This document shows positions 1 through 64,000 of a DNA stretch of 64,000 nt, piece by piece (positions within the stretch are counted from its first letter, which is position 1; each line of letters starts with the position of its first letter). The position numbers and the translations under genes are program-made. The notes beneath the pieces were generated by a model that worked only from the letters and a program-made list of their open reading frames with translations, was not told the DNA's origin and searched no databases. Source of the stretch: a virus; IMG/VR virus record IMGVR_UViG_3300007734_000760, positions 95,935 through 159,934 of that record. One strand, given 5' to 3'.

Positions 1-545
1 CTTGGACAATTAAGTAAATCTTTTAATTTAGAATTATGATGTATGTCCTTATGTTTAATTATAAAACCCTTTGTAGGTGGTACATAATCATCTTTTGAAG
101 TACCATATCTATTATCTTCTAATATGCTATATCCACTACCTTTAGGATGTATAAAAGATTTATAATTATTTACTAATAAATCATAAGGTATAATATACCA
201 TATCTCAGCTTTTTTATAATTAGAATCTGTATGAAAATAATAATTTTTTATAAATTCTTCATTAATTATTAATGTATCAACTATATTAGATTTTCTAGTA
301 AGTGTTATATTTAATTTATTTTCACTAATATAGTTTTTTAATTTATATGATGGTAGTGTAGATAGTGATGTTAAATAAACATTTGAATTATCTTTTAATT
401 TATTATTTTTAGATTTTTCAATAATATTACATATTTTTTCTTCATAATCTTTAGATATTATATCTACAATATTACTACTATATCCCCTAGTAAATTTATT
501 TGCGCTGTTATCAACCCACAGCATTTGATATTTATTTTCTTCCAT
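1..545 (-). CDS. Hypothetical protein, partial (runs off window start)
   Basis: ATG at 545 just after the AAA ATPase stop; frame MEENKYQMLWVDNSANKF... stays open to the window edge. Confidence 0.75.
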   Translation of the reverse strand, partial: MEENKYQMLWVDNSANKFTRGYSSNIVDIISKDYEEKICNIIEKSKNNKLKDNSNVYLTSLSTLPSYKLKNYISENKLNITLTRKSNIVDTLIINEEFIKNYYFHTDSNYKKAEIWYIIPYDLLVNNYKSFIHPKGSGYSILEDNRYGTSKDDYVPPTKGFIIKHKDIHHNSKLKDLLNCP

Positions 546-547
546 AA

Positions 548-1732
548 TTATTTTGTTAAAAAGTTAATAAGAGTTTTATTTAACATTAATAATTTAAAAG
601 CAGATTGATTACCGTTGTAAATTGATTTAACCATATTGTATTTTAAATCTACAGCAAACATTTCTTCATTCATTAATAATGCTAATCTATCAATTAATTC
701 TTTTTCTATTTTATTATTTTTACTATAAAATAAGCTATAATTAATTAAACGAGTTGATAAAATTGATGCTAAATCTGCTCTATAATTTTTATCTTTACCA
801 ATAATTCCTTTTAAAGAATTTAAAACATATTCTTCACTTTTATGAGTTAACATATCTTCTGGTGATATCATTTTGTCTAATTTATTATTAATAAACATAG
901 TAAACATAGTAGTAAACTCAGAACCAACACTACCTTCTCCTATCATTTGTATTAATGATAAACTAGATTCAAACGATTTTAATGATGATATTGAATTAAA
1001 AAATGTTGTAATACTTCTTGAGTTAATATCTGTAGAAACTAATTCTGGATGTTTTAGTAAGAAATTAATACATCTACCATCTACTTGATTATTTTCAGCC
1101 CATGTTGACCAACATTTAATATCATATTTTAAATTAACAGATATAAATCGTGTTTTTTGAGCGTTATCTATACTATTAACTAAATATTCTCCATTATCTG
1201 GATTAGCAGTTAACATTATATGCCAATCTTTAGGCAGTGACCAACTAATATACTGTTGTCTATCAATTAATTCCATTACAGCTTGTATAAACCTAATATC
1301 AGCTCTATTCCAATCATCTAATAATAATATTCCTCCTTTTTCTTTACCAGCAATCCATTCAGGTGGACAATAACTCATACGATTTTGACTTGTTGTTACC
1401 CAACCTTTCTTATGAAAATCTTCTACTGCATGTTCATCAATCCATGATGTAGTTGTATCATTTTTCATTTCAAATTGACGAATTGGAAAACCTACTAAAT
1501 CACCTAATTCTTCAATTTGGGCTAAATTTAGTTTAACAAAACTTAAACCTAATTCTTTAGCTACTTGAATAACCATTGATGTTTTACCTATACCTGAATC
1601 ACCAATAATTTCTGTTGATACAGGCAACTTACCTCCTTCTTGTAAATAACGATTATTACTTACGATGTGTGATAAGAATTCTTTTGCTTCATTAATGTTT
1701 AATGAGACTTGATTTGTTGTTTTTTTAGACAT
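548..1732 (-). CDS. MoxR-like AAA+ ATPase
   Basis: Walker A GDSGIGKT, Walker B-like LLLDDWNRAD, TANP motif; adjacent to a VWA gene. Confidence 0.85.
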   Translation of the reverse strand: MSKKTTNQVSLNINEAKEFLSHIVSNNRYLQEGGKLPVSTEIIGDSGIGKTSMVIQVAKELGLSFVKLNLAQIEELGDLVGFPIRQFEMKNDTTTSWIDEHAVEDFHKKGWVTTSQNRMSYCPPEWIAGKEKGGILLLDDWNRADIRFIQAVMELIDRQQYISWSLPKDWHIMLTANPDNGEYLVNSIDNAQKTRFISVNLKYDIKCWSTWAENNQVDGRCINFLLKHPELVSTDINSRSITTFFNSISSLKSFESSLSLIQMIGEGSVGSEFTTMFTMFINNKLDKMISPEDMLTHKSEEYVLNSLKGIIGKDKNYRADLASILSTRLINYSLFYSKNNKIEKELIDRLALLMNEEMFAVDLKYNMVKSIYNGNQSAFKLLMLNKTLINFLTK

Positions 1733-1789
1733 AACTTTTATTTGTTTTTAAATTTATAAATTAAATATACGTTATAAGATAAAGGAGGC

Positions 1790-2992
1790 CTAATCTACTA
1801 TTTTAATAGTATTACCCCAACCATTTTCTTTAACTTTATCTATACTTTCACCCTTAGAACATAAAACTAATAACATTGGTTTAAGTGTATTTATTTCTTT
1901 TTGTCCAATAAATCCATCTGTTAATATAATTAAACTATTGTATTGTTTATTTTTGTTAAAATATTCAATAAATGGATTCATATCTGTGCCTCCTCTACCT
2001 GTAACTTTTTCAGGCATTTCACCACTGTATTCATAAACATTATTAATAGCAGCATCTCCTTCAGCTATAGTTATTGAAATACCTGTTTTCCACATATGAT
2101 ATATTTCTCCAAAAAATTCTATTAAATCTTTATTACTAACTGAACCAGATGTGTCTATTCCTACTAATACTCTCTTTTTTGTTTTAATTTTAAGAGCAGG
2201 ATTTTCTGAAAAACGTTTGTTTAATTTACGTCTTGTTTTTTTAGTGTAAATTTTATTTGATGAACCAAAAAATCTTCTAAAATATGATTTCCAATCATAT
2301 GATGGTTCTTTTATTTCAAATAAAGTATCAATATAACTTTGTAACTCCGATGGCACAAATCCTCTATCTTTATTTTGAGATTCAATAATTGATTTAATTT
2401 GATGATCAACTTGTGCTTTAATTAATTTTTTATCAGCTTCAGATAAACTGTCAAACTCTTTCCATGTTGGATGTAAACCATTTTTATCTCCACTACCTCC
2501 TCCATCACATTCTAAACTAGCTAATAAAGCATTTAAAGTTGGACTTGTATTATTTTGTTTTGCTTGTTGCAGCAATTCATAATATTTTTTAGTACCAGCT
2601 TTTAAAGGTAATTTAAGTTCTGGAAAAGTACTTGGTAGTAAAATATCAGGTGTTGGATAATAATCAGGAGTTAAATATTGATTTATTTCTACATCCGCTG
2701 CTATATTATGTAATTCATGATCTGAGTAGTTATCTCTTTCGTTTAAATGATGAAAACATATATGGAGTAATTCATGTTTAAGTAAACCAATTTTTTTCTT
2801 ATCAGTATCTAAACCGCTCCAAAATTCTTCATTAACTATCAATTGATAATTAATTCCGTTTTTACATACTCCAGCTGTGGGTACATCATTTCCAATTTTT
2901 TTATTTAATGTTGATAAAAATACACCATAAAATGGTTCACTTAACATTAATTGTTTTCCTATTTTTGATAGGTCATTATATGTATCTTGCAT
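1790..2992 (-). CDS. Metallopeptidase-like plus VWA domain protein (DUF2201-type MoxR partner)
   Basis: HELLH (HExxH), MIDAS DTSGS, GRGGTD and TDG motifs. Confidence 0.85.
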   Translation of the reverse strand: MQDTYNDLSKIGKQLMLSEPFYGVFLSTLNKKIGNDVPTAGVCKNGINYQLIVNEEFWSGLDTDKKKIGLLKHELLHICFHHLNERDNYSDHELHNIAADVEINQYLTPDYYPTPDILLPSTFPELKLPLKAGTKKYYELLQQAKQNNTSPTLNALLASLECDGGGSGDKNGLHPTWKEFDSLSEADKKLIKAQVDHQIKSIIESQNKDRGFVPSELQSYIDTLFEIKEPSYDWKSYFRRFFGSSNKIYTKKTRRKLNKRFSENPALKIKTKKRVLVGIDTSGSVSNKDLIEFFGEIYHMWKTGISITIAEGDAAINNVYEYSGEMPEKVTGRGGTDMNPFIEYFNKNKQYNSLIILTDGFIGQKEINTLKPMLLVLCSKGESIDKVKENGWGNTIKIVD

Positions 2993-3071
2993 AACTTTTT
3001 TTTAATTTAATATAAAAATAAAAAAGACTTCCTTGGAAGCCTAATTAATTCTATAAATCTTTTATGTTAAT

Positions 3072-3482
3072 CTATTTAAAAATATCATCTTCTAAATCCT
3101 TTAGACTATCAAAAAAATTATTTTTTGATACTCTTTGTTTAGAAAAAGGTGTAAAAGCATTATTTTCTCCTCTTCCTCCTTTAGCAATAATTCCAGATTT
3201 TATTAAACTGTTAATTTTAGGTCTAAGAACGGTGACATAAGATTGCGCGTTTTTATTTTGAAGTTTACTAATATTTTGAATTAAAGCATCAGCAATTTGA
3301 ATAGAATCTAATCCTTTATCTCCTGCTTTTTCTAAAGCATTAATCATTTCTACTATTTCAGGTGTATTAGCATGTAATGTTTTAAGACGTTTAGCTTTTT
3401 CTTTATCAGTAATAATTATATTATCACCAAAACGACCTTGTTTAGCTTCAGCAAGAATTTTTTGAATAAATTTATTTTCCAT
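3072..3482 (-). CDS. Hypothetical protein with leader ending ILAE
   Basis: ORF track; ATATTTATA motif 14 nt upstream. Confidence 0.7.
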   Translation of the reverse strand: MENKFIQKILAEAKQGRFGDNIIITDKEKAKRLKTLHANTPEIVEMINALEKAGDKGLDSIQIADALIQNISKLQNKNAQSYVTVLRPKINSLIKSGIIAKGGRGENNAFTPFSKQRVSKNNFFDSLKDLEDDIFK

Positions 3483-3504
3483 ACATTATGTTTATATATA
3501 AATA

Positions 3505-4281
3505 TTATAAAAGTAAAGACTCTGCTACATAAATTCCATGTGCTCCACTAACAGTAATACCACGAGCACTTAAAGCATCTCCTACAAAATGTACATTTGG
3601 ATAGTCATTTAATGATAAATTATTATAATTTACTAGTGGTTCAGGACTTAAATACTTGACCTCGGGCATATATACGCCCCAATCATCTCCCATTTCAGGA
3701 AATACAATTTGCATTTCTGTAATAAAATCTTCAATATATTGAGCATATTCTTCACCTAATGCTTCAAATAAAGAATCCATTGTATCTACTTGAATTGCTG
3801 ATACTGTATTGCCTTCAGATGTTAAAGCTGGTTTACGAGTACGATTAGGTGAATAATAAGTGCCAGTACCATCAATTTGTAATTTTTTAACTACTTCTCT
3901 ACTCCATTTAAATGGATCTTCAATACCTTTGATTTCCATTAAAATACCAAAATTAGTCATATCATTTCTAAATTGTTCACCTTTTTTAGCATGACCATTG
4001 TAAGTAACATCACCATATGTTTCTTCAACAGCTACATATGCTGCGTTATTATTTGTACAAAATGAACGTAATGATACTTTATCAAATTTCTTATATAATT
4101 TAAAATCGTAACTTACATCAATTAATTTCTGGAAATATTTTTGTGGTGCTTCAAAACGGACCCCCAATTGCACACTCTTGCTTTCAGTAGGTAAATCATA
4201 TTTTTGAGCTAATTTAGCTGAGAAATCAATTCCAGCTTTTCCTGTACCTACAATACATTTATCAAATTTTATTTTTCTCAT
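3505..4281 (-). CDS. FAD-dependent oxidoreductase, C-terminal half of a split gene
   Basis: IVGTGKAG, GVRFE, RSFCTN and FVGDALSARGI motifs of the COG2509-like family; ATG at 4281 directly after the endonuclease stop. Confidence 0.8.
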   Translation of the reverse strand: MRKIKFDKCIVGTGKAGIDFSAKLAQKYDLPTESKSVQLGVRFEAPQKYFQKLIDVSYDFKLYKKFDKVSLRSFCTNNNAAYVAVEETYGDVTYNGHAKKGEQFRNDMTNFGILMEIKGIEDPFKWSREVVKKLQIDGTGTYYSPNRTRKPALTSEGNTVSAIQVDTMDSLFEALGEEYAQYIEDFITEMQIVFPEMGDDWGVYMPEVKYLSPEPLVNYNNLSLNDYPNVHFVGDALSARGITVSGAHGIYVAESLLL

Positions 4282-4282
4282 A

Positions 4283-4975
4283 TTACTTGTTTTTATATTT
4301 CCATTTATAACCAAATGCTGTTTTTATTTTACCTTTACAAGCTAAATTTATACAACCATTTGTAATTTTCTTATTTAAAGATAAGTAAGCTTCTGAAATA
4401 GAAGACCATTCTTTAATAAAATTATCTTGTAAATCATATTGAAGAATAGATTTATTCATAACCCCCATCATAGATTTACTTTTCTTTTCACAACTCTCCT
4501 TACTCATCTTTTTACCTTTATTAGGTGATATATGGCCTTTTAACCCTTCAGATATTTTTCTTTTAGATTCTTCAGAGTGTTTCATTCCTGTAGTACCAGC
4601 TTTAACACCACATTCTGCTATATTAGCTAATATATAACCTTTATTTCTTAAATCCAATTCTATTTCTCTTTCTTTTAATAATGCCTCTTCTTCACTTAAT
4701 CCTTCAAATAATATTTTAGATTCAAATACACCATTATTTTTATTTACAATATTATGCCAGTATTGGTTTCTACCATATTTTGATTTATCTCGTTTAGGTA
4801 TTCCTTTTCCAACATAAAATGGTTCATTTATATCAGGTCGTATATGAATATAAACTATAAAATTATTGTTTTGTTTTTTTCTCGTGATATTTTTGTTTAA
4901 GTTTTTCATCGATTTTTTCTTTATTAGACCAGTAATATTTCTTACTATATTCTCGTTGTTTAAGAATACGTTCAT
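4283..4975 (-). CDS. GIY-YIG-like homing endonuclease with NUMOD3 and NUMOD1 motifs (start uncertain)
   Basis: IVYIH...FYVGKG; HSEESKRKIS; ILQYDLQDNFIKEW...TAFGYKWKY. Confidence 0.8.
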   Translation of the reverse strand: MNVFLNNENIVRNITGLIKKKSMKNLNKNITRKKQNNNFIVYIHIRPDINEPFYVGKGIPKRDKSKYGRNQYWHNIVNKNNGVFESKILFEGLSEEEALLKEREIELDLRNKGYILANIAECGVKAGTTGMKHSEESKRKISEGLKGHISPNKGKKMSKESCEKKSKSMMGVMNKSILQYDLQDNFIKEWSSISEAYLSLNKKITNGCINLACKGKIKTAFGYKWKYKNK

Positions 4976-5006
4976 CTTCTGTTTGGTATTTTTTGATACG
5001 TCCCAT
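4863..5006 (-). CDS. Small basic protein (47 aa) overlapping the endonuclease 5' end
   Basis: MGRIKKYQTEDERILKQREYSKKYYWSNKEKIDEKLKQKYHEKKTKQ*; ATATTTATA motif 4 nt upstream. Confidence 0.6.
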   Translation of the reverse strand: MGRIKKYQTEDERILKQREYSKKYYWSNKEKIDEKLKQKYHEKKTKQ

Positions 5007-5038
5007 CGATTATAAATATTACAGATCTAAGAAAAAAT

Positions 5039-5365
5039 CTAAGAAAGTGCCTCTATTTTTGATTTTAAACTTTCTAAATTATCAAAAGGTTTTACTTTAG
5101 ATAAATCCCACCCTAATTCACCTGCAGATTTTGTATCTCCTGTTGAATTCTTCATAATGATATAATCATCTAAATCTTCTCCTAATTCATTTTCTAATGA
5201 GTATAATACTGATTTTAATCTATCAATAGGTAAAGAAGTATAAATAGGTTCAGTACTTAAATAAATACTATAGTTATTTATATGGCTTGGGTGGGTAAAT
5301 TTATTTTCACTTAATACTTTATTAATTTCCTCTTTAATAATTTGTTGTAATTCAGATTTTTTCAT
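5039..5365 (-). CDS. Leader-tagged hypothetical (putative internal head protein)
   Basis: N-terminus MKKSELQQIIKEEINKVLSE resembles other proteins in the window. Confidence 0.7.
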   Translation of the reverse strand: MKKSELQQIIKEEINKVLSENKFTHPSHINNYSIYLSTEPIYTSLPIDRLKSVLYSLENELGEDLDDYIIMKNSTGDTKSAGELGWDLSKVKPFDNLESLKSKIEALS

Positions 5366-5386
5366 GTTTATGTTTTGATATAAATA

Positions 5387-5905
5387 TTAGTCTTTTAATA
5401 TTATCTCACCAGTTTCAAAATCAATATCAGTAACTTCCGTATTCCAAATGAAGTTAACTCCTTTATCAATTAAATATGAATACCAAGCCTTAGCAATCTC
5501 ATGTAAATAGTTTGAGCCAATGTGCCATACTGGGAATAAACGTAAACCAAAATATGGTTTAATAAATTCAGGTTCTTTTTGTGGATCAGAACAGAATATT
5601 TCTTCTGGTTTAGGATGAAAACGAGTAAAGTTATCTACTACTTGTTTCATTAATTCCATTGCTTTATCTTCACCACAATATTTTGCTAATTGACCTCCAA
5701 TTTCAGTATGGTAAGTTAATTTACCATCACTCCAACCACCAGCACCTAACATACCTTCCATTACCTCTTCAGGTTTGCGGTTATATGGATCTTGTCCTTT
5801 ATCTATGATTGTGATTAGATCTCCAGGATATCCATTATCTACTAATTTAGTAGCAGCGTTAATACCTGCTACTCCTGCTCCAATAATTACAATTTTTTTA
5901 TTCAT
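5387..5905 (-). CDS. FAD-dependent oxidoreductase, N-terminal half of a split gene
   Basis: Rossmann VIIGAGVAG, GMLGAGGWSDGKL; ends at TDIDFETGEIILKD*. Confidence 0.85.
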   Translation of the reverse strand: MNKKIVIIGAGVAGINAATKLVDNGYPGDLITIIDKGQDPYNRKPEEVMEGMLGAGGWSDGKLTYHTEIGGQLAKYCGEDKAMELMKQVVDNFTRFHPKPEEIFCSDPQKEPEFIKPYFGLRLFPVWHIGSNYLHEIAKAWYSYLIDKGVNFIWNTEVTDIDFETGEIILKD

Positions 5906-5943
5906 ATTTTAAATATATAATCTTTTATCTAAGAAGCCAAAAT

Positions 5944-6018
5944 AAAAGTGGCATCCTTTTTAGGACGCCACAGCTGTCATATTTTATCTCTTTTGAGCGA
6001 CCGGCTATGAATCGGTCT
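5944..6018 (-). ncRNA. Candidate pseudoknot RNA plus intrinsic terminator, copy 1
   Basis: Stem GACCG/CGGTC with loop ATTCATAGC, downstream GCTGTGG, then hairpin GTGGCGTCCT/AGGATGCCAC-TTTT. Confidence 0.55.
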
Positions 6019-6086
6019 GCATTTTTAATTAATATTTAATTCCTAAAAACTTAGCTAGTTTATCAAATTGATCATAATCCATCCAA

Positions 6087-6299
6087 TCAACCCATAATAC
6101 TATTTCTCCTTTTTTTATTCATTACAAAATTTTTAGGTGTAATAAAATCTTGTAATTCAGGGTTATCTAATATAGCATCTTTAGTACTATTATTCATTAT
6201 GATTTTATCTTCTTGATAATCAAATTCTTGATTTTCATTAATCAAACCCGCCAATTTCTGCATGCGTTTAAATTCTTCAGATAATAATTGTTTTTTCAT
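6087..6299 (-). CDS. Leader-tagged hypothetical (MQKLAG motif), possibly frameshifted
   Basis: MKKQLLSEEFKRMQKLAGLINE; removing one A from an A7 run extends the frame to 6029. Confidence 0.65.
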   Translation of the reverse strand: MKKQLLSEEFKRMQKLAGLINENQEFDYQEDKIIMNNSTKDAILDNPELQDFITPKNFVMNKKRRNSIMG

Positions 6300-6325
6300 T
6301 ATGTATTAGTTATATATTATACATA

Positions 6326-6796
6326 TTACATAACCCACTCAGGTTTATTATTTAATTTTTTCCAATCTAATTTTTTAATTTTTATTTTATCATTAATATA
6401 AAAATTCTTATATGCTTCTATAGTATTTTCTTTTTTAAATTCTTCGGGCATACATTGTGGAGGTTCTATAAATCCATTATCAGGTAAAATAGGCTCATTT
6501 TGTTCTAACCATTGTAATACAGTTTTAGTAGCATGTGATTTACCGTAACGTTTTTCAAATTCATTACAAATTTCTAAACCATGTTTAACTAACCATCTAT
6601 AATGATGTATGGATTGTCTTACCCAAATGGTTGATGGATGGTTTTTATGAGCTCGTTTATATGGAGCTTCTCCACCTGTTTCCCAATGGGCTGTACAACA
6701 CATTTGTGCAGATTCTATTTGCATTTTACGAATATGATCGTCTGCTAGTTGTTGTGCAGCAATAGTAGGATTTTCATTAATATAAAATATATTCAT
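6326..6796 (-). CDS. Pyrimidine-dimer DNA glycosylase (DenV-like) family protein
   Basis: MNIFY...AAQQLADDHIRKMQIESAQM, HKNHPSTIW, PPQCMP motifs. Confidence 0.75.
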   Translation of the reverse strand: MNIFYINENPTIAAQQLADDHIRKMQIESAQMCCTAHWETGGEAPYKRAHKNHPSTIWVRQSIHHYRWLVKHGLEICNEFEKRYGKSHATKTVLQWLEQNEPILPDNGFIEPPQCMPEEFKKENTIEAYKNFYINDKIKIKKLDWKKLNNKPEWVM

Positions 6797-6833
6797 ACTT
6801 TAAATATAAAAACTGTTTTTTTGTAAGCCAAAT

Positions 6834-6907
6834 AAAGAAAGCCCAATCTTTTAATTGGGCCACTACTCCATTAATTTGTTTAAACGAACATGTAATGAAT
6901 ATGTTCT
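6834..6907 (-). ncRNA. Candidate pseudoknot RNA plus intrinsic terminator, copy 2
   Basis: Stem GAACAT/ATGTTC with loop ATTCATTAC, downstream GTAGTGG, then hairpin GCCCAAT/ATTGGGC-TTTCTTT. Confidence 0.55.
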
Positions 6908-6912
6908 ATAAG

Positions 6913-7407
6913 TTAAAATTGACCTCTATATTCTTCCATTTTTGTAATCCATGAACTATTAAACATATCACCATTATTGTATAAATAATTATAAAATTTA
7001 AAATCATCAGGATCATCATCAGGAAAAGGAAATTTTACTAATCCATTTTCTAATCCAAATTTAAGTAAAAAAGTATTTGCTACTCTATTGTAGTAATCAT
7101 TAGTAGGCTCTTTATCTACTAAATCACCTAATTCTTCTGTATGGCCATCATATTCAGCTAAATCAAAAGCTAGATTATTTGTAAGATCACTATCTAGATT
7201 ATTTAAAAATTTACTCTCAATAAATATATCGTTACTTAATCTATTTGTCTGATATCCATAAAAGGACGATTTGTTTTTTTGAATTCCTATATCATAATCA
7301 TTTACATAGTCAGCTATTATAGGCTTAACATCATTATACATGTTAGATAGTGATTTAAAAGGCTTAAACACCTTAATTTCTTTTAATATGTTGATTAGTT
7401 TAATCAT
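6913..7407 (-). CDS. Leader-tagged acidic protein, tandem paralog A
   Basis: MIKLINILKEIKVFKP ... NNLAFDLAEYDG ... YRGQF*. Confidence 0.8.
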   Translation of the reverse strand: MIKLINILKEIKVFKPFKSLSNMYNDVKPIIADYVNDYDIGIQKNKSSFYGYQTNRLSNDIFIESKFLNNLDSDLTNNLAFDLAEYDGHTEELGDLVDKEPTNDYYNRVANTFLLKFGLENGLVKFPFPDDDPDDFKFYNYLYNNGDMFNSSWITKMEEYRGQF

Positions 7408-7409
7408 TT

Positions 7410-7877
7410 TTAAAATTGACCTCTATATTTTTCTAATTCTTTAAGATGTAGATTGTTAAGTATGTCACCACCATTGTATGTACTACTTAATTCTTCTTCT
7501 TCAAATCCAGCATGAAATGGAAATTTTAATACTCCAATTTCTAATGCATATTTAAGTAAAAAAGCATTTGCTAACACATTATAATAAATCATTACATTTT
7601 CATTATTAGTAAAATCAGTATAATCTCCGGTAAATCCATCGTACTCAGCTAAATCATAAGCTAAGTTATTGCTTAAGTCTCCATCTTCAAATTCACCTGT
7701 AAAATCATAATAATAAACCGGGTGATCACCATTATTATCTATCTCTATATTACCTACTACTTCACATATATTCATATATACAGCCATTATAGGTTTTATA
7801 TCTTCATACATGTTAGATATTGGTCTTAAATGTTTAAACACCTTAATTTCTTTTAATATGTTGATTAGTTTAATCAT
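7410..7877 (-). CDS. Leader-tagged acidic protein, tandem paralog B
   Basis: MIKLINILKEIKVFKH ... NNLAYDLAEYDG ... YRGQF*. Confidence 0.8.
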   Translation of the reverse strand: MIKLINILKEIKVFKHLRPISNMYEDIKPIMAVYMNICEVVGNIEIDNNGDHPVYYYDFTGEFEDGDLSNNLAYDLAEYDGFTGDYTDFTNNENVMIYYNVLANAFLLKYALEIGVLKFPFHAGFEEEELSSTYNGGDILNNLHLKELEKYRGQF

Positions 7878-7879
7878 AA

Positions 7880-8452
7880 TTAATTTTTTGTTGAATAATT
7901 AGTATTCCCACTAGCTTTATTTTTTAAAAACATTAATTGTCTGTCTGTAGCTGTATTTTTATTTTTTTCAATGTCAGCAATTACTTTTTTAGAATAATCA
8001 TCATGTAAAAGCTGTTTATAATATTGAAGATTAATAATAGGTTTACGTTTTTCTTCTCCTAAAGTTTTTGACTCATAAGTTCCTGATGCTACCCGATATG
8101 GATTAGGAAATGTAAAATTATCATTTTTACTTAAATGACCTTTTAATGGAAAATATTTTTTACTATTAATAGTAACTCCAGATCCTAAATTTATAGATTT
8201 TTTTATAGCTGACAAAATTGCTCTCGCCATATTTTCTTTTCCAGTTTCTATGTCTACAAACTCTTGTTTAAATTTAGAATTTGTTACATTCTTATTTAAA
8301 TCATCAACAATAGAAGCTGGTAAGTATAGTACTACTGTGTCCTCTTTATTGGTTTTAATAGCTCCTTTAGCTTTAATAAAATCAAATTGTTTTGGAGTAA
8401 GTTGATAATCAGTAATTACTATTTCTTTTAGTAAATTGGTAAGTTTAATCAT
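7880..8452 (-). CDS. Leader-tagged hypothetical protein
   Basis: MIKLTNLLKE leader. Confidence 0.75.
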   Translation of the reverse strand: MIKLTNLLKEIVITDYQLTPKQFDFIKAKGAIKTNKEDTVVLYLPASIVDDLNKNVTNSKFKQEFVDIETGKENMARAILSAIKKSINLGSGVTINSKKYFPLKGHLSKNDNFTFPNPYRVASGTYESKTLGEEKRKPIINLQYYKQLLHDDYSKKVIADIEKNKNTATDRQLMFLKNKASGNTNYSTKN

Positions 8453-8455
8453 TAC

Positions 8456-9472
8456 TTAAAAATCAAAAGTTTTAGTTTTATGTTTTCTAATTAATGCATC
8501 TAAAGAAGTTATCATTTCTGCTTTTGAAGCTTCATTGTTAGTAATTTCTTCTATATATGTTAATAAAGCATCAAATAATTTTACTAATTCAGGCACAGTG
8601 TCTATATTTTTTATATTTGATGCTTTAGTTTTAATCATAGCCATTATTGCATCTACATTTAAATCTTTTTCAGAAACAGTTACACCTCCTACAGTTGAAG
8701 AATTAGACTTTTTTGGAGTAGGATTTTGTGTAGCTTCATTGTACTGCTCTTCAGTAATAATACCAGCTAATTTTTGCATATGAAGTACTTCATATATATT
8801 CATATCTTCTTCCATATGACTTCTAGGTCCATATCCACCTGCTGGGTCTGTATTGTCTGGTCCAAAATCAAATTCTGCTTTTTTATCTTCTTCATCTTCA
8901 TACTTTAATTTTGAGGGTAAATTTTGAGCAAAGTCACTAAATGTTTTTCCGTATTTAGTTAAAAATCTATCTGATGTTATCTTATATAATTTATTATCAG
9001 CATTAGAGTCCTTTAAATCTTCATCATTATATCCTAAATCTTCCATAACTTCATCTTCAATTTCTCTCCAAGCATCATTTACATCTTCTTGATCAATAAA
9101 ATAGGTTTTACCAATTGGGCTATTTTCATTTAATGATGTTTCATCAATAATTTCTTCTTTTTCAGTATCTTTTACTTTTTCACTTTTACCATCTTTTGAT
9201 TTAAGTTTTTCTAATTGTTTTTGATATTTAGTTAAACTTTTTTTCAATACTTTAATTTCAGAAGCAAGTTCTTTCATTTTACTTTTATCAATCATGTCAT
9301 GATATGCTTCATCGATACCTTCCATATTCATTTTTCTCTCACGTGTGGTAATAGCATCACCTATCGCGTTAATTTTAGCTTCACAAGCTGCATTTTCACC
9401 AGCGTGATCAATTTCACTAATATAGTTTTGGATTGATTCTCTGATTAATTGTATTAAGTTTTGATTGTTCAT
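8456..9472 (-). CDS. Acidic coiled-coil protein, putative head/scaffold-associated
   Basis: LIRESI...ISE leader, internal SLNE and MQKLAGIITEE motifs. Confidence 0.7.
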   Translation of the reverse strand: MNNQNLIQLIRESIQNYISEIDHAGENAACEAKINAIGDAITTRERKMNMEGIDEAYHDMIDKSKMKELASEIKVLKKSLTKYQKQLEKLKSKDGKSEKVKDTEKEEIIDETSLNENSPIGKTYFIDQEDVNDAWREIEDEVMEDLGYNDEDLKDSNADNKLYKITSDRFLTKYGKTFSDFAQNLPSKLKYEDEEDKKAEFDFGPDNTDPAGGYGPRSHMEEDMNIYEVLHMQKLAGIITEEQYNEATQNPTPKKSNSSTVGGVTVSEKDLNVDAIMAMIKTKASNIKNIDTVPELVKLFDALLTYIEEITNNEASKAEMITSLDALIRKHKTKTFDF

Positions 9473-9504
9473 GATTTTGATTTATTATAAATATGTGATT
9501 TTTA

Positions 9505-10842
9505 TTATTTCTTATATATTTTTAATTTTAATGTACCTGTACCTTTAATAACACGATGCCATTTATGTTTAGGTATTGATATTTGTTCATTTAATGATTT
9601 AGGCAATTGATTATCTAATTGTATTTTCCAATCTGTTTTATCTACAGCTTCAATAATGCGTTTTTCATTATCACGATGCCACATTAATTCAATTGGATCT
9701 ATATTTTTATTAAATTCACGAATAATATATTTATCTGTTACTTTAATATCTTTATATGGTTTTTTATTTTCTTCTAAACCTAAATCAGATAAACTTATAT
9801 CTTCATCATCTTCTTTATCAGGTGTTGGTTCCATATAGTTTAAAACCCAACTTTTTTGTGATGATGTTAATTTATTATTTATTAAGTCTTCAATAAATTC
9901 AATAAATTCCCTAGCATTACTTTCTCTATATAAATTAGCTAAAAATAACTCAAATGCTACTTTATTACGAATATTTGCATCATTATACAGTTTTAATAAT
10001 ACTTCTTGAATATGAGTACCAAAACCAAAATCTTCAGGTTCATGTTCTAATTTATCAGCAGTATTAGCTATTGCTTGATTAATTTTTTTACTTTTAGTAA
10101 ATCCTTGTAATGATGTAATTTCATATAAACCTTTAATAATTTCATGAATTAAAAATGGAAATATTATACCTGTTGCTCTAATCTTTAATTTACCTTCTTC
10201 TTCATCAAATTTAGCTTCTGACTCTCCACCTTTGCTTTCTCCCCCACCAGCATTACCACCTGCTAGCATAGCTAAAAACATAGCTAATGCTTCTTCATCA
10301 TAAAATATACCAAATACTTTTTTTAAAGTTTCACCATATTTGTCTACACTATTTTCAATTCCACCTAATGTTTCACTATAACTATCTAATAAATTTTCAG
10401 GAACTTCATCTAAAAAATCCATAAATGGTTTATCTAAAGCACCACGAATTGAAGCGCCTTGAGTAATAGCATTTATAAGTCTTCTTTTAGCTACATCATC
10501 ATTCATTATATCTATAGGTTCTTCTTCTTCTTCTTCAGATTCTTCAGGTTCTTCAGGTTCAGAAGATAACTGGTCTTCTCCTAATGTAGCTTCTATTTCA
10601 ATATCAAATTCATCAATAACAGGATACATTCTTTTAACCATATCTACAGCTAATTTTTCTAATTCAGCTTTATATGGTGCTTCATCTTTAGCTAACTGCT
10701 TAACTAACACAGCAGAACGTTGAAGGATTTGTGTTAAACGTTCATTACCAAGCATACGTTCTCTTGATGAAACGTTTTTACCTTTTAAATTTTGAATAGT
10801 TTCAGGATTTTTAAATATATCCTTATATTGTATTTCGTTCAT
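9505..10842 (-). CDS. Hypothetical protein with fused C-terminal cupin-like module
   Basis: C-terminal ELMWHRD...IPKHKWHRVIKG after an acidic linker ending LGLEE. Confidence 0.65.
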   Translation of the reverse strand: MNEIQYKDIFKNPETIQNLKGKNVSSRERMLGNERLTQILQRSAVLVKQLAKDEAPYKAELEKLAVDMVKRMYPVIDEFDIEIEATLGEDQLSSEPEEPEESEEEEEEPIDIMNDDVAKRRLINAITQGASIRGALDKPFMDFLDEVPENLLDSYSETLGGIENSVDKYGETLKKVFGIFYDEEALAMFLAMLAGGNAGGGESKGGESEAKFDEEEGKLKIRATGIIFPFLIHEIIKGLYEITSLQGFTKSKKINQAIANTADKLEHEPEDFGFGTHIQEVLLKLYNDANIRNKVAFELFLANLYRESNAREFIEFIEDLINNKLTSSQKSWVLNYMEPTPDKEDDEDISLSDLGLEENKKPYKDIKVTDKYIIREFNKNIDPIELMWHRDNEKRIIEAVDKTDWKIQLDNQLPKSLNEQISIPKHKWHRVIKGTGTLKLKIYKK

Positions 10843-11201
10843 TATTTCTTTTTTAATAATTTATATCTTTTTACAATGTCTGCTATTCCTTTAGATACAG
10901 CTTCATTTGCTTTTGCTTTGGGTCTTGTTTTTGGGTTAGTATTTGGATTAGGATGAAGAGGATTTTTTTTCTTTTCTTCTTCTTTTGTTTTAGGTTTAGT
11001 AGGAGCTGGTGCTACTTCAGTAGATTTTGCCTTAGGTCTTGTGTTTGGATTAGTGTTTGGGTTAGGGTGAAGAGGATTTTTTTTCTTTTCTTCTTCTTTT
11101 GTTTTAGGCTTAGTAGGAGCTGGAGCTACTTCAGGAGACTTTTCAGCTAATATAGCGCGTAACTCTTCTTTAATAATCTGTTTTAATTTGTTAATTTTCA
11201 T
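10842..11201 (-). CDS. Pro/Lys-rich leader-tagged protein with an internal tandem duplication
   Basis: Likely start MKINKLKQIIKEELRAILAE; EVAPAPTKPKTKEEEKKKNPLHPNPNTNP present twice. Confidence 0.7.
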   Translation of the reverse strand: MKINKLKQIIKEELRAILAEKSPEVAPAPTKPKTKEEEKKKNPLHPNPNTNPNTRPKAKSTEVAPAPTKPKTKEEEKKKNPLHPNPNTNPKTRPKAKANEAVSKGIADIVKRYKLLKKK

Positions 11202-11250
11202 AATTTGCTGTTTTATTTTTATTTTAGTATGTTTATTATTTAATTGGTCC

Positions 11251-11337
11251 TCACTTACGATCGGCAATTCGTTTACAGCGATCTGCTTTTTTCTTTTCTT
11301 CAAGAAGAATTTGTTTAAATATATAAGCAAGATTCAT
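11251..11337 (-). pseudogene. Truncated leader-tagged ORF remnant (28 aa)
   Basis: TAATG-coupled start; MNLAYIFKQILLEEKKKADRCKRIADRK* followed by in-frame GPIK*. Confidence 0.4.
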
Positions 11338-11705
11338 TATATTCCTATGTTATTTAATGTAGGTTCAGCTTTAAATGTAACTACTCCTTTAATACGATTA
11401 ATATTATCAATGATCATTTTAATAGTTTCAATAGTAAAATGACCATTTTTTAAATATGGATATGGATCTACTTTAATAGTAACTCTATTATAACTATATC
11501 CTTGTTTAGGTAAATTAGGAATATATTCTTCTGTGTCCATAGTTGTAACACCAGTTATTGAACGAATATCAGAAAACACTTGTGTTTGTGTTTTTTTAGC
11601 AAAGTCAGTAACTAATAAGCCTTCTATTTTATAAAGTTTTTCAGCTGAGTCTTCACGCAGTATTTTACGTAATTCTTCTCTAATTATTTTTTTTAATTTT
11701 TCCAT
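11337..11705 (-). CDS. Leader-tagged hypothetical protein
   Basis: MEKLKKIIREELRKILRE. Confidence 0.75.
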   Translation of the reverse strand: MEKLKKIIREELRKILREDSAEKLYKIEGLLVTDFAKKTQTQVFSDIRSITGVTTMDTEEYIPNLPKQGYSYNRVTIKVDPYPYLKNGHFTIETIKMIIDNINRIKGVVTFKAEPTLNNIGI

Positions 11706-14368
11706 TATTTTTTTAATTTAAACCATTCTTTTAATGATTCTTTAACAAATTCTGAAAGTGTATCATTTGGTTTATTTGATGATTGTATATCTTTAATATC
11801 ATATACTCTATTATACTTATCTCCACTATTAGCAAAATCAATTGAAGCAAGCTTATTGTCTTTTTTTAATTGGGGTAAATTATATTTATCTTTTATAACT
11901 TTACCTTGTTCATCCATTAACACCCAAACATCATAGTTGTCATTTGATTGAGGTAAAAATACATATTTTTGACTTCCATCTTTAATAACAAAAGGTAAAG
12001 CATATAATAAATTTTCATATTTTAAATTTTGATTATATCTTTCAACTAATTCAATAATTGAACGTCTTTCTAATGTTGATAAATCGCTCCAATATTTTTG
12101 ATCTATAGCTCTAGGATAAACACCTTGTGTTGGCATAATAGATTTTAATTCTAATTCTTCATCACTCATATTAGTTGATGAAGTAAGCTGCCATGGACCA
12201 TATAATTTTGAATATATATCAAATAATTGTTTTAATTTAGGATTATCAATGTATTTTTCAGGTCCTTTTTCTGGCAAATAGTCTAAATTTTGTATTTGAT
12301 CATTTACATACTTTTTAGTTGTTTCTTTTCCAAAATATTTTTCAATGTATTCAAAGGTTAAAAACTCTTGATATTTTGATAAAATTATTTGTTTTGCGTT
12401 TTCATCTAAATATTTAATATAAGGTAAAGGAAGTAATTTATCAGTATTATTCTCAGCATTATTTTCAGCATTACCACCCTGTCTAAAATTAACTATAGCA
12501 TATCGTTTTGCTAAAGATTCATATTGTTTTAAAATAAAGTAAGGAAAAGTTTGACCATTATTTATAGCTTCATTAGCTAAAGTTGTTGGTTTACCATATT
12601 CATCTACTGTTTTATATTTAGGTAAAATTTCTAATATATCATTAGTTAAACCTTGTTTTTGAGATTTACCTTTAACATAATCTACTTTTTCATCATTAGT
12701 TAATTCTTTAAATTCAGTTAAACTTAAATTTTTACCTGATGCTAATTTTCTAAGGCGTTCAGATTTTGATAATTCTATTGGTTTAAAATAATCTTTTAAA
12801 TTTTTAATTTTTCCCCATATATCTGCTGGTATTTTATTAGATATGTCTTCCCAACTTTTAGCTGTAACATCTGAAGGGTTATCAGCATTGGTTATTTGAT
12901 ATGTTTTACCATCTGATTCTATTCTTATTACAAAAGCATGCCATACATCTTTAAAGGGTTTATGGTCTGGGGTAGAGGGTCTATTTCTATCAAATATAAA
13001 ATAAAATGTAGGCGCAACTTCTCTAAATCTATAACTATCATACATGTTACCTCCTCCAGCTTGAGTTACACACCATGCATATTTTTGCCGACTAGTAGAA
13101 GCTACTTTAGGATTATATGAAATACATTTATGCATATCATCTCCTTTATATATTTCTATTCCGTCTTTATCATATATTTTATCAGCATCTGTAGACACAT
13201 TATTTATCTCTCCAGAAATTTCTTTTTTAGAAGGAAATAAAGCGTCTAACATTTGTTCTAAAGGATGAAATTCCCAATTGCGTGGATCTAAATATAAATT
13301 ATTTCTTAATAAATTTTTAGGAATAAGTTTTTCTACATCTTCTTTAGTATATAATTCATCATCAGTACCATCTATAAGAGCACCTTTTAAATTATTTCTA
13401 TTAGATATAAAACGAGCAACATATGATTGAGCTAGATCTTTACCTATTTGTTCTTTTTCAACAAATTTTTTAACTGCTTCTTTTTTTATGTTTTCTGTAT
13501 TTTCAGGTAATGATTTAATTAACTTAATCATATCATCAAATGAGTATTTATATATATTAAGATAATTTTGTCCTTGTCTTAAAGTATCAGATAAAACTAC
13601 TATGTTTAATTTTTGAGTTAATGAAGCTTTAGCTTTTTCAAAATCAGCAATTTGTTTTTTAAGATATTCATCATGTTTTTTCTGAGTTGCCTCTGTTGGA
13701 AATTCTGTTGCCCATTCTGGATGTTCATTTTTCCAACGTGTTATAGTATCATTAATTACTTTTTCAGCGTATTCTTTAATTAATATTTTAGATTCATCGA
13801 TATCTTCATCATCGTTATCTTCATCATCGTTAATATTTTCAGATTTTTTAACTGCTTCAATAGCATACTTAACACAATAATTAATTATTTGATCAAATTT
13901 TACACTCTTATCTCCCCAATATAAAGGCATTGGAATTCTTTTATAGTGTGCTACCGCTGCCCAAAATGCTTGTTTAGCAGCATTACCTGCCGCCGCCTCA
14001 GCAGATGAAAAGCCCCATCCTAGATGATCAGGATCATAATCATCATCATCATAATCACTACGTCCATAATCTTTATATCTTAAAAGATTAGTGATAGTGG
14101 CAGAATCTGTTGGATTAGCTAAATATGCTTTAGCAGTTTCTATTGCGTTATGAGGAGTTTCACTATGTGTTCCTGGGTGGTATTTTTCAAAAATATGTAA
14201 AACCCTCTCAGCGCATTGAATTGCTAAAGACAGTTTTTCTTTATCATCTTTAGATGCTTCTATTCTAGATTTAAGAGATTGAAGTATAGGAAGTTGTGAA
14301 GGTTTAAATACTTTAATTTCATTAAGTATCTCTTTTTTAATTATATTTATTAATTCTGATTTTTTCAT
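11705..14368 (-). CDS. Large modular protein: leader, Imm5-like domain, unknown domains
   Basis: ILNE|IKVFKP then SLAIQCAERVLHIFEKYHP...PHNAIETAKAYL; acidic linker ending IDE and LIKE. Confidence 0.8.
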   Translation of the reverse strand: MKKSELINIIKKEILNEIKVFKPSQLPILQSLKSRIEASKDDKEKLSLAIQCAERVLHIFEKYHPGTHSETPHNAIETAKAYLANPTDSATITNLLRYKDYGRSDYDDDDYDPDHLGWGFSSAEAAAGNAAKQAFWAAVAHYKRIPMPLYWGDKSVKFDQIINYCVKYAIEAVKKSENINDDEDNDDEDIDESKILIKEYAEKVINDTITRWKNEHPEWATEFPTEATQKKHDEYLKKQIADFEKAKASLTQKLNIVVLSDTLRQGQNYLNIYKYSFDDMIKLIKSLPENTENIKKEAVKKFVEKEQIGKDLAQSYVARFISNRNNLKGALIDGTDDELYTKEDVEKLIPKNLLRNNLYLDPRNWEFHPLEQMLDALFPSKKEISGEINNVSTDADKIYDKDGIEIYKGDDMHKCISYNPKVASTSRQKYAWCVTQAGGGNMYDSYRFREVAPTFYFIFDRNRPSTPDHKPFKDVWHAFVIRIESDGKTYQITNADNPSDVTAKSWEDISNKIPADIWGKIKNLKDYFKPIELSKSERLRKLASGKNLSLTEFKELTNDEKVDYVKGKSQKQGLTNDILEILPKYKTVDEYGKPTTLANEAINNGQTFPYFILKQYESLAKRYAIVNFRQGGNAENNAENNTDKLLPLPYIKYLDENAKQIILSKYQEFLTFEYIEKYFGKETTKKYVNDQIQNLDYLPEKGPEKYIDNPKLKQLFDIYSKLYGPWQLTSSTNMSDEELELKSIMPTQGVYPRAIDQKYWSDLSTLERRSIIELVERYNQNLKYENLLYALPFVIKDGSQKYVFLPQSNDNYDVWVLMDEQGKVIKDKYNLPQLKKDNKLASIDFANSGDKYNRVYDIKDIQSSNKPNDTLSEFVKESLKEWFKLKK
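14261..14321. repeat. 61-nt exact repeat, copy 1 (encodes EIKVFKPSQLPILQSLKSRI)
   Basis: Identical to 15572-15632. Confidence 0.9.
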
Positions 14369-14371
14369 GTT

Positions 14372-16288
14372 TTACCAATATCCACTAAAATTTGATTTAA
14401 TACCTAACAATTTAGCATATCTTGGTAAATTACAACTCCAATATGATGCTTTTGTTCTGTCTTTTTTATTTTTACAATCATGGCGGGATGCAAATGCTTT
14501 ACGAGCTTTTGGATTGTTTAATTTAGCATGTAAACCGCCTCCAGCCATACCAAAACTAACTTTTTTAATTTTTTTAGTTTTAGGATTACGTACATATACA
14601 TAAAATTTCTTAGATCCGCCACGTTTAGGTTTATTTAAAGGTGGAGCTTTTTTATCTTTAGATTCATTAAGATTGTAAAATTCTTGAAAATAATTACTAA
14701 ACATGTCATACACCAGTTCTTTAATACTAGTATCAGCACTTACTTCTATGTAATCATATATATCTATGTCACGACCATCTTTTTTAAAGTCACAATCATC
14801 TACATATGTCCATCCATTTTGTTTTAAATGAGTAGCTATAAATGGAAGAATAAATCTATATATTATAATATAACAACTATCTTCTACTCCTCCAGTTTGT
14901 ATGTCAAATAATTCTTCTTTAGAATTAGGATAAGCGTGGTATAAGTAGTCAGGATAATCTTGATTATTTTCTATGTCTAGTTCCATATATACATCAGTAT
15001 ACCGCTCCCATATATTATTTATAATTTCTGAAGTGTGATTTTGTATCATCATGGGTATATCAGAATCTTTAAATATATCTTTATCATTTTTAAAAATATC
15101 ATAAATTTCTTTAGCAAAAGGTAAAGTTAAAAAAGATTTAAAAGATGTAGATGAGTTAGGTTTGAATACTTTAATTTCTTTAAGATTTTTGAATTTTTCA
15201 ATTGCTTTAATAGCATAATCAACTGCCAAATCATAAGAGTTATATTCATTTGAATATAGCTCCAAGGAGCTAATAGATACTTCAATAGCTTTAAGAGCTA
15301 AAAAAGCCGCTTCATATCTTTCAAAATCTTCATCAAAACCTTCTGGGTCCATGTCATATTCAAGAGACTGAACTATAGTTTCAATATCAAAACTAGCATG
15401 GTCTGCTGTTTGTTTCTTTTCTTCTGTTGGATTTGCTAGATATGTTTTAGTAGCCTCTATTGCTTTACGAGGACTTTTATTATCAGGATATTTTTCTTCC
15501 CAAATATATAAAACCCTCTCAGCGCATTGGATAGCTAGAGATTGTTTTTCTTTAGCATCTTTAGTTGCTTTTATTCTAGATTTAAGAGATTGAAGTATAG
15601 GAAGTTGTGAAGGTTTAAATACTTTAATTTCACTAAGTCCTGCTTTTGCAGCGGTTAATAATATATTAACTTCTTGATTTGTTAAGTATTTTTTTAATAC
15701 TATTAATACTTCATAATAGTTTACTTTATTTTTTGGATCTTGTGTAAACAGTTCTTGTAGTTCATTATATAAATTAAGATAAGTTTTATTCTCATTAGTA
15801 TCAAAATATTTATTCATTACTATCCCAAGTAAATTACTTAATGGTTGAAATCTAATATCTTTAGCATACTCTACATCGTCTTTAGTACCTCTTTCATCTG
15901 TTATTTCTTCATCTTTTTCTTCCATTATCATATCTAATGGCACTTTTTTACCATCATACATTCCATATTCACCTAAATTTGTTTCTAAAATAATATGTTT
16001 ATCATCATTATTTACATGAATAGCATTACGAGAATATAAATAACGTGCTTCAGCCCATAAATCTAAAAACGATTCTGAACCATAACGAAATGTATTTTCT
16101 GTAATTGATAACTTATTTTTAACATGATGCTGCATGTTTTCAGTCATAGTTATTTTAGCTCTTAGACTTTCATTTAATACTGGACCTTTGTTACCTACAT
16201 TTTCACATGAATGACAACCACAATTACATGATTCTTTTTTAGGTGGGGTAGAGAGTAATTCTCTTATAAGTTTATTAATGCGCTCCAT
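14372..16288 (-). CDS. Modular protein: Cys-rich N-module, Imm5-like domain, acidic module, basic C-terminal domain
   Basis: Two EIKVFKP junctions; C-terminal KKFYVYV...KKVSFG...ASRHDC...SYWSC after NLNE. Confidence 0.8.
   Translation of the reverse strand: MERINKLIRELLSTPPKKESCNCGCHSCENVGNKGPVLNESLRAKITMTENMQHHVKNKLSITENTFRYGSESFLDLWAEARYLYSRNAIHVNNDDKHIILETNLGEYGMYDGKKVPLDMIMEEKDEEITDERGTKDDVEYAKDIRFQPLSNLLGIVMNKYFDTNENKTYLNLYNELQELFTQDPKNKVNYYEVLIVLKKYLTNQEVNILLTAAKAGLSEIKVFKPSQLPILQSLKSRIKATKDAKEKQSLAIQCAERVLYIWEEKYPDNKSPRKAIEATKTYLANPTEEKKQTADHASFDIETIVQSLEYDMDPEGFDEDFERYEAAFLALKAIEVSISSLELYSNEYNSYDLAVDYAIKAIEKFKNLKEIKVFKPNSSTSFKSFLTLPFAKEIYDIFKNDKDIFKDSDIPMMIQNHTSEIINNIWERYTDVYMELDIENNQDYPDYLYHAYPNSKEELFDIQTGGVEDSCYIIIYRFILPFIATHLKQNGWTYVDDCDFKKDGRDIDIYDYIEVSADTSIKELVYDMFSNYFQEFYNLNESKDKKAPPLNKPKRGGSKKFYVYVRNPKTKKIKKVSFGMAGGGLHAKLNNPKARKAFASRHDCKNKKDRTKASYWSCNLPRYAKLLGIKSNFSGYW
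15572..15632. repeat. 61-nt exact repeat, copy 2
   Basis: Identical to 14261-14321. Confidence 0.9.
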
Positions 16289-16306
16289 AATAATAAATAT
16301 TATTAA

Positions 16307-17149
16307 TTATAGTTTAAGTTGAGGATATGAACTAGAAGGCGTAATAGCTGTAAAATTTATGTTGCCTTTTATTGCTTTTGCTTTTAATTCATCTCCATTA
16401 TATATGTTATAGTTATTAGTATTTGAAGATATTAATAAGTAATAATCGCTTTGTTTTATATTAATGTAACTTGACACATATTTTAATATTAATATGTTTT
16501 TAAGATTATTTAGATTGTCAGGTGTAACATTTATGTTTGAATTAGGATATATGTTATTTAGTTTAAAATTTATATCTTTTAAAAATAATTCTTTGTCTAG
16601 TGTTGAGTTATATATTTTTTTAATATATTCTGGCAGATGTGATACACGAGGTACTTCATATGTTTTATCTAAATAAGAAAATAGTTTTTGAATATTGCCT
16701 CCTCGACCTATACCCTTACCTGGAAATCTAGCATATGATCCTTTAATTTCTATAATATTTCCATTAATGTTTATATCACCTTTATATTTTTTTGACTTTG
16801 CAGCATTTTTAAAGAATAATATTAATGCCATTTCAGATTTACCAATACCGTTGCCGCTTTCACTAGGCACTATACCTATTATATTATTAATAAATTCTTC
16901 ATCAAATCCAGTTTGTTTAATAAGTTCTACTAAATTAGTATTAACTTTTAAATCATCAAGTGTTAACTTAGGATCATCTAAATATTTAGATAATTTAACA
17001 TCTTGATCAGAATGCATAGCTATAATTACTATTAATTTACTTAAACTTTCACTTAAGTTTTTTAGTTTAAGTTTTTCTTTTAATTCTAAATTTAAAGATT
17101 TTTTTTCTTTTTTAGAAAATGTTTTTAAAAACCTATTTATTATGTCCAT
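16307..17149 (-). CDS. Hypothetical protein, possible PD-(D/E)XK nuclease fold
   Basis: GKSE...KGDININGNIIEIKG motif. Confidence 0.5.
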   Translation of the reverse strand: MDIINRFLKTFSKKEKKSLNLELKEKLKLKNLSESLSKLIVIIAMHSDQDVKLSKYLDDPKLTLDDLKVNTNLVELIKQTGFDEEFINNIIGIVPSESGNGIGKSEMALILFFKNAAKSKKYKGDININGNIIEIKGSYARFPGKGIGRGGNIQKLFSYLDKTYEVPRVSHLPEYIKKIYNSTLDKELFLKDINFKLNNIYPNSNINVTPDNLNNLKNILILKYVSSYINIKQSDYYLLISSNTNNYNIYNGDELKAKAIKGNINFTAITPSSSYPQLKL

Positions 17150-17673
17150 TAAGCTGGTGTTTCTTTAGTTGGAGGTGTTTCTGGAGCGGATGATTCAGGT
17201 GCTGGTGCTTCTGCTTCAGGTGCAGGCGCAACTTCTGAAGTAGAATCTGTTGGTACTTCTTCTTTAACTACTTCTTTAGCACCATAAGATAAAATTCTAG
17301 CTATAGCTTCAATACAGTTTTGTTCTTCACTTAAATTTAATAAATAATATCTTTTACCTTCTACTTTACTAATCCATGTTCTATCAGTATAAATTAAGTA
17401 AAATACTTGATCATTACCTAATATAATACGAAATGTTGTAGGACGTGGTGCTACCCACTCAATATCTTTTAAAAATAAATCAAATTGGGTTGTTAGTAAT
17501 TTAACTAAAGCATCATATAATGTAGGGAATTTATTTAACACTGGGAATCGAGTATTGTCTAAAGATACAGCAGATGGATTATCTAAATCTATTTCATCTG
17601 ATTTAGTATTAATTTTAGAATATACTTGTTTAACTAGTGTTTTAATTCTATTTTTAAATTCACTTTTAGTCAT
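17149..17673 (-). CDS. Hypothetical phage protein with Pro/Glu-rich tail
   Basis: ORF track; translationally coupled to neighbours. Confidence 0.75.
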   Translation of the reverse strand: MTKSEFKNRIKTLVKQVYSKINTKSDEIDLDNPSAVSLDNTRFPVLNKFPTLYDALVKLLTTQFDLFLKDIEWVAPRPTTFRIILGNDQVFYLIYTDRTWISKVEGKRYYLLNLSEEQNCIEAIARILSYGAKEVVKEEVPTDSTSEVAPAPEAEAPAPESSAPETPPTKETPA

Positions 17674-18179
17674 TATGATTTTAATTTATTTATTACTTTT
17701 TTAACTAATTCATTAATTTGATTTTCACTTTCTGGAGGTATTATAGAATTATAATCTGTCATATCTAATGTTTTACCGTTTTGAGCTAATTTAATCATAT
17801 TTTCAGTAGCTGAGTGTAAATCCATATCTGTTTTAGCATCTTCTCTTGCAAACTCCATAACACGAATTAGTAATGGAATATCCATTGTAACAATATCTAT
17901 AGGATTTTCTCCTACTGTTTTACGAGTTTTAACATAATTAGCTGAATCTATTTTAGGAGCAAATAATGTTTTTTTAATTACTTCTTTGATTCGCTGTTGT
18001 TCATTTTTCATAGATTTACTTTTAGCTAATTTAATTGCTCTACCCCAAGCTACTTTTTCAGCATCGGGACCGTATTTATCTACAAAATCATCAACTTTTT
18101 GAAGATATCCACCAAAAATATCTTTAGCTATTGCTAATTCTCTAGTGGATAAGTCTTCAAAAAGGATTGATTTTTTCAT
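17673..18179 (-). CDS. Hypothetical phage protein
   Basis: ORF track; DIPLLIRVMEFARED segment. Confidence 0.75.
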   Translation of the reverse strand: MKKSILFEDLSTRELAIAKDIFGGYLQKVDDFVDKYGPDAEKVAWGRAIKLAKSKSMKNEQQRIKEVIKKTLFAPKIDSANYVKTRKTVGENPIDIVTMDIPLLIRVMEFAREDAKTDMDLHSATENMIKLAQNGKTLDMTDYNSIIPPESENQINELVKKVINKLKS

Positions 18180-18180
18180 A

Positions 18181-18354
18181 TTACTTTACTTTCGCTTCAG
18201 CTACTGAGGCTTTGTTGTAAGCAGCGATTATTTTTTTCATTTCGCTTAATGCTTTACGAGCTCTACCTTTAGCAGCTTTAGGTGTGTCTTCATGATTTAC
18301 TTTAGCAGTTTCAAATAACTCACTAATTTTTGTAAATAGTTCTTGTGTGTTCAT
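18181..18354 (-). CDS. Histone H1-like (Hc1-like) small basic protein, 57 aa
   Basis: MNTQELFTKISELFETAKVNHEDTPKAAKGRARKALSEMKKIIAAYNKASVAEAKVK*; not in ORF track. Confidence 0.7.
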   Translation of the reverse strand: MNTQELFTKISELFETAKVNHEDTPKAAKGRARKALSEMKKIIAAYNKASVAEAKVK

Positions 18355-18385
18355 AGATTTGATTTATTTATTGGTTTATATTGTT

Positions 18386-18865
18386 TTAAACATTAGATTG
18401 TTGTCCACCACCTAACATAATTTTATTTAAAAATTGAATCGTGTTACGAATTTGAGTTATTAATTTTTCATCATTAGATTTTAATGCTGAGTCATATGCT
18501 GACATTAAGTGACTATGAATATCTTTTTGTTCTGGGGTAATACTTTGGGGTGAAGCCATTGTGTCACTTGTAGTAGGATTTTGAGGTATATCTAATGATG
18601 TATCTGCTGGTGGAGAAGTTTCGTCTGGTTTAGTTGGTACTTCAGGTATTTCCGCTTCTGGATCTTGAGGCATCACGTCTTTAGCTTTTTTCTTTTTAGC
18701 TTCATCTAAATCAAGTTCATCGATTTGAGGTGAATTATATTCATTTAAAATTATTTCTCTAATTTTTTCTTTCATTTGAGATTTAGTCATTTTATCTCCT
18801 ATTGACTCTTTGATAAGTACTTTACCAAACGCCAACTTTTGCATATTTTCAAATTGATTATTCAT
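18386..18865 (-). CDS. Leader-tagged hypothetical protein
   Basis: MQKLAF..LIKE, IREIILNE and LDE motifs. Confidence 0.75.
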   Translation of the reverse strand: MNNQFENMQKLAFGKVLIKESIGDKMTKSQMKEKIREIILNEYNSPQIDELDLDEAKKKKAKDVMPQDPEAEIPEVPTKPDETSPPADTSLDIPQNPTTSDTMASPQSITPEQKDIHSHLMSAYDSALKSNDEKLITQIRNTIQFLNKIMLGGGQQSNV

Positions 18866-18892
18866 TGTAGTTTTATTATAAATATTGTGTTT

Positions 18893-19531
18893 TTATTTTC
18901 TATCATGTAAATAATCAGTTAATATTGTACCTATCGCGCCAGTTTTTTGTCTTAATAAAATCCATTCATCTAATGATAATATATGTTCCTTTTTATAATA
19001 AGACAAGGTTAAAGATGCAATAAAGTCATTATTTAAATCTTGTATAGATAACATATAAAAAGATTTAGTTTTATATTCTTTATTATGAACAGGAAATAAT
19101 CCACAATCTACAGTATTATTTTTACAATTAGATATAGCAATTTCACCAGTATTATATAATGTTGAAAATACTTTAGGAAATAATGATACAGGAATATTTT
19201 GAAACATATCTTTTACTGATGGAGCATCACTTGTTGTTTGTTCATAAAATATACTAAACTTTTTAATAGATTTACCTGTTGGATAAAAATTACCACCATT
19301 ATGAAATTGAGAAATACATATTCTATCACATTCTAATTCTTTCATAAGTAATTCAAGTTGCATATCTACTTTTTCATCAATTTTAATTGATTCTCCTAAC
19401 GCACAGGTATGTTTTTTATTTATAACTTTAACTTTAATAAATTCTACTATTATAGGAGATATTAAAGCTGTTATTAAAGCTGTCACTACAGTTATTAATG
19501 AAGCATTTATTGAAATTATAGAGTAAATCAT
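18893..19531 (-). CDS. Single-TM protein with GAF-like domain, possible T4 gpt-like holin
   Basis: N-terminal hydrophobic helix; DRICISQFHNGG motif. Confidence 0.45.
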   Translation of the reverse strand: MIYSIISINASLITVVTALITALISPIIVEFIKVKVINKKHTCALGESIKIDEKVDMQLELLMKELECDRICISQFHNGGNFYPTGKSIKKFSIFYEQTTSDAPSVKDMFQNIPVSLFPKVFSTLYNTGEIAISNCKNNTVDCGLFPVHNKEYKTKSFYMLSIQDLNNDFIASLTLSYYKKEHILSLDEWILLRQKTGAIGTILTDYLHDRK

Positions 19532-20097
19532 TTTTTTAAATTTTGTAAGTATTTGATTGTTTCTTCTTTATTTTCTAATAACTTATTTTTAGTTAAACCA
19601 ACCCAACGTTCTATATCACCAGCTTCAGTAATAAATGAATCATTAGAACTATTTATAACTTCATCCATCCATATACTATAGTCTTTAATAGTATTATCTA
19701 TATCTGAATTTATAATATTTTTTTCATATTCTTCCCACAACCCCAGTTTACGTAAATCTGTTTCAAAATCAATTTGACAATTAAAACATCTATTATATTG
19801 AATGTAAAATTGCTTGTCAAATTTATTTTTCATTAAATTAGAACAACAAGGACAAAATAATGGTAATACTATTGAACGTTTTGCTTTATCTAATTTAGTT
19901 AAATTTTGTTTAATACCATTTTTAATAGTCCATGTACGATCATCTTCTTCCCATACATCTCCTTCTTCATGAAATTGTTTTTGTTTATCATAACCTATAC
20001 TAGTGATAGTTTTATCACCATGTTTACCTTGAACTAAATTGCGAAGGCGTTGTATATCGTGTTGTTTAAAATCTTTTTTTAAAACTGATTCTTTCAT
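19528..20097 (-). CDS. Hypothetical zinc-binding protein
   Basis: CPCC and CFNC motifs. Confidence 0.7.
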   Translation of the reverse strand: MKESVLKKDFKQHDIQRLRNLVQGKHGDKTITSIGYDKQKQFHEEGDVWEEDDRTWTIKNGIKQNLTKLDKAKRSIVLPLFCPCCSNLMKNKFDKQFYIQYNRCFNCQIDFETDLRKLGLWEEYEKNIINSDIDNTIKDYSIWMDEVINSSNDSFITEAGDIERWVGLTKNKLLENKEETIKYLQNLKK

Positions 20098-21542
20098 TAT
20101 AACTTAGGTTGTTTTTTTAATGTATAATCTTCATTAGTTAAAATTTCTTCTTTTTTAAGATTACTTAATATTTTATTTAAATTAGCGGTATCAGATAATG
20201 GAAATCTAATTGTAGTAGAATTAATTATATCTGGATGTAGTTCTGGTCTTGATCCAGTTTCTTTATTTTGAGTAGCATAAAAATCTTTTACTAAATTATA
20301 ATTTTTAGTAGTCTTTTTTAAAAATATAAATATTATTTTATTTTTATCATCACGTGTTTCATCAAAATCAAGTGGACTAAGAGTTACTCCTTTTTCTCTT
20401 CCAAAACTAGCTAACTTTTTATATAGTTCACGACCATTTTCTTGATATGTTTTAATATTAGTAGCGTTTGAAACTGTAGGTTCGCCAAATATTGTTTTTT
20501 CAAAGTTTTTATAATTTTCACTTTTATTAGTAAACGCACCAACAAAATATTTTGGATCCATTAATTTACTTTTTAACTCTTCAGCGTTAATATTATCAGT
20601 TAAAATTTCAAGTTCCCACTCGTTTTCTGTACTAGTATTACTAAATGTAGGTTCTTCATTTTCATTTATATTATTTTTAATTTTATCTTCCCAATTTCTA
20701 AGACATATATTACCTTTTAAATATGCTTCTTTTTCTAGTTCTTCTAATTCATCTCCTTCATTAGTATTAGTAGTATGAATATTTTGTAATCTACCTTCAT
20801 TATCTTGTATACGATGAATCATTTCATGAGCATATGAGCGTAATATATCTTTTGGGAGACGATTCATTGTATATAATGTAATTGAACAATCATTTGGATC
20901 ATAATGTGCTGTTTTACCTAAAATATTAGATGCGTTTTTAGAATCGTTGTTTATTAATTTTAATTTAGGTAAAGGTTTAATGTCCATACCTTTATTAATC
21001 ATATACTTAGTTAATGATTTTATTGCTTCTTTTAAATTAATAGGAATATTTGATTTCATTTCATTAATTGGTTCATTAATGTTGTAGTATAGTTTAACTG
21101 CTTTAATAGCATATTCAGCAGCATAAGCACCAGCAGCAGCAGCATAAGCAGCATCAGCAGCAGCATAAGCAGCATCAGCAGCATAACCATAAGCAATATT
21201 GCCAGCGGCATTTATAATAAACGTTTTAGCGGCATAAAAAGCGGCATTTATATTTTCTTTTGTTAGGTCAGCTAAACACGCTTTAGCAGCCTCTATTGCT
21301 TTACGAGGACGATTATCGTTTGGATATTTTTCTTCAAAAATATGTAAAACTATTTCAGCACATTGAATTGCTAAAGATAGTTTTTCTTTAGCATCTCGAG
21401 ATGCTAATATTCTAGATTGAAGAGATAAGAGTTGAGGAAGTGGTGAAGGTTTAAATACTTTGATTTCGTTAATATATTTTAATGAAGATATCATTTTATC
21501 TTTAAGTAATTCTTCTGTTAAGATATTTATTAAATTTTTCAT
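20097..21542 (-). CDS. Modular protein: leader, Imm5-like domain, HExxH metallopeptidase-like module, unknown module
   Basis: YINE|IKVFKP, SLAIQCAEIVLHIFEEKYPNDNRPRKAIEAAK, Ala-rich repeat, AHEMIH; modules separated by INE. Confidence 0.8.
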   Translation of the reverse strand: MKNLINILTEELLKDKMISSLKYINEIKVFKPSPLPQLLSLQSRILASRDAKEKLSLAIQCAEIVLHIFEEKYPNDNRPRKAIEAAKACLADLTKENINAAFYAAKTFIINAAGNIAYGYAADAAYAAADAAYAAAAGAYAAEYAIKAVKLYYNINEPINEMKSNIPINLKEAIKSLTKYMINKGMDIKPLPKLKLINNDSKNASNILGKTAHYDPNDCSITLYTMNRLPKDILRSYAHEMIHRIQDNEGRLQNIHTTNTNEGDELEELEKEAYLKGNICLRNWEDKIKNNINENEEPTFSNTSTENEWELEILTDNINAEELKSKLMDPKYFVGAFTNKSENYKNFEKTIFGEPTVSNATNIKTYQENGRELYKKLASFGREKGVTLSPLDFDETRDDKNKIIFIFLKKTTKNYNLVKDFYATQNKETGSRPELHPDIINSTTIRFPLSDTANLNKILSNLKKEEILTNEDYTLKKQPKL

Positions 21543-21605
21543 GTTTAATTGATAAAAGACTTAGATAGTCTAAGTCCCTTATAAATATTAAAAGTATACG
21601 AAAAT

Positions 21606-22394
21606 TTATGATTTTAGTTTAACTGTTGTAGGAAATTTATTAAACGATGGTTCATTATGAGTATTTTCTAATTTATATATATCATATATTTTAGTAAATA
21701 AACTCCAGTTTTCTTCAAGTGGACGTGGGGAAGTTGATATTTCCCATCCTTTACCTTGAATGTTAGTACCTTTTTTATCTGGTCCACGTTTAGATGATTT
21801 TAACCATATTACACCAGTATTTTTTATTTTAGATTCATGATTTTCATTCCAACAGGTAGTGTAAGCTGCTAACTGTAAATCATATGATGTGTGTAAACTG
21901 TTTGATGTTTTAATGTCTAATATCCATAATTCATCTTTTAATTTAACAACTAAGTCACAAGTGCCAGCTATTTTGTGTTCATGTGAAAACAAATGAATTT
22001 CACTTTCAATAAGTTCTGGTTTTTCTGTTTCCCAAAATTCAACAAATTTAAGCAACATTTGCCAAACATGTAATGAATAAAGAGCATTACCTTTATCATC
22101 TAACCAATCAAGTTTTTCACCTGTTAAGTATCTTTCAATTAAACTATGAGTTTGAGTACCATCATCTGCTGATTTTTTAGCTATGAATTCAGCATTGTGT
22201 CCTACATCTTTTAACCAATTTTCAAAAAATTTACCTTTAGGAAAGTACTGTAAAATACTTGTTACTGAGGGATAATACAAATCTCCATGTTTATAAAATC
22301 TATTATCTAAAAAATTAATTTGATTACTTTTACTATCTACTTCAAGTAATCGTTTGATACCTTTACTATGTATCGAGTTTCCTTTTTCTATCAT
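21606..22394 (-). CDS. PD-(D/E)XK exonuclease (Cas4-like phage exonuclease)
   Basis: YPSVTSIL, GTQTH, AGTCD, DIKTS and QLAAY motifs. Confidence 0.85.
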   Translation of the reverse strand: MIEKGNSIHSKGIKRLLEVDSKSNQINFLDNRFYKHGDLYYPSVTSILQYFPKGKFFENWLKDVGHNAEFIAKKSADDGTQTHSLIERYLTGEKLDWLDDKGNALYSLHVWQMLLKFVEFWETEKPELIESEIHLFSHEHKIAGTCDLVVKLKDELWILDIKTSNSLHTSYDLQLAAYTTCWNENHESKIKNTGVIWLKSSKRGPDKKGTNIQGKGWEISTSPRPLEENWSLFTKIYDIYKLENTHNEPSFNKFPTTVKLKS

Positions 22395-23344
22395 ATTGTT
22401 TTTAATTTATTCTCAATTAAGTTTGAGAAGGTTAGTGGTAATGTTTTTTGAATAAGATTAGTAAATTTTTCAAATCCCATATCAGAAGGATCTTTTTCAT
22501 TTATGTCTACTAAATAAACTTCTTTACCCTCATTCATTAGTGTTTCACAAAAGTTTAAAGCTTGTTTAATAGCATCCTTGTCTAAAGCTATGTATATTTT
22601 TTCAACTGATGAGTTAATGATTTTTTTCATTAATTCAGGTTGAATGTTTTTACCTAATAAAGGAATAGCATTACGTTTAATAGCTATAGCATCAAATATA
22701 CCTTCACATAAAACAAGAGGTACATTCCAATTTATAAATAATTCTAATCCAATTATGTCTCTTGACACATCTGGATTTTTATATTTTATTTTAGAATTTT
22801 TATTAAAACTGCGTGATGTAAAGTAATTTAAATTACCGTTTGAATCATATGATGGTAATATAATCATATTAGAATAAACGCCAAATTCACAGTATCCTAT
22901 ATTATATTTAAGTATATCGATTTTATTAATACCTCGTTTATTTAAATAATGTATGGCTTGTTTAGCGGTAAGATTACTTGGTGGATTTAATAAAGATATA
23001 AATTCTATAGGTAAAGATACTCTTTTAAGTGTTGTTTCTTGGCGATTATCTTTAGGTGATGATTTAATTAAAAATCTTAATTCATTTACTTTATCTGAAT
23101 CAGCCTCTATTTTTTTAAATAATGTAGTTAGTTTTTTACCTCTAAATTGATCACAAACCCAACAATGGTATGATTGAAAGTTAGAAGAAATCTCATCTAA
23201 ATTAATTTCTAATTTTAGTTTAGTAGGATGACATCCTTTAGGACAAAAAAATGCTCTGTTACCTTTAGAAGTAGATTTAGATTTTCCTAATACCGATTCT
23301 AATAAATAAATTAGAGCACTATTTGTGTTTCCATTTATAACCAT
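22391..23344 (-). CDS. DNA primase (zinc finger plus TOPRIM)
   Basis: CPKGCH...HCWVC; LCEGIFDA; ALDKDA; KDPSD. Confidence 0.85.
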   Translation of the reverse strand: MVINGNTNSALIYLLESVLGKSKSTSKGNRAFFCPKGCHPTKLKLEINLDEISSNFQSYHCWVCDQFRGKKLTTLFKKIEADSDKVNELRFLIKSSPKDNRQETTLKRVSLPIEFISLLNPPSNLTAKQAIHYLNKRGINKIDILKYNIGYCEFGVYSNMIILPSYDSNGNLNYFTSRSFNKNSKIKYKNPDVSRDIIGLELFINWNVPLVLCEGIFDAIAIKRNAIPLLGKNIQPELMKKIINSSVEKIYIALDKDAIKQALNFCETLMNEGKEVYLVDINEKDPSDMGFEKFTNLIQKTLPLTFSNLIENKLKTI

Positions 23345-23954
23345 AAGCTGTTTTTTGTTTTTTTAAGCAACAATCTGCTATGTTTCTACTAGTTCTTTTT
23401 TTATCCGTTCTGGTATTCTCTTCAGCTTCAGAAGCAGTAATCCATTCTTTTATAAAATTTTCTTGTAAATCATATTGTAAAACAGGTTTACCTTTAGTAT
23501 TTTTAGTATTCTCAGAAATTTTTCTTTTCCAATTTTCAGAAATTTTTCTTCCTATTAATGATTTACTTATGTTTGTTTTCCAATTTTTAGTTAATATTCT
23601 TTCACTTTTATGGATTTCAGAAATTAATTTTTTAGTATTTTCTTTCATCGGTTTAGATAAACCTGTATGTGTTTTACTTATTAATTTTTTAGTTTTAATA
23701 CTGTGATGTGTAACACCCCCACCCCCACTATTTTTATTTTCTAATTTAAAATTCCAACTTTTAAATAAACTTATATAATGTTTTTCCCAAAATTTCCAAT
23801 CTTTAGTTAAAACTATATCTAATAAAACTATATTTACTCCGTTTTGAAATTTATGATGATTAGATAATCTTTGTCTTAAAGAACATGATGTTTTTCCTAT
23901 ATAAAACGGAATATTATCTTTTTCTAAAAAATATATTTTAGTTAAAACATCCAT
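23319..23954 (-). CDS. GIY-YIG-like homing endonuclease with NUMOD1
   Basis: KIYFL...FYIGKT, LENKNSGGGG, VLQYDLQENFIKEW...TAYGYKWK. Confidence 0.8.
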   Translation of the reverse strand: MDVLTKIYFLEKDNIPFYIGKTSCSLRQRLSNHHKFQNGVNIVLLDIVLTKDWKFWEKHYISLFKSWNFKLENKNSGGGGVTHHSIKTKKLISKTHTGLSKPMKENTKKLISEIHKSERILTKNWKTNISKSLIGRKISENWKRKISENTKNTKGKPVLQYDLQENFIKEWITASEAEENTRTDKKRTSRNIADCCLKKQKTAYGYKWKHK

Positions 23955-23990
23955 ATAATTAATATAAATAAAAATTTTAAATAAGCCTAA

Positions 23991-24425
23991 TTAAAAATCT
24001 CTTCTATGAAATTTTGCTAGAATATTATCGTTATAACTGTCAATGAACAATACATCTTCTTTAACTTGATGCATTACCTCATAATATGTTAATTGTTTTT
24101 TTGTTTTGCAGATTGTTAAGATTTCTCTTTTAAATTTATCTTCACCTAATGATTTAACATCGTTTAAAAGAGGTTTACAACTACCCCAATATGTTAACCA
24201 ATTTGATTCAGATATAATTAATTTTGTAGATGGTGTTCTACCACGTTGTGTTGGTAAAGCAGCAATTTCTTTTTTACCTAGTTTTTTATTAATTTTTGAT
24301 AAAAGTTGTTTTTTACCTATATATGATTTACCATTTACTAAATTAGTAATTCGATAAACATATCCAAATGTGCCTTCAGGGAAATCTTCTGTTTTTTCTA
24401 TAACTTTATTTTCGTATAACCACAT
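23991..24425 (-). CDS. GIY-YIG endonuclease (T4 endonuclease II-like)
   Basis: GYVYRITN...SYIGKK, ESNWLTYWGS, YNDNI. Confidence 0.75.
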   Translation of the reverse strand: MWLYENKVIEKTEDFPEGTFGYVYRITNLVNGKSYIGKKQLLSKINKKLGKKEIAALPTQRGRTPSTKLIISESNWLTYWGSCKPLLNDVKSLGEDKFKREILTICKTKKQLTYYEVMHQVKEDVLFIDSYNDNILAKFHRRDF

Positions 24426-24430
24426 TTTAT

Positions 24431-24772
24431 TTATTTATTTTTAATTAACAACTCACCTAACACTTCTAATCTACCCATTTCAGTTTGAAATTCATTTTGA
24501 GTCATATTTAATGATATGCTTTTTAAAGTTTTATCAAATTCTTTTTTAGCATCATCTAGATTTAATTTACCAGCTGCTGCTTTTTTATAATATGGTAATT
24601 TAACTTTATAGTGTTTATAAGTTAATAAAGATAAACCGCCTGCTTTTTGAGTGGTATCAGCTATTTTTTCAGCACCTTTACCTCGAGTTTCTGCAAACTC
24701 TTCAAGTGCTTTTTCTGTAGGGATATTCTTTTCTTTAAGAGCCTCACTTAATATGTTAATCAGTTTTATCAT
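24431..24772 (-). CDS. Leader-tagged hypothetical protein
   Basis: MIKLINILSEALKE. Confidence 0.75.
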   Translation of the reverse strand: MIKLINILSEALKEKNIPTEKALEEFAETRGKGAEKIADTTQKAGGLSLLTYKHYKVKLPYYKKAAAGKLNLDDAKKEFDKTLKSISLNMTQNEFQTEMGRLEVLGELLIKNK

Positions 24773-25671
24773 TATCTATCTAAATTAATTATAATATTCA
24801 TATCTGTAGTGTGTGATGAAAGTAGTGGCTTAGCTAATTTAGCTACAGCTAATAACTCTTGATTATCATTATATAAACCTACTGTTGTAACATATGGTGC
24901 AAAAAATGATCCAGTAGTATAATCATATACTGTACTGCCTGATAGTAATGATAAATTATAACTTAAATTAAATTCATTTTCACGTATGTTACATTTATAT
25001 TGAGTTTCATATATAGTATATGTACTAGCAAAAGACATAGTAACTGTAGATTGATTTATGAATCCATTTATAAGAGAACTACTATAAGTAGAATTAGTTA
25101 AAACTATAACCCCATGAGAATAAATAATATCTCCTACATTAATGTTAATTGAACTAGATGTGTATATTATATTACCTTCTCCATCATCTGAAATACTGCC
25201 GCTTAATGAGGTCATATTAAAACTTAAAGGACGAATTTGTTCTCCAAACAGTGTTGTAGGAATAGATATTACTCCTATTTGATTATTTGAACCTGTAGGA
25301 ATATATCTTGATGAAGTTAAGGTTGATTGTAAATAATTTTCATAACTTGGTTGTTGATTATTTGCTTGAATTAAAATTCCATTAACATCTATTGTTAATG
25401 TTGCTTCACTACCTAAACTAGAAGATAAATAATTAGAATAATATAATTCTTTAATTGAGTTATATATTAGTCTTTGATATGAACCACTATTTATAAATCC
25501 AGTTGTCGGATCAGTTACTAAACTAAATAGTCCAGTAATGTTTGTACCTGTAAATCTATCAATACCAGCATATGAAGTTGTAAATTCACTACCACTAAAA
25601 GTAAAATTTTTATTTACTCCAAAGGGTGTGACAATTAAGTCAGATGATAAAAATTGTTTGAATACACTCAT
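24772..25671 (-). CDS. Tail/baseplate structural protein
   Basis: S/G/T-rich; C-terminal TTVGLYNDNQELLAVAKL. Confidence 0.7.
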   Translation of the reverse strand: MSVFKQFLSSDLIVTPFGVNKNFTFSGSEFTTSYAGIDRFTGTNITGLFSLVTDPTTGFINSGSYQRLIYNSIKELYYSNYLSSSLGSEATLTIDVNGILIQANNQQPSYENYLQSTLTSSRYIPTGSNNQIGVISIPTTLFGEQIRPLSFNMTSLSGSISDDGEGNIIYTSSSININVGDIIYSHGVIVLTNSTYSSSLINGFINQSTVTMSFASTYTIYETQYKCNIRENEFNLSYNLSLLSGSTVYDYTTGSFFAPYVTTVGLYNDNQELLAVAKLAKPLLSSHTTDMNIIINLDR

Positions 25672-25682
25672 TCATTATTAAC

Positions 25683-26705
25683 TTAGAAATCTAATTTAAC
25701 TCTTAAAAGCATTTCTTTAGTAAAATCTTTTTTAAGTGGTTTTGACAATTTAGCTACAGCTAATAATTCATTATTATCGTTATATAATCCTACAGTAGTA
25801 ATAAATGTTTGAGGATTATTTATAAAACTGTCGTATAATACAGATCCATTACTTCCAGATATAAAACTTGGATTTTCTGAATAATTAAATTCTGAGTTAC
25901 GAGCACGAATAAAAACAAAATCTGATGTTAAAGTTTCTTGAGAATTTAAAGAAAAAGAAGCTCCACTTTGAATAGCAGTAAGTAACTTTCTATTATTTAA
26001 TCCTGGAGAGTTAAAACTTTGACTTACAGATAAAACTATGCCTCCACCTGCTACTGTTGTTGCTAAAGCAGATGAATTTAATATTAATGTACTAATATCT
26101 GGTAAAAAATATCCGTATGAACCTGAATTAAAACTAAAACCGTTAGCATTTAATGCTGAGTATTTTATACCTCCAGCTGAACCACTTATTAAGTTATATA
26201 CTCTACCTGAATCTGTGAATACATTAGTAGAAGTATATTGAGAATCATCAATTAATAATATTGAATTAGATCCAGATGTTAATCTTAATCTTAGTGAACC
26301 TGGAAATAAACTTTCTTTATATCTATTTCTTTCTAAACTAATAACATGAAAATTTGACTGAGTAACATTACCAAATACAAAATTAGCATTTTCGTCTCCT
26401 AAAGTTAAACTTCTATATTGACCATATATTGTTCTAGATGGGGAAGAGCCAGACACTGCACTATCATAAAAATAACTTCCGCTTCCTGCTTTATCTCCAT
26501 AAGCTATGTCAAACTGTATTTCAGCGTTTGAAAGAAGTGATTCAGTATTATATACATTTAAATAATACGCTCCTGCTTCTGTTTGTTCTTGTATTGCAGA
26601 TGTATAAAATGTAGTTAAGGTTGGAATGTATCCAGTCCATAATGTAGAAGTAATACTATCTGATGATAGTAATAAATCTTCGGGGTCTAATCTTTTAAAT
26701 GACAT
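25683..26705 (-). CDS. Tail/baseplate structural protein (paralog of neighbour)
   Basis: C-terminal TTVGLYNDNNELLAVAKLSKP. Confidence 0.7.
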   Translation of the reverse strand: MSFKRLDPEDLLLSSDSITSTLWTGYIPTLTTFYTSAIQEQTEAGAYYLNVYNTESLLSNAEIQFDIAYGDKAGSGSYFYDSAVSGSSPSRTIYGQYRSLTLGDENANFVFGNVTQSNFHVISLERNRYKESLFPGSLRLRLTSGSNSILLIDDSQYTSTNVFTDSGRVYNLISGSAGGIKYSALNANGFSFNSGSYGYFLPDISTLILNSSALATTVAGGGIVLSVSQSFNSPGLNNRKLLTAIQSGASFSLNSQETLTSDFVFIRARNSEFNYSENPSFISGSNGSVLYDSFINNPQTFITTVGLYNDNNELLAVAKLSKPLKKDFTKEMLLRVKLDF

Positions 26706-26728
26706 TTTTTATATTTTAGTTTTTAATT

Positions 26729-27397
26729 TTAAACTTTTGTAACAGTGATAGGTATTACTAATCTAGCACCACTGTCTCTTCCTACTACTATTAAAGAAGC
26801 AAATATTTTAGCACCTACTCCAGCTCCGTTTCCAAATAAAGTATTAATTGAAGTTGCTGTTAAGTTAATTGTAGTACCTACTACTGTTTTAGAAACATTA
26901 GTTCCAAGTGTAGTAGTTTGATTATTTAATGATTGAGCGGAAGTTGTATTAACTCCTGTTGCAGAAAAATTACTTAATAATCTAATATCTGAAACTGTTG
27001 CAGTGTATCCTGAGGCTTCATTTGTTGTGTTGTTACCTAAATAATTTAAAGTTTGAGGAGTTATAGCTAATGAAGCTCCTTGCTTTAAAGTAATCGCTGC
27101 ATAACCTAAATCTAAAATAGGTAGCTTTGATGTTCCACGAGGTAATGTAGCTAATTTATACTTCATTACTTGATTTTCATCTGGGAAAGCTTCTAGTAAA
27201 GGCATATTATCAATTGCTTGACCATAATAAGCTGAGCCAGATGGATGATTTGGATTATACATTGTGTAATCAATTTCATCATCTGCTAAAGCAAATTGAG
27301 TAATTTTAAATGAACCGTCGCCTTTAGCTAATAATTCACGACCTTTTTTTGTTAATATTGCGTCAATAGTTATGACAGAGTTATTTAAGTATCCCAT
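26729..27397 (-). CDS. Virion structural protein
   Basis: DAILTKKGRELLA...ITQFALADDEIDY, tail-collar-like N-terminus. Confidence 0.7.
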   Translation of the reverse strand: MGYLNNSVITIDAILTKKGRELLAKGDGSFKITQFALADDEIDYTMYNPNHPSGSAYYGQAIDNMPLLEAFPDENQVMKYKLATLPRGTSKLPILDLGYAAITLKQGASLAITPQTLNYLGNNTTNEASGYTATVSDIRLLSNFSATGVNTTSAQSLNNQTTTLGTNVSKTVVGTTINLTATSINTLFGNGAGVGAKIFASLIVVGRDSGARLVIPITVTKV

Positions 27398-27424
27398 TTT
27401 ATGTTAATTTTTATTATAAATATA

Positions 27425-30400
27425 TTAAGTTTTAGGTCTATTTCCAAAGTTTTGAGTTATATAATCTAAGTTATTTTGAATAAATGGTAAAACTGTTGGG
27501 GTTGTGAAATTACCTTGTGAGTTTATATTTTGAGGAATTTTATCTATAAGTACACCTCCTCCATTTTTATTATCTTTCCATAATAAAGCTGATATAAGAG
27601 GATATTGATCAGAACCAATATACACTGTTGAATCAAATTTACCATTAGCTGTAGGGACAACACAGTATAAACTTAAATTATTAGATTGTATACTAGAACT
27701 TATAATTTTAAAAACTGAACGATTTCCAGTTACAGAATTAACAGTAGTAGAAGCAGAAATAATTTGACTATTTATTATTGTTGTTAGAGTAGTAGATGGA
27801 GATATTGATATTGGGTATGTAAAAGAACCAGTGTATAAAGTTAAATACCATGATTCCCCACTTAATATAGATTCACTTATATCTGTTGCAAACTGAATAG
27901 TTGGGCTTATAGTACCTAATATATATGAATTATTTTGAGTAGTTATATTAGCTACACTACCTATTGTAGATACTTTAATCACATTTGAACCTGACTCTAT
28001 AATAAGAGGTGACACAGATTTATCTCCGTTGTTAAATGGAATAGTTGGAGACCACACATTATAACTAGTTGGAGATGCAAAACCTTTAGCTTTTAAAGTA
28101 AAAGGTAAATTATTAAAAGAAGCATTATAGTATGACGCTTTTAATAAATCATTATTTTTAATTTTTTCTTTAATAAAAGTAAAAACAGGATTTGACGATG
28201 CTATAGTCACAGCACTAGATGTAGTATCAGTATTAATTATTTGATTAACATTAATTTTACTAAGAAAAGGTAATTCATATGGAGTATTTATTGAACTAAA
28301 TTCATAAATTAAAGTATCATAATTATCTGCTACACTTTGATTTTTTGAAGGATATAAATAAAGTCCTCCACTAGTTTTTGTTTGTAATTTATTTACTTGT
28401 ACTATTGATGAAGTATTAAAATTGTCAGATGAGTTTCTACTTCCATTGTACCTTGGATAAATATGTCTTTTCGCTTGATAATAAAAATCTTTAACATCAG
28501 CTTTTTTAGCTGATCCTGAAAGAAGCTGTTTAAAATATTCACTATTAATTGTGTTGTAACTATTATATTCTACTTTTTGATAGTTTTTACTTGCTTCCAT
28601 TTTATCTATGCTGCCGTATAAAACATCATAGTTTGTACCTTCAAAAGGTTGAGGAAGAAATGGTGATAAAAGTATTGAATTAGAATTAGGAGCTTGTGAG
28701 GCGCTTAAAGGATTAATAGTTAAAACAGCTAGTGATGCTGAAATAGGTACTACATTAGCGTTAGGGCAGCCTATTAAAACAAAATAACTGTCTCCATATT
28801 TTGGATTAGTATCAATAACTTTAACATTAAAACTACCAGTTTGATAATCAAATGCGAGAGGTGCAAACTCTTGAATTGTACTTACTAATTCAGCATTAGG
28901 CTGATTTTGTAAACCGTTGCCGCCTCCTCCTGTTATAACATCAAATGAAAGAGCACTTTTACCAGCAGTGACATAATTATATTTCCATATAGAAACTGTC
29001 CCAGTCCATTTATTAGGACTGCTTATATTATTAGTGGTAAGCAAACCGCTTGCTGTAATAGCTATAGGTATGTTTATATAGTCTTTTATTGTATATATAC
29101 TAGCTGTGACATTAATAGCTGGGTTATTAGGATTATCAAAAGATCCAGTATAATATCCTCTTGGGTCAACTTGAGCCGCAGAACTACTAAGTGTAAATAT
29201 AATAGGTGCTGAGTCTCCAACAGTAGTACCTGTACCACCAGTAAAAGGAGTAAAATTTGTACCTTTAATATTTCCAGATGCTGATAAGTTATAGTCTAAA
29301 ATATTATTATCTAGACTATAGTTTGTTAGATTTTTTTTAATTGTAAGTACAAAATAATTTATAAATTCGTTTTTATAAATTACATCATATGTTATTACTT
29401 GAGCGTTTGTATAAAAAACCTTTAATGTTTGTAAATATCTTAAACTAAGTGTATTATTTACTCCGTTTTTATCTTGTTTACTAATTAATATTTTGCTGTA
29501 CTCGTTTGTAGTTGATGTAATGTCTAAAGTAAAAATCATTTTACCTAAGTCAGTGGCTGTGACAAAATATGTTCTGTAATCAAATAACGGAATGTCATAA
29601 TAAAATTTTAAATCATAATCAAAAGATTTAGGCAACTCATGATCAAAAGGATTAGCAGCTGTTAAACTTTGAGTAGATACTGTTAAAATAGATCCTTTAA
29701 ATTCACCGGTAAAGAGTTCTACTAGATCTGTATGGAAAAATGTACTTAATCCTAAAGGACCATTATTTAGTTCTGTCCATCTTTGAGCTACATTTACTGC
29801 CCCTGGATATGAATTTGTTGTAATATAACTACCAGAACGTCCATCTAAATAAGGAAACATTCCTCCTGGACCTCCAGAAAACTCATATAATATTGATCCT
29901 GAGTAGTTACTAGGAAACGATTTAAAAGAGCTTGTATAGTTTTGAGTTTGAAGCTCATGTTCTATTTGAGCAGGTGAATATCTATTTCTTTCTAATAAAT
30001 GTTGTTTTATTACAACCCCAGATGCTAAATTAGTTCTAGCTGGAGTAAAATCTTTAATTAATTTAAATAATGAATTATCAAAATATTTAATTAAACGAAC
30101 ATAATCAAGCGTATTATAACTACTAGAATATTTTAAAAAATAATCATCTCTAATCTTATTAAAATCAGGATAAAAAGTAGTATTTTTGTTAACTAATTGT
30201 CTAGGATCACCAATATAATCACCAATATTAAAATAACCTAATTGAGTTGAAATATCATTATTTATTTCATTTTGTGGAGAAAAAGCTACTTCTACATAAT
30301 TAGTATCACGAGTATAGCTTTCACTTACTATATAGTTTTGTTGTAATGATCTATTAGTAGATAAAACGTTTCCTGTTGGTAATGTATTATTTTTTATTTT

Positions 30401-32977
30401 TACTTTATTAGAAACAATATTTTTAATACCTGCAGGAAATTGATCTAAGTATATTATTTCTGTATTAGGTAAAAATGAATAAGAACCACTTAATGTATAA
30501 GCATTAGTTCCTAATGTTGTTGCTGGGGCTTTAGGATGAATTGAGTTTCTAGTTGAACCACTAATATCTAATAAACTACCTAATGGAGCTCTAAATATTA
30601 ATGAATTATAAGATGATTGAGAACCACTTAATTGATTTGATTCAATTGAATAAGGATTCATTACATAATCATCAAATACGCTTTGACTTATTTGAGTACT
30701 ATAAAATCTTAATTCTTGAAATGATCCTGAAAATGGAGTATATGTTTTTCCTACTATGGTTTTATTAGTAGGATATGATAAATAAAAATTACTTGCTAAT
30801 GCTGAGTCAATCCAATATCCTCCTCCTAATACACTACTTGATGCTTGAAAACCTATTTTGTTTCCATCATATCCAGAATATATTTTATTTTTAGTGTATA
30901 AACTACTAGTATTATTATTAGTAGTAACTAATACTGACCACCAATCTTTATTAAAAAAAGGTAAATAAATACTAGCTGAGACATTATTTTTGTCTATTAA
31001 TTTTAAAGTACCATACTGGTTATTTGTATCAGGAATAGAACTATCATATGAACCACTAGTATATCCACTTCCGCTATATTCTAAAACTACGTTAAAAAAT
31101 GAACCAGAAAATGAAGCTAAAGATTGACTAAAACTAGAAGTAACAGGAATGCCTGTTGATTTAAATCTAAATTCAATTGAACTTAATGAAGAACTATTTA
31201 TACCTAATGGTATACTTTTTATTAAATAACCTGAACTAGTTGTAAAAAATTCATAATTAAATTGATTTTGAAATTGATCCCAATCATTAGTATTAATTTT
31301 ATTTTTACCTCCAAATTCACTTATTCTAAGAATAGTATCAGGAATGCCATAAATATTAATCAATAATCTTAAACCTTCTATTGTGCCTTTTTTCTTATAT
31401 AATAAAGGTAAATTATGATAAATGCGTTTATAAAGTTCTGTGTTAACATCATCTAATGGAATAATACTATTAGAAGCAGTAACATAGTTTGTAATTAATT
31501 CACTTCCTGTAGGAGGAAGTAATCCTAAATTAGAAGTAATACCTAAAAATGAAGAATATAAGTCTGTTGTAGAAAAATTATTTTGATAAATCTTAATTCC
31601 AAAATCTCTTAAAATATCAGATATTACATCTTTTGATGTGTTATAATTTATTCTATTATCTGAATTGTATTTGTTAGTTACTTCACCATAATATAGATAT
31701 AAAGTATCAAAATGTTGACCTAACATTTCAATAAATAATTCGTATTGAGCGTTATTTGGATCTTCTCTTAAATATAAAGGAATGTTATTTATTAACGCAT
31801 CTTTATTTTCTGAATCGTATAAAGAAGCTGAAACTAATTGAGTTATTAAAAACGCATTGCCTAATGAAGAGGTAGTAGCATAATTAATATATGGTTGTAA
31901 TGTGTTAGATTTAGGCCAAGAAGTACTACCTGAATTGTAATATAAATGGTATTCGTATCCATCTAATCCCTCTTCTATTTCTTTAATTTTATTTAAAAAT
32001 ACATTTTGACTAGAAGATAAATAATAATTAGAAGAACCATTTGAAGAACTTATATATTGTCTATTATATTGTTCAAGTAAAGATAACTTATAATAAAAGT
32101 TTTCTAATCTAGTTTCAGCTGAGGAAAAATGAATAAAGTTATTATAATCTGTATAATCTATATTTAATCTAATTGATTTATTATTTAATATATTATTTAA
32201 CTGATTAGATAAAGAAGAAGATTTTGTACTTTGGAGTGTGTTATAATTAGTATATAAAGTAGAATTATTAATTTTATCTTTTGTAAAAATATTAAAGTTA
32301 GGACCTTTAATTTGAGTAATATTTAAATTATTTTCAAATACAGATATTAGTTCTATAAAGTTAGCTATAGAATCAGCTAATTTTATCCCACTCCAAAATT
32401 CAGAATTTATGTCAAACTGTTGAGGTAAAGGTTCATATAATTTAATTAATAAATCTGTTCCATCTAATAATATATTGTTAGCTATAATTAGATCGTTTTC
32501 TCCAAAGTTTAAATAAAAATCAGGAAAATAATTTGTATTATTATATTTATTTACAAAATCATTATATCCACTTATAATAAAAGAAGGATTTAATACATTA
32601 GAAGATATTCTTAATTCAGTTCTATCTGAACTTATAAGTGATATGTAATAAGTATTATCAATTGAAGAATTAAGAATAGGTTCAAAAAAATGATATAAAA
32701 CATAATATTGACCTTCATTAAAATTATATTTTTCTAAATCTGCTTTAAAATCTAAAACTACATCATTATTTAAAGTAGTATATTCTTTAAAATCATAATT
32801 AGAAAAAACAATATTTTTATTGTAATCTAAAACATGATATTCAATTTTATTAATATCGGGGTTGAATATAATGTCACTTATATTAAATGAAGATATTAAT
32901 GTACTATCATTAGTTTGATAGTTTTGAAATTCTAAAGTGTCTGCGTCAACAGATTGTATATTAATTATATTATCCAT
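27425..32977 (-). CDS. Large baseplate wedge/tail protein (1850 aa)
   Basis: EMLGQHFD and LYKKKGTIEGLRLLINIYG (P2 gpI/T4 gp7-like), beta-rich S/T/G composition. Confidence 0.7.
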   Translation of the reverse strand: MDNIINIQSVDADTLEFQNYQTNDSTLISSFNISDIIFNPDINKIEYHVLDYNKNIVFSNYDFKEYTTLNNDVVLDFKADLEKYNFNEGQYYVLYHFFEPILNSSIDNTYYISLISSDRTELRISSNVLNPSFIISGYNDFVNKYNNTNYFPDFYLNFGENDLIIANNILLDGTDLLIKLYEPLPQQFDINSEFWSGIKLADSIANFIELISVFENNLNITQIKGPNFNIFTKDKINNSTLYTNYNTLQSTKSSSLSNQLNNILNNKSIRLNIDYTDYNNFIHFSSAETRLENFYYKLSLLEQYNRQYISSSNGSSNYYLSSSQNVFLNKIKEIEEGLDGYEYHLYYNSGSTSWPKSNTLQPYINYATTSSLGNAFLITQLVSASLYDSENKDALINNIPLYLREDPNNAQYELFIEMLGQHFDTLYLYYGEVTNKYNSDNRINYNTSKDVISDILRDFGIKIYQNNFSTTDLYSSFLGITSNLGLLPPTGSELITNYVTASNSIIPLDDVNTELYKRIYHNLPLLYKKKGTIEGLRLLINIYGIPDTILRISEFGGKNKINTNDWDQFQNQFNYEFFTTSSGYLIKSIPLGINSSSLSSIEFRFKSTGIPVTSSFSQSLASFSGSFFNVVLEYSGSGYTSGSYDSSIPDTNNQYGTLKLIDKNNVSASIYLPFFNKDWWSVLVTTNNNTSSLYTKNKIYSGYDGNKIGFQASSSVLGGGYWIDSALASNFYLSYPTNKTIVGKTYTPFSGSFQELRFYSTQISQSVFDDYVMNPYSIESNQLSGSQSSYNSLIFRAPLGSLLDISGSTRNSIHPKAPATTLGTNAYTLSGSYSFLPNTEIIYLDQFPAGIKNIVSNKVKIKNNTLPTGNVLSTNRSLQQNYIVSESYTRDTNYVEVAFSPQNEINNDISTQLGYFNIGDYIGDPRQLVNKNTTFYPDFNKIRDDYFLKYSSSYNTLDYVRLIKYFDNSLFKLIKDFTPARTNLASGVVIKQHLLERNRYSPAQIEHELQTQNYTSSFKSFPSNYSGSILYEFSGGPGGMFPYLDGRSGSYITTNSYPGAVNVAQRWTELNNGPLGLSTFFHTDLVELFTGEFKGSILTVSTQSLTAANPFDHELPKSFDYDLKFYYDIPLFDYRTYFVTATDLGKMIFTLDITSTTNEYSKILISKQDKNGVNNTLSLRYLQTLKVFYTNAQVITYDVIYKNEFINYFVLTIKKNLTNYSLDNNILDYNLSASGNIKGTNFTPFTGGTGTTVGDSAPIIFTLSSSAAQVDPRGYYTGSFDNPNNPAINVTASIYTIKDYINIPIAITASGLLTTNNISSPNKWTGTVSIWKYNYVTAGKSALSFDVITGGGGNGLQNQPNAELVSTIQEFAPLAFDYQTGSFNVKVIDTNPKYGDSYFVLIGCPNANVVPISASLAVLTINPLSASQAPNSNSILLSPFLPQPFEGTNYDVLYGSIDKMEASKNYQKVEYNSYNTINSEYFKQLLSGSAKKADVKDFYYQAKRHIYPRYNGSRNSSDNFNTSSIVQVNKLQTKTSGGLYLYPSKNQSVADNYDTLIYEFSSINTPYELPFLSKINVNQIINTDTTSSAVTIASSNPVFTFIKEKIKNNDLLKASYYNASFNNLPFTLKAKGFASPTSYNVWSPTIPFNNGDKSVSPLIIESGSNVIKVSTIGSVANITTQNNSYILGTISPTIQFATDISESILSGESWYLTLYTGSFTYPISISPSTTLTTIINSQIISASTTVNSVTGNRSVFKIISSSIQSNNLSLYCVVPTANGKFDSTVYIGSDQYPLISALLWKDNKNGGGVLIDKIPQNINSQGNFTTPTVLPFIQNNLDYITQNFGNRPKT

Positions 32978-33339
32978 TATGTTGGAACTTTAGGTATTGT
33001 AGATTTAATAGTATTTACTAATTGTAATTGTAATTGTAAGTTTTCATTTCTTAAAACAGTAACTTCATCTAAAAGAGCTTTAGCTCCATCATCAATAAAT
33101 TTGTAATCAGCAAATTCACTACTTGTTTTTATAAGATAAGCATGAGAATTAATATCTCCAAATTTTGGAATATCAAAAAATAACTTTTGGTATTGAGCAA
33201 AAAATTCAGAAACCTGATCTACAACAGGAACTTCAGGTGGGATTATTATAGGAGCTACTAATTCTTTAAAAGAAGTATCAATTATTTTTGTATACTGTCT
33301 TTTTTCGTATACAGTTTTATTTAAATTTATTTTATCCAT
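32977..33339 (-). CDS. Hypothetical protein in the baseplate operon
   Basis: ORF track; coupled to neighbours. Confidence 0.7.
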   Translation of the reverse strand: MDKINLNKTVYEKRQYTKIIDTSFKELVAPIIIPPEVPVVDQVSEFFAQYQKLFFDIPKFGDINSHAYLIKTSSEFADYKFIDDGAKALLDEVTVLRNENLQLQLQLVNTIKSTIPKVPT

Positions 33340-34468
33340 TTATTACTTTAAAATAATAATCATCATCTAATATTAATGTTTCTCCATTAATTAAAGTTTT
33401 AACTAATATCTTATAATATCTTTCAGGTTCAAGACCATTCATGTATATTTTAATATAATTGCCTTCACTATCTGCACTTATTTTAGTATAAACTGTGTCA
33501 AAATCAATTATAAACTCATTAGTATCTAAATCTTTTACAGCATAGTAAGAAGATGTAGGCAAGTAATAATTAGAAATATAAAATGAACTTGTTTGGAATG
33601 TACGAACAGGATATTGAGGACGCACATTTAATTTAAATTTTTTTATACTATTTTGATTAAAAAATCCTTCATTATTAGGCAATGTAATAACTATTTGTGA
33701 AGAAGTAATAAATGTATTTGTACTAGAACCTGTATTAAAAATATAATCATTCCATCTAAATTCTAATTGTGGAGGATAAATAGTATGAGTATCTACTGAA
33801 AATAAACTCATGTTAGGTTCAACTGATCCGCTTTGGTTGTATTCTAAACTTGAACTCCATTTTAAGATAACTCCATAATTATTAATACTTGATGAATACC
33901 AAGATTTAACTATATCAGTAATATCAGTATTAACATCTTTAATGCTTCTAATATTAAAAGATTGGGTTACATTATATTTTAATCCAGTTGAAGAGCCTGT
34001 GTACCAAACTCCTCCTCCAGGATTTGAAGTTTTAAATGAAGCTGTTACATAAGCACCAAATGAAGATGTAGCCCATTTATTTCCCCCACTAAATGTAGTC
34101 CAAGTCCAGCTTGTTCCATTTTGGGTTTCAGGTATGTTATCTGATTTTCCAGTTCCGTTTTCCCAATCTTGAGCTAAAGGATGAATAAATAAAGTTGAAT
34201 TATTAATTACTCCTGTAGTTTTAGCATTAAATAATCTAAGATTAGATTGCCACTGAGAGCTACTTACTAAATCATTTAATACATCTGATATTTCAGTAGA
34301 ATCAAAAGATATTAATGTTCTAGCTATTTCTGCGGTTGATATAAAAATTGGGTCTGAGTAGTATGTTTTGTTGTAAATCTCAAGTATAGAATCTAATCCT
34401 GAATTTTTGTCAGGATATAAAGAATATAATGTTGTATCTTTATTTGGAAATAGTTTATAAATAGCCAT
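33332..34468 (-). CDS. Virion structural protein (DNRLRE-like beta domain)
   Basis: KDTTLYS, RTLISFD, WENGTG, NYGVILK motifs. Confidence 0.6.
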   Translation of the reverse strand: MAIYKLFPNKDTTLYSLYPDKNSGLDSILEIYNKTYYSDPIFISTAEIARTLISFDSTEISDVLNDLVSSSQWQSNLRLFNAKTTGVINNSTLFIHPLAQDWENGTGKSDNIPETQNGTSWTWTTFSGGNKWATSSFGAYVTASFKTSNPGGGVWYTGSSTGLKYNVTQSFNIRSIKDVNTDITDIVKSWYSSSINNYGVILKWSSSLEYNQSGSVEPNMSLFSVDTHTIYPPQLEFRWNDYIFNTGSSTNTFITSSQIVITLPNNEGFFNQNSIKKFKLNVRPQYPVRTFQTSSFYISNYYLPTSSYYAVKDLDTNEFIIDFDTVYTKISADSEGNYIKIYMNGLEPERYYKILVKTLINGETLILDDDYYFKVING

Positions 34469-34477
34469 TGTATATTT

Positions 34478-36334
34478 TTATAATGATACTACACGTCCGT
34501 TAATATCTTGATTTAAATTTTTTACTTCAAATATAGAAGGATCTAATGAAGGATAAACTACATTATTATAAGTAGCTCCTTTAATATCATATCCATATTG
34601 AGAATATCCTAAACTTTCTCCAGCTTTATTAACAATTTCTACTACTTGAACGGTTTGAACACCTTCTACTTTATCTAATAAAACGTATATATCTCTTAAA
34701 ATAATAGGTTGATTTATTTGCCATTTATCTATAGAAAAATAACTTTGTAAAGCAACAATACAATTATTAAGAACATCATTATTATTATAATCAGGTAATA
34801 CTATTATATCAAAGTTAACACCTATATTAATAATAAAAGCATCTTTAATTTTAATAGTATCTCCTATTACTCTATATTGAGATAAATAAGTTGATAAATT
34901 TTGTTTTAATGTTACTGAGGCGTTGTTTAGGTTTTTATTTATATTATATGTTAAGACATATAAATCAAGTATAGACGGAATTTCTCCTATACCTATATTT
35001 GTAAGTTTAGCAGATTCAACATGTATTTTAGTAATTACTCCAAATCTAGAAGGCATGCTTAAAGCTCTAATCATGTAGTCATCTTGAGTAACAGTTCTTA
35101 ATTGCGTACTATAATTAGAAATAGTATTTTGTCTTATTTCTTCTAATGTATCTCCATCTCCTCCTCCATCAGCTGCTTCTAAATTATTCACTGCTAATGA
35201 ATTACGAATGGTTTGTGCAGTTACAGAATTTAAATTGCTGTTTAAAAATTTAATAGTTCCAGTAATTTGAGTTAAAGTATTTGAAGGGGCATTAGATGTA
35301 GCTCCTCCTCCTGTTAGATATCTTACTGTTAAAGTAGTATTTGAAGGAGCAATACCGTATGTGTTTGTAAAAATAAAATTAGTAGGACTATAAGCACTAG
35401 TTAATTTACTTTGTCCAAACGGAAGTCCTAATCCTACATTATCAGAATTAGGAATTATATTTTCATCAACATCGTTAGTTGTTCCAGCTCCAAATTGTAA
35501 TTGAAGTGAACCAGTATTTATAAATCTAGTTACAAATCGTCTTTGTACTTTTTTTAATTTTAATAAATATGGAGCGTCACCAACATTTTGATAATTATTA
35601 GGATCATTAGGATTTGTATTTTTTAAAGAATCATAAATAACATCTTGTGCTAAATGATCTACTTGATACCATTCATTACCTTCACTGTCTATTATATCTA
35701 ATACATCTATGATTTTTGAATTATTAATATTAACAGTTGAAAATTTTAATGGATTACCAAATGAAAATGTAGTAGTATTAATAGCTGCAGATATTGCTTT
35801 TACTTCTTTTTTTAATAAATAAAGCGTTGGGTTACCAGATGATATTTGATACACTGTTACTTCAGTAGGATCAGTAGAACTAGAAATTGAAAAATCTACT
35901 TCATCTTGAGTTATAAACGGAGCACCTCCTACAAAAGTAGAAGATACAGATGCATTTCTATTTATTTTTAAAGAATAATCAAAATCAGGAATATATGTAC
36001 TACCACTTAATTTTGATGGTAATAATTGATAAACTGATAACATTGAAGAAGCTACTCCTGTTACTTTTGGAGTATAATTAAACATGTAAGCTAATTCAAA
36101 TATATTATTTGATTGTCGAGCATATTGTAAATAGGTTTCTTGTACTTGATTATCTAAATAAAACGATAAAATATCACCAACGTATGCTGACATTTCCATA
36201 ACCATCATGCCTGGTGAAGCAGGACTAAAATCATTATAAGTAGTAGGAAAATACGTTTTAGTATAGTCTATTAAACTTGTTTTAAATGAATTAAAGTCTC
36301 TATTTAAGTATTTTATGTCTTTTTTATCAGCCAT
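34478..36334 (-). CDS. Baseplate wedge subunit (T4 gp6-like)
   Basis: YLNRDF, YVGDILSFYLD, GGGDGDTLEEIR, QLRTVTQDDY. Confidence 0.85.
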   Translation of the reverse strand: MADKKDIKYLNRDFNSFKTSLIDYTKTYFPTTYNDFSPASPGMMVMEMSAYVGDILSFYLDNQVQETYLQYARQSNNIFELAYMFNYTPKVTGVASSMLSVYQLLPSKLSGSTYIPDFDYSLKINRNASVSSTFVGGAPFITQDEVDFSISSSTDPTEVTVYQISSGNPTLYLLKKEVKAISAAINTTTFSFGNPLKFSTVNINNSKIIDVLDIIDSEGNEWYQVDHLAQDVIYDSLKNTNPNDPNNYQNVGDAPYLLKLKKVQRRFVTRFINTGSLQLQFGAGTTNDVDENIIPNSDNVGLGLPFGQSKLTSAYSPTNFIFTNTYGIAPSNTTLTVRYLTGGGATSNAPSNTLTQITGTIKFLNSNLNSVTAQTIRNSLAVNNLEAADGGGDGDTLEEIRQNTISNYSTQLRTVTQDDYMIRALSMPSRFGVITKIHVESAKLTNIGIGEIPSILDLYVLTYNINKNLNNASVTLKQNLSTYLSQYRVIGDTIKIKDAFIINIGVNFDIIVLPDYNNNDVLNNCIVALQSYFSIDKWQINQPIILRDIYVLLDKVEGVQTVQVVEIVNKAGESLGYSQYGYDIKGATYNNVVYPSLDPSIFEVKNLNQDINGRVVSL

Positions 36335-36739
36335 TTATAGTGTAATTTCTAGTTTATCAGATATATTAGTATAGGGTATGCTATAATTTAAAGATATATT
36401 TACAATATTAGTATCTTGAAATTGGGTTACTTCTAAATTATTTACTTCTATGTTAGGAAAGTATTGATTAATTTTTGTTTGAATATCATCTTTTAAAAAT
36501 GCTAAAGAATCATTATTTATTTGTTCAAATATAAATGCTTTTATGTTAGCTCCAAAATCATTATTTAAATATCTTTCATTTTTATTAGTTAAAAAATAAT
36601 TAATTAAATTAGCTTTTATAGCATCTTTAGTTAAATATGTAGAGTTAAATACCGCACTGCCATTAAAGGGAATATTAATTCCAATAGCTGTACTAGGTTT
36701 AGTATCTAAAGGAAATATTTTTCTTTCATTAAAAGCCAT
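36335..36739 (-). CDS. Baseplate wedge subunit (gp25-like)
   Basis: AIKANLINYFLTNKNERYLNNDFGA..IFE. Confidence 0.85.
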   Translation of the reverse strand: MAFNERKIFPLDTKPSTAIGINIPFNGSAVFNSTYLTKDAIKANLINYFLTNKNERYLNNDFGANIKAFIFEQINNDSLAFLKDDIQTKINQYFPNIEVNNLEVTQFQDTNIVNISLNYSIPYTNISDKLEITL

Positions 36740-37095
36740 TATTTTTTAATTAAATTCATTATTTGATCTAATCCTAATTGTCCTTCAGGTAAAGAACCAT
36801 TAACTGGATCTACTGGGCCTGTTACTTTAAAATTACCATCAAAACCCGATTTAGGTCCTTGTGATATTTCACCTAGTATATCCATATATGCTTTTTTAGT
36901 ATCTATATTTGATTTAACTGGTGATTGGGATTGGTGAGGAATCATATTAGTATTAAAATTTAACGTCTTATTATCGGATTCAGTAATAGACTGTTTGTTT
37001 CCGCGAATTGCTTCTAATAAAACTTCTTTTAATTCTTCTTGGATTGCTTCCTTTACAGCTTCTTTAATTAAATTTTTTAAAATGTCGGTTTTCAT
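36739..37095 (-). CDS. Hypothetical protein
   Basis: LIKEAVKEAIQEEL N-terminus. Confidence 0.75.
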   Translation of the reverse strand: MKTDILKNLIKEAVKEAIQEELKEVLLEAIRGNKQSITESDNKTLNFNTNMIPHQSQSPVKSNIDTKKAYMDILGEISQGPKSGFDGNFKVTGPVDPVNGSLPEGQLGLDQIMNLIKK

Positions 37096-37115
37096 CTGTT
37101 ATAAATATTATATTT

Positions 37116-38006
37116 TTATAGTTTTAAATCATCTCTATCAATTACATATATAAGTTCTTTTATTAATACTTGAGGAGACGCGGTAAATGAAGATTCACTT
37201 TGTAATACTATTACACCTGCTGGAGTTTTAGCAACAGCGTATTGTTTTGGAAAGCGAGTTTTATTTGTATTATCTGTTAATATTTCAAATTTAAATCCTT
37301 TATATGAATTTATAGGAGTTGGTTTTTCATTTTGTAAAGCATTAATTAATGGAGAATTTTGTATATTTGTTAAATTAGTAAATGTAAATCTATCTATAGG
37401 TACACCAGTATCACTTATTAAAGTATTAGCTTTAATATTTAAATTATTAAGAGCACCGTTTTGAGGATTATCAGGGACATTGTTTAAATCATTTAAATCA
37501 GTTGTGTTTGCTTCATTTATAAATTCTGCAGCGCAATCTTCTATTTTAGCATCTAATTGACTTAATAATACTAATATTTCATCTATAACTTCTACTATAA
37601 AATCTTTAATAGCGGAAAAAGCACTTACATTAGAAGAAAGAAAAGTTACTGTTTCTTTTGATATTGCTAATACATCACCATACACAATAGGAACACTCAT
37701 AGGAACACCTACTCCACCAATAGCTGTAGGAATAGGAATTAATTTTAAAATACTAATAGTAGTATCTAAAATAGGTAAAGTTTCATTTAAAGGTTTTATT
37801 ACTGTATTTACTTTGTTTATTTCATCTCTCATTTGAGTTAGTAGTTCTACTATTTCATTTCTAATTTTTATTATTCTTTCTAATTCAGATGGTATAGGAC
37901 ATCCTCTTTCAAATTTTTTAAGTAAATCTAATATTTGATTTATTATCAAAGATTTATTAGATACTATTAATTTTATAACAGATATTGCAAGTTGCGGTAA
38001 ACCCAT
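37116..38006 (-). CDS. Hypothetical virion-associated protein
   Basis: ORF track; position between gp5-like and gp25-like genes. Confidence 0.7.
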   Translation of the reverse strand: MGLPQLAISVIKLIVSNKSLIINQILDLLKKFERGCPIPSELERIIKIRNEIVELLTQMRDEINKVNTVIKPLNETLPILDTTISILKLIPIPTAIGGVGVPMSVPIVYGDVLAISKETVTFLSSNVSAFSAIKDFIVEVIDEILVLLSQLDAKIEDCAAEFINEANTTDLNDLNNVPDNPQNGALNNLNIKANTLISDTGVPIDRFTFTNLTNIQNSPLINALQNEKPTPINSYKGFKFEILTDNTNKTRFPKQYAVAKTPAGVIVLQSESSFTASPQVLIKELIYVIDRDDLKL

Positions 38007-38007
38007 A

Positions 38008-39246
38008 TTAATCTAAAAAAACAGTTTTTGATGTTAAATTACCATTATTTTTAATCTCAGCTTTTAATGCTGTTAATTCCATCTCGGCATTAGCTGCAGC
38101 AGCATTTACCGCCGCGTATGGAGCAGCAGGAAGTATTTCAATTAATGATGATAAAGCTTTAGCTATTTTTATTGTTTGTGTTAATATTCTGTCTAAAGCA
38201 TCTAATGTTTGTATTCCTCGTAGTGCGGGTTGACTAGCTGTTTTACTTCCTAATTGAATTTTTTCAGCACTAACTATAAAATTAGATTCAGTATCAAAAT
38301 TAAATCCCTTAACTGAGTTAAATCCTATTGTTAAAAAAGAATTTAATAATATATGATCTTTATTTGAATTAATTAATATACGATTAGCATTTAATATTAC
38401 TTGACTTCCAATGTATTGATTTAGTTTATCTGGAGCGCCAGTTTTATAACTTTTAGTTAAAAACTGAGCCGGAACGATTGGAATTTTTTGATTACTAGTA
38501 AGATAAATAGAAGATAAATCTTTATTTATATCTTCAGAAATAGGAATGTATCCTTCTTTTGATGAGTCTTCAGGTTGACCATTACTAATTATAGTAATTG
38601 GACTGCCATTTTCTCCAACATTAGACCAAGAATTTAATGGTGATTTAAATGTATTTCCTAAACGAATTGAGTTACTCCATCTTCCTTCTAAAATAAGATC
38701 ACCAGGAAATGGCCATAATGGATGTATGTTTCCTCGTTCTATAACTCCTGCTCCTAAATTAATGTTAGGTTGTTGAGAAGTTTCTTTATTAGTACTTCCT
38801 AAAGAAGATACTTTATAATTTTTATTTGTAGCGGATACTATAGGGACAGCATTGTGGTGAGGTGTATTCCACATATTAATAGCATTACTATAATAATGTT
38901 TTTTTGTTGGTTTTTTATCATCATCAAGTATACTTGTGTCATAAGTAGTAAAAATTTGAACTAATTCATTAACTAAAGGATATATTTTGATATTTGAGTT
39001 TAAAGGAGAAGCATTATTTATAGTAGAAGGTTTATTAATGTCTTCAAAAAATATAGTTCCTATTGTACTCCATTCACCTCTTTCAATAAAATAAGGATGT
39101 TTATCTGTTAAAACAATATCTGTTACTTTACCTACAATTTTATCATTATTACTTTCTAATTTATTATTAAATGATATATTGCTTAGTGATTCTAAATTTT
39201 TATTTAAAGATGCATTTAGTCCACCAAATCCTACTTTATTACTCAT
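38008..39246 (-). CDS. Baseplate hub/spike protein (gp5-like)
   Basis: OB-fold-like YPLVNELV; GDLILEGRWSNSIRLG; QVILNANRILIN beta-helix-like segment. Confidence 0.65.
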   Translation of the reverse strand: MSNKVGFGGLNASLNKNLESLSNISFNNKLESNNDKIVGKVTDIVLTDKHPYFIERGEWSTIGTIFFEDINKPSTINNASPLNSNIKIYPLVNELVQIFTTYDTSILDDDKKPTKKHYYSNAINMWNTPHHNAVPIVSATNKNYKVSSLGSTNKETSQQPNINLGAGVIERGNIHPLWPFPGDLILEGRWSNSIRLGNTFKSPLNSWSNVGENGSPITIISNGQPEDSSKEGYIPISEDINKDLSSIYLTSNQKIPIVPAQFLTKSYKTGAPDKLNQYIGSQVILNANRILINSNKDHILLNSFLTIGFNSVKGFNFDTESNFIVSAEKIQLGSKTASQPALRGIQTLDALDRILTQTIKIAKALSSLIEILPAAPYAAVNAAAANAEMELTALKAEIKNNGNLTSKTVFLD

Positions 39247-39580
39247 TTTTCTTTAATTTATCTATACTAGATAGTAATTGACTTTTTTCTGCTTCTGAAA
39301 TAGTAAATGGGTTGTCTCCATTATTTGTAGAAGAGTTTTGCATTCTTTGAATTATAGTTGCTAATTTAACTAACTGTTCGTCGTTTTTAACCCCAATTTC
39401 AAGGTATTCTTTAATTAAAGGAACAATTAATGTAGCATCGCCTATATCGCCTATCATAGGTTTTAATTCATTGATTAAGGCTGATATTTGTGTTTCTTTT
39501 TTCTTTTGATTATCGTAAATTTCTCCTAATAAGTCAGAAAATTTCTTTTTACCAAATATTATTTTATCTAAATCACTCAT
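39239..39580 (-). CDS. Hypothetical phage protein
   Basis: ORF track. Confidence 0.75.
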   Translation of the reverse strand: MSDLDKIIFGKKKFSDLLGEIYDNQKKKETQISALINELKPMIGDIGDATLIVPLIKEYLEIGVKNDEQLVKLATIIQRMQNSSTNNGDNPFTISEAEKSQLLSSIDKLKKNE

Positions 39581-39601
39581 ATAATAATAAATATATATAT
39601 G

Positions 39602-40312
39602 TTAGAATTTTACATATCCGTATTCTAAATAAAAAAGATAATTAGTTTTAAATATATCATTTAATTTATTAGATATTTTAGTTATGCGGGGAGTTTTAAC
39701 ATTTATAATTTCTCGTATATAAATATATAATGCTTTTTTATTAAATATTGTTAATTGATCTCGTTTTCTAAATAATTCAAGTATAGCATCTGCTATTTTA
39801 GCTTCTTCTTCTTTAGTAAATAAAGTAAATATATTATTAGTACAATATTCAACATATAAATCTACAAACAATGATAATTTATCATTGTAAGGTAATTTAT
39901 CATTAGGTAAGTGATTTTCCTCTATAACATATGGTTCAATAAGATCATCATTTAAAGCAGTAATAGGAATAGATATTACTTTCTTTTTATAATTTTTTTC
40001 ATTATATAAAATTAACCAACGTTTAACTATAGTTCCAAAATATGAAAATGCCTTAGCTCCTCTAGTTGAATCAAATAAATGAATTTTACTTAATAAGAAA
40101 GTTATGATTTCATGTTGTAAATCCTCTATATTTTCTACTTCAGTATGATAGAATTTAAAAGTATGAATTATATTTTGAGTTAATTTAAAAAAAGCATAAT
40201 GAATTTCTTCACCATATATTTTATTTTTTAAAGCAAAATCGTTTGTGCTGTTGTATCTTACAATAGCATCTTCAGTTGCTTGGGTAAAATAATTTTTATT
40301 AGGAGGAGCCAT
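39602..40312 (-). CDS. Phage RNA polymerase sigma factor (gp55-like late sigma)
   Basis: Region-2-like DLQHE...FDSTRGAKAFSYFGTIVKRWL. Confidence 0.7.
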   Translation of the reverse strand: MAPPNKNYFTQATEDAIVRYNSTNDFALKNKIYGEEIHYAFFKLTQNIIHTFKFYHTEVENIEDLQHEIITFLLSKIHLFDSTRGAKAFSYFGTIVKRWLILYNEKNYKKKVISIPITALNDDLIEPYVIEENHLPNDKLPYNDKLSLFVDLYVEYCTNNIFTLFTKEEEAKIADAILELFRKRDQLTIFNKKALYIYIREIINVKTPRITKISNKLNDIFKTNYLFYLEYGYVKF

Positions 40313-40581
40313 TATTTTTTTAATTTAAAGTCGTTTAGTTGATTTTGTAAATATTTTATTTGATCAAAGAAAAATCCTACTTCATCATCACTTTTAAATG
40401 TTTCTTTAGCATCTATTTCTTTTAATTTTTTATCTGAAAAATCAATTACGTTAGATATATTTTCCATATAGTTTTTACAAAACTCAATTGTATCTTCTTG
40501 ACTTTCATTTTTCTTAAGTAAATTATAAGTTGTATAACTTAATATTACTATTAGTATTAACATTATAATAGTTATTATCAT
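40312..40581 (-). CDS. Small membrane protein
   Basis: N-terminal TM helix followed by coiled coil. Confidence 0.7.
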   Translation of the reverse strand: MIITIIMLILIVILSYTTYNLLKKNESQEDTIEFCKNYMENISNVIDFSDKKLKEIDAKETFKSDDEVGFFFDQIKYLQNQLNDFKLKK

Positions 40582-40593
40582 ATTTTATTGAAT

Positions 40594-40627
40594 AGAAAAG
40601 GTTGTGGCTTTATTAACCACAACCCTT
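40594..40627 (-). terminator. Intrinsic terminator
   Basis: GGTTGTGG/CCACAACC hairpin followed by TTTT. Confidence 0.7.
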
Positions 40628-40643
40628 ATTAGTTTTTAATTAG

Positions 40644-41429
40644 TTATTTAAAAAATCCGTCCATCACATTTTTTAATCCTTCACTTTTAACACTAGCTAA
40701 TGCTTTTGTTTTAATTGGGACTTTTTTAGTTGTCGGCTTTTCATTTAATGTAATATTTGTATTTTGGGAAGACAAGTTACTTTTAAATTTAGGTAAATAT
40801 TCTCTTTCCCATTCAATTCTAGCAGCCATTAAATCGGCTTGATGAACAATAAATATTAATGAAGTACGTGGTTTAGTTTCTGGCGACCAAGATAATAAAT
40901 AAGGCTTATTAGCATCATCATATAAACCATCATGTAATTTAATAGTTAAAAATTCATTTTTAGTATAATTAATACCATGCTGATTTAATAAATAAAGACC
41001 ACGATCTGGAACTGACATGTATTCTAATTTAGTGTTAAAAGTATAATCTTCACCTAATTTATCTTTACGCCACTGATCTGTTTGTGGAATATATGATTCA
41101 TTTTCTGAATCACCCATTTTACCTAAATCATGATTCATAGCTGAAAATACTAATTCTTCAATAGTATACGTTTCACCTACTCCAAATTTAGACCATACTG
41201 AATTAATTTCTAAAGCAGCAGCAATAACTCGGTTAACATGTTCAACATATCCGCCTGGAAATGCATTATGGTATTCTTTTTTATGTGAAGCAGGCATGAA
41301 CATAATACGTTCAGCATATTTATCGTAAAACTCTTTTAATTTTGATGCTCTAGGTTCTGAGATATAAGTATCAATATAATTGATAAATGTTACCCAATTT
41401 TCTTGAAGCTGTTCAGCTGTTAATTTCAT
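40644..41429 (-). CDS. HD-domain phosphohydrolase
   Basis: HNAFPGGYVEH, NHDLGK, HDG and HQAD motifs. Confidence 0.85.
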   Translation of the reverse strand: MKLTAEQLQENWVTFINYIDTYISEPRASKLKEFYDKYAERIMFMPASHKKEYHNAFPGGYVEHVNRVIAAALEINSVWSKFGVGETYTIEELVFSAMNHDLGKMGDSENESYIPQTDQWRKDKLGEDYTFNTKLEYMSVPDRGLYLLNQHGINYTKNEFLTIKLHDGLYDDANKPYLLSWSPETKPRTSLIFIVHQADLMAARIEWEREYLPKFKSNLSSQNTNITLNEKPTTKKVPIKTKALASVKSEGLKNVMDGFFK

Positions 41430-41447
41430 AACTTTTATTTTTAAATA

Positions 41448-41642
41448 TTAAATTGAATTCATTTCATTACCTACAATAGGTTCGTTTTCAATGTACCCTT
41501 TGATTTGATCTAATTGTTCTCTGATATTGATTATTAGTTCAAATGCGCCTTCTCTATTTCCTTGATTTAAGGAAAAATTTAATTTACTTAAATTAGATTC
41601 AACACTGTCTAATTTTCTAAGCACTGGTTCTCTATGTTTCAT
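41448..41642 (-). CDS. Small hypothetical protein
   Basis: ORF track; own promoter motif at 41736-41768. Confidence 0.7.
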   Translation of the reverse strand: MKHREPVLRKLDSVESNLSKLNFSLNQGNREGAFELIINIREQLDQIKGYIENEPIVGNEMNSI

Positions 41643-41787
41643 ATGTTATTTTATTTGTTTATTTCTTATCCCCGTTATATTCATCCGTTTCTTTTTCCCG
41701 TTTCCTCTTATTCCCTTATTTCCTCAAAACCCGTAATATAAATATATATTAAAAGGATCGACAAGCCAAATTTAAATTAAAAAAAGT

Positions 41788-43044
41788 TTAATCATATTTA
41801 ATTAACATGTTTTTTAAATTTTTATTATAAATGTCTTGATATTTTTTACCTTCCTGTTTATTTACCTTCCCAGCTAAAGCTATAACATTTAGGGTAGAAA
41901 TTTTATTTTTAGTTAATTTAAGTTTAGATGATACTTCTTTAGCTTTTAAATTCCATTCTGGTTTAGAATTAGTATTTTCATTTACTTTTTTAATAATAGT
42001 TGTAATTAATATTTTCCAATCATCTGATGATATTTTAGAAGATGATATGCCTGGAATAGGCACAGCTGTTACTTTTTTAATAGCTTCAGATTGAGTCAAA
42101 TATAATTCTTCTGTGTCTGCAGTTTTGATGTCATTTAAAAAATTTGTAAAAGCTATCATTAAAACAGTTAGTTTTGAAAGATATCCTGCTAATAATAATT
42201 TATATGAAGCTAAATCGGCACTCATCAAAAACCCAGCAGCTATTATATCACTATCTCTAGTTGATTTAGGAGGAAACTCGACTAAATTAGCTGCTTTTGC
42301 TAATTGAAAATTAGAATCCATATAAAATAATATTTCTTTATATAACTCTCCTTCACCAGATAAGCTTTCAAGAAAAAATCCATATATCCAATTCACCCAA
42401 TTTAAACTTTTACTATCTTCTAATAGTTTTTCTCTATCAGATAAAGGAATTACATTAATTTGAGTTATAATTATATTATAAAGTTTAAAAGCTTCTTTAC
42501 TTAACTTACTAAATTCAGAATTAATAGTTCCTCCTTTACCTGTTAACTTATTTATATTTTCTTCTTTTTCTTTAGATTGTTTAAAATTAGTAAAATTTTC
42601 ATACCGTATAATACTACCATCAGTGTAAATTAAAAGTTCATTTACAACTTCATCTATTAAATAATTTTCAATACCTTTATCATCTCCTTCAATTATATAT
42701 CCAAAATCACTAAAAGATTTAATACGTTTTTTTTGTGATACTATTTTATCTTTAAAACCACTATTAAACTTTATTAATTTTTCTTTTGTTTCTTTAGTAA
42801 CTTTAGTTACAGTATTAATAGGTACTTCATTTATTGCTACATTATGAAATGTAGATTTAGGAACAGGTAAAAGAGAATAAGGCAAATCTTTACTTTCAGG
42901 AAGATAAATGAAATCAATATTATAATATAAAAACGCTTTTACAAGCATATTATCTATTATAATAGGAGGAACTATGTCCTCTACAACAGTAGTAGTTACA
43001 GTTTTATCTTTTTCTTCTTTTCGTGTTTTTTGCCACTTCTTCAT
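41788..43044 (-). CDS. Hypothetical protein
   Basis: 418-aa ORF, start uncertain. Confidence 0.7.
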   Translation of the reverse strand: MKKWQKTRKEEKDKTVTTTVVEDIVPPIIIDNMLVKAFLYYNIDFIYLPESKDLPYSLLPVPKSTFHNVAINEVPINTVTKVTKETKEKLIKFNSGFKDKIVSQKKRIKSFSDFGYIIEGDDKGIENYLIDEVVNELLIYTDGSIIRYENFTNFKQSKEKEENINKLTGKGGTINSEFSKLSKEAFKLYNIIITQINVIPLSDREKLLEDSKSLNWVNWIYGFFLESLSGEGELYKEILFYMDSNFQLAKAANLVEFPPKSTRDSDIIAAGFLMSADLASYKLLLAGYLSKLTVLMIAFTNFLNDIKTADTEELYLTQSEAIKKVTAVPIPGISSSKISSDDWKILITTIIKKVNENTNSKPEWNLKAKEVSSKLKLTKNKISTLNVIALAGKVNKQEGKKYQDIYNKNLKNMLIKYD

Positions 43045-43468
43045 TTAGTAAATTTATTTTATCTTTGATTTCTTTTAAAAAAGCACATTTTTCATATTCT
43101 TCTAATCGTTCAAAAAATAAAATTGAAGATGTTAAAGATTCTAATAATACATCATCTGCTTTTAATTTTAAACAATCTATGTGAAAAGAATTAGACAAAT
43201 TTATATTTTTAATATAATTCCAAGCTTTATTATAAATAATAACTTCACTTAACTTTTTAATATTTTCTATGTCAACATCTAAAGATGTTTTTTTAATATT
43301 TTTAGTCATATACTGAGTAAAAAATACATAGTTATTTATTACTTTATTAAAGTATCCAATCCAATATAATGGATGTTCTGAAAAGTCAACTAATAAAGAA
43401 AGATCATCTGTGTCTTTACTAACATTGCTTTTATCAAACGCGTCAAATATTTTATTTAAATTTATCAT
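43004..43468 (-). CDS. Hypothetical protein with UvrB/C-like helical motif
   Basis: FERLEEYEKCAFLKEI. Confidence 0.65.
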   Translation of the reverse strand: MINLNKIFDAFDKSNVSKDTDDLSLLVDFSEHPLYWIGYFNKVINNYVFFTQYMTKNIKKTSLDVDIENIKKLSEVIIYNKAWNYIKNINLSNSFHIDCLKLKADDVLLESLTSSILFFERLEEYEKCAFLKEIKDKINLLNEEVAKNTKRRKR

Positions 43469-43525
43469 AATAGAGAAAAAGCTTCATATAATTAATATGA
43501 AGCTATAACTTAAATAAATTACTAA

Positions 43526-43693
43526 TTATTTATTAGTTGCATTAGTGTCTGTTTCAACAGGACATGGTAATGCACAACCATTAGTGTCAACAACTGATGT
43601 TGAATCTACATTAACTACAACTTCTGAAGGTGTAGTAGAACTGCATGACATAATTAATGCCGATACAATTAGGATTAAAATTGTGTTTTTCAT
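43526..43693 (-). CDS. Small lipoprotein (55 aa)
   Basis: MKNTILILIVSALIMSC signal with lipobox; not in ORF track. Confidence 0.7.
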   Translation of the reverse strand: MKNTILILIVSALIMSCSSTTPSEVVVNVDSTSVVDTNGCALPCPVETDTNATNK

Positions 43694-43796
43694 GATTATA
43701 AATATATGATAATTTAATCATTTTCCAAATTTAAATTAAAAATTTAGTTAGGCTTTCAAAAAATTTTTACTTATATTTATAAAAAAATAAAAGGTT

Positions 43797-44276
43797 ATGA
43801 GAATAAATATTTTAAATAAAATGATAGAAACAAGTTTAAATCCATATGTAGCATTTTACATTAAACTTAATCATACAAAAGAAGAATATGATAAGTTATA
43901 TGAAAAAGCAAATGATATTATAACAAAAGACTTTTTAGAAAAATTCCACAACAATGTGTTAGACATTGATTTATCATATGATGCTAGTTACATTTTAATT
44001 AGACAAAATTTTATATACGAGTATAAACAAATGATGAATCAGTGTAATCTTAATTATGTGATGGTAGATGCAATAGATGAATTGTGGGAATTAGAAGATT
44101 TAACTCCACTATTAAACATAGAAGATTCATATTTTGACGATGAGTTTTTAGAGGGTTTAAAAACGATTGTAGAACGTAAATATGATGTAGACGATGTTTT
44201 AGATAAAATTAGTAGAAGCAGTTATCAATCGCTTAATGTGTTAAATAAACATATTTTAAATAAAAAAAGCCGCTAA
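43797..44276 (+). CDS. Hypothetical protein (only credible + strand gene)
   Basis: Upstream TAGGC..TATATTTA motif and AAGGTTATG start; DVDDVLDKIS C-terminus. Confidence 0.8.
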   Translation: MRINILNKMIETSLNPYVAFYIKLNHTKEEYDKLYEKANDIITKDFLEKFHNNVLDIDLSYDASYILIRQNFIYEYKQMMNQCNLNYVMVDAIDELWELEDLTPLLNIEDSYFDDEFLEGLKTIVERKYDVDDVLDKISRSSYQSLNVLNKHILNKKSR

Positions 44277-44290
44277 AAGCGGCTTTAATT
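44263..44290. terminator. Bidirectional terminator between convergent genes
   Basis: AAAGCCGC-TAAAA-GCGGCTTT. Confidence 0.8.
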
Positions 44291-44304
44291 TTTACATTAA
44301 TATT

Positions 44305-44757
44305 TTATCTACCTGTAGTAGTTGAATCAGTACTATAATAAAACTGTGGTGCAATTTTATTACCTGTACGTTTACTAATTCCTGCGGCTTGATAGCCTAA
44401 TTTACCACCTTTAAAACTAGATGTTTTAGCTATAGCTCTTACATCTGTTTTCATTTTTTCTAAATTTGGTGCGTTTTCTAATTTTTTATCTTTAATTAAT
44501 GCTTCTAATTCTGCTTCAAAATCAGCTATGTCTTTTTTACTAGGACCAAAAAATCCTTCATTTGTTGAAGTATTATGAATATTTACGGCATAATTATATC
44601 CCTCAAGATATCCTGCTTTATAAGCATCTTCTGTATCTTTATAAGACTGTGTAGCTTTTTCATTATCTAATCCTGGACATAATATGTGAATTTCATCTAG
44701 TGATGTTTCTTCAGCAATTATTTCTTTTATAAGAATTCTTAATTCGTTTATTTTCAT
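44305..44757 (-). CDS. Leader-tagged hypothetical protein
   Basis: MKINELRILIKEIIAEETSLDE. Confidence 0.75.
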   Translation of the reverse strand: MKINELRILIKEIIAEETSLDEIHILCPGLDNEKATQSYKDTEDAYKAGYLEGYNYAVNIHNTSTNEGFFGPSKKDIADFEAELEALIKDKKLENAPNLEKMKTDVRAIAKTSSFKGGKLGYQAAGISKRTGNKIAPQFYYSTDSTTTGR

Positions 44758-44827
44758 GGTAGTAAAATTATTTTATTATAAATATATAGTAGGAATAAAA
44801 AAATGTAGGTCCCTTAACGGGTTTAAT

Positions 44828-45115
44828 TTATGATTTAATTAATTGTTTAGATGCTGATAATTTATCAATTCGAGAATCAATGTACGAATGAGCATCATCT
44901 ATTCGTCTGTGTAATTGCTCTACTTCTTTATCTATCCTTTGATAAACGTTTTTGTCGCCATCAAAGATTTGTGTGTGAGTATGACTAAGATCGCCGTGTA
45001 ACTCTTTTATTTGTTTTTGCAGTTTTAATACCTTCACAATACTCAAAACAACAACTACCATAAAAACGGTAGCTATCACAGAAAGTACTCCAAAAGTAAA
45101 CGATATTATTTCCAT
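44828..45115 (-). CDS. Small membrane protein with coiled coil
   Basis: N-terminal TM helix. Confidence 0.7.
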   Translation of the reverse strand: MEIISFTFGVLSVIATVFMVVVVLSIVKVLKLQKQIKELHGDLSHTHTQIFDGDKNVYQRIDKEVEQLHRRIDDAHSYIDSRIDKLSASKQLIKS

Positions 45116-45199
45116 ATTATTTGCTTTTTTGTTTTAATCAAAGAACGTCACACTTATGTTTTAATATAGCCATAAAGATACAACTTTACAACTTTAATA

Positions 45200-45572
45200 T
45201 GGTGGATCCGGAGGGAATCGAACCCTCGTGCAAACGATCAGACTAAGAAAATCATTCACAGGCTTAGTCGTGTTTTTCTAAACAAACAAAATAATCAATT
45301 TTTTGGATCTTTGAAGAAACTGATAAAAACTATGCAACCAGATAAGTCAGGCTTACTTCACCGTTTGTGTCCTTCTGTTCCTAGGATAGACACATCCCGT
45401 TAACTAGGCTGCTATTGCAACTTCGTTGCTTACGAAAGACAATGCGTCTTCGAAAGTGAAATCAGAGATTTCGTTTGCGGTTAAGCTTTTATATAGGTGA
45501 TTAAAGTGCTTCCAATACTAGCACTGCCTGCATTTCAAAGAACTCGATCGCCTGTCAATACCGGTCGGACCC
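45200..45572 (-). ncRNA. ssrA: tmRNA
   Basis: Acceptor GGGTCCG/CGGATCC-ACCA with G3-U pair, T-arm GAGGG-TTCGATT-CCCTC, tag ORF 45478-45404 ANEISDFTFEDALSFVSNEVAIAA*. Confidence 0.92.
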
Positions 45573-45584
45573 ATAATCTTTTTG

Positions 45585-45638
45585 TAGTCAGGACAGGATT
45601 CGAACCTGTAGTAACGGATACTATTCCTCTACCTGACT
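45585..45638 (-). ncRNA. Minimal tRNA-like element (acceptor plus T-arm only, 54 nt)
   Basis: AGTCAGG/CCTGACT-A and ACAGG-TTCGAAT-CCTGT; only about 22 nt where D and anticodon arms belong. Confidence 0.7.
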
Positions 45639-45644
45639 AAATTG

Positions 45645-45705
45645 CTCCTTATAAATCCTTCCCGTGCACGGAACAAGAAACTGGGGAGACGTTGTTTCTA
45701 CTTTT
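45645..45705 (-). repeat. 61-nt structured repeat, copy 1
   Basis: 57/61 identical to 56788-56848. Confidence 0.85.
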
Positions 45706-45761
45706 CAGAGGCTTAGTTACCCTCATCTGACCGTTTAGCAGGTTGAAGCTGCACTTTGGCG

Positions 45762-45833
45762 TACTCTGTACGGGAATCGAACCCGTATTTTGTCCGTGAA
45801 AGGGACACGTCCTAGCCCTTAGACGAACGGAGC
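45762..45833 (-). tRNA. tRNA-Glu (TTC)
   Basis: Cloverleaf; anticodon arm TGTCC-CTTTCAC-GGACA; one acceptor mismatch; CCA not encoded. Confidence 0.9.
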
Positions 45834-46038
45834 AAGTGTTTACCGTTTGTTGAATCCTTTTATAGGAACAAATCTTTCAACATTTTCTTTAACTACAGAT
45901 TTAGGCTTTCTTTTTAAACTGCCTAACCATTGAATTAAACAGTCAACCTTTAATTTTACATTTTTTACTTTTGCCATTTTACTTATTTTAAGTTATTAAT
46001 TACATTACCTCATATCTTTATACATAAATATGTATATA

Positions 46039-46203
46039 CTACTTATAGCGCTTTTGCCAAACATCATTTGTGCCTAAAATTCCAAGCGTACAAAGCAAAC
46101 GAGCAACCCAATGCCAATGTGATGGATTTAAGTCAAATATTATTAGTGAAAAAATCAAATACCACATTATAAGCGCGGTTAAAAGTATTGCTAATTGTCT
46201 CAT
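46039..46203 (-). CDS. Small two-TM membrane protein
   Basis: MRQLAILLTALIMWYLIFS...; likely start at internal ATG of ORF 46039-46278. Confidence 0.55.
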   Translation of the reverse strand: MRQLAILLTALIMWYLIFSLIIFDLNPSHWHWVARLLCTLGILGTNDVWQKRYK

Positions 46204-46231
46204 ATTTATTTGTTTAAGTGTTTTAAAATCG

Positions 46232-46735
46232 TTATTTGCACCAAATGTCGCTATAATTTCTACGTATGCCATTATCATCTAAACCATAACCAAAAGTCCA
46301 CTCATTGTCAATGTCAAATGCATGAAAGTCAACGGGAAATGTTGATGTGCGACGGTGTAATAGTGTTACTACTTTAACTTCAACTGGCTGTTTATTGTTT
46401 ACTCGTATAAGTATTTCTAACATTGTGTTGCCTGAGTCTATCATGTCCTCTATGATGTACACTCTTTTACCTTTGAGAGACAGTTCAATGTCTTTTGTTA
46501 TTTCAACTCCGTCTGAATTGTCTTGGCCTGTGTATGATTTAGCCCTTATGAAGTCTACCTCGTGTGGCACTTTTACACTTTTTGTTAAATCTGAGAAAAA
46601 CATGTATGCACCATTTAACACACAAATAAACACAGGCGGTAAAGTGTTTGGGCTTTTTGTGTGATCATCGTCAATAGCTTGAGCTAGTTCTTTTATGCGA
46701 CTTTGAATTTCTAAGTTGGTTATTAACTTTTTCAT
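46232..46735 (-). CDS. hpt: Hypoxanthine phosphoribosyltransferase
   Basis: CVLNGAYMFFSDL, KSY, PRPP motif YIIEDMIDSGNT, FGYGLD. Confidence 0.9.
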   Translation of the reverse strand: MKKLITNLEIQSRIKELAQAIDDDHTKSPNTLPPVFICVLNGAYMFFSDLTKSVKVPHEVDFIRAKSYTGQDNSDGVEITKDIELSLKGKRVYIIEDMIDSGNTMLEILIRVNNKQPVEVKVVTLLHRRTSTFPVDFHAFDIDNEWTFGYGLDDNGIRRNYSDIWCK

Positions 46736-47021
46736 TTTTACTTAATATATATACTTTTACTGTGGCAGCCAAGTTGTTTAAAAGAAACTTTTGAGATTTG
46801 TGAGGGGTTGGCAAAAGGGCACTTTTGGAAGTTGGTGTGGTATATAAGTATATATTTGATCGATGGTAAAAAGGTATACTCGATCTATACATCAATCCAG
46901 CTCCTGATTTTAAACACGTGCATATATCATGGATAACAACGCGCGTGGTCCTTACCATATACGTACGTACATAGTACGCGCACCTAACGCAGGACTATCC
47001 TTCACATCTTTCAAACTTAAA

Positions 47022-47049
47022 CAAAATGCACACTTAAGTGCATTTTATT
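47022..47049. terminator. Hairpin terminator ending the early-type region
   Basis: AAAATGCAC-ACTTAA-GTGCATTTT. Confidence 0.65.
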
Positions 47050-47114
47050 TTACTTTATTTATTTATTAATTATCACACCATTTACATCCTTTAATTATTA
47101 ACTTATCTAAACGT

Positions 47115-47312
47115 TTAATTAATCCTAATATGGTTACTTAACTTATTTTGATATCGAGCGTTCATAAACGAGTGTCTTAATTTCTTTTTAAATTTATTTA
47201 TATTAATTCTATGATGTACACGATGTACTTTACGTCTGTGTCTAGTGTCTGATGCTGACACATTTATTGTTACTAGAATTAATACTAGTATTATTGCTAC
47301 TTGTTTTGTCAT
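47115..47312 (-). CDS. Small secreted basic protein
   Basis: Signal-peptide-like N-terminus; His/Arg/Lys-rich. Confidence 0.65.
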   Translation of the reverse strand: MTKQVAIILVLILVTINVSASDTRHRRKVHRVHHRININKFKKKLRHSFMNARYQNKLSNHIRIN

Positions 47313-47357
47313 AACTTTTATTTATTAATTATTAATTTATTTTACTTTTTTTATTTA

Positions 47358-47642
47358 TTAATCAACATAATATATTTCTTTAATATGTTCAATTAAATCT
47401 TCCATGGCGTCATGAATCAAAATCTTTACAGTATCATTATTAAAATCATAATTTTTATCATCTAATTTTAAATTTATTTTACTACACGCTTCTGCTAATT
47501 CTTTATTATCACTTTCATAAATACTATCTAATTGTTCTGAATAATTTTCTATTTTATTTATTACATTATCATTTATTATTTCTATAATAAATTCATCTTG
47601 TAATATTAATTCACTTTTAATTAATTCTTTTAAATGTTTCAT
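47358..47642 (-). CDS. Small acidic hypothetical protein
   Basis: ORF track; own promoter-like repeat. Confidence 0.7.
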   Translation of the reverse strand: MKHLKELIKSELILQDEFIIEIINDNVINKIENYSEQLDSIYESDNKELAEACSKINLKLDDKNYDFNNDTVKILIHDAMEDLIEHIKEIYYVD

Positions 47643-47818
47643 TTTTATTTATTTTTAATTATTTAATAAATTACTTTTTATTATTATATATAAAATTTAT
47701 AATTTATTAATTATTTAAATATAATATAATTTATTTAATTATTTAAATATCATTTAATATTCTATTAATAAACATAAAAGGTGCATTTTTAATATACACC
47801 CTTTACATTTACATTACT

Positions 47819-48205
47819 TTATTGCTCTAACCACATTTCATAATTCATTCCTAAATTTTCACTTATGTCACTTTTATAATCTAATAATTCCCAAAATAAA
47901 TCACTTCCACTTTCTTCACTTCCATTTTGATAAAAATTACTTCCATTTAAAATCCATCCATCATTAATCAAATTATCAGTAAACGCATTACTAAATCTTT
48001 CAAATACTATTAATTCACACATGTCAAATAATATCATTTCACTGTCGTCCTCAATGTTACTACAATAATCTTTATAAATTTTATTTATAACATCATCGTC
48101 TTTTAATATTTCTTCAATACCATCATAAAATTTATTACTTTTATCATAATCAAAAGCATCTAAATAATTTTTAATTTCTAACTTAATTTCACTTTCGTTT
48201 CTCAT
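47819..48205 (-). CDS. Small acidic hypothetical protein
   Basis: ORF track; own promoter-like repeat. Confidence 0.7.
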   Translation of the reverse strand: MRNESEIKLEIKNYLDAFDYDKSNKFYDGIEEILKDDDVINKIYKDYCSNIEDDSEMILFDMCELIVFERFSNAFTDNLINDGWILNGSNFYQNGSEESGSDLFWELLDYKSDISENLGMNYEMWLEQ

Positions 48206-48333
48206 TTTTTTAATTATTATTAATTTATAATTTATTTAATTAATTTAAATATAATAAAAATAATTTAATTATTTAAATATCATTTAATAAACAAATAAGG
48301 GCACATATTACATGCACCCTTATTATATTATCA

Positions 48334-48732
48334 TTATTTACTATACTCTTTTACTAACGCCTCAATTAAATCATTTACTTTTAAATCTTTATCAATAGAC
48401 ATTAAAACAATTTTATTATATAAATTACCACAATTATCATGACTAACCCATATATTTAAATCATTTACTATATTATTATTATAACTATTAATACAAAACG
48501 TATACTGTTTATTATACTTTTTATGTAAACTTTCTGTTATTTTACTCATCTCAATATTTATATTATTTATTTTATTATTTAATAATTTTTTATCATTATT
48601 TAATTTTATTAAATTAATACAATCTTTATCTTTTTTACTTTTTTCTTTAATATCTTTTAATTTAATTTCATTTACTTTGTTTCTTACTTCTTGAGTAATC
48701 ACATTTACTTCATTTCTACTTAATTTTTTCAT
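48334..48732 (-). CDS. Hypothetical protein
   Basis: ORF track; AAGTTATG start. Confidence 0.7.
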   Translation of the reverse strand: MKKLSRNEVNVITQEVRNKVNEIKLKDIKEKSKKDKDCINLIKLNNDKKLLNNKINNINIEMSKITESLHKKYNKQYTFCINSYNNNIVNDLNIWVSHDNCGNLYNKIVLMSIDKDLKVNDLIEALVKEYSK

Positions 48733-48830
48733 AACTTGTTTTTTTTAATTATTAATTATTTATTTATTTATTATTAATTTAAATATATATAAAATTATTT
48801 TATAACCCTATAAACATTAATATTTATTTA

Positions 48831-49034
48831 TTAATATTCAAACTCTAAAACAATTGTTTCTTCAAATATATCAAATAACACTGATTCAATTTTTTTATTT
48901 GTCTCATTTTGAATTCTACTAAATATCTCACAATGTTTATCATTTTGGTCATCATGTTCTTCACCTACTTCTTCAGTGAACTTTTTTTCCCACATGTTAC
49001 CCATGTCATCAAAATCAATCTTAATTGTAATCAT
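48831..49034 (-). CDS. Small acidic hypothetical protein
   Basis: ORF track; AAGTTATG start. Confidence 0.7.
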   Translation of the reverse strand: MITIKIDFDDMGNMWEKKFTEEVGEEHDDQNDKHCEIFSRIQNETNKKIESVLFDIFEETIVLEFEY

Positions 49035-49128
49035 AACTTTTTTAATTTTATTTATTAATTTATAATTTATTTAATTAATATAAATATAATAAAATTTATT
49101 TAATTATTTAAATTACATTTAATAAACA

Positions 49129-49410
49129 TTAAATAATTCTAAATGCGAACTTATCTAAATCATCAAAGGCACTTTCACTTTCAACAAGTGACTCATTAAA
49201 CACACTTTCATCACCACTTTCAATGTACTTCCAATTTAATTTAATATAATATTCTTCACTCATGTCATCAATGTACTTCATGTTAAACTCATAAAAGTCA
49301 CATTCACTTATATATTTATTTATTTTAAATTTACTTTTAAAGTCTTTTAAAATGTCTTCATCTTCATAAGACTCAATAACTTCTAAAACTACATCATAAT
49401 TATTTATCAT
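49129..49410 (-). CDS. Small acidic hypothetical protein
   Basis: ORF track; AAGTTATG start. Confidence 0.7.
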   Translation of the reverse strand: MINNYDVVLEVIESYEDEDILKDFKSKFKINKYISECDFYEFNMKYIDDMSEEYYIKLNWKYIESGDESVFNESLVESESAFDDLDKFAFRII

Positions 49411-49496
49411 AACTTTTTTTTATTTATATTATTATTATTAATTTTTTATATAATTTAAATATATATTAATTAATTATATAACCCTATAAACATTAA

Positions 49497-49673
49497 TTAA
49501 AACACTATTAAATCAATTACTTGTTCACCTGTTGGCTTTCCATTACACATAATTTCATAGTTTGGGTCCATTCCACTTTCTACTACTGCGTTCACTAATG
49601 CGTCTATTGAGTAAAACTCATTTTCCCAGTACTTACAGTCTAATGTGTACACATTTAATTTATTATTTTTCAT
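49497..49673 (-). CDS. Small hypothetical protein (58 aa)
   Basis: MKNNKLNVYTLDCKYWENEFYSIDALVNAVVESGMDPNYEI...; not in ORF track. Confidence 0.6.
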   Translation of the reverse strand: MKNNKLNVYTLDCKYWENEFYSIDALVNAVVESGMDPNYEIMCNGKPTGEQVIDLIVF

Positions 49674-49936
49674 AACTACTCATTATATTTAATTCGGTTA
49701 TTGTTCCTTTAATTACACCTTGTAGGTATCCCACTATATAGGCATGACTACGTTCACCATCTTTCCACAATTGTTCTGAAATTTCAAATTCTTTTTGCAA
49801 AAGATCTGCTAATATTTTTTCTTTCATATTATTTATTATTAATTATTAATTTATTTATAATTTAAATATATAAAATTTAATTTTATAATCCAATAAACAA
49901 ATAAAAGTGGCCCTTATTTGGGCCACTTATTATTAA

Positions 49937-50284
49937 TTACTCACCTTTTTCTAGTTCAATTAAATCAAACCCTGGATCTGTTAATATATCCATTTTTGGT
50001 CTACCACGTTTTAACTGTATCCCTTGACTTAATTTTAAGTCTCTCATTTGTAGAACTTGTTGGCGTTTACTACCTTCTTTTACTGGTCGGCCACGTTTTA
50101 AATCACCATTCTCACGTTTTGACTCTAATTCTTTTAAACGTTTTTGTCGTTCACTGTCCTCCTTTACTGGTCGGCCCAATTTAAACATACCGTTTTGTTT
50201 TTTCAATTCTCTCTCTTGTAGAATTTGTTGTCTTTTGCTTTCGCTGTTTACTGGACGTCCCAGTTGTTTTACTTCATTTGTCAT
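49937..50284 (-). CDS. AT-hook-like repeat DNA-binding protein
   Basis: Four GRP motifs at 28-29 aa spacing. Confidence 0.7.
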   Translation of the reverse strand: MTNEVKQLGRPVNSESKRQQILQERELKKQNGMFKLGRPVKEDSERQKRLKELESKRENGDLKRGRPVKEGSKRQQVLQMRDLKLSQGIQLKRGRPKMDILTDPGFDLIELEKGE

Positions 50285-50350
50285 AACTTTTCTTTTTTGT
50301 TTTTTATTTATTATTTATTTATTTATTTTATTAATTTAAATATATATTAA

Positions 50351-50563
50351 TTAATTTTGAGAGCCTAAATATATTTTTAAACATTCTTCACATCCAATGT
50401 GTTCAACATTTTCAATTTTGGCCCAATTAGTACTTAACATTGGTACTTCACATAATGTTCTTCCACTAAATGTGCCCACTTGTGCAATATGTGCACTGTT
50501 ACTCCATACATTACCTTTATTTCCAAATAAATAGTAATTACTTTTTAATTCTTTTACTTTCAT
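50351..50563 (-). CDS. Small hypothetical protein, possible zinc binder
   Basis: H...C...CEEC. Confidence 0.65.
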   Translation of the reverse strand: MKVKELKSNYYLFGNKGNVWSNSAHIAQVGTFSGRTLCEVPMLSTNWAKIENVEHIGCEECLKIYLGSQN

Positions 50564-50917
50564 AACTTTTAATTTATTTATTATTAATTATTAATTTATT
50601 TATAATTTAAATATATATTAATTAATTTTATAACCCTATATACTTAAAAATCACTTATAATTAATTTCTCAATAAATTTATTAATTTTACTTAACATTTC
50701 TGAGGTGGTTTCATTGTTGTTTTTAACTTCCTTCAACATTTCCCCAATAATACTATCAATTACTATTTGTTTTTCTTCATTTAGTGTCATTTTGTATATA
50801 TTTTTTAATTGTTAATGAAGGGGTGGGGCGATCCATGAAGGGGTTGATTTTCACACCACTCCATACCACACACCCACACCCCCGTTTACCACATACTATT
50901 ACTACTTACCAATTTTA

Positions 50918-51166
50918 TCATACTATCAATTTGTCACGTATAACTCGTTTATCACCCGTTAAATAAAAATAAGATATAAATGTGCTTACTAATGATGAAT
51001 CTCTATCATCATACATTCCCTGTTTTAATTTATATACTACCTTAAATCCATATCGTTCTTTACTACATTTTACTAATTCTTGTGCTTCATTACCACAACG
51101 TCTTAGTATGTCTTTTTCCTCACACGTATATTCTTTATTTTCGTATTTAAATGTTCTTGTTCCCAT
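50918..51166 (-). CDS. Hypothetical protein
   Basis: ORF track; TAATG coupling. Confidence 0.65.
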   Translation of the reverse strand: MGTRTFKYENKEYTCEEKDILRRCGNEAQELVKCSKERYGFKVVYKLKQGMYDDRDSSLVSTFISYFYLTGDKRVIRDKLIV

Positions 51167-51411
51167 TACACCACTCCTATGTTAATTAACAATACAGGTG
51201 TTCCTACATAATCACTATTTTCATCAAACATATCTTCATCTAATTCCGTATCATCTACTCCTGAATACCCACTCTCATTATACGGATGTCCCGTTGTGAT
51301 TGTGGTGATTGGGGTTTTGTACATATAATCGGAATAGTCGTTTGATTCAATCAACACGTTCATATCTGGATTATGCTTTTTTAGTTCTTCTATTAATTCT
51401 TTTACTGTCAT
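51166..51411 (-). CDS. Small acidic protein
   Basis: MTVKELIEELKKHNPDMNV N-terminus. Confidence 0.7.
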   Translation of the reverse strand: MTVKELIEELKKHNPDMNVLIESNDYSDYMYKTPITTITTGHPYNESGYSGVDDTELDEDMFDENSDYVGTPVLLINIGVV

Positions 51412-51471
51412 GTTTTTGCTTTTTAATTGGTTAATTTGAATATATGTTGCTTTGTTTTGTAAGCCTATACT

Positions 51472-51711
51472 TTAAATTAATTCTAATAGTTGTTCCTCAG
51501 TAAAACCATTAAGTGCTAAATTTGCCATAAAATTATTTATACATTCTAATTCACTTTCTTCGGAATCATTAAAGTCACTATCTATAAATTTGTCATAGAG
51601 TTTAAGTGCTTTACTCCATCTAACGTCGTTATCTCTATTGTTTTTTAATTGTATAGCAATACAAAATACACCGTAACCGTTATTGATTAATAAATTTTCG
51701 TTTTTTGTCAT
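51472..51711 (-). CDS. Hypothetical protein
   Basis: ORF track; AAGGTTATG start. Confidence 0.7.
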   Translation of the reverse strand: MTKNENLLINNGYGVFCIAIQLKNNRDNDVRWSKALKLYDKFIDSDFNDSEESELECINNFMANLALNGFTEEQLLELI

Positions 51712-51737
51712 AACCTTTATTTTTTTATTATTTTTAA

Positions 51738-51953
51738 TTATTTTAAATAGATATTAGTTAACTTATATGGACAATCTTTTTCTAATTCAAATCGTTCTGA
51801 TATTTTATGTATTACTTCATCAAGTGGACGAGTCATTATTAATTGACTACACATTTGTTCTTCCATCATTATCTTTTTAAGAATATATTGAATTGTGTCT
51901 CCATCTACTTCCTTTAATGTTCGGATGATGTTATTTTGTTGTTCTATTGTCAT
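51738..51953 (-). CDS. Hypothetical protein
   Basis: ORF track; AAGGTTATG start. Confidence 0.7.
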   Translation of the reverse strand: MTIEQQNNIIRTLKEVDGDTIQYILKKIMMEEQMCSQLIMTRPLDEVIHKISERFELEKDCPYKLTNIYLK

Positions 51954-52004
51954 AACCTTTATTTTTATTTATAATATGAATATATAATTGTTTATTTTGT
52001 AAGC

Positions 52005-52271
52005 TTAATTAAATCCACATACTATTTGTTCAATACAATGCTTTTCTCCTAAATTTGTACTCCATACACTTCTAATTTGTTTTTTCTTATTACCTTTTAT
52101 TCCTATCACTTTCATAATACTTTCATTCCCGTTATATCCTTTACACCCTTCTTTTCTTTTCCAATAATAAAAAGTTATAATTATATCATTTACAACCACA
52201 TCCTTTTCCCAATATTGATTCATACAATATTCGTCGGTTGAATTAACTTGAATTTCTCTAAAATTTTTCAT
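52005..52271 (-). CDS. Hypothetical protein
   Basis: ORF track; own promoter motif. Confidence 0.7.
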   Translation of the reverse strand: MKNFREIQVNSTDEYCMNQYWEKDVVVNDIIITFYYWKRKEGCKGYNGNESIMKVIGIKGNKKKQIRSVWSTNLGEKHCIEQIVCGFN

Positions 52272-52353
52272 TTTTTTAATTATTAATTTATATAAAATTA
52301 AATATATATAAAATTATTTTATAACCCTATATATATTTAATTAACTATTTATA

Positions 52354-52641
52354 TTAACAACTCATATTAATTATGTAACATTTTACTCTTTCATCATCGT
52401 CATCATCGTCATCATCGTCGTCATCATCGTCATCATCATTGTCATCATCATCATTAATTTCAGGCATTATCATTAGTCCATCTAATCCATTATCTTCACA
52501 TGGATAAACATCACCTTCAGTAATACTTTTATCATCTACCATTTCTCCATATTCCCATCCTGTTGGATCAGTAGCAATTACAATTAGTTTTTTTTCTTGA
52601 TCTAATGTTTCTAAATGTTTAATAAGATCTTTAATTTTCAT
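52354..52641 (-). CDS. Small protein with poly-Asp tract
   Basis: About 20 near-consecutive Asp codons at 52394-52453. Confidence 0.75.
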   Translation of the reverse strand: MKIKDLIKHLETLDQEKKLIVIATDPTGWEYGEMVDDKSITEGDVYPCEDNGLDGLMIMPEINDDDDNDDDDDDDDDDDDDDDERVKCYIINMSC

Positions 52642-52741
52642 AACTTTTTTTGTTTTAATTATTATTAATTTATTTATTTAATTAATATAAATATAAAATA
52701 AGGGGTTAAATAAGCCTAACCCCATATTTTAAATTCAATAT

Positions 52742-52954
52742 TTACTCTTTTACTTCTAAATAATCACCTTCTTCATTAAAATTACTCATCCATAATGTTA
52801 ATAACGGTCTTACTTCTTGTTTTGTTAACCCAAATTCACTTTCTACATACGGTCCAGCTCCAAACATATTAACTACTCCTGATAGTCTTAAATCGTTCAA
52901 ATACTCACATACGCATTGTTCGAGTTCTGTTGTTTTTCTCATTGTTTGTGTCAT
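52742..52954 (-). CDS. Small phage protein
   Basis: YLNDLRLSGVVNMFGAGPYV segment. Confidence 0.75.
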   Translation of the reverse strand: MTQTMRKTTELEQCVCEYLNDLRLSGVVNMFGAGPYVESEFGLTKQEVRPLLTLWMSNFNEEGDYLEVKE

Positions 52955-53311
52955 AACTTTTTTTGTTTTTATTATTAATTATTAATTTATTTTATTAATT
53001 TAAATATATATTAATTAATTTTAATGTCCAATAATCATTTTTTTAACTTATTTGTGTAATAAATAATTTCATCAAATCCTTCATACTTAGGATCAATTGA
53101 AGGTATTGATGTAAAATAATGAACAGTTAGTTCCCAATTGTATGGTCTTAATAACTTACTTGGTTGACATTTTATGTATTTTTTCGCTTCTTCTTCTGTT
53201 ATTTGGATCATATAATTTTTAAGTATAATTAAATGGGGTTCAGATATTGTCAGTTTACGCTTAAACTATAACATAGAACCCCATTGCTTTTATCTTTATA
53301 GATAAAATATT

Positions 53312-53566
53312 TTATTTTGATGAATCGACCGTGTATGAAACGTAATATAGTATATCTTCAATGTCTACTATAAATTTGAATGCTGAATAACAATTACCTA
53401 ATATTTGTTCCTCTTCAGGTTCAGATATTTGAAATTTTCTTAATTCATTTAGTAATTCATTTGAATTTACACTCTGTCCATTTAGAGATCCTAATTCTAT
53501 CCATTCGTGATCATCATCCGAATACGATTTAACATTTGTTATTGCTTCTTTTAATATATTTTTCAT
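53312..53566 (-). CDS. Hypothetical protein
   Basis: ORF track; own promoter motif. Confidence 0.7.
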   Translation of the reverse strand: MKNILKEAITNVKSYSDDDHEWIELGSLNGQSVNSNELLNELRKFQISEPEEEQILGNCYSAFKFIVDIEDILYYVSYTVDSSK

Positions 53567-53620
53567 ATTTATTAATTTTATAATTTAAATATATAATAAT
53601 TTATTTTAAAAGCCTATAAT

Positions 53621-53818
53621 TTAAAATAAACATTCTTTAATTAAACATAATACACCTAACTCAATTTGAATATCTTCACAAATTGATTGTAAATCATCTA
53701 CTTCATCCCATTTTTCTTCTGTAACTTTTTGTAGAAATTTATGTTCAGTTTGTAAACCTTCTTTTACTAGAATTATTAGTCTATTTTCTATTTCAAGTTG
53801 ATATTGTGACTTTATCAT
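53621..53818 (-). CDS. Hypothetical protein
   Basis: ORF track. Confidence 0.65.
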   Translation of the reverse strand: MIKSQYQLEIENRLIILVKEGLQTEHKFLQKVTEEKWDEVDDLQSICEDIQIELGVLCLIKECLF

Positions 53819-53823
53819 AATAT

Positions 53824-54126
53824 TTATCTACTTTTTACTTCTTCAATTACAGCTGTTCCTGAGTTAATCATTGCTATAACTCCACCCCATTTCTTTTCAT
53901 CAGCTTCCCATTCAATATCATGTATTTGATGTTTGAATTGCCAATTTGAAAGTGAAAATCCACCACCACTCATTTTAAAATCACCTTCTTCATTTTTCTT
54001 GAATTTTAGATAATGAACATTATCACATATACATGATACTGTTTTAAATATTACCTCTCTAGCACCTTCTCTAACAGTTAGTTTAGGTGGATTTTTTCTT
54101 AATTCTTGATATTTATCCATTTTCAT
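53824..54126 (-). CDS. Hypothetical protein
   Basis: ORF track; own promoter motif. Confidence 0.7.
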   Translation of the reverse strand: MKMDKYQELRKNPPKLTVREGAREVIFKTVSCICDNVHYLKFKKNEEGDFKMSGGGFSLSNWQFKHQIHDIEWEADEKKWGGVIAMINSGTAVIEEVKSR

Positions 54127-54162
54127 ATTTTTTATTAATTTTATAATTTAAATATATTATAA

Positions 54163-54426
54163 TTAATTATGGTGGCCTAAAGGCACAAAATAATACCAAT
54201 ATTTACGAGTATCTTTATTCTTAAATTGGATCCTTATTCTATCTATTTTACCTTTAAAATAAGCTCTTCGTAATACATCAGCGTATTTTTTATTACTTTC
54301 TTTAGATTTTTGTCTATTATAACCCCATACATTTAATTGTATTTCTGTTTCAGTCTTACATGGGTTTGTTAGTAGATAATCTATTACTTGTTGTTGAGTG
54401 TTTCTCGGATCTTTAGAATTTGCCAT
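54163..54426 (-). CDS. Small basic protein, possible winged helix
   Basis: ORF track; own promoter motif. Confidence 0.65.
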   Translation of the reverse strand: MANSKDPRNTQQQVIDYLLTNPCKTETEIQLNVWGYNRQKSKESNKKYADVLRRAYFKGKIDRIRIQFKNKDTRKYWYYFVPLGHHN

Positions 54427-54479
54427 AACTTTTATTTATTAATTTATAATTTAAATATATAGTTTTTTATTTTAAAAGC

Positions 54480-54782
54480 CTATTTATTTAATAAATCTAA
54501 TAATTCTGACTTTGCTTGTCTTGTTACACCAACACTATGTCCTCCAATGTGGAATTCAATTGTTTCATCCATTTTAATTGGTCTATAATACTTCCAATCA
54601 TAAATTGTAAATACATCACCCGATTCTGTTTCACAATCGAAATCTACATTTACTTTATTTTCACCTTCATTATCAAAACATTGTGGTTCACCTAATACTT
54701 TAATTAGCTTTGCTAATGTTGTTTTAATTGTAGTGTCGTAGAAACTAGTTCCACCTGTTGATTTACTTGTTAGTTTTGTCAT
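54480..54782 (-). CDS. Hypothetical phage protein
   Basis: FTIYDWK...FHIGG segment. Confidence 0.75.
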   Translation of the reverse strand: MTKLTSKSTGGTSFYDTTIKTTLAKLIKVLGEPQCFDNEGENKVNVDFDCETESGDVFTIYDWKYYRPIKMDETIEFHIGGHSVGVTRQAKSELLDLLNK

Positions 54783-54843
54783 AACCTTTATTTTATTTGT
54801 TAATTTATAATTTAAATATATTATAATTTATTTTAAGGGCCTA

Positions 54844-55365
54844 TTACTCTTCTCCAAACGTAATTGTATCACCTTTAATTTTAAATTGTTCGGCTTTGCC
54901 TATTTTGAATTGGCGATATTTTGATGTTCTTAAATTTTTTCTAATTATATTTTTTGCTATTGTTAGTGGCTTACTATTTTTTTCTTTATATTCACCTTCA
55001 GACAATATTGTTTTATGTACTAACATTCCATAAACATACAACTCATTATTTTCAGTATGTTGTTTTAAGCCATTTGTAATATGAGTAAAATTATTCGTTT
55101 TTATTTTTTCTTTACTAATAGTTTTTTCAAAATCATTTATTAATGATTGAGTTGCTTCTGTTAATAAATCAACTGATAATTCACTGTTTAATTCAGTTAT
55201 GTCTAAATTCTTTAGATATTCTAAATCTTTCTGTTTTGACTTTTCATAACTTACTCCAACATTAAATGTTGTATGTTGTTTTTCGTTTTGTTCATTAGTG
55301 TAAATTACAGACACAAACGATACGCCTGTAATTGTTTTTAACTTCTCTAATAATTCTTCTGTCAT
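54844..55365 (-). CDS. Hypothetical protein
   Basis: ORF track; own promoter motif. Confidence 0.75.
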   Translation of the reverse strand: MTEELLEKLKTITGVSFVSVIYTNEQNEKQHTTFNVGVSYEKSKQKDLEYLKNLDITELNSELSVDLLTEATQSLINDFEKTISKEKIKTNNFTHITNGLKQHTENNELYVYGMLVHKTILSEGEYKEKNSKPLTIAKNIIRKNLRTSKYRQFKIGKAEQFKIKGDTITFGEE

Positions 55366-55429
55366 AATATTTATTAATTATTAATTTATAATTTAAATAT
55401 ATAATAATTTATTTTAAAAGCCTAAAAAC

Positions 55430-55672
55430 TTAATAATTATCATCTTCAACACTATTAAGTGTGTCTAAATCTATTTTTCTATTTAAATAATCTTTTTTAT
55501 ATTGAATATCATCTAAATGATTTTGATAACATTTAGTACAAACATTAAATCCTAATTTCATTTTATTAGATAATTTATCTCTAATAAATTTTAGACCATT
55601 CATTAAGTTTGAGTCATGACATATTGTACATATTTTAAAATCAGCCATTTTAATTAGAAACTTTTTGTTCAA
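55430..55672 (-). CDS. Small CxxC..CxxC protein
   Basis: CTIC and CTKC; likely start at internal MADFK. Confidence 0.6.
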   Translation of the reverse strand: MNKKFLIKMADFKICTICHDSNLMNGLKFIRDKLSNKMKLGFNVCTKCYQNHLDDIQYKKDYLNRKIDLDTLNSVEDDNY

Positions 55673-56456
55673 TTAAATTCATATTATGATGAACAAATGA
55701 TGTTATATCTAACTTTTTAATTCGTTTGTTTATATTACTTTTAACTAATTCAAATATACCTTCTATACTATTTCCTTCTTTATCATAAAATTCATTAGTT
55801 CTTCTAGAACTAATATATGATAAAGTATATGTTTTTCCTGTTCCATTTACTTCCCAAAACCAATGATCTGAACTTACAATATCCCATCTTGATGGACCAT
55901 AACAATAAGTAATATTCTTTTTTAACTTAAATGTACCTGAATCAAATATGGTTTGAAAAGTATCATTTACTTCTTTATCATTTATCTTTTTTATTTCATT
56001 TTCAATTTGATAAAGTTGTTTTTGTAATGGGCCTATATTTACTTTATATAACCTATCACATTCATCCATTAATGTTATTAAATCTCCCCAATAAGATGTA
56101 TTGTTTAAACATTCTTTTGCTAAAATGCCTAAACAAATCATCTTTTTTAATTCTTTTTCATCTTTACTACTCATTGAAGATGATTCTATACAGGCTTTAG
56201 TAAAAGTATGTCCGGCCTCAGTGTATTTTGTACTTCTACTAATTCTAAAATTAAACCAACTATCTGTTGTTAATTTAAAATCAATATCAGTACTTGATAC
56301 TTTAATAGTAAAATCTTCAAACAAATCATCTAAATTAGAAGTAATACTGTTTGCTTCTTCTACTAATTCTTTGTCACGTAATACTTCTTGACGCTGAATT
56401 TCTTCACTTAACTCAGTAAGTGTTTTTTTAAGTGTTTCTTTAATAATGTCTGTCAT
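55650..56456 (-). CDS. Hypothetical protein
   Basis: ORF track; own promoter motif. Confidence 0.75.
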   Translation of the reverse strand: MTDIIKETLKKTLTELSEEIQRQEVLRDKELVEEANSITSNLDDLFEDFTIKVSSTDIDFKLTTDSWFNFRISRSTKYTEAGHTFTKACIESSSMSSKDEKELKKMICLGILAKECLNNTSYWGDLITLMDECDRLYKVNIGPLQKQLYQIENEIKKINDKEVNDTFQTIFDSGTFKLKKNITYCYGPSRWDIVSSDHWFWEVNGTGKTYTLSYISSRRTNEFYDKEGNSIEGIFELVKSNINKRIKKLDITSFVHHNMNLIEQKVSN

Positions 56457-56639
56457 AACCTTTATTTTTTAATTTATAATTTATTTTTATTAATTTAAAT
56501 ATATAATAATTTATTTTGAGAGCCTAAAATCTTAATTTAAAAACACTTCACATATTATTGTACAAACTTTACTATCTATAATGAATACTTCTATTTTTGT
56601 CTCAATTAAATATTTATCTTCCATAACTTTTATTTTTAG

Positions 56640-56730
56640 TAGTCAGAACAAGATTTGAACTTGTAGCCAGGTACTTTCCCCTGCGTCATCTGTCTATAAG
56701 AATCTGTGTTACCTATTACACCACCTGACT
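56640..56730 (-). ncRNA. Degenerate tRNA-like element (91 nt) with the same acceptor stem as 45585-45638
   Basis: AGTCAGG/TCTGACT-A, D-arm GTGT/ACAC, T-arm ACAAG-TTCAAAT-CTTGT; no canonical anticodon arm. Confidence 0.65.
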
Positions 56731-56787
56731 AACACCTTTTTCTGTTTATTGTTGAGTTACAAAAGATAACCGTCACTCAATCTCATT

Positions 56788-56848
56788 CTCCTTATAAATC
56801 CTTTCTGTGCACAGAACAAGAAAATGGGGAGACGTTGTTTCTACTTTT
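56788..56848 (-). repeat. 61-nt structured repeat, copy 2
   Basis: 57/61 identical to 45645-45705 with a compensatory change. Confidence 0.85.
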
Positions 56849-57093
56849 TAATATACTAATTTGTGCCAGGTTGTTGTACTTGACATTGCAAATGTAACGC
56901 TTTTTTTATTATCAACATATGAAAAGTGATATTCTTTATTACTTTCATTTATTATTTCTGCTAATAAATTATTATTATTTACTCTTAATACTTTAAATAA
57001 AACTGGTAGTAAAGTAGATCCTTCTGGTTTAATATCAAATATTAAATCACTTTCTTTTAATTCTGTAGTTGAAACTTCAATTGTTTTTAACAT
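56848..57093 (-). CDS. Hypothetical protein
   Basis: ORF track; own promoter motif. Confidence 0.7.
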   Translation of the reverse strand: MLKTIEVSTTELKESDLIFDIKPEGSTLLPVLFKVLRVNNNNLLAEIINESNKEYHFSYVDNKKSVTFAMSSTTTWHKLVY

Positions 57094-57144
57094 AACCTTT
57101 ATTTTATTTATTAATTTAAATATATTAAATTTAATTTTAAGGGC

Positions 57145-57468
57145 CTAGTGAATCATATCTTTAACTAATTCATCTGTAAAGTAAGTTTCATAAACCATTG
57201 AAATAAATTCTTTAGTAGGTGTTCCATAAATAATACCTAACTCTTTTCCTGTTTTTCGATGTTTAATAACTGTTATATTTTCATTACCTTTATTCTTTAT
57301 AAATTTAACTTTAAACATACAACAAAAACTAGAGTCAATTTCTAATTTTTTTACTTGATCTAAAAATTTAGTATTTGAATATTTATATTCTAATATCAAT
57401 TTAGGTTCATCGTGTTTTGCACTTAAATTAAGTGTAGCTAAAACACATAGTGTTAATATTTTTTTCAT
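57145..57468 (-). CDS. Secreted hypothetical protein
   Basis: MKKILTLCVLATLNLSA signal peptide. Confidence 0.7.
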   Translation of the reverse strand: MKKILTLCVLATLNLSAKHDEPKLILEYKYSNTKFLDQVKKLEIDSSFCCMFKVKFIKNKGNENITVIKHRKTGKELGIIYGTPTKEFISMVYETYFTDELVKDMIH

Positions 57469-57570
57469 ATTTTTATTAATTTATAACTTAAATATATAAA
57501 AGGAGGTTTGATAAGCCAAACCTCCTCTTTTTCTTATATTAGAGTTATGACGGAAACTAATATAGAATAT

Positions 57571-58410
57571 TTATTTATTTTCAATTTCTACTTCTTCTTC
57601 AACACGTGCCTCTATATTTGAGTACACTATACTACTACCTGTCAATTGGTATGATAATTTAACTGCAACGTGACCGTTTCTATTTTTACTAAATTCAATG
57701 TATGTTCCTCCTCCATCACTTTCTTTATTACGACGCATTTCTCCCATTGCATCAACCATATGTTTCATTTTATTACTGCCTACAAATACTCCAGCTTTAG
57801 TTACTTGTTGTATTAATAGAAACGTACTAAATATATTTGCTTCATTTATTCCTTTATTATTTTTAGTACACATATCTACTAACCATGATTCAGCTATTTT
57901 TCTATCCCATCCATTATCATCTCTCACACCATCAATTATTTCTGCTGCTGAATCTATTAACACTAAATCCCATCCTATGTTTAAAACTTGTTCTAATACT
58001 TCTTTAGTGTTATAATCAGTATAATCACTAACAAACATAGTATCTACTGTTCCAAATTGTGGAAATCGTTGTGTGTACTTCCACATTTGTTTTTTTCCCA
58101 TTTCACCTGAAATGAATAAACATTTACGTTTTGGATTTTTAATTTGTACTGATGCTAGTAAATCTAACAATACTGTTGTTTTACCTACTCCTGGGTCACC
58201 TATGATCATTATATTAGTTGCACACGGAATTCCTCCTTCATGACTAATTAATTTATCAATTGTTAATCCACTTTCCATTTGTTCCATCATTCGAGCATCA
58301 ATGTTTAATGAATTTAATTTAGCTATTTGGCTAAAATCAATTTGAATGTGGGGTGGATAATTTTGTCTTTGTAGTGGTGGACGTCCACGTCTTTTAATTT
58401 CGTTTGTCAT
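57571..58410 (-). CDS. RadA/Sms-like RecA-family ATPase (no zinc finger or Lon domain)
   Basis: GDPGVGKT, FISGEM, VLIDS, QVTKAG, HMVDA, KNRNG; N-terminal KRRGRP. Confidence 0.8.
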   Translation of the reverse strand: MTNEIKRRGRPPLQRQNYPPHIQIDFSQIAKLNSLNIDARMMEQMESGLTIDKLISHEGGIPCATNIMIIGDPGVGKTTVLLDLLASVQIKNPKRKCLFISGEMGKKQMWKYTQRFPQFGTVDTMFVSDYTDYNTKEVLEQVLNIGWDLVLIDSAAEIIDGVRDDNGWDRKIAESWLVDMCTKNNKGINEANIFSTFLLIQQVTKAGVFVGSNKMKHMVDAMGEMRRNKESDGGGTYIEFSKNRNGHVAVKLSYQLTGSSIVYSNIEARVEEEVEIENK

Positions 58411-58485
58411 AACTTTTATTTTATTAATTTATAATTTAAATATATAAAGGGGAGTTTAATAAGCCAAACTCCCCTTAAATTTATC

Positions 58486-59289
58486 TTAGTTACAATATTC
58501 AGCTGCTAATTCATATAATTTTGAATTTACAACCATGTCCTGTTGGAAATTCTTAATTCTTCTAGCTTTACGTGTTCTGTTTCCAAAATTATAACTAAAA
58601 TCACCTTCAATTACTTTTTCTTGAACACGATTAAACACACTCCATAAATCATTACCTGCGTCTTCATTTCGTACTGGTCTTAAAAAGTCAGTTAAATCAA
58701 CTGTAATACGTTTTACTTCATCTGCCCCATATCTTACTTCAAGTGCCTTTTTAGCAAAATCCATTATTTGATTTTCTACTAAAATAGTTTGTTTAAACTT
58801 ATTCATTGACTCAACTGTAAGTGGTAATTTTTCTACCATTGATGTAATAGTCTTTTGTAATTCTTTAAAATCATAACCCATATGTCTAATTCGTAAATCA
58901 GCAAATTCATCAGTTGATATTACTAAACCATTTTCACATATTAATCTAAAAATTCCAGCTTTAAATGTAAATGCATTTTTTCCATCTGAACTATTAGTTA
59001 ATAATATTTGTGGAAATACTGTGTCATCATCTTTACCTTCAATTACTAATTCATTGTTGCGAAATACAACTAAGTGTTTTTGATAACCTACATTTGTTTT
59101 TCTTGATTTGACTTGTTTAACATCAACTACTCCCCAACCTAGCAATTTCATATCTTCAATTACATTTGCGGTTGAGATGTGTGAATATTTTTCACTAGTA
59201 CATTCGGCACCTTGTGCTGCAAATATACTATTTGCTTTTTCTTTAATTTCCTCAGTTGTAAGGAACTTATTGTTTTTTAAATCTAACAT
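58486..59289 (-). CDS. DUF932/DUF945-like protein
   Basis: LLTNSSDG, AGIFRLICENGLV, IRH, DLWSVFNRVQE. Confidence 0.8.
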   Translation of the reverse strand: MLDLKNNKFLTTEEIKEKANSIFAAQGAECTSEKYSHISTANVIEDMKLLGWGVVDVKQVKSRKTNVGYQKHLVVFRNNELVIEGKDDDTVFPQILLTNSSDGKNAFTFKAGIFRLICENGLVISTDEFADLRIRHMGYDFKELQKTITSMVEKLPLTVESMNKFKQTILVENQIMDFAKKALEVRYGADEVKRITVDLTDFLRPVRNEDAGNDLWSVFNRVQEKVIEGDFSYNFGNRTRKARRIKNFQQDMVVNSKLYELAAEYCN

Positions 59290-59378
59290 AACTTTTATTT
59301 TTAATTATTAATATGAGTTAAATATAATTATAATTATAGGGGAAGCCAAATTATTCGTAATCTCTAATTGCTATTACT

Positions 59379-60062
59379 TTATTTATATTTCCAAATAAAA
59401 CCGTAGGCTGTCTTTTGTCGTCCCCTACAACAATCCGCTGTATTATTTCCTTTTCCACCCATTTTCATATCAGCTTCTTTAGATGAGTTGAAAGTATTTA
59501 TTAAATTACCTTTTAAATCATATTGCTCTACTTGTCTAGAAGATTTAATCCATGGTTTTCTATTTTTAAGTGCAATCCTAAGATTTTCAGCATGTTGTGG
59601 AGTAAGAGATTTACCTTTTTTAGCCTGGCTTATTTTTTGTTTTTGTTCTTCAGTATGTTTAGTTCCTTTATTTCTACTTATTCCTTTATTAGCTTGACTA
59701 ATTTTATTCTTTAAACCATCAGACATAAAATCTTTTGGTTTTGGTTTACCTTTAACTTTTAATTGCCATTCAATTTTTATTCTCTCATATGTTTTACCAG
59801 ATATGTTATAGTGATTTTCTCTTTTTTTATTTTTACCTATAGCCATCAAAAATAAAGCATATTTTAATTTATCTATTGATGGGTATATCTCACATAATAA
59901 ACGATGACATAAGAAATGTTCTTTAGCGGTTAATTCAACTATATTATTTATATCCTTACCTCCTATACAACGAGGTATTATGTGGTGTTTTTCTTTATAA
60001 CAATTTAGTTGTCTTGTTTTTGCTCGTTCAATAATTTGGTTATATATTCTTTGATAATCCAT
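59379..60062 (-). CDS. HNH homing endonuclease with NUMOD3/NUMOD1
   Basis: EKHHIIPRCIGG...LTAKEHFLCH; HTEEQKQKIS; TAYGFIWKY. Confidence 0.85.
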   Translation of the reverse strand: MDYQRIYNQIIERAKTRQLNCYKEKHHIIPRCIGGKDINNIVELTAKEHFLCHRLLCEIYPSIDKLKYALFLMAIGKNKKRENHYNISGKTYERIKIEWQLKVKGKPKPKDFMSDGLKNKISQANKGISRNKGTKHTEEQKQKISQAKKGKSLTPQHAENLRIALKNRKPWIKSSRQVEQYDLKGNLINTFNSSKEADMKMGGKGNNTADCCRGRQKTAYGFIWKYK

Positions 60063-60112
60063 GTTTTCCAATAAATATATAACCTATCATTGGAAATACT
60101 AATTTAAGTTGG

Positions 60113-61180
60113 CTATTCATAGGTTTCTCTTCCTATCTGAATAACTTTTGGGAAGCGAGGAATACCATCACTAGTTAATTCAAAATATTTTATAGTAGCA
60201 GTTTGTCCAATTAACTCATCTTTATGTAGCCATAACTCCTCTAAATATTCATGACTTCCATTTACAGCTGAATCGAATCCATCAAATATTAGTTTACCCA
60301 CCTTATTCTGTAGTTTTCCTTTTCCTTCAACTACACCTTTAATTATAAATTCACTATCCATAAATGACTTGTTTTTTAACAAATAAGATGAACGTTTATT
60401 TTGGTATGGTGAATCTAATACTCTCAGCATTTGTCCTTCAAACCCATCATTAATATATTGTTTATATAATTCAATTACTTCAGCTTCAATACGAGCTAAT
60501 TCAGTAGAAACTAAAACACAACATTTAGGTAGATTTAATGTTTTTAAAAACGCTGTACGTTCAGAAAACACACCATTAAATGATGGGCAATCATATATCC
60601 AATATTGAATATATTTTTTACTTTCAATTAAGTCCTCAGGTTTTGGTTTTGTTTTTTTAACACAAGATATAATTTTATTAAAATCACAACTTTCCTTTAA
60701 AGCAAAAAGTTCTCCATCTAATATTAGATTAGGATTAGACTCAAATAGTGGTTTTAATGATTCAAAAATATGTGGTGACGATACAATTTTTTTTCCATTT
60801 CTACTCCACATACCATCTTTTTTAATAAGAGATCTTACTCCATCTAACTTTTTCTGACTAGCGAGAGGGAATTTAACTTTATCTTTATAATCTTCCCACT
60901 TATTAGCTAACATTGGCTCAAAAAATGTTTCATTATCTATATCAGCAATACTCTCAAATGCTCCTGCTTCTATTTTTTTACGATGCATTGCCGTTGCTTC
61001 TTTTATGGCTTGTTCTTCTGCTGTACAATATGATTTTACTTCACAAGTGGTCCATTCAGATATTGTTTTAATTCCATCATCAAATCCACTTGTTGTTCTA
61101 AATTGATTACCTTGAACTTCAATAAACCAAGTATTTATTTTACCGTTTACTGAGCGTGAGTATAATGTTGTTAATTTCAT
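60113..61180 (-). CDS. ATP-dependent DNA ligase
   Basis: EPMLA, KLDGVR, LDGEL, EGQMLR, LLKNK, GIPRFP. Confidence 0.92.
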   Translation of the reverse strand: MKLTTLYSRSVNGKINTWFIEVQGNQFRTTSGFDDGIKTISEWTTCEVKSYCTAEEQAIKEATAMHRKKIEAGAFESIADIDNETFFEPMLANKWEDYKDKVKFPLASQKKLDGVRSLIKKDGMWSRNGKKIVSSPHIFESLKPLFESNPNLILDGELFALKESCDFNKIISCVKKTKPKPEDLIESKKYIQYWIYDCPSFNGVFSERTAFLKTLNLPKCCVLVSTELARIEAEVIELYKQYINDGFEGQMLRVLDSPYQNKRSSYLLKNKSFMDSEFIIKGVVEGKGKLQNKVGKLIFDGFDSAVNGSHEYLEELWLHKDELIGQTATIKYFELTSDGIPRFPKVIQIGRETYE

Positions 61181-61348
61181 AACCTTTATTTTTAAATATA
61201 AGTTAAATATATTAAATTTAATTAAGGAAGCCTAATTCAATAAAAAAGCTTTAATTGTTAGGTACAATTGGATCTATGTCTTCTAATACTTCGGTTTCTT
61301 GATCGTGTCCTATGCACGGTGGTGTTTTTGGTTTGTTCATATCTTTTA

Positions 61349-61660
61349 TTATTTAAAGTAATCTTCTTTAACTAGAAATTCATGTAAGCCTTTTAAGTCT
61401 TTGCATATCTCTTTGCCATCCTTATCAGTTGCATTTAAGTCTTCTCTTGGGTTACCTGAGAAACCCTCTTTTTCATAGAGATACCAATTTAACCATTCGT
61501 TACCATCTTCAGTTAATACTTCTTCCCAAAGTACTTCAACAGCTCTTTGTATGTCATTCATGACGTCTGATAGATCAATATTACATTTGTAAATTTCATC
61601 CATTTTATTATTGTGACTTATTTGATAGTCAATAATTTGTTTAAATTTTTTGTATTTCAT
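61349..61660 (-). CDS. Hypothetical protein
   Basis: Likely start MKYKKF (AAGTTATG) inside ORF 61349-61684. Confidence 0.7.
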   Translation of the reverse strand: MKYKKFKQIIDYQISHNNKMDEIYKCNIDLSDVMNDIQRAVEVLWEEVLTEDGNEWLNWYLYEKEGFSGNPREDLNATDKDGKEICKDLKGLHEFLVKEDYFK

Positions 61661-61676
61661 AACTTTTCTATTTCTT

Positions 61677-62144
61677 TTACACAATTTTTATAATCTCGTT
61701 CAATCGTCTAATCTCAGCAATTACATCATCACCTAATTCAATTTTAGACATTGCTGTTAAGTCCATTATTTGACAAAATAATAGATTAATTAATTCACTT
61801 TTTGCTTTCTCTCTTGGCGTTGTATCCTCTGGCCAATCTTCAGTATGTTCATATGGTTCATTTTCTAAACCATCATTTAAAGTTACATCCCAATCTTTTA
61901 ATTCAGCTTCTTCAGATGTAATTATCTTAGCGTATTTAGGAAAGTGATCAGGTCCGTTGTTATCATAATCAGTGACTATTTCAAAATCTACTTCTAACCC
62001 TTCATTAGAGTCGTATAGTTTTAAACCATCTATATGGCCATTGTCTATTAATGGATACTGGTTGATTAGTTTAGCATGTGTTCCTTCTTTAACTACTTGC
62101 TTTACTACCCACCCACGATTTGTTTTATTTAATATTCCTTTCAT
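61677..62144 (-). CDS. Hypothetical protein
   Basis: ORF track. Confidence 0.7.
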   Translation of the reverse strand: MKGILNKTNRGWVVKQVVKEGTHAKLINQYPLIDNGHIDGLKLYDSNEGLEVDFEIVTDYDNNGPDHFPKYAKIITSEEAELKDWDVTLNDGLENEPYEHTEDWPEDTTPREKAKSELINLLFCQIMDLTAMSKIELGDDVIAEIRRLNEIIKIV

Positions 62145-62314
62145 ATTAGTCTTGTTTTTATTTCTTTTATTTTTTTCCAGTCTTTTTGTAATTTTTCTTT
62201 AATAGCCAAACGAATAAATTGATTTACATTAACTCCATAATTTTGTAAAATATTTAAACTATTGATTTGCTGTTCAGTAAATCTAATTGTTTTACTTTTA
62301 GTTAGTTGCTTCAT
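62141..62314 (-). CDS. Ribbon-helix-helix-like DNA-binding protein (57 aa)
   Basis: MKQLTKVKTIRFTEQQINSLNILQNYGVNVNQFIRLAIKEKLQKDWKKIKEIKTRLI*; ATGA overlap with next gene; not in ORF track. Confidence 0.7.
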   Translation of the reverse strand: MKQLTKSKTIRFTEQQINSLNILQNYGVNVNQFIRLAIKEKLQKDWKKIKEIKTRLI

Positions 62315-62353
62315 ATTTGAGTTACATTTATTAGTTTTATCAAGTAGTTATCA
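62315..62353 (+). other. Putative attI-like site
   Basis: First cassette boundary G|TTATCAGG at 62347 is not preceded by a hairpin; upstream AGTTACA and AGTTTTA boxes. Confidence 0.45.
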
Positions 62354-62374
62354 GGAATACTACGATTCCGTTTT

Positions 62375-62566
62375 TCAACACGTTTGGTCGCAGTATCCGC
62401 TTAAGCAACATTGCAAAGAACAATATCCTGTTTTATCTTCAAATTTATCATTGCAATCGTCACATAAATCATAACCTTTGCTATTCCAATTGTCTAAATT
62501 ATCTGTAAACTCTTCACATCCTATGCACCATTTATCGCATTTATCTGTTTTTTTTTCGCTTTTCAT
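62375..62566 (-). CDS. Cassette 1 ORF: Cys-rich small protein
   Basis: CxxWCxxC, CDDC and CSLQCCLSGYCDQTC; wholly within cassette 62348-62668. Confidence 0.7.
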   Translation of the reverse strand: MKSEKKTDKCDKWCIGCEEFTDNLDNWNSKGYDLCDDCNDKFEDKTGYCSLQCCLSGYCDQTC

Positions 62567-62598
62567 AACATATTTATTTTTTAATTAATTCGTACTCC

Positions 62599-62674
62599 TG
62601 ATAACAACCGTTACAACCCACCGCCGAATCTACGCAACTACTTAGGCGGCGTGCTGTAGCGGTAAGCGTTATAA
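62599..62674 (+). other. attC-like site 1 (76 nt)
   Basis: TGATAAC-A-ACCGTTACA..CCGCC / GGCGG..TGTAGCGGT-AAGC-GTTATAA. Confidence 0.8.
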
Positions 62675-62680
62675 CCAATG

Positions 62681-62842
62681 CTAAAGAATCGACATTCTAA
62701 ATTCATCATCTTTGCTATCAGTCCCTTCGACATAGATTATTATTTCAGTTCCACTACAAAGCAATTTAAAAGCATAAGTTTGATGCTTCTTTTTCATAGC
62801 CCTTAACCATTTGACCATTTTCCAATATTTCCAGTTAATCAT
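62681..62842 (-). CDS. Cassette 2 ORF (53 aa)
   Basis: MINWKYWKMVKWLRAMKKKHQTYAFKLLCSGTEIIIYVEGTDSKDDEFRMSIL*; not in ORF track. Confidence 0.6.
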   Translation of the reverse strand: MINWKYWKMVKWLRAMKKKHQTYAFKLLCSGTEIIIYVEGTDSKDDEFRMSIL

Positions 62843-62928
62843 GTGTATAGTTTTTAATTGTTTTCTTTATATGTTTTTTTAATCGTGTATAGATTTTGGC
62901 ACTTTTCTTTACATATCATAAGCACTGG

Positions 62929-63005
62929 TTATAACAGCACCTATACGCAATTTTCACACCGCACAAAACCGACACACAACTGCGTATAGCTGCATCACGT
63001 TAGTG
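62929..63005 (+). other. attC-like site 2 (77 nt)
   Basis: TTATAAC-A-GCACCTATACGCAATT / AACTGCGTATAGCTGC-ATCAC-GTTAGTG. Confidence 0.85.
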
Positions 63006-63203
63006 GCAAGGCATCAGACGATAAGTCATAACCGACCAAGTGTAATTACTATTAGGTGCTTTTACAACTGTAAACAACCTTTGAGGCGTTTGTTCTACAA
63101 CTTCAACCTTCGATTTATTTGACAGGTCGTAATCTAGCCAAACAATTTGCCCAGCCACTAACAGCTTTTTTGAGCAAGTGACTTCTGTGTTTAATTTATT
63201 CAT
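63000..63203 (-). CDS. Cassette 3 ORF (67 aa)
   Basis: Starts inside attC3; its stop codon is the TTA of the cassette boundary GTTAG. Confidence 0.7.
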   Translation of the reverse strand: MNKLNTEVTCSKKLLVAGQIVWLDYDLSNKSKVEVVEQTPQRLFTVVKAPNSNYTWSVMTYRLMPCH

Positions 63204-63284
63204 GGTTTTATGTTTTTATTATTAGTTATTAATTTATACATTCGGCAAGCTTTTCCACCTGCTCAAAGACGCAGCACGTTATGT
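63156..63284 (+). other. attC-like site 3 (129 nt)
   Basis: CACTAAC-A-GCTTTTTTGAGCAAGTG / CACCTGCTCAAAGACGC-AGCAC-GTTATGT. Confidence 0.8.
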
Positions 63285-63285
63285 A

Positions 63286-63519
63286 TCATTTTTTCTTGCG
63301 CATCACATCAGTAATAGCATAATTCCATCTTTCCATCAATTCACCATCCGCTTGGTTATGGAAAATTTTAATCATTTCCATACTTGTAAATCTTTCAGGT
63401 GAACCTTTAAGGTAGAAATGAGAATTACCACTTGGTTTATAATCAGGAAATGATTCCGTTTTATAATGTTGTATATCTAATTCTACCAACCAATCTAACA
63501 TCTTTTCTAAATTTTCCAT
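63286..63519 (-). CDS. Cassette 4 ORF (77 aa)
   Basis: MENLEKMLDWL...; fills the cassette from boundary to boundary. Confidence 0.75.
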   Translation of the reverse strand: MENLEKMLDWLVELDIQHYKTESFPDYKPSGNSHFYLKGSPERFTSMEMIKIFHNQADGELMERWNYAITDVMRKKK

Positions 63520-63531
63520 AATAAAAACGAT

Positions 63532-63662
63532 ACATAACAAAGTGTATAAGTAATAACCGAGTTATGTGGTTTATTTAAGTTACTACTTCTATTTAACATT
63601 ATCTTTAATTCAAACTTTTGTACTTCTAAATCGGTTACTACTCATACACTCAACCGTTATCG
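63532..63662 (+). other. attC-like site 4 (131 nt)
   Basis: ACATAAC-AA-AGTGTATAAGTAATAACCGA / TCGGTTACTACTCATACACT-CAACC-GTTATCG. Confidence 0.85.
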
Positions 63663-63672
63663 GCAATATATA

Positions 63673-63808
63673 TCAGTTATCAATACATTTGTCATATAAT
63701 CGTTCTTTAAGCATCCCCTCGATAAGAATAAGATAATTAATTGCATCACCTATTTTCTCCTCAATATATTTATCGGTAAAGTTTACAGTTCCATTATCAA
63801 CTGAATCA
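63673..63808 (-). pseudogene. Headless 3' gene fragment in truncated cassette 5
   Basis: ...DKYIEEKIGDAINYLILIEGMLKERLYDKCIDN* with no plausible start; resembles the C-terminus of DUF1599-like proteins. Confidence 0.5.
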
Positions 63809-64000
63809 CTAAATAAAAATCACATTTCCGTTACTAGTTAATTTACCAAACTTACCATCAGTTACTACACTTCCATTACTATAGATTGTATCACTTATTG
63901 ATAGTTTCATTGTTCCTGCATTAATGATGTCTTCACAATTATGGATATGACCAAACAAGCATAGTTTAGGTTTTAAATCTAACATACGCTTTTTAAGTGA
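63809..64000 (-). CDS. Metallophosphoesterase, C-terminal part (runs off window end)
   Basis: KPKLCLFGHIHN...YSNGSVV. Confidence 0.75.
   Translation of the reverse strand, partial: SLKKRMLDLKPKLCLFGHIHNCEDIINAGTMKLSISDTIYSNGSVVTDGKFGKLTSNGNVIFI

Follow-up and report, generated by a model that had tools for sequence, protein, structure and literature searches.

Integrons are the textbook gene-capture system of bacteria, and the locus described here raises the question of what a small ribbon-helix-helix (RHH) gene does in a phage at the place where an integron keeps its integrase gene. The window that we analysed is the final 64 kb of IMG/VR virus record IMGVR_UViG_3300007734_000760 (159,934 bp), whose 137-bp terminal repeat marks it as a complete, circularly assembled phage genome. 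The window has ~27% G+C, and its minus strand carries almost all genes. The array of interest lies amid small early genes, with a DNA ligase, an HNH endonuclease, a DUF932 protein and a RecA-like ATPase as neighbours. Among phage isolates, a DNA search returned nothing closely related to this region; only the phosphoesterase gene was matched, by Flavobacterium phages. An Rfam scan at gathering thresholds returned one tmRNA (45200-45572, minus strand; 92.5 bits; tag peptide ANEISDFTFEDALSFVSNEVAIAA) and two tRNAs, namely a tRNA-Glu near the tmRNA (45761-45833) and a tRNA-Leu with a long arm (56639-56730), and nothing else.

Four cassettes make up the array (62347-63656), each with one small minus-strand ORF and each closed by an imperfect palindrome (hairpins B-E). 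Cassette 1 (62347-62672, plus strand) starts with TTATCAGGAATAC and holds a 63-aa ORF (62375-62566, minus strand) and hairpin B (~62598-62672). Cassette 2 (62673-62997, plus strand) holds a 53-aa ORF (62681-62842, minus strand) and hairpin C, of a GCACCTA...TAGCTGC subtype and 94-97% identical to attC sites of loci L006 and L091. The 67-aa ORF of cassette 3 (62998-63279, plus strand; ORF 63000-63203, minus strand) overlaps at its 5' end the long hairpin D (~63153-63279), and cassette 4 (63280-63656, plus strand) has a 77-84-aa ORF (63286-63519/63540, minus strand) and hairpin E (~63533-63656), the final attC (z -2.6 on the plus strand, -3.2 on the minus strand). The four hairpins have the form of attC sites: imperfect palindromes of ~75-130 nt that run from ...TAAC to GTTA... 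and on the plus strand read ...TAAC, 1 nt, stem, loop, stem, 4-5 nt ending in C, and GTTA.... Beyond the last of them, a conserved right-hand flank (63657-63808, plus strand) begins TTATCGGCAATATATATC, fits the cassette-start consensus TTAnnnGCAA and recurs as a 98% identical copy in L001, there behind a different last attC. This flank probably formed the right half of the insertion site at the outset.

Each cassette start is complementary to its own distal box. The pairs are GTTATCAGGAATAC with the distal R'' box GTACTCCTGATAAC in cassette 1 (13/14), GTTATAACCAATGC with GCACTGGTTATAAC in cassette 2 (13/14), GTTAGTGGC with GCCACTAAC in cassette 3 (10/12) and GTTATGTATC with GATACATAAC in cassette 4 (10/10). 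The starts match their own box and not that of the neighbour, as is also true of L006 and others, and own-end complementarity of this kind marks cassettes of integrons that have recombined at G|TT.

Which strand of these sites corresponds to the attC top strand has to be read from indirect marks, because clear extrahelical bases, which on the R''-L'' arm set attC strand choice (Bouvier 2009), are missing: where the L boxes GCACCTA/TAGCTGC pair, a C.C mismatch lies symmetrically and no base bulges out. The asymmetry of the sites sits instead in the spacer (1 nt versus 4-5 nt). We assign the plus strand as the attC top strand since no other choice yields both G|TT at the hairpin-less end and a complete site closing the array. 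The conserved C that precedes GTT in R' fits this choice too, being equivalent to the conserved bottom-strand G after AAC (Bouvier et al. 2009). The opposite assignment was considered since the ORFs are on the minus strand, and was rejected, as the hairpin-less end would then lack G|TT and the array would start with a complete hairpin. With plus as the top strand, every cassette ORF is on the attC bottom strand and points towards the junction, opposite to what is seen in bacterial integrons.

Some further features of the cassettes deserve mention. The cassette 1 protein has 14 cysteines in 63 residues and a 43%-identical homologue in phage contig L045, and the 3' end of its ORF is encoded inside a GC-rich stem (62354-62398). 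Upstream of the 53-aa ORF, two direct copies of GTGTATAG...TTTTCTTTAYAT lie 42 nt apart (62843-62914) and may be a cassette-borne promoter or operator. A simple hairpin scanner was noisy genome-wide (11 matches versus 6-11 in shuffled sequence) and useful only when combined with the spacer signature and a contrast of orientations; it misses some true sites, and many array-end junctions that it called hairpin-less are false. At the array ends of L048, L064, L120, L077, L125 and others, a short GC-rich palindrome (for example, GCGCAACTGTTGCGC) lies ~10 nt before ...taG|TTA; these ends may be of a further type or carry a minimal attC.

The first boundary of the array, at 62347, has no hairpin upstream. 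An earlier note on this DNA, made from the letters, had pointed this out, and folding of 62300-62415 bears it out, with no significant hairpin on either strand (z -0.8, -1.0). The site at this boundary (62315-62349, plus strand; TTTGAGTTACATTTATTAGTTTTATCAAGTAG|TTA) ends ...CAAGTAG|TTA with its G at 62346, and the crossover would fall at 62346/62347. It contains three direct (T/G)AGTT repeats spaced 13 nt (GAGTT at 62318, TAGTT at 62331 and TAGTT at 62344). A conserved site of 30-40 nt had been expected, and 18 non-redundant RHH contigs agree with this: their mean pairwise identity is 74% in the 34 nt to the RHH side of the crossover, but 28% once 13 nt of the cassette side are passed. By far the most RHH loci lose their similarity exactly at ...TAAC| (gene strand), and the distance from ATG to crossover is constant. 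The first cassette bases of the 18 loci share the consensus TTAnnnGCAA, and an identical 20-nt site precedes seven different first cassettes in 10 contigs. This is what is expected of an attI: a conserved, non-palindromic site at the first array boundary, adjoining a platform gene and with a G|TT crossover.

Hairpins are likewise distributed unevenly around these loci. On the array side of the RHH gene, 69 kb contain 38 attC-like hairpins in top orientation, and 77 kb on the other side contain 4; of 18 RHH loci that extend at least 700 nt upstream, 16 have at least one attC-like hairpin. The possibility that 62315-62346 is merely the remnant of a deleted attC, which would have undone the earlier interpretation, is rejected by the conservation of the 34 nt on the RHH side, the variety of first cassettes and the array-side position of the hairpins; the site is a conserved, hairpin-less one of attI type. 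Its bases nearest the crossover (TTAGCGAGTAG or TTATCAAGTAG) are constant across RHH subgroups that differ in their beta-strand residues, which points to a recombinase, and not the RHH protein, as their reader. Only the closest relatives of the window and four integrase loci (two distinct sequences) show the triple TAGTT layout clearly; elsewhere it is degraded. A sigma-70-type scan of the spacer between the RHH ATG and the crossover, a scan that does not cover Bacteroidota promoters, found no promoter or terminator, so an operator role for the RHH protein is unsupported. A search of viral contigs for an empty platform with TTAKCRAGTAGTTATCGGCAAT gave no match.

The gene that adjoins this site (62141-62314, minus strand) encodes 57 residues and has its ATG at 62314, 32 nt from the crossover G. 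Its RHH character, proposed from the translation, is supported by an AlphaFold model built from 18 homologues (pLDDT 85.9), with an extended N-terminus and helices at residues 14-25 and 30-56; the ribbon-helix-helix superfamily is dimeric, with an N-terminal strand, helix, turn and helix over ~45 residues, and the model agrees with this fold. The best Foldseek matches to the model are RHH proteins, as are nearly all of the top 30 from VIA-align at modest Z scores (4.2-5.7; rmsd 1.7-3.9 Å over 42-56 residues), and structural neighbours include TacA, ParD, CopA, PutA-RHH, omega, Arc and AmrZ. Pfam and NCBIfam scans gave no match, and a profile search of PDB sequences gave nothing significant (CcdA at E 1.4). 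Homologues with 54-88% identity are present in 28 viral loci, and a metagenome profile search returned 1,554 protein clusters, nearly all of 60 aa, unnamed and without a Pfam domain. The median dN/dS of 0.20 (18 loci) indicates purifying selection. As for a type II antitoxin, an adjacent toxin gene is absent and the genes downstream of the RHH gene vary by locus, with no conserved partner. The stop codon of the window's RHH gene overlaps the ATG of the next gene (ATATGA). Comparison with homologues, which are ~60 aa long, shows that this copy is missing the conserved C-terminal ...K(C/Y/L/M)PF tail, and it may not work.

The earlier note had placed this gene on the opposite strand. That holds relative to the attC top strand; relative to the genes it does not, as the RHH gene shares its strand with every cassette ORF and with all neighbouring phage genes. 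Three observations on the gene and its surroundings stand apart. One near-complete phage genome (a 38-kb contig, L016 and L017) has two RHH paralogues with no canonical ...TAAC|TACT junction upstream, one of them apparently fused to the upstream ORF. A 12-nt inverted repeat (11/12) pairs ATTTATTAGTTT in the attI spacer (62326-62337) with RHH codons 33-36, AAACGAATAAAT (62208-62219), which could reflect pairing of the mRNA 5' UTR with the coding sequence or chance in AT-rich DNA. An unnamed RGG-rich family of ~55-80 aa (L144:11222-11398:- and relatives), with RGGxRxGAGRK followed by a strand and a helix, recurs in these phage regions; its 58-aa form was considered as a second platform gene and rejected, being adjacent to no junction.

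The association of the RHH gene with cassette arrays extends well beyond the window. With a strict pattern for one attC subtype (TAACNGCACCTA..TAGCTGCNNNNCGTT), which hairpin C fits except for its 43-nt loop, we found 111 viral stretches and 24 bacterial ones, the latter almost all from Bacteroidota. In all 13 independent viral loci of this subtype with an RHH homologue, the RHH gene lies 5' of the attC top strand and on the opposite strand, so the prediction that RHH homologues abut cassette arrays is borne out in a single geometry. Except for a few (L016, L017, L027), all RHH homologues examined sit at such a junction with a constant spacer. The RHH gene and its site are the only unit conserved across unrelated backbones, namely those of 160 kb, of 35-39 kb and of the 50-kb Incheonvirus. 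The gene is far from universal: among 14 near-complete genomes with this attC subtype, two have an RHH gene, three an integrase and nine neither, and 8-kb bacterial loci with the same subtype show no adjacent RHH gene.

If this is an integron-type platform, where is its recombinase? The absence of a tyrosine recombinase, noted earlier for the 64-kb window, extends to the whole 159,934-bp genome, in which we found no PF00589 domain, no homologue of the phage integrase described below, no serine recombinase and no Y1 transposase. The intI gene adjoining attI that a complete integron would have is thus absent across the whole genome. Four near-complete RHH-type phages (35-39 kb) have no PF00589 domain either.

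The slot is nevertheless one in which related phages keep a recombinase. In eight other loci (L051, L056, L088, L093, L103, L106, L107 and L124), a tyrosine recombinase of 275-293 aa takes the place and strand of the RHH gene, which upholds the comparison with intI-attI geometry. All eight contigs have a complete integron-like unit, made up of the short Xer/IntI-like integrase (in L093, for example, at 10389-11222, minus strand), a hairpin-less site and cassettes that belong to the same attC family. These phage integrases match PF00589 (1e-36) and Phage_int_SAM_4, and score about equally on XerC, XerD and integron-integrase models. Against the integron-integrase model TIGR02249, the L093 protein reaches 170 bits, below the cut-off of 265, in a split match whose better part covers model positions 4-180 of 315, and it is ~40 residues shorter than the model; its best NCBIfam match is an archaeal XerA/integron-integrase model, with a score of 187.6 bits that also falls short of the cut-off (220). 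In six integrase-side sequences that we read, the ATG lies ~47-66 nt from a hairpin-less G|TTA junction of the form ...TAG|TTA (L051/L107, L056/L093, L124), ...ATG|TTA (L088, L103) or ...CCG|TTA (L106). The L051/L107 and L056/L093 sites have three TAGTT repeats 13-16 nt apart, a layout like the 13-nt spacing of the window site, and in integrase-type phage contigs the cassettes are again read towards the integrase.

The two kinds of platform also share cassettes. A 286-nt cassette is 99.65% identical between L051, which is integrase-linked, and L132, which is RHH-linked; the homology is limited exactly by CGTTA, and the flanks are unrelated. This sharing fits service in trans. The earlier proposal of an integrase-less platform so serviced therefore stands in its first part, the recombinase being absent from the genome; the supply in trans is what we infer, and the common cassette is consistent with it. 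Across 50 array-bearing records, 12 have the integrase, eight have the RHH gene and none has both, an overlap of zero that would arise by chance in ~9% of cases. A prophage-like region of a Cyclobacteriaceae chromosome (L170; OZ245881.1, 3438001-3454000) encodes a 273-aa integrase ~4.7 kb from an attC of the same subtype, which places the system inside a Bacteroidota chromosome.

The history of the module can be partly traced. In a relative, L029, the phosphoesterase stop codon overlaps the ATG of a 155-aa gene, with neither RHH gene nor array between them, so the window gained 62148 to ~63814 as one block. The insertion cut off the conserved ...CPF tail of the RHH protein. L001 has both ends of this block, at 95% and 98% identity, but other cassettes, so cassette content varies between fixed ends; the similarity suggests an L001-like donor. 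Elsewhere, L001 (3570-3680, 4480-4580) and L007 (7060-7170), otherwise collinear, carry the array-RHH block on opposite sides of a 940-nt block, and in L001 it is flanked by a short repeat, TACTTGAYTAA, that resembles the attI-like site. Some rearrangements are thus not site-specific, and the whole platform may also move or be lost by recombination between such short repeats.

Taken as a whole, these observations are in our judgement probably best explained by an integron-type platform that works with a borrowed enzyme. The RHH gene, together with the 32 nt that precede its ATG, would be the fixed end, equivalent to attI, of a cassette platform that circulates among Bacteroidota phages. Its cassettes would be discrete units running from G|TTA to G|TTA, each with its own imperfect-palindrome attC, and a short Xer/IntI-like tyrosine recombinase would insert or exchange them at ...AGTAG|TTA. 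Some phages of the pool encode such a recombinase in the very slot of the RHH gene, which the present phage, like other RHH-type phages, does not do. Having no recombinase of its own, its array would change only when the enzyme is supplied in trans, whether by the host, by a resident prophage or by a second phage infecting the same cell. The RHH protein, presumably a dimer, would bind the ATG-proximal part of the site and set how far transcription reads through from the cassettes into the conserved downstream genes, perhaps also limiting access to attI; regulatory or insulating DNA binding is its most likely role there. The module from 62148 to ~63814 arrived en bloc between two overlapping genes, at the price of the RHH protein's C-terminal tail.

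How closely the RHH protein is tied to recombination is the main point on which other explanations differ. It could be a dedicated accessory factor that binds the attI-like site and recruits or activates a Xer-type recombinase of the host chromosome, so that no phage integrase is needed. RHH accessory factors occur at relaxase nick sites (TraY, TrwA), and an accessory role here would have a parallel in the activating factors that Xer-exploiting elements carry. By their model scores the phage integrases are Xer-like, the invariant PF tip at the C-terminus of the RHH family could be a docking peptide, the gene and its site alone persist on all three kinds of backbone, and RHH gene and integrase fill one slot without co-occurring in any of the 50 records. 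Yet that exclusion could be chance at the numbers involved, nine of the 14 near-complete array-bearing genomes manage with neither protein, and the bases nearest the crossover do not co-vary with the strand through which the RHH protein would read DNA. That the RHH protein is a purpose-built attI-binding factor, replacing the integrase gene and licensing a host or helper Xer-type recombinase through its PF tail, therefore seems to us unlikely. At the other extreme, it might be an ordinary phage transcription regulator, beside which arrays come to lie since the preferred target of the integrase happens to be upstream, gene and site then travelling together by linkage. RHH proteins are mostly repressors (Arc, Mnt, CopG, omega), and this one is co-transcribed with the cassettes and the downstream genes and is under purifying selection; integrase-type sites do without it, and the copy in the window was a passenger of the en bloc insertion that tolerated the loss of its tail. 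Set against this are the position of nearly all homologues examined (L016, L017 and L027 apart) at the junction with a constant spacer, the differences between backbones in the downstream genes, and a spacer without a promoter-like site, and we regard the idea as rather unlikely, if worth keeping in view. The same evidence bears on the regulatory or insulating role that we prefer: for a link to the platform speak the only unit common to unrelated backbones, the fixed length of the spacer and the occupation of the integrase's slot, and against a necessary role speak the arrays without an RHH gene, which are the majority, the integrase-type sites that lack it and the C-terminally shortened copy of the window.

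A more radical alternative would dispense with a site-specific platform. The hairpins would then be mere intergenic terminators or regulatory stem-loops, and homologous recombination between them would generate the variability, as in the shuffling of T4-type promoter stem-loops. The elements do sit between small co-oriented genes of an early region, and the TACTTGAYTAA flanks in L001 and the shift of its block relative to L007 across 940 nt have this character. But cassette starts complementary to their own distal box and not the neighbour's, and a cassette common to L051 and L132 whose homology stops exactly at CGTTA, are hard to obtain in this way. The hairpin sequences differ and so offer little homology, no terminator-like sites were found, and relatives have a tyrosine recombinase at the array end. 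Furthermore, Qi et al. 2023 (PMC9892861) showed that IntI1 recombined an attC of Polaribacter phage P12002L, whose sister P12002S carries an RHH homologue. We consider this alternative very improbable.

A platform working on a borrowed enzyme would have several implications. Phage-borne attC clusters have been reported only recently, as orphan arrays. Our results indicate that in Bacteroidota phages the docking end of such arrays is defined and conserved and exists in two or more forms, one bearing a short Xer-like integrase and another a small RHH protein, and that both draw on one cassette pool. The platform can be tested through its site, its candidate enzyme and the protein that may act as an accessory. 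It bears on how virulent phages shuffle small early genes, many of them likely counter-defence genes, and on whether cassette capture can run on a borrowed recombinase. It also draws attention to an RHH family of more than 1,500 metagenome protein clusters that are currently without annotation. Should the RHH protein prove to be an attI factor after all, RHH-type phages would run an integron without owning its enzyme, in a two-part division of labour with cassettes read towards attI.

Comparison with known systems places this platform between several of them. In fold and size the RHH protein is like Arc, Mnt, CopG, omega, ParD and TacA, and RHH regulators and antitoxins bind DNA as dimers, often at tandem direct repeats. 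It differs from them in having no Pfam or NCBIfam match and no partner toxin gene, in its fixed position at a recombination junction and in a basic conserved tail ending in PF. Xer-exploiting integrative elements (IMEX), such as the TLC phage XafT, have no recombinase of their own and use a Xer-family enzyme together with a small activating protein. The likeness lies in a mobile element that lacks a recombinase and encodes a small DNA-binding protein; the differences are that no dif-like site was identified here and that what is mobile is an array of cassettes and not an entire genome that integrates.

The closest published relatives are the integrase-less attC clusters (CALINs) that Qi et al. 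2023 describe in virulent phages, including P12002L, one of whose attC sites was the one recombined by IntI1 (PMC9892861). Arrays of attC-bounded cassettes with G|TT boundaries in a phage without an integrase are common to both. The paper leaves the RHH gene unmentioned, the word 'ribbon' occurring 0 times in it, and its available passages describe no conserved hairpin-less attI-like end for the virulent-phage arrays, no short integrase in the same slot and no consistent cassette polarity (PMC9892861). In P12002S, gp34 is an RHH homologue with the same junction 31 nt upstream, and it adjoins the methyltransferase cassettes that make up the published CALIN of P12002L. Our literature search found no paper on a link of RHH genes to such arrays, on the short integrase or on the inverted polarity of the cassettes. 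Phage CALINs are thus already known, and these three features are apparently unreported.

Bacterial integrons (class 1, the Vibrio superintegron) share with the phage platform a fixed hairpin-less site beside a divergently placed platform gene, cassettes running from G|TT to G|TT, R''/R' boxes that end in AAC and start with GTT, own-end complementarity beyond 7 nt and the C before the GTT of R' (Bouvier 2009); the direct repeats of the attI-like site are reminiscent of DR1/DR2 of attI1. The phage sites differ in their extended boxes (TTGCnnnTAAC / GTTAnnnGCAA) and in an asymmetric 1 x 4-5 nt internal loop and a C.C mismatch in place of clear extrahelical bases. The platform gene here encodes an RHH protein of 57-60 aa and not an integrase, and where a phage integrase is present, it has 275-293 aa and lacks the IntI-specific insertion. 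Finally, the phage cassette ORFs, placed on the attC bottom strand, point towards attI, whereas those of bacterial integrons point away from it.

Follow-up and report, generated by a model that had tools for sequence, protein, structure and literature searches.

Integron-like hairpins bound four small, swappable gene cassettes in a 160-kb phage of Bacteroidota

A 160-kb phage of Bacteroidota carries four small, swappable gene units bounded by integron-type DNA hairpins, which form part of a little-recognised gene-shuffling system that these phages share with the chromosomes of their hosts. The array lies near the end of the window, i.e., the 64,000-nucleotide stretch of DNA analysed here (positions 95,935 to 159,934 of IMG/VR record IMGVR_UViG_3300007734_000760). 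An earlier note, made from the sequence alone, described four imperfect palindromes separating single small ORFs, and its observation is confirmed. Its interpretation, that the phage acquires and reorders accessory genes as circular cassettes by exchange at G|TT, is supported by comparative data, although circular intermediates and the acting enzyme have not been shown. By contrast, the note's term "jumbo phage" is incorrect, because the genome comprises 159,934 bp with a terminal repeat, and its statement that integron cassettes are not well described in lytic phages is partly out of date, since attC clusters in virulent phages, including Polaribacter phage P12002L, have been reported (Qi et al. 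2023, PMC9892861).

The four hairpins run from TAAC through GTTA at 62602-62671, 62932-63002, 63159-63281, and 63535-63659 and are 70, 71, 123, and 125 nt long, each 6 nt shorter than given in the earlier note. They separate four small minus-strand ORFs, each of which is closed by its own 14-bp inverted repeat (the arms). One unit comprises a hairpin, an arm, the ORF, and the second arm, cut at TAAC| on the coding strand (G|TTA on the plus strand). The locus is organised as follows.

62141-62314, minus strand: 57-aa RHH-like gene that marks the fixed end of the array.
62315-62346, minus strand: conserved leader and primary-site junction (TAAC|TACTTGATAA... on the coding strand), the attI-like position.
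62347-62667, minus strand: cassette 1, with arms 62347-62360 and 62592-62605, ORF1 62375-62566 (63 aa, Cys-rich), and hairpin P1 62602-62671.
62668-62998, minus strand: cassette 2, with arms 62668-62681 and 62922-62935, ORF2 62681-62842 (53 aa), and hairpin P2 62932-63002.
62999-63277, minus strand: cassette 3, with arms 62999-63012 and 63149-63162, ORF3 63000-63203 (67 aa), and hairpin P3 63159-63281.
63278-63655, minus strand: cassette 4, with arms 63278-63291 and 63525-63538, ORF4 63286-63519 (77 aa), and hairpin P4 63535-63659.
63656-63808, minus strand: remnant of a fifth cassette, with a consensus 3' arm (coding strand ATATTGCCGATAAC, 63656-63669) without its partner arm and with no open frame.

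All four inverted repeats that the earlier note assigned to the cassettes' own ends are present, at 62344-62360/62592-62608 (17 nt, 88%), 62668-62687/62916-62935 (20 nt, 85%), 62999-63013/63148-63162 (15 nt, 87%), and 63278-63293/63523-63538 (16 nt, 94%). ORF3 departs from the description of ORFs separated by hairpins, because its ATG lies in the P3 loop and it reads through its own arm. All four hairpins read TAACA...CGTTA on the plus strand, which is TAACG...TGTTA with a G.T pair on the minus strand, and the minus strand folds better in all four. Chance is excluded as the origin of these palindromes: a genome-wide scan for GTTA(+10)...(10+)TAAC pairs with at least 12/14 matches gave 17 hits against a mean of 11.5 in 20 dinucleotide shuffles, and four of the 17 are tiled end to end in this 1.3 kb and nowhere else, for which a Poisson estimate derived from these numbers is about 3e-6. 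A simple GC-island scan and a first rigid hairpin scan were too insensitive to be useful.

The arms pair with their own partner across the ORF at 9.7 of 10 variable positions, although cassettes were selected for at least 9 of 10, and much less with the neighbour across the hairpin (5.3 of 10), at 29 junctions of this family. This own-end pairing satisfies the integron criterion that a crossover at G|TT leaves each cassette with the partner of its own R box. The stem is exactly 14 bp: in 103 distinct arm pairs, pairing falls to background from position 15, positions 5-14 show all four Watson-Crick pair types, and position 11 is G.T in 70 of 103. The arm pairs were selected for at least 13 of 14 pairs, so the high pairing at positions 5-14 is partly built in, whereas position 11 was not selected for.

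The sites are imperfect palindromes bounded by inverse cores, as expected of attC (R'' RYYYAAC and R' GTTRRRY); TAAC and GTTA are invariant in all four window sites and in the 11 aligned sites, although the bases outside the core fit RYYY/RRRY only loosely. The inner stem covaries, with compensatory changes in 5 of 7 pairs and pairing in 93% of cells against 32-47% when the partner is slid. With regard to an inner L box with extrahelical bases and an unpaired central spacer conferring strand selectivity, a 4-nt spacer on one side only, a G/G mismatch in the 7-bp inner stem, and the G.T wobble in the outer stem were observed; these features are analogous but are not the canonical layout, and they do not settle whether the criterion is fulfilled. 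A site model built on the phage hairpins (R1) scores P1 at 44 bits and P2 at 59.8 bits, although both are training sequences, whereas P4, which was not a training sequence, scores 19.6 bits (E 0.008), and P3 gives a weak 12.9 bits (E 0.46). P2 fits the family consensus TAACG-4 nt-GCAGCTA...TAGGTGC-T-GTTA. The curated attC covariance model (IntegronFinder / HattCI+Infernal) was not applied to these sites; for the relative P12002L_attC1, HattCI called the site and HattCI+Infernal did not (PMC9892861).

Gain, loss, or reordering exactly at G|TT in related genomes had been named in the earlier note as the test of cassette mobility, and the comparison is positive five times. The phage L014 carries an extra methyltransferase unit relative to its near-identical relatives L015 and L013. 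The cultured Polaribacter phages P12002S and P12002L differ by an extra unit and a different order, and the near-identical phages L100 and L114 differ by one replacement and one extra unit. Furthermore, window cassette 4 sits as an exact unit in the unrelated phage array L130, being 98.4% identical over 385 nt (window 63660-63276 to L130 2860-3244), with flanks that are unrelated beyond ATAAC| and |GT. Only 5-6 nt are shared at the breakpoints, too few for homologous recombination or for an assembly artefact. Some cassettes, however, share arms but carry different ORFs, which simple whole-unit exchange does not explain; for example, the cassette 3 arm sequence occurs in L130 284-556 around a different ORF. 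In a related phage (L001), the phosphoesterase gene is joined directly to the 155-aa gene, so the whole stretch 62145-63808 is absent. Reads were not examined for circular junctions or population variants. In GenBank phages, no close relative of the locus was found, and only the phosphoesterase gene matched.

About 40 phage arrays end 32-36 nt upstream of a conserved small RHH-like gene. Homologues of about 60 aa follow the last cassette in 36 IMG/VR loci and in P12002S, and in nearly all RHH loci the last cassette ends ...TAAC 32-36 nt before the RHH ATG, followed by TAYTNG.TA...AAATGTA. The AF2 model of this protein has a pLDDT of 84.7 and the top Foldseek rows are RHH proteins, but none is significant, and searches of Pfam and of PDB sequences returned no hit. 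The protein shows no likeness to the N-terminal extension of the bacterial recombinase described below, and it occurs in only four small metagenome-bin contigs among 185,579 species genomes.

The same sites are found in bacteria. Model R1 hits 60 of 151 sampled genomes of class Bacteroidia, and in the four regions read in detail the hits lie in one-strand arrays with the same arms and wobble. In all five genomes checked, the best TIGR02249 match lies 0.3 to about 24 kb beyond the TAAC end, at the edge of the cluster of site hits, and it is co-directional with the cassette genes in the array that was read closely. Bacterial arrays end ...TAAC|TAGTATA next to the recombinase gene. The one such protein scanned against NCBIfam has the Xer/IntI profile, although it scores below the TIGR02249 and NF040815 cut-offs (194 against 265 bits for the integron-integrase cut-off) and about as well with Xer models. 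The bacterial arrays have the canonical order of a cassette ORF followed by its attC. By contrast, in the phages all 16 site hits lie on the ORF strand with the hairpin upstream of the ORF, so that phage genes lie on the opposite strand, relative to the site, from those in the bacterial arrays.

No tyrosine or serine recombinase is present in the complete phage genome, in which searches with PF00589, PF00239, and PF01797 (Y1 transposase) were all negative; no IntI integrase with its extra domain therefore adjoins an attI, and the RHH-like gene occupies that position. No other gene is conserved next to the phage arrays, counting same-strand ORFs only, and a direct tblastn search with the bacterial recombinase found it in only one phage locus (L132). 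The integrase near the array of phage L110 is an ordinary phage/CTnDOT-type enzyme absent from the other genomes. Recombination was not assayed here. In the literature, P12002L_attC1, a hairpin of exactly this type and the only site of this family tested, was the one site of six that IntI1 failed to recombine, whereas IntI1 did recombine the similar TAACG...TGTTA sites of Pseudoalteromonas phage PH101 (PMC9892861).

The favoured explanation, held with good confidence, is an integrase-less array of four mobile gene cassettes, plus one remnant, of an integron-like system used by Bacteroidota and their phages. On the coding strand each unit reads G, hairpin, GTTA arm, ORF, and arm TAAC. In a free circular unit the two 14-bp arms would close on the hairpin, giving one long folded site with an outer stem (NNATTRCNNNTAAC paired with GTTANNNGYAGTNN, with a G.T wobble at position 11), a short unpaired spacer, and an inner stem with a G/G mismatch. 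In this view, units enter, leave, and swap by site-specific strand exchange at TAA|C on this strand, which is G|TT on the other and is the geometry of integron attC x attC and attC x attI recombination, and the preferred entry point is next to the RHH-like gene. The analysis itself demonstrates the anatomy, the family, the unit-exact gain, loss, replacement, and sharing, the same sites in bacterial arrays near a Xer/IntI-like recombinase, and the lack of a tyrosine or serine recombinase in this phage, whereas folding of a single strand, circular intermediates, supply of the recombinase in trans by the host (or a co-infecting phage), and any role of the RHH-like protein are inferred.

Among the alternatives, shuffling by the phage's general homologous recombination between conserved intergenic repeats, as with the PeSL modules of T4-type phages described below, without a dedicated site-specific enzyme, is unlikely. 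It is favoured by the lack of a recombinase in this phage, by a 20-30-nt consensus shared by the hairpins, by an array (L012) flanked by two 48-nt hairpins that differ at one base, and by identical arms around different cargo. However, at every breakpoint the two genomes share only TAACG or GCTAAC and the adjacent hairpins differ at once, the hybrid-site pattern in which own arms pair and neighbours do not needs a crossover fixed at one position, and a dedicated recombinase accompanies the same sites in bacteria. About equally unlikely is that the hairpins are only RNA elements of the minus-strand transcript (terminators, processing or stability sites), that the flanking repeats are long-range RNA stems, and that nothing moves at the DNA level. 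The G.U wobbles fall on the transcribed sense strand, several ORFs start in a hairpin loop or just after it, and attC sites are thought to act as weak terminators (PMC9892861). Nevertheless, gain, loss, replacement, and sharing occur at TAAC| to the base, a recombinase gene lies near the bacterial arrays, and in those arrays the same folded strand is antisense to the genes, so the strand asymmetry noted earlier is real but belongs to the DNA site and not to the mRNA; an added RNA role is not excluded. Finally, a small transposon of the MITE or IS200/IS605 kind is very unlikely: although units end in TAAC and insert after TAAC, resembling the peel-and-paste insertion of IS200/IS605 elements 3' of a target tetranucleotide, the arms look like terminal inverted repeats, and MITE screens link Flavobacteriales and their phages (bioRxiv 10.1101/2024.01.18.576219), the arms differ between cassettes outside a few fixed positions, there is no target duplication, no Y1 transposase was found, units occur only in ordered one-strand arrays at one locus, and the enzyme near the bacterial arrays is a tyrosine recombinase of the Xer/IntI kind.

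The closest described systems are the clusters of attC sites lacking an integrase (CALINs) in virulent phages, especially P12002L (PMC9892861), which belongs to the same family. The window's RHH-like protein has a 48%-identical homologue at the end of the methyltransferase array of the sibling phage P12002S, the published P12002L_attC1 is one of the TAACG...TGTTA hairpins, and the methyltransferase cargo and absence of an integrase also match. That study reports two sites called in divergent directions and, in the parts consulted, does not describe the 14-bp own-end arms, the G.T wobble, the RHH-marked end, the inverted gene polarity, the unit-exact differences between P12002S and P12002L, or the host arrays. 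Sedentary chromosomal integrons, with IntI, attI, and arrays of similar attC sites such as the Vibrio cholerae repeats, share the G|TT crossover, a site with an outer box, an unpaired spacer, and an inner box with a mismatch, and, in the hosts, one-strand arrays next to a recombinase gene; however, the outer stem here is 14 bp with conserved internal positions instead of a 7-bp R box, the host enzyme scores below the integron-integrase cut-off, and the phage arrays have no enzyme and carry their genes on the other strand. The integration of CTX-phi single-stranded DNA by host XerCD at a folded hairpin is a precedent for a phage using a host Xer-family recombinase on a folded single-stranded site with a partly unpaired central region, and the arms here end in ...TAA| as Xer-binding arms do. 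This link is an analogy and not a test, because in that case a whole phage genome integrates at the chromosomal dif site, whereas here small cassettes move within arrays. The promoter-early stem-loop (PeSL) modules of T4-type phages likewise place small accessory genes, separated by stem-loops and shuffled between relatives, in a hyperplastic region of a large lytic phage. PeSL exchange rests on homology between direct repeats that carry a promoter, whereas here the breakpoints share 5-6 nt and the sites are polar hairpins with hybrid ends; promoter content was not examined.

Integrons are the textbook device by which bacteria stockpile and reorder accessory genes, and they are held to be nearly absent from Bacteroidetes, in which IntegronFinder 2.0 reports a single complete integron, in Salinibacter ruber (PMC9024848), and rare in phages, with 17 CALINs in 10,705 genomes (PMC9892861). 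The frequency of R1 hits in one Bacteroidota class, obtained with a model built only from phage hairpins, and the exchange of the same units, to the base, among dozens of uncultured phages and two cultured ones stand against this background. A further reading, considered about as likely as not, is that Bacteroidota and their lytic phages share an integron-like system that standard integron searches largely miss, served by a Xer-like recombinase and using sites with a 14-bp sequence-specific outer stem. In this reading, phages keep an adapted version in which the genes are flipped so that the recombining strand is the coding strand and start codons sit in or just after the hairpin, the fixed end is marked by a small RHH-like protein, and the host enzyme is borrowed during infection to reshuffle anti-defence genes such as DNA methyltransferases. 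If a host recombinase works on phage DNA during lytic growth, this would be a direct route for rapid turnover of counter-defence genes, in an experimentally tractable case because Polaribacter and Flavobacterium phage-host pairs exist in culture.

The cargo of the window array has no assigned function: ORF1 to ORF4 have no Pfam hit, no relative of ORF1 was found in IMG/VR, and ORF4 was not found in 401 sampled genomes of the class. In the wider family, by contrast, 10 of 80 cassette ORFs are DNA-modification enzymes, one eighth of the phage cargo with a recognisable family.

The analyzed window is the last 64 kb of a single 159,934-bp contig with a terminal overlap of approximately 135 nt, which is classed in IMG/VR as having direct terminal repeats and is rated 100% complete by CheckV. 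The GC content is approximately 26%, and the genes in the region lie on the minus strand. The nearest matches are Flavobacterium and Polaribacter phages and small contigs binned with uncultured Bacteroidetes, from which the host is inferred to be a member of the Bacteroidota. The order along the coding strand is as follows:

Stop at 63809 (minus strand): calcineurin-like phosphoesterase gene
Next (minus strand): a 150-nt remnant
Next (minus strand): four units, each made of a hairpin and a small ORF
62141-62314 (minus strand): gene for a 57-aa RHH-like protein
Next (minus strand): gene for a 155-aa protein

Just downstream of the array region, a homing-endonuclease-like ORF of 230 aa (59379-60071), judged by eye from its translation without a family search, as was its neighbor, sits next to an ATP-dependent DNA ligase-like gene (60113-61180).

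The observation made in the earlier note, that four imperfect palindromes separate single small ORFs and that the left end of each cassette is the reverse complement of its own right end, is confirmed. The four own-end inverted repeats are all present at the stated places, and the four hairpins measure 70, 71, 123, and 125 nt from TAAC through GTTA. All four read TAACG...TGTTA on the minus strand, and the minus strand folds better in each. Across the genome, GTTA...TAAC pairs with at least 12 of 14 complementary bases number 17, against 11.5 in shuffled sequences; four of these tile this 1.3 kb and none elsewhere tile, and the pattern is not chance.

The extent of one unit was settled by comparison with related phages, in which gain, loss, or reordering exactly at G|TT had been proposed in advance as the criterion for mobile cassettes. 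In L001, a related phage, the phosphoesterase gene abuts the 155-aa gene, so the whole 1.66 kb is an accessory block. The phage loci L014 and L015/L013 are 99.7% identical and differ by 752 nt consisting of G, a hairpin, a spacer with ATG, a GTTA arm, a DNA methyltransferase gene, and an arm ending in TAAC, and the two ends share only GCTAAC. The L100 and L114 loci are 99.8-100% identical and differ by one unit replaced and one extra unit next to the RHH-like gene, with all four breakpoints at TAAC|. The cultured Polaribacter phages P12002S and P12002L differ by one inserted unit at ...GCAGGTAAC|G, and the order of two methyltransferase units also differs. Finally, cassette 4 of the window (63655-63278) is 98.4% identical to positions 2860-3244 of L130, where the match ends at ATAAC| on one side and |GT on the other; in L130, it sits inside an array of nine units in a 43-kb contig whose flanks are unrelated. 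One unit is thus hairpin, arm, ORF, and arm, cut at TAA|C on the coding strand, which is G|TTA on the plus strand as the earlier note had proposed. Five or six shared bases are too few for homologous recombination or for assembly chimeras. Some cassettes, by contrast, share the same arms, plus approximately 50 nt at the 5′ end and approximately 29 nt at the 3′ end, but carry different ORFs and different hairpins (L114 4342-4695 versus L100 5585-5969; window 62999-63162 versus L130 284-556). Whole-unit exchange does not explain these cases, which hint at cargo replacement inside a constant frame.

A search with the RHH-like protein yielded 36 IMG/VR loci. In nearly all of these, the last unit ends in TAAC 32-36 nt before the RHH ATG and is followed by a conserved leader, and arrays hold up to approximately nine units. 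In 103 distinct arm pairs, the stem is exactly 14 bp, and all four Watson-Crick pair types occur at positions 5-14. Position 11 is G.T on the coding strand in 70 of them, position 12 is mostly T-A, and position 10 is A-T or T.T; because the pairs were picked for at least 13 of 14 pairs, only the stem length and position 11 are free findings. The hairpins share TAACG, approximately four unpaired bases, GCAG-CTA...TAG-GTGC with a G/G mismatch, and T-GTTA, and the inner stem covaries. A covariance model built on 11 compact sites, including the hairpins of cassettes 1 and 2, finds in this genome only the four hairpins of the locus. Of 80 cassette ORFs, six are N6/N4 methyltransferases, two are C5 methyltransferases, one is TRM-like, and one is a TET-associated glycosyltransferase, whereas the rest are mostly unknown.

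The same model hits 60 of 151 sampled genomes of the class of a Bacteroidetes bin at E <= 1e-4, a tally that includes one unpublished genome (G094) on which no other claim rests. In the four regions read in detail, hits recur every 0.6-1.5 kb on one strand, and the units there have the same 14-bp own-end arms and the same G.T wobble. In all five genomes checked, a tyrosine recombinase of 370-400 aa lies beyond the TAAC| end, 0.3 to approximately 24 kb past the last site hit, at the edge of the hit cluster, and it runs co-directional with the cassette genes in the one array that was read closely. The single example scanned against NCBIfam scores 208 bits on the XerA/integron-integrase model (cut-off 220), 194 on the integron-integrase model (cut-off 265), and 187 on XerD. 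In these bacterial arrays, the genes lie on the strand opposite to the site orientation, the canonical integron order of ORF followed by attC, whereas in phages all 16 site hits are on the gene strand. Consequently, the strand asymmetry belongs to the DNA site and not to the mRNA, and phage cassettes have inverted gene polarity, with the hairpin upstream of the ORF and sometimes holding its start codon. Furthermore, one bacterial genome (G126) carries on C1 five copies of a recombinase with identical scores and open frames of 320-335 aa (13071-13904, 3517464-3518297, 4305213-4306046, 4338592-4339425, and 4372698-4373531), four of which lie in or near its chromosomal cassette arrays, apart from the array-end recombinases of 375-378 aa; this may be a mobile element that targets the arrays.

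Regarding the enzyme involved, this phage has no tyrosine or serine recombinase and no Y1 transposase, and no same-strand neighbor gene other than the RHH-like one is conserved. A direct search with the bacterial recombinase found it in only one phage locus, L132, which has a Xer-like gene (38% identical) beside two sites and a homologue of ORF4, the ORF of cassette 4. The RHH-like protein is confined to phage sequences, and its fold assignment is only suggestive. It is therefore inferred, although not demonstrated here, that the array is served in trans, most likely by the recombinase of the host. Homologues of ORF4 in L131 (3001-3228) and L132 (3001-3222), 82% and 72% identical, respectively, lie in ordinary, hairpin-free contexts, and in L132 the gene directly follows the Xer-like recombinase gene; these may show how a gene looks before it becomes a cassette.

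In a screen of 10,705 phage genomes, 17 CALINs were reported (Qi et al., 2023; PMC9892861), one of which is in the virulent Polaribacter phage P12002L with methyltransferase cargo. In that study, IntI1 recombined five of the six sites tested, and the failure was P12002L_attC1, which is one of the hairpins of this family. IntegronFinder 2.0 found Bacteroidetes almost devoid of integrons (PMC9024848). The general idea is thus published, while the family-level picture was not found in the literature consulted. The integron-like interpretation put forward in the earlier note is supported by the present analysis, although the acting enzyme, the folding of a single strand, and circular intermediates are inferences. 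New relative to print are the 14-bp arms with a fixed wobble, the RHH-marked end, the inverted gene polarity, unit-exact exchange among phages, and the link to widespread Bacteroidia arrays near a Xer/IntI-like enzyme.

Individual arrays show additional features. The array in L014 lies between two identical 26-nt gene starts (MKQTAVEWL...; 5926-5951 and 8240-8265), as if the whole array had been placed by homologous recombination between paralogous genes. The array in the L012 locus is flanked by two 48-nt hairpins that differ at a single base (6094-6141 and 7112-7160) and has no RHH-like gene at its end. The contig L110 (IMGVR_UViG_3300033120_000925) has cassette arrays on both sides of its RHH-like gene (1989-5591 and 6559-11460), and an ordinary phage-type integrase (414 aa, L124 1456-2700) lies approximately 2 kb upstream, so the phage is probably temperate. 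An "empty" unit, in which the arms alone form a small hairpin, GTTAGCAAAtcgttttaatgTTTGCTAAC, is present in L014 (6866-6894) and in the L115 locus just upstream of its RHH gene (approximately 2640-2668). The loop TCGTTTTAATG also recurs in hairpins of L012, L100, L105, and P12002L. It may be a cassette precursor or a conserved binding loop. In many cassettes, e.g., at L014 7014, L014 7396, L012 6892, and L130 3352, the ORF often starts upstream of the 5′ arm and reads through it in one frame (GTT AGN NNN AGN, giving V-S-x-S), and the stop codon is often the TAG just outside the 3′ arm or the TAA inside TAAC; the arms are therefore under both coding and pairing constraint.
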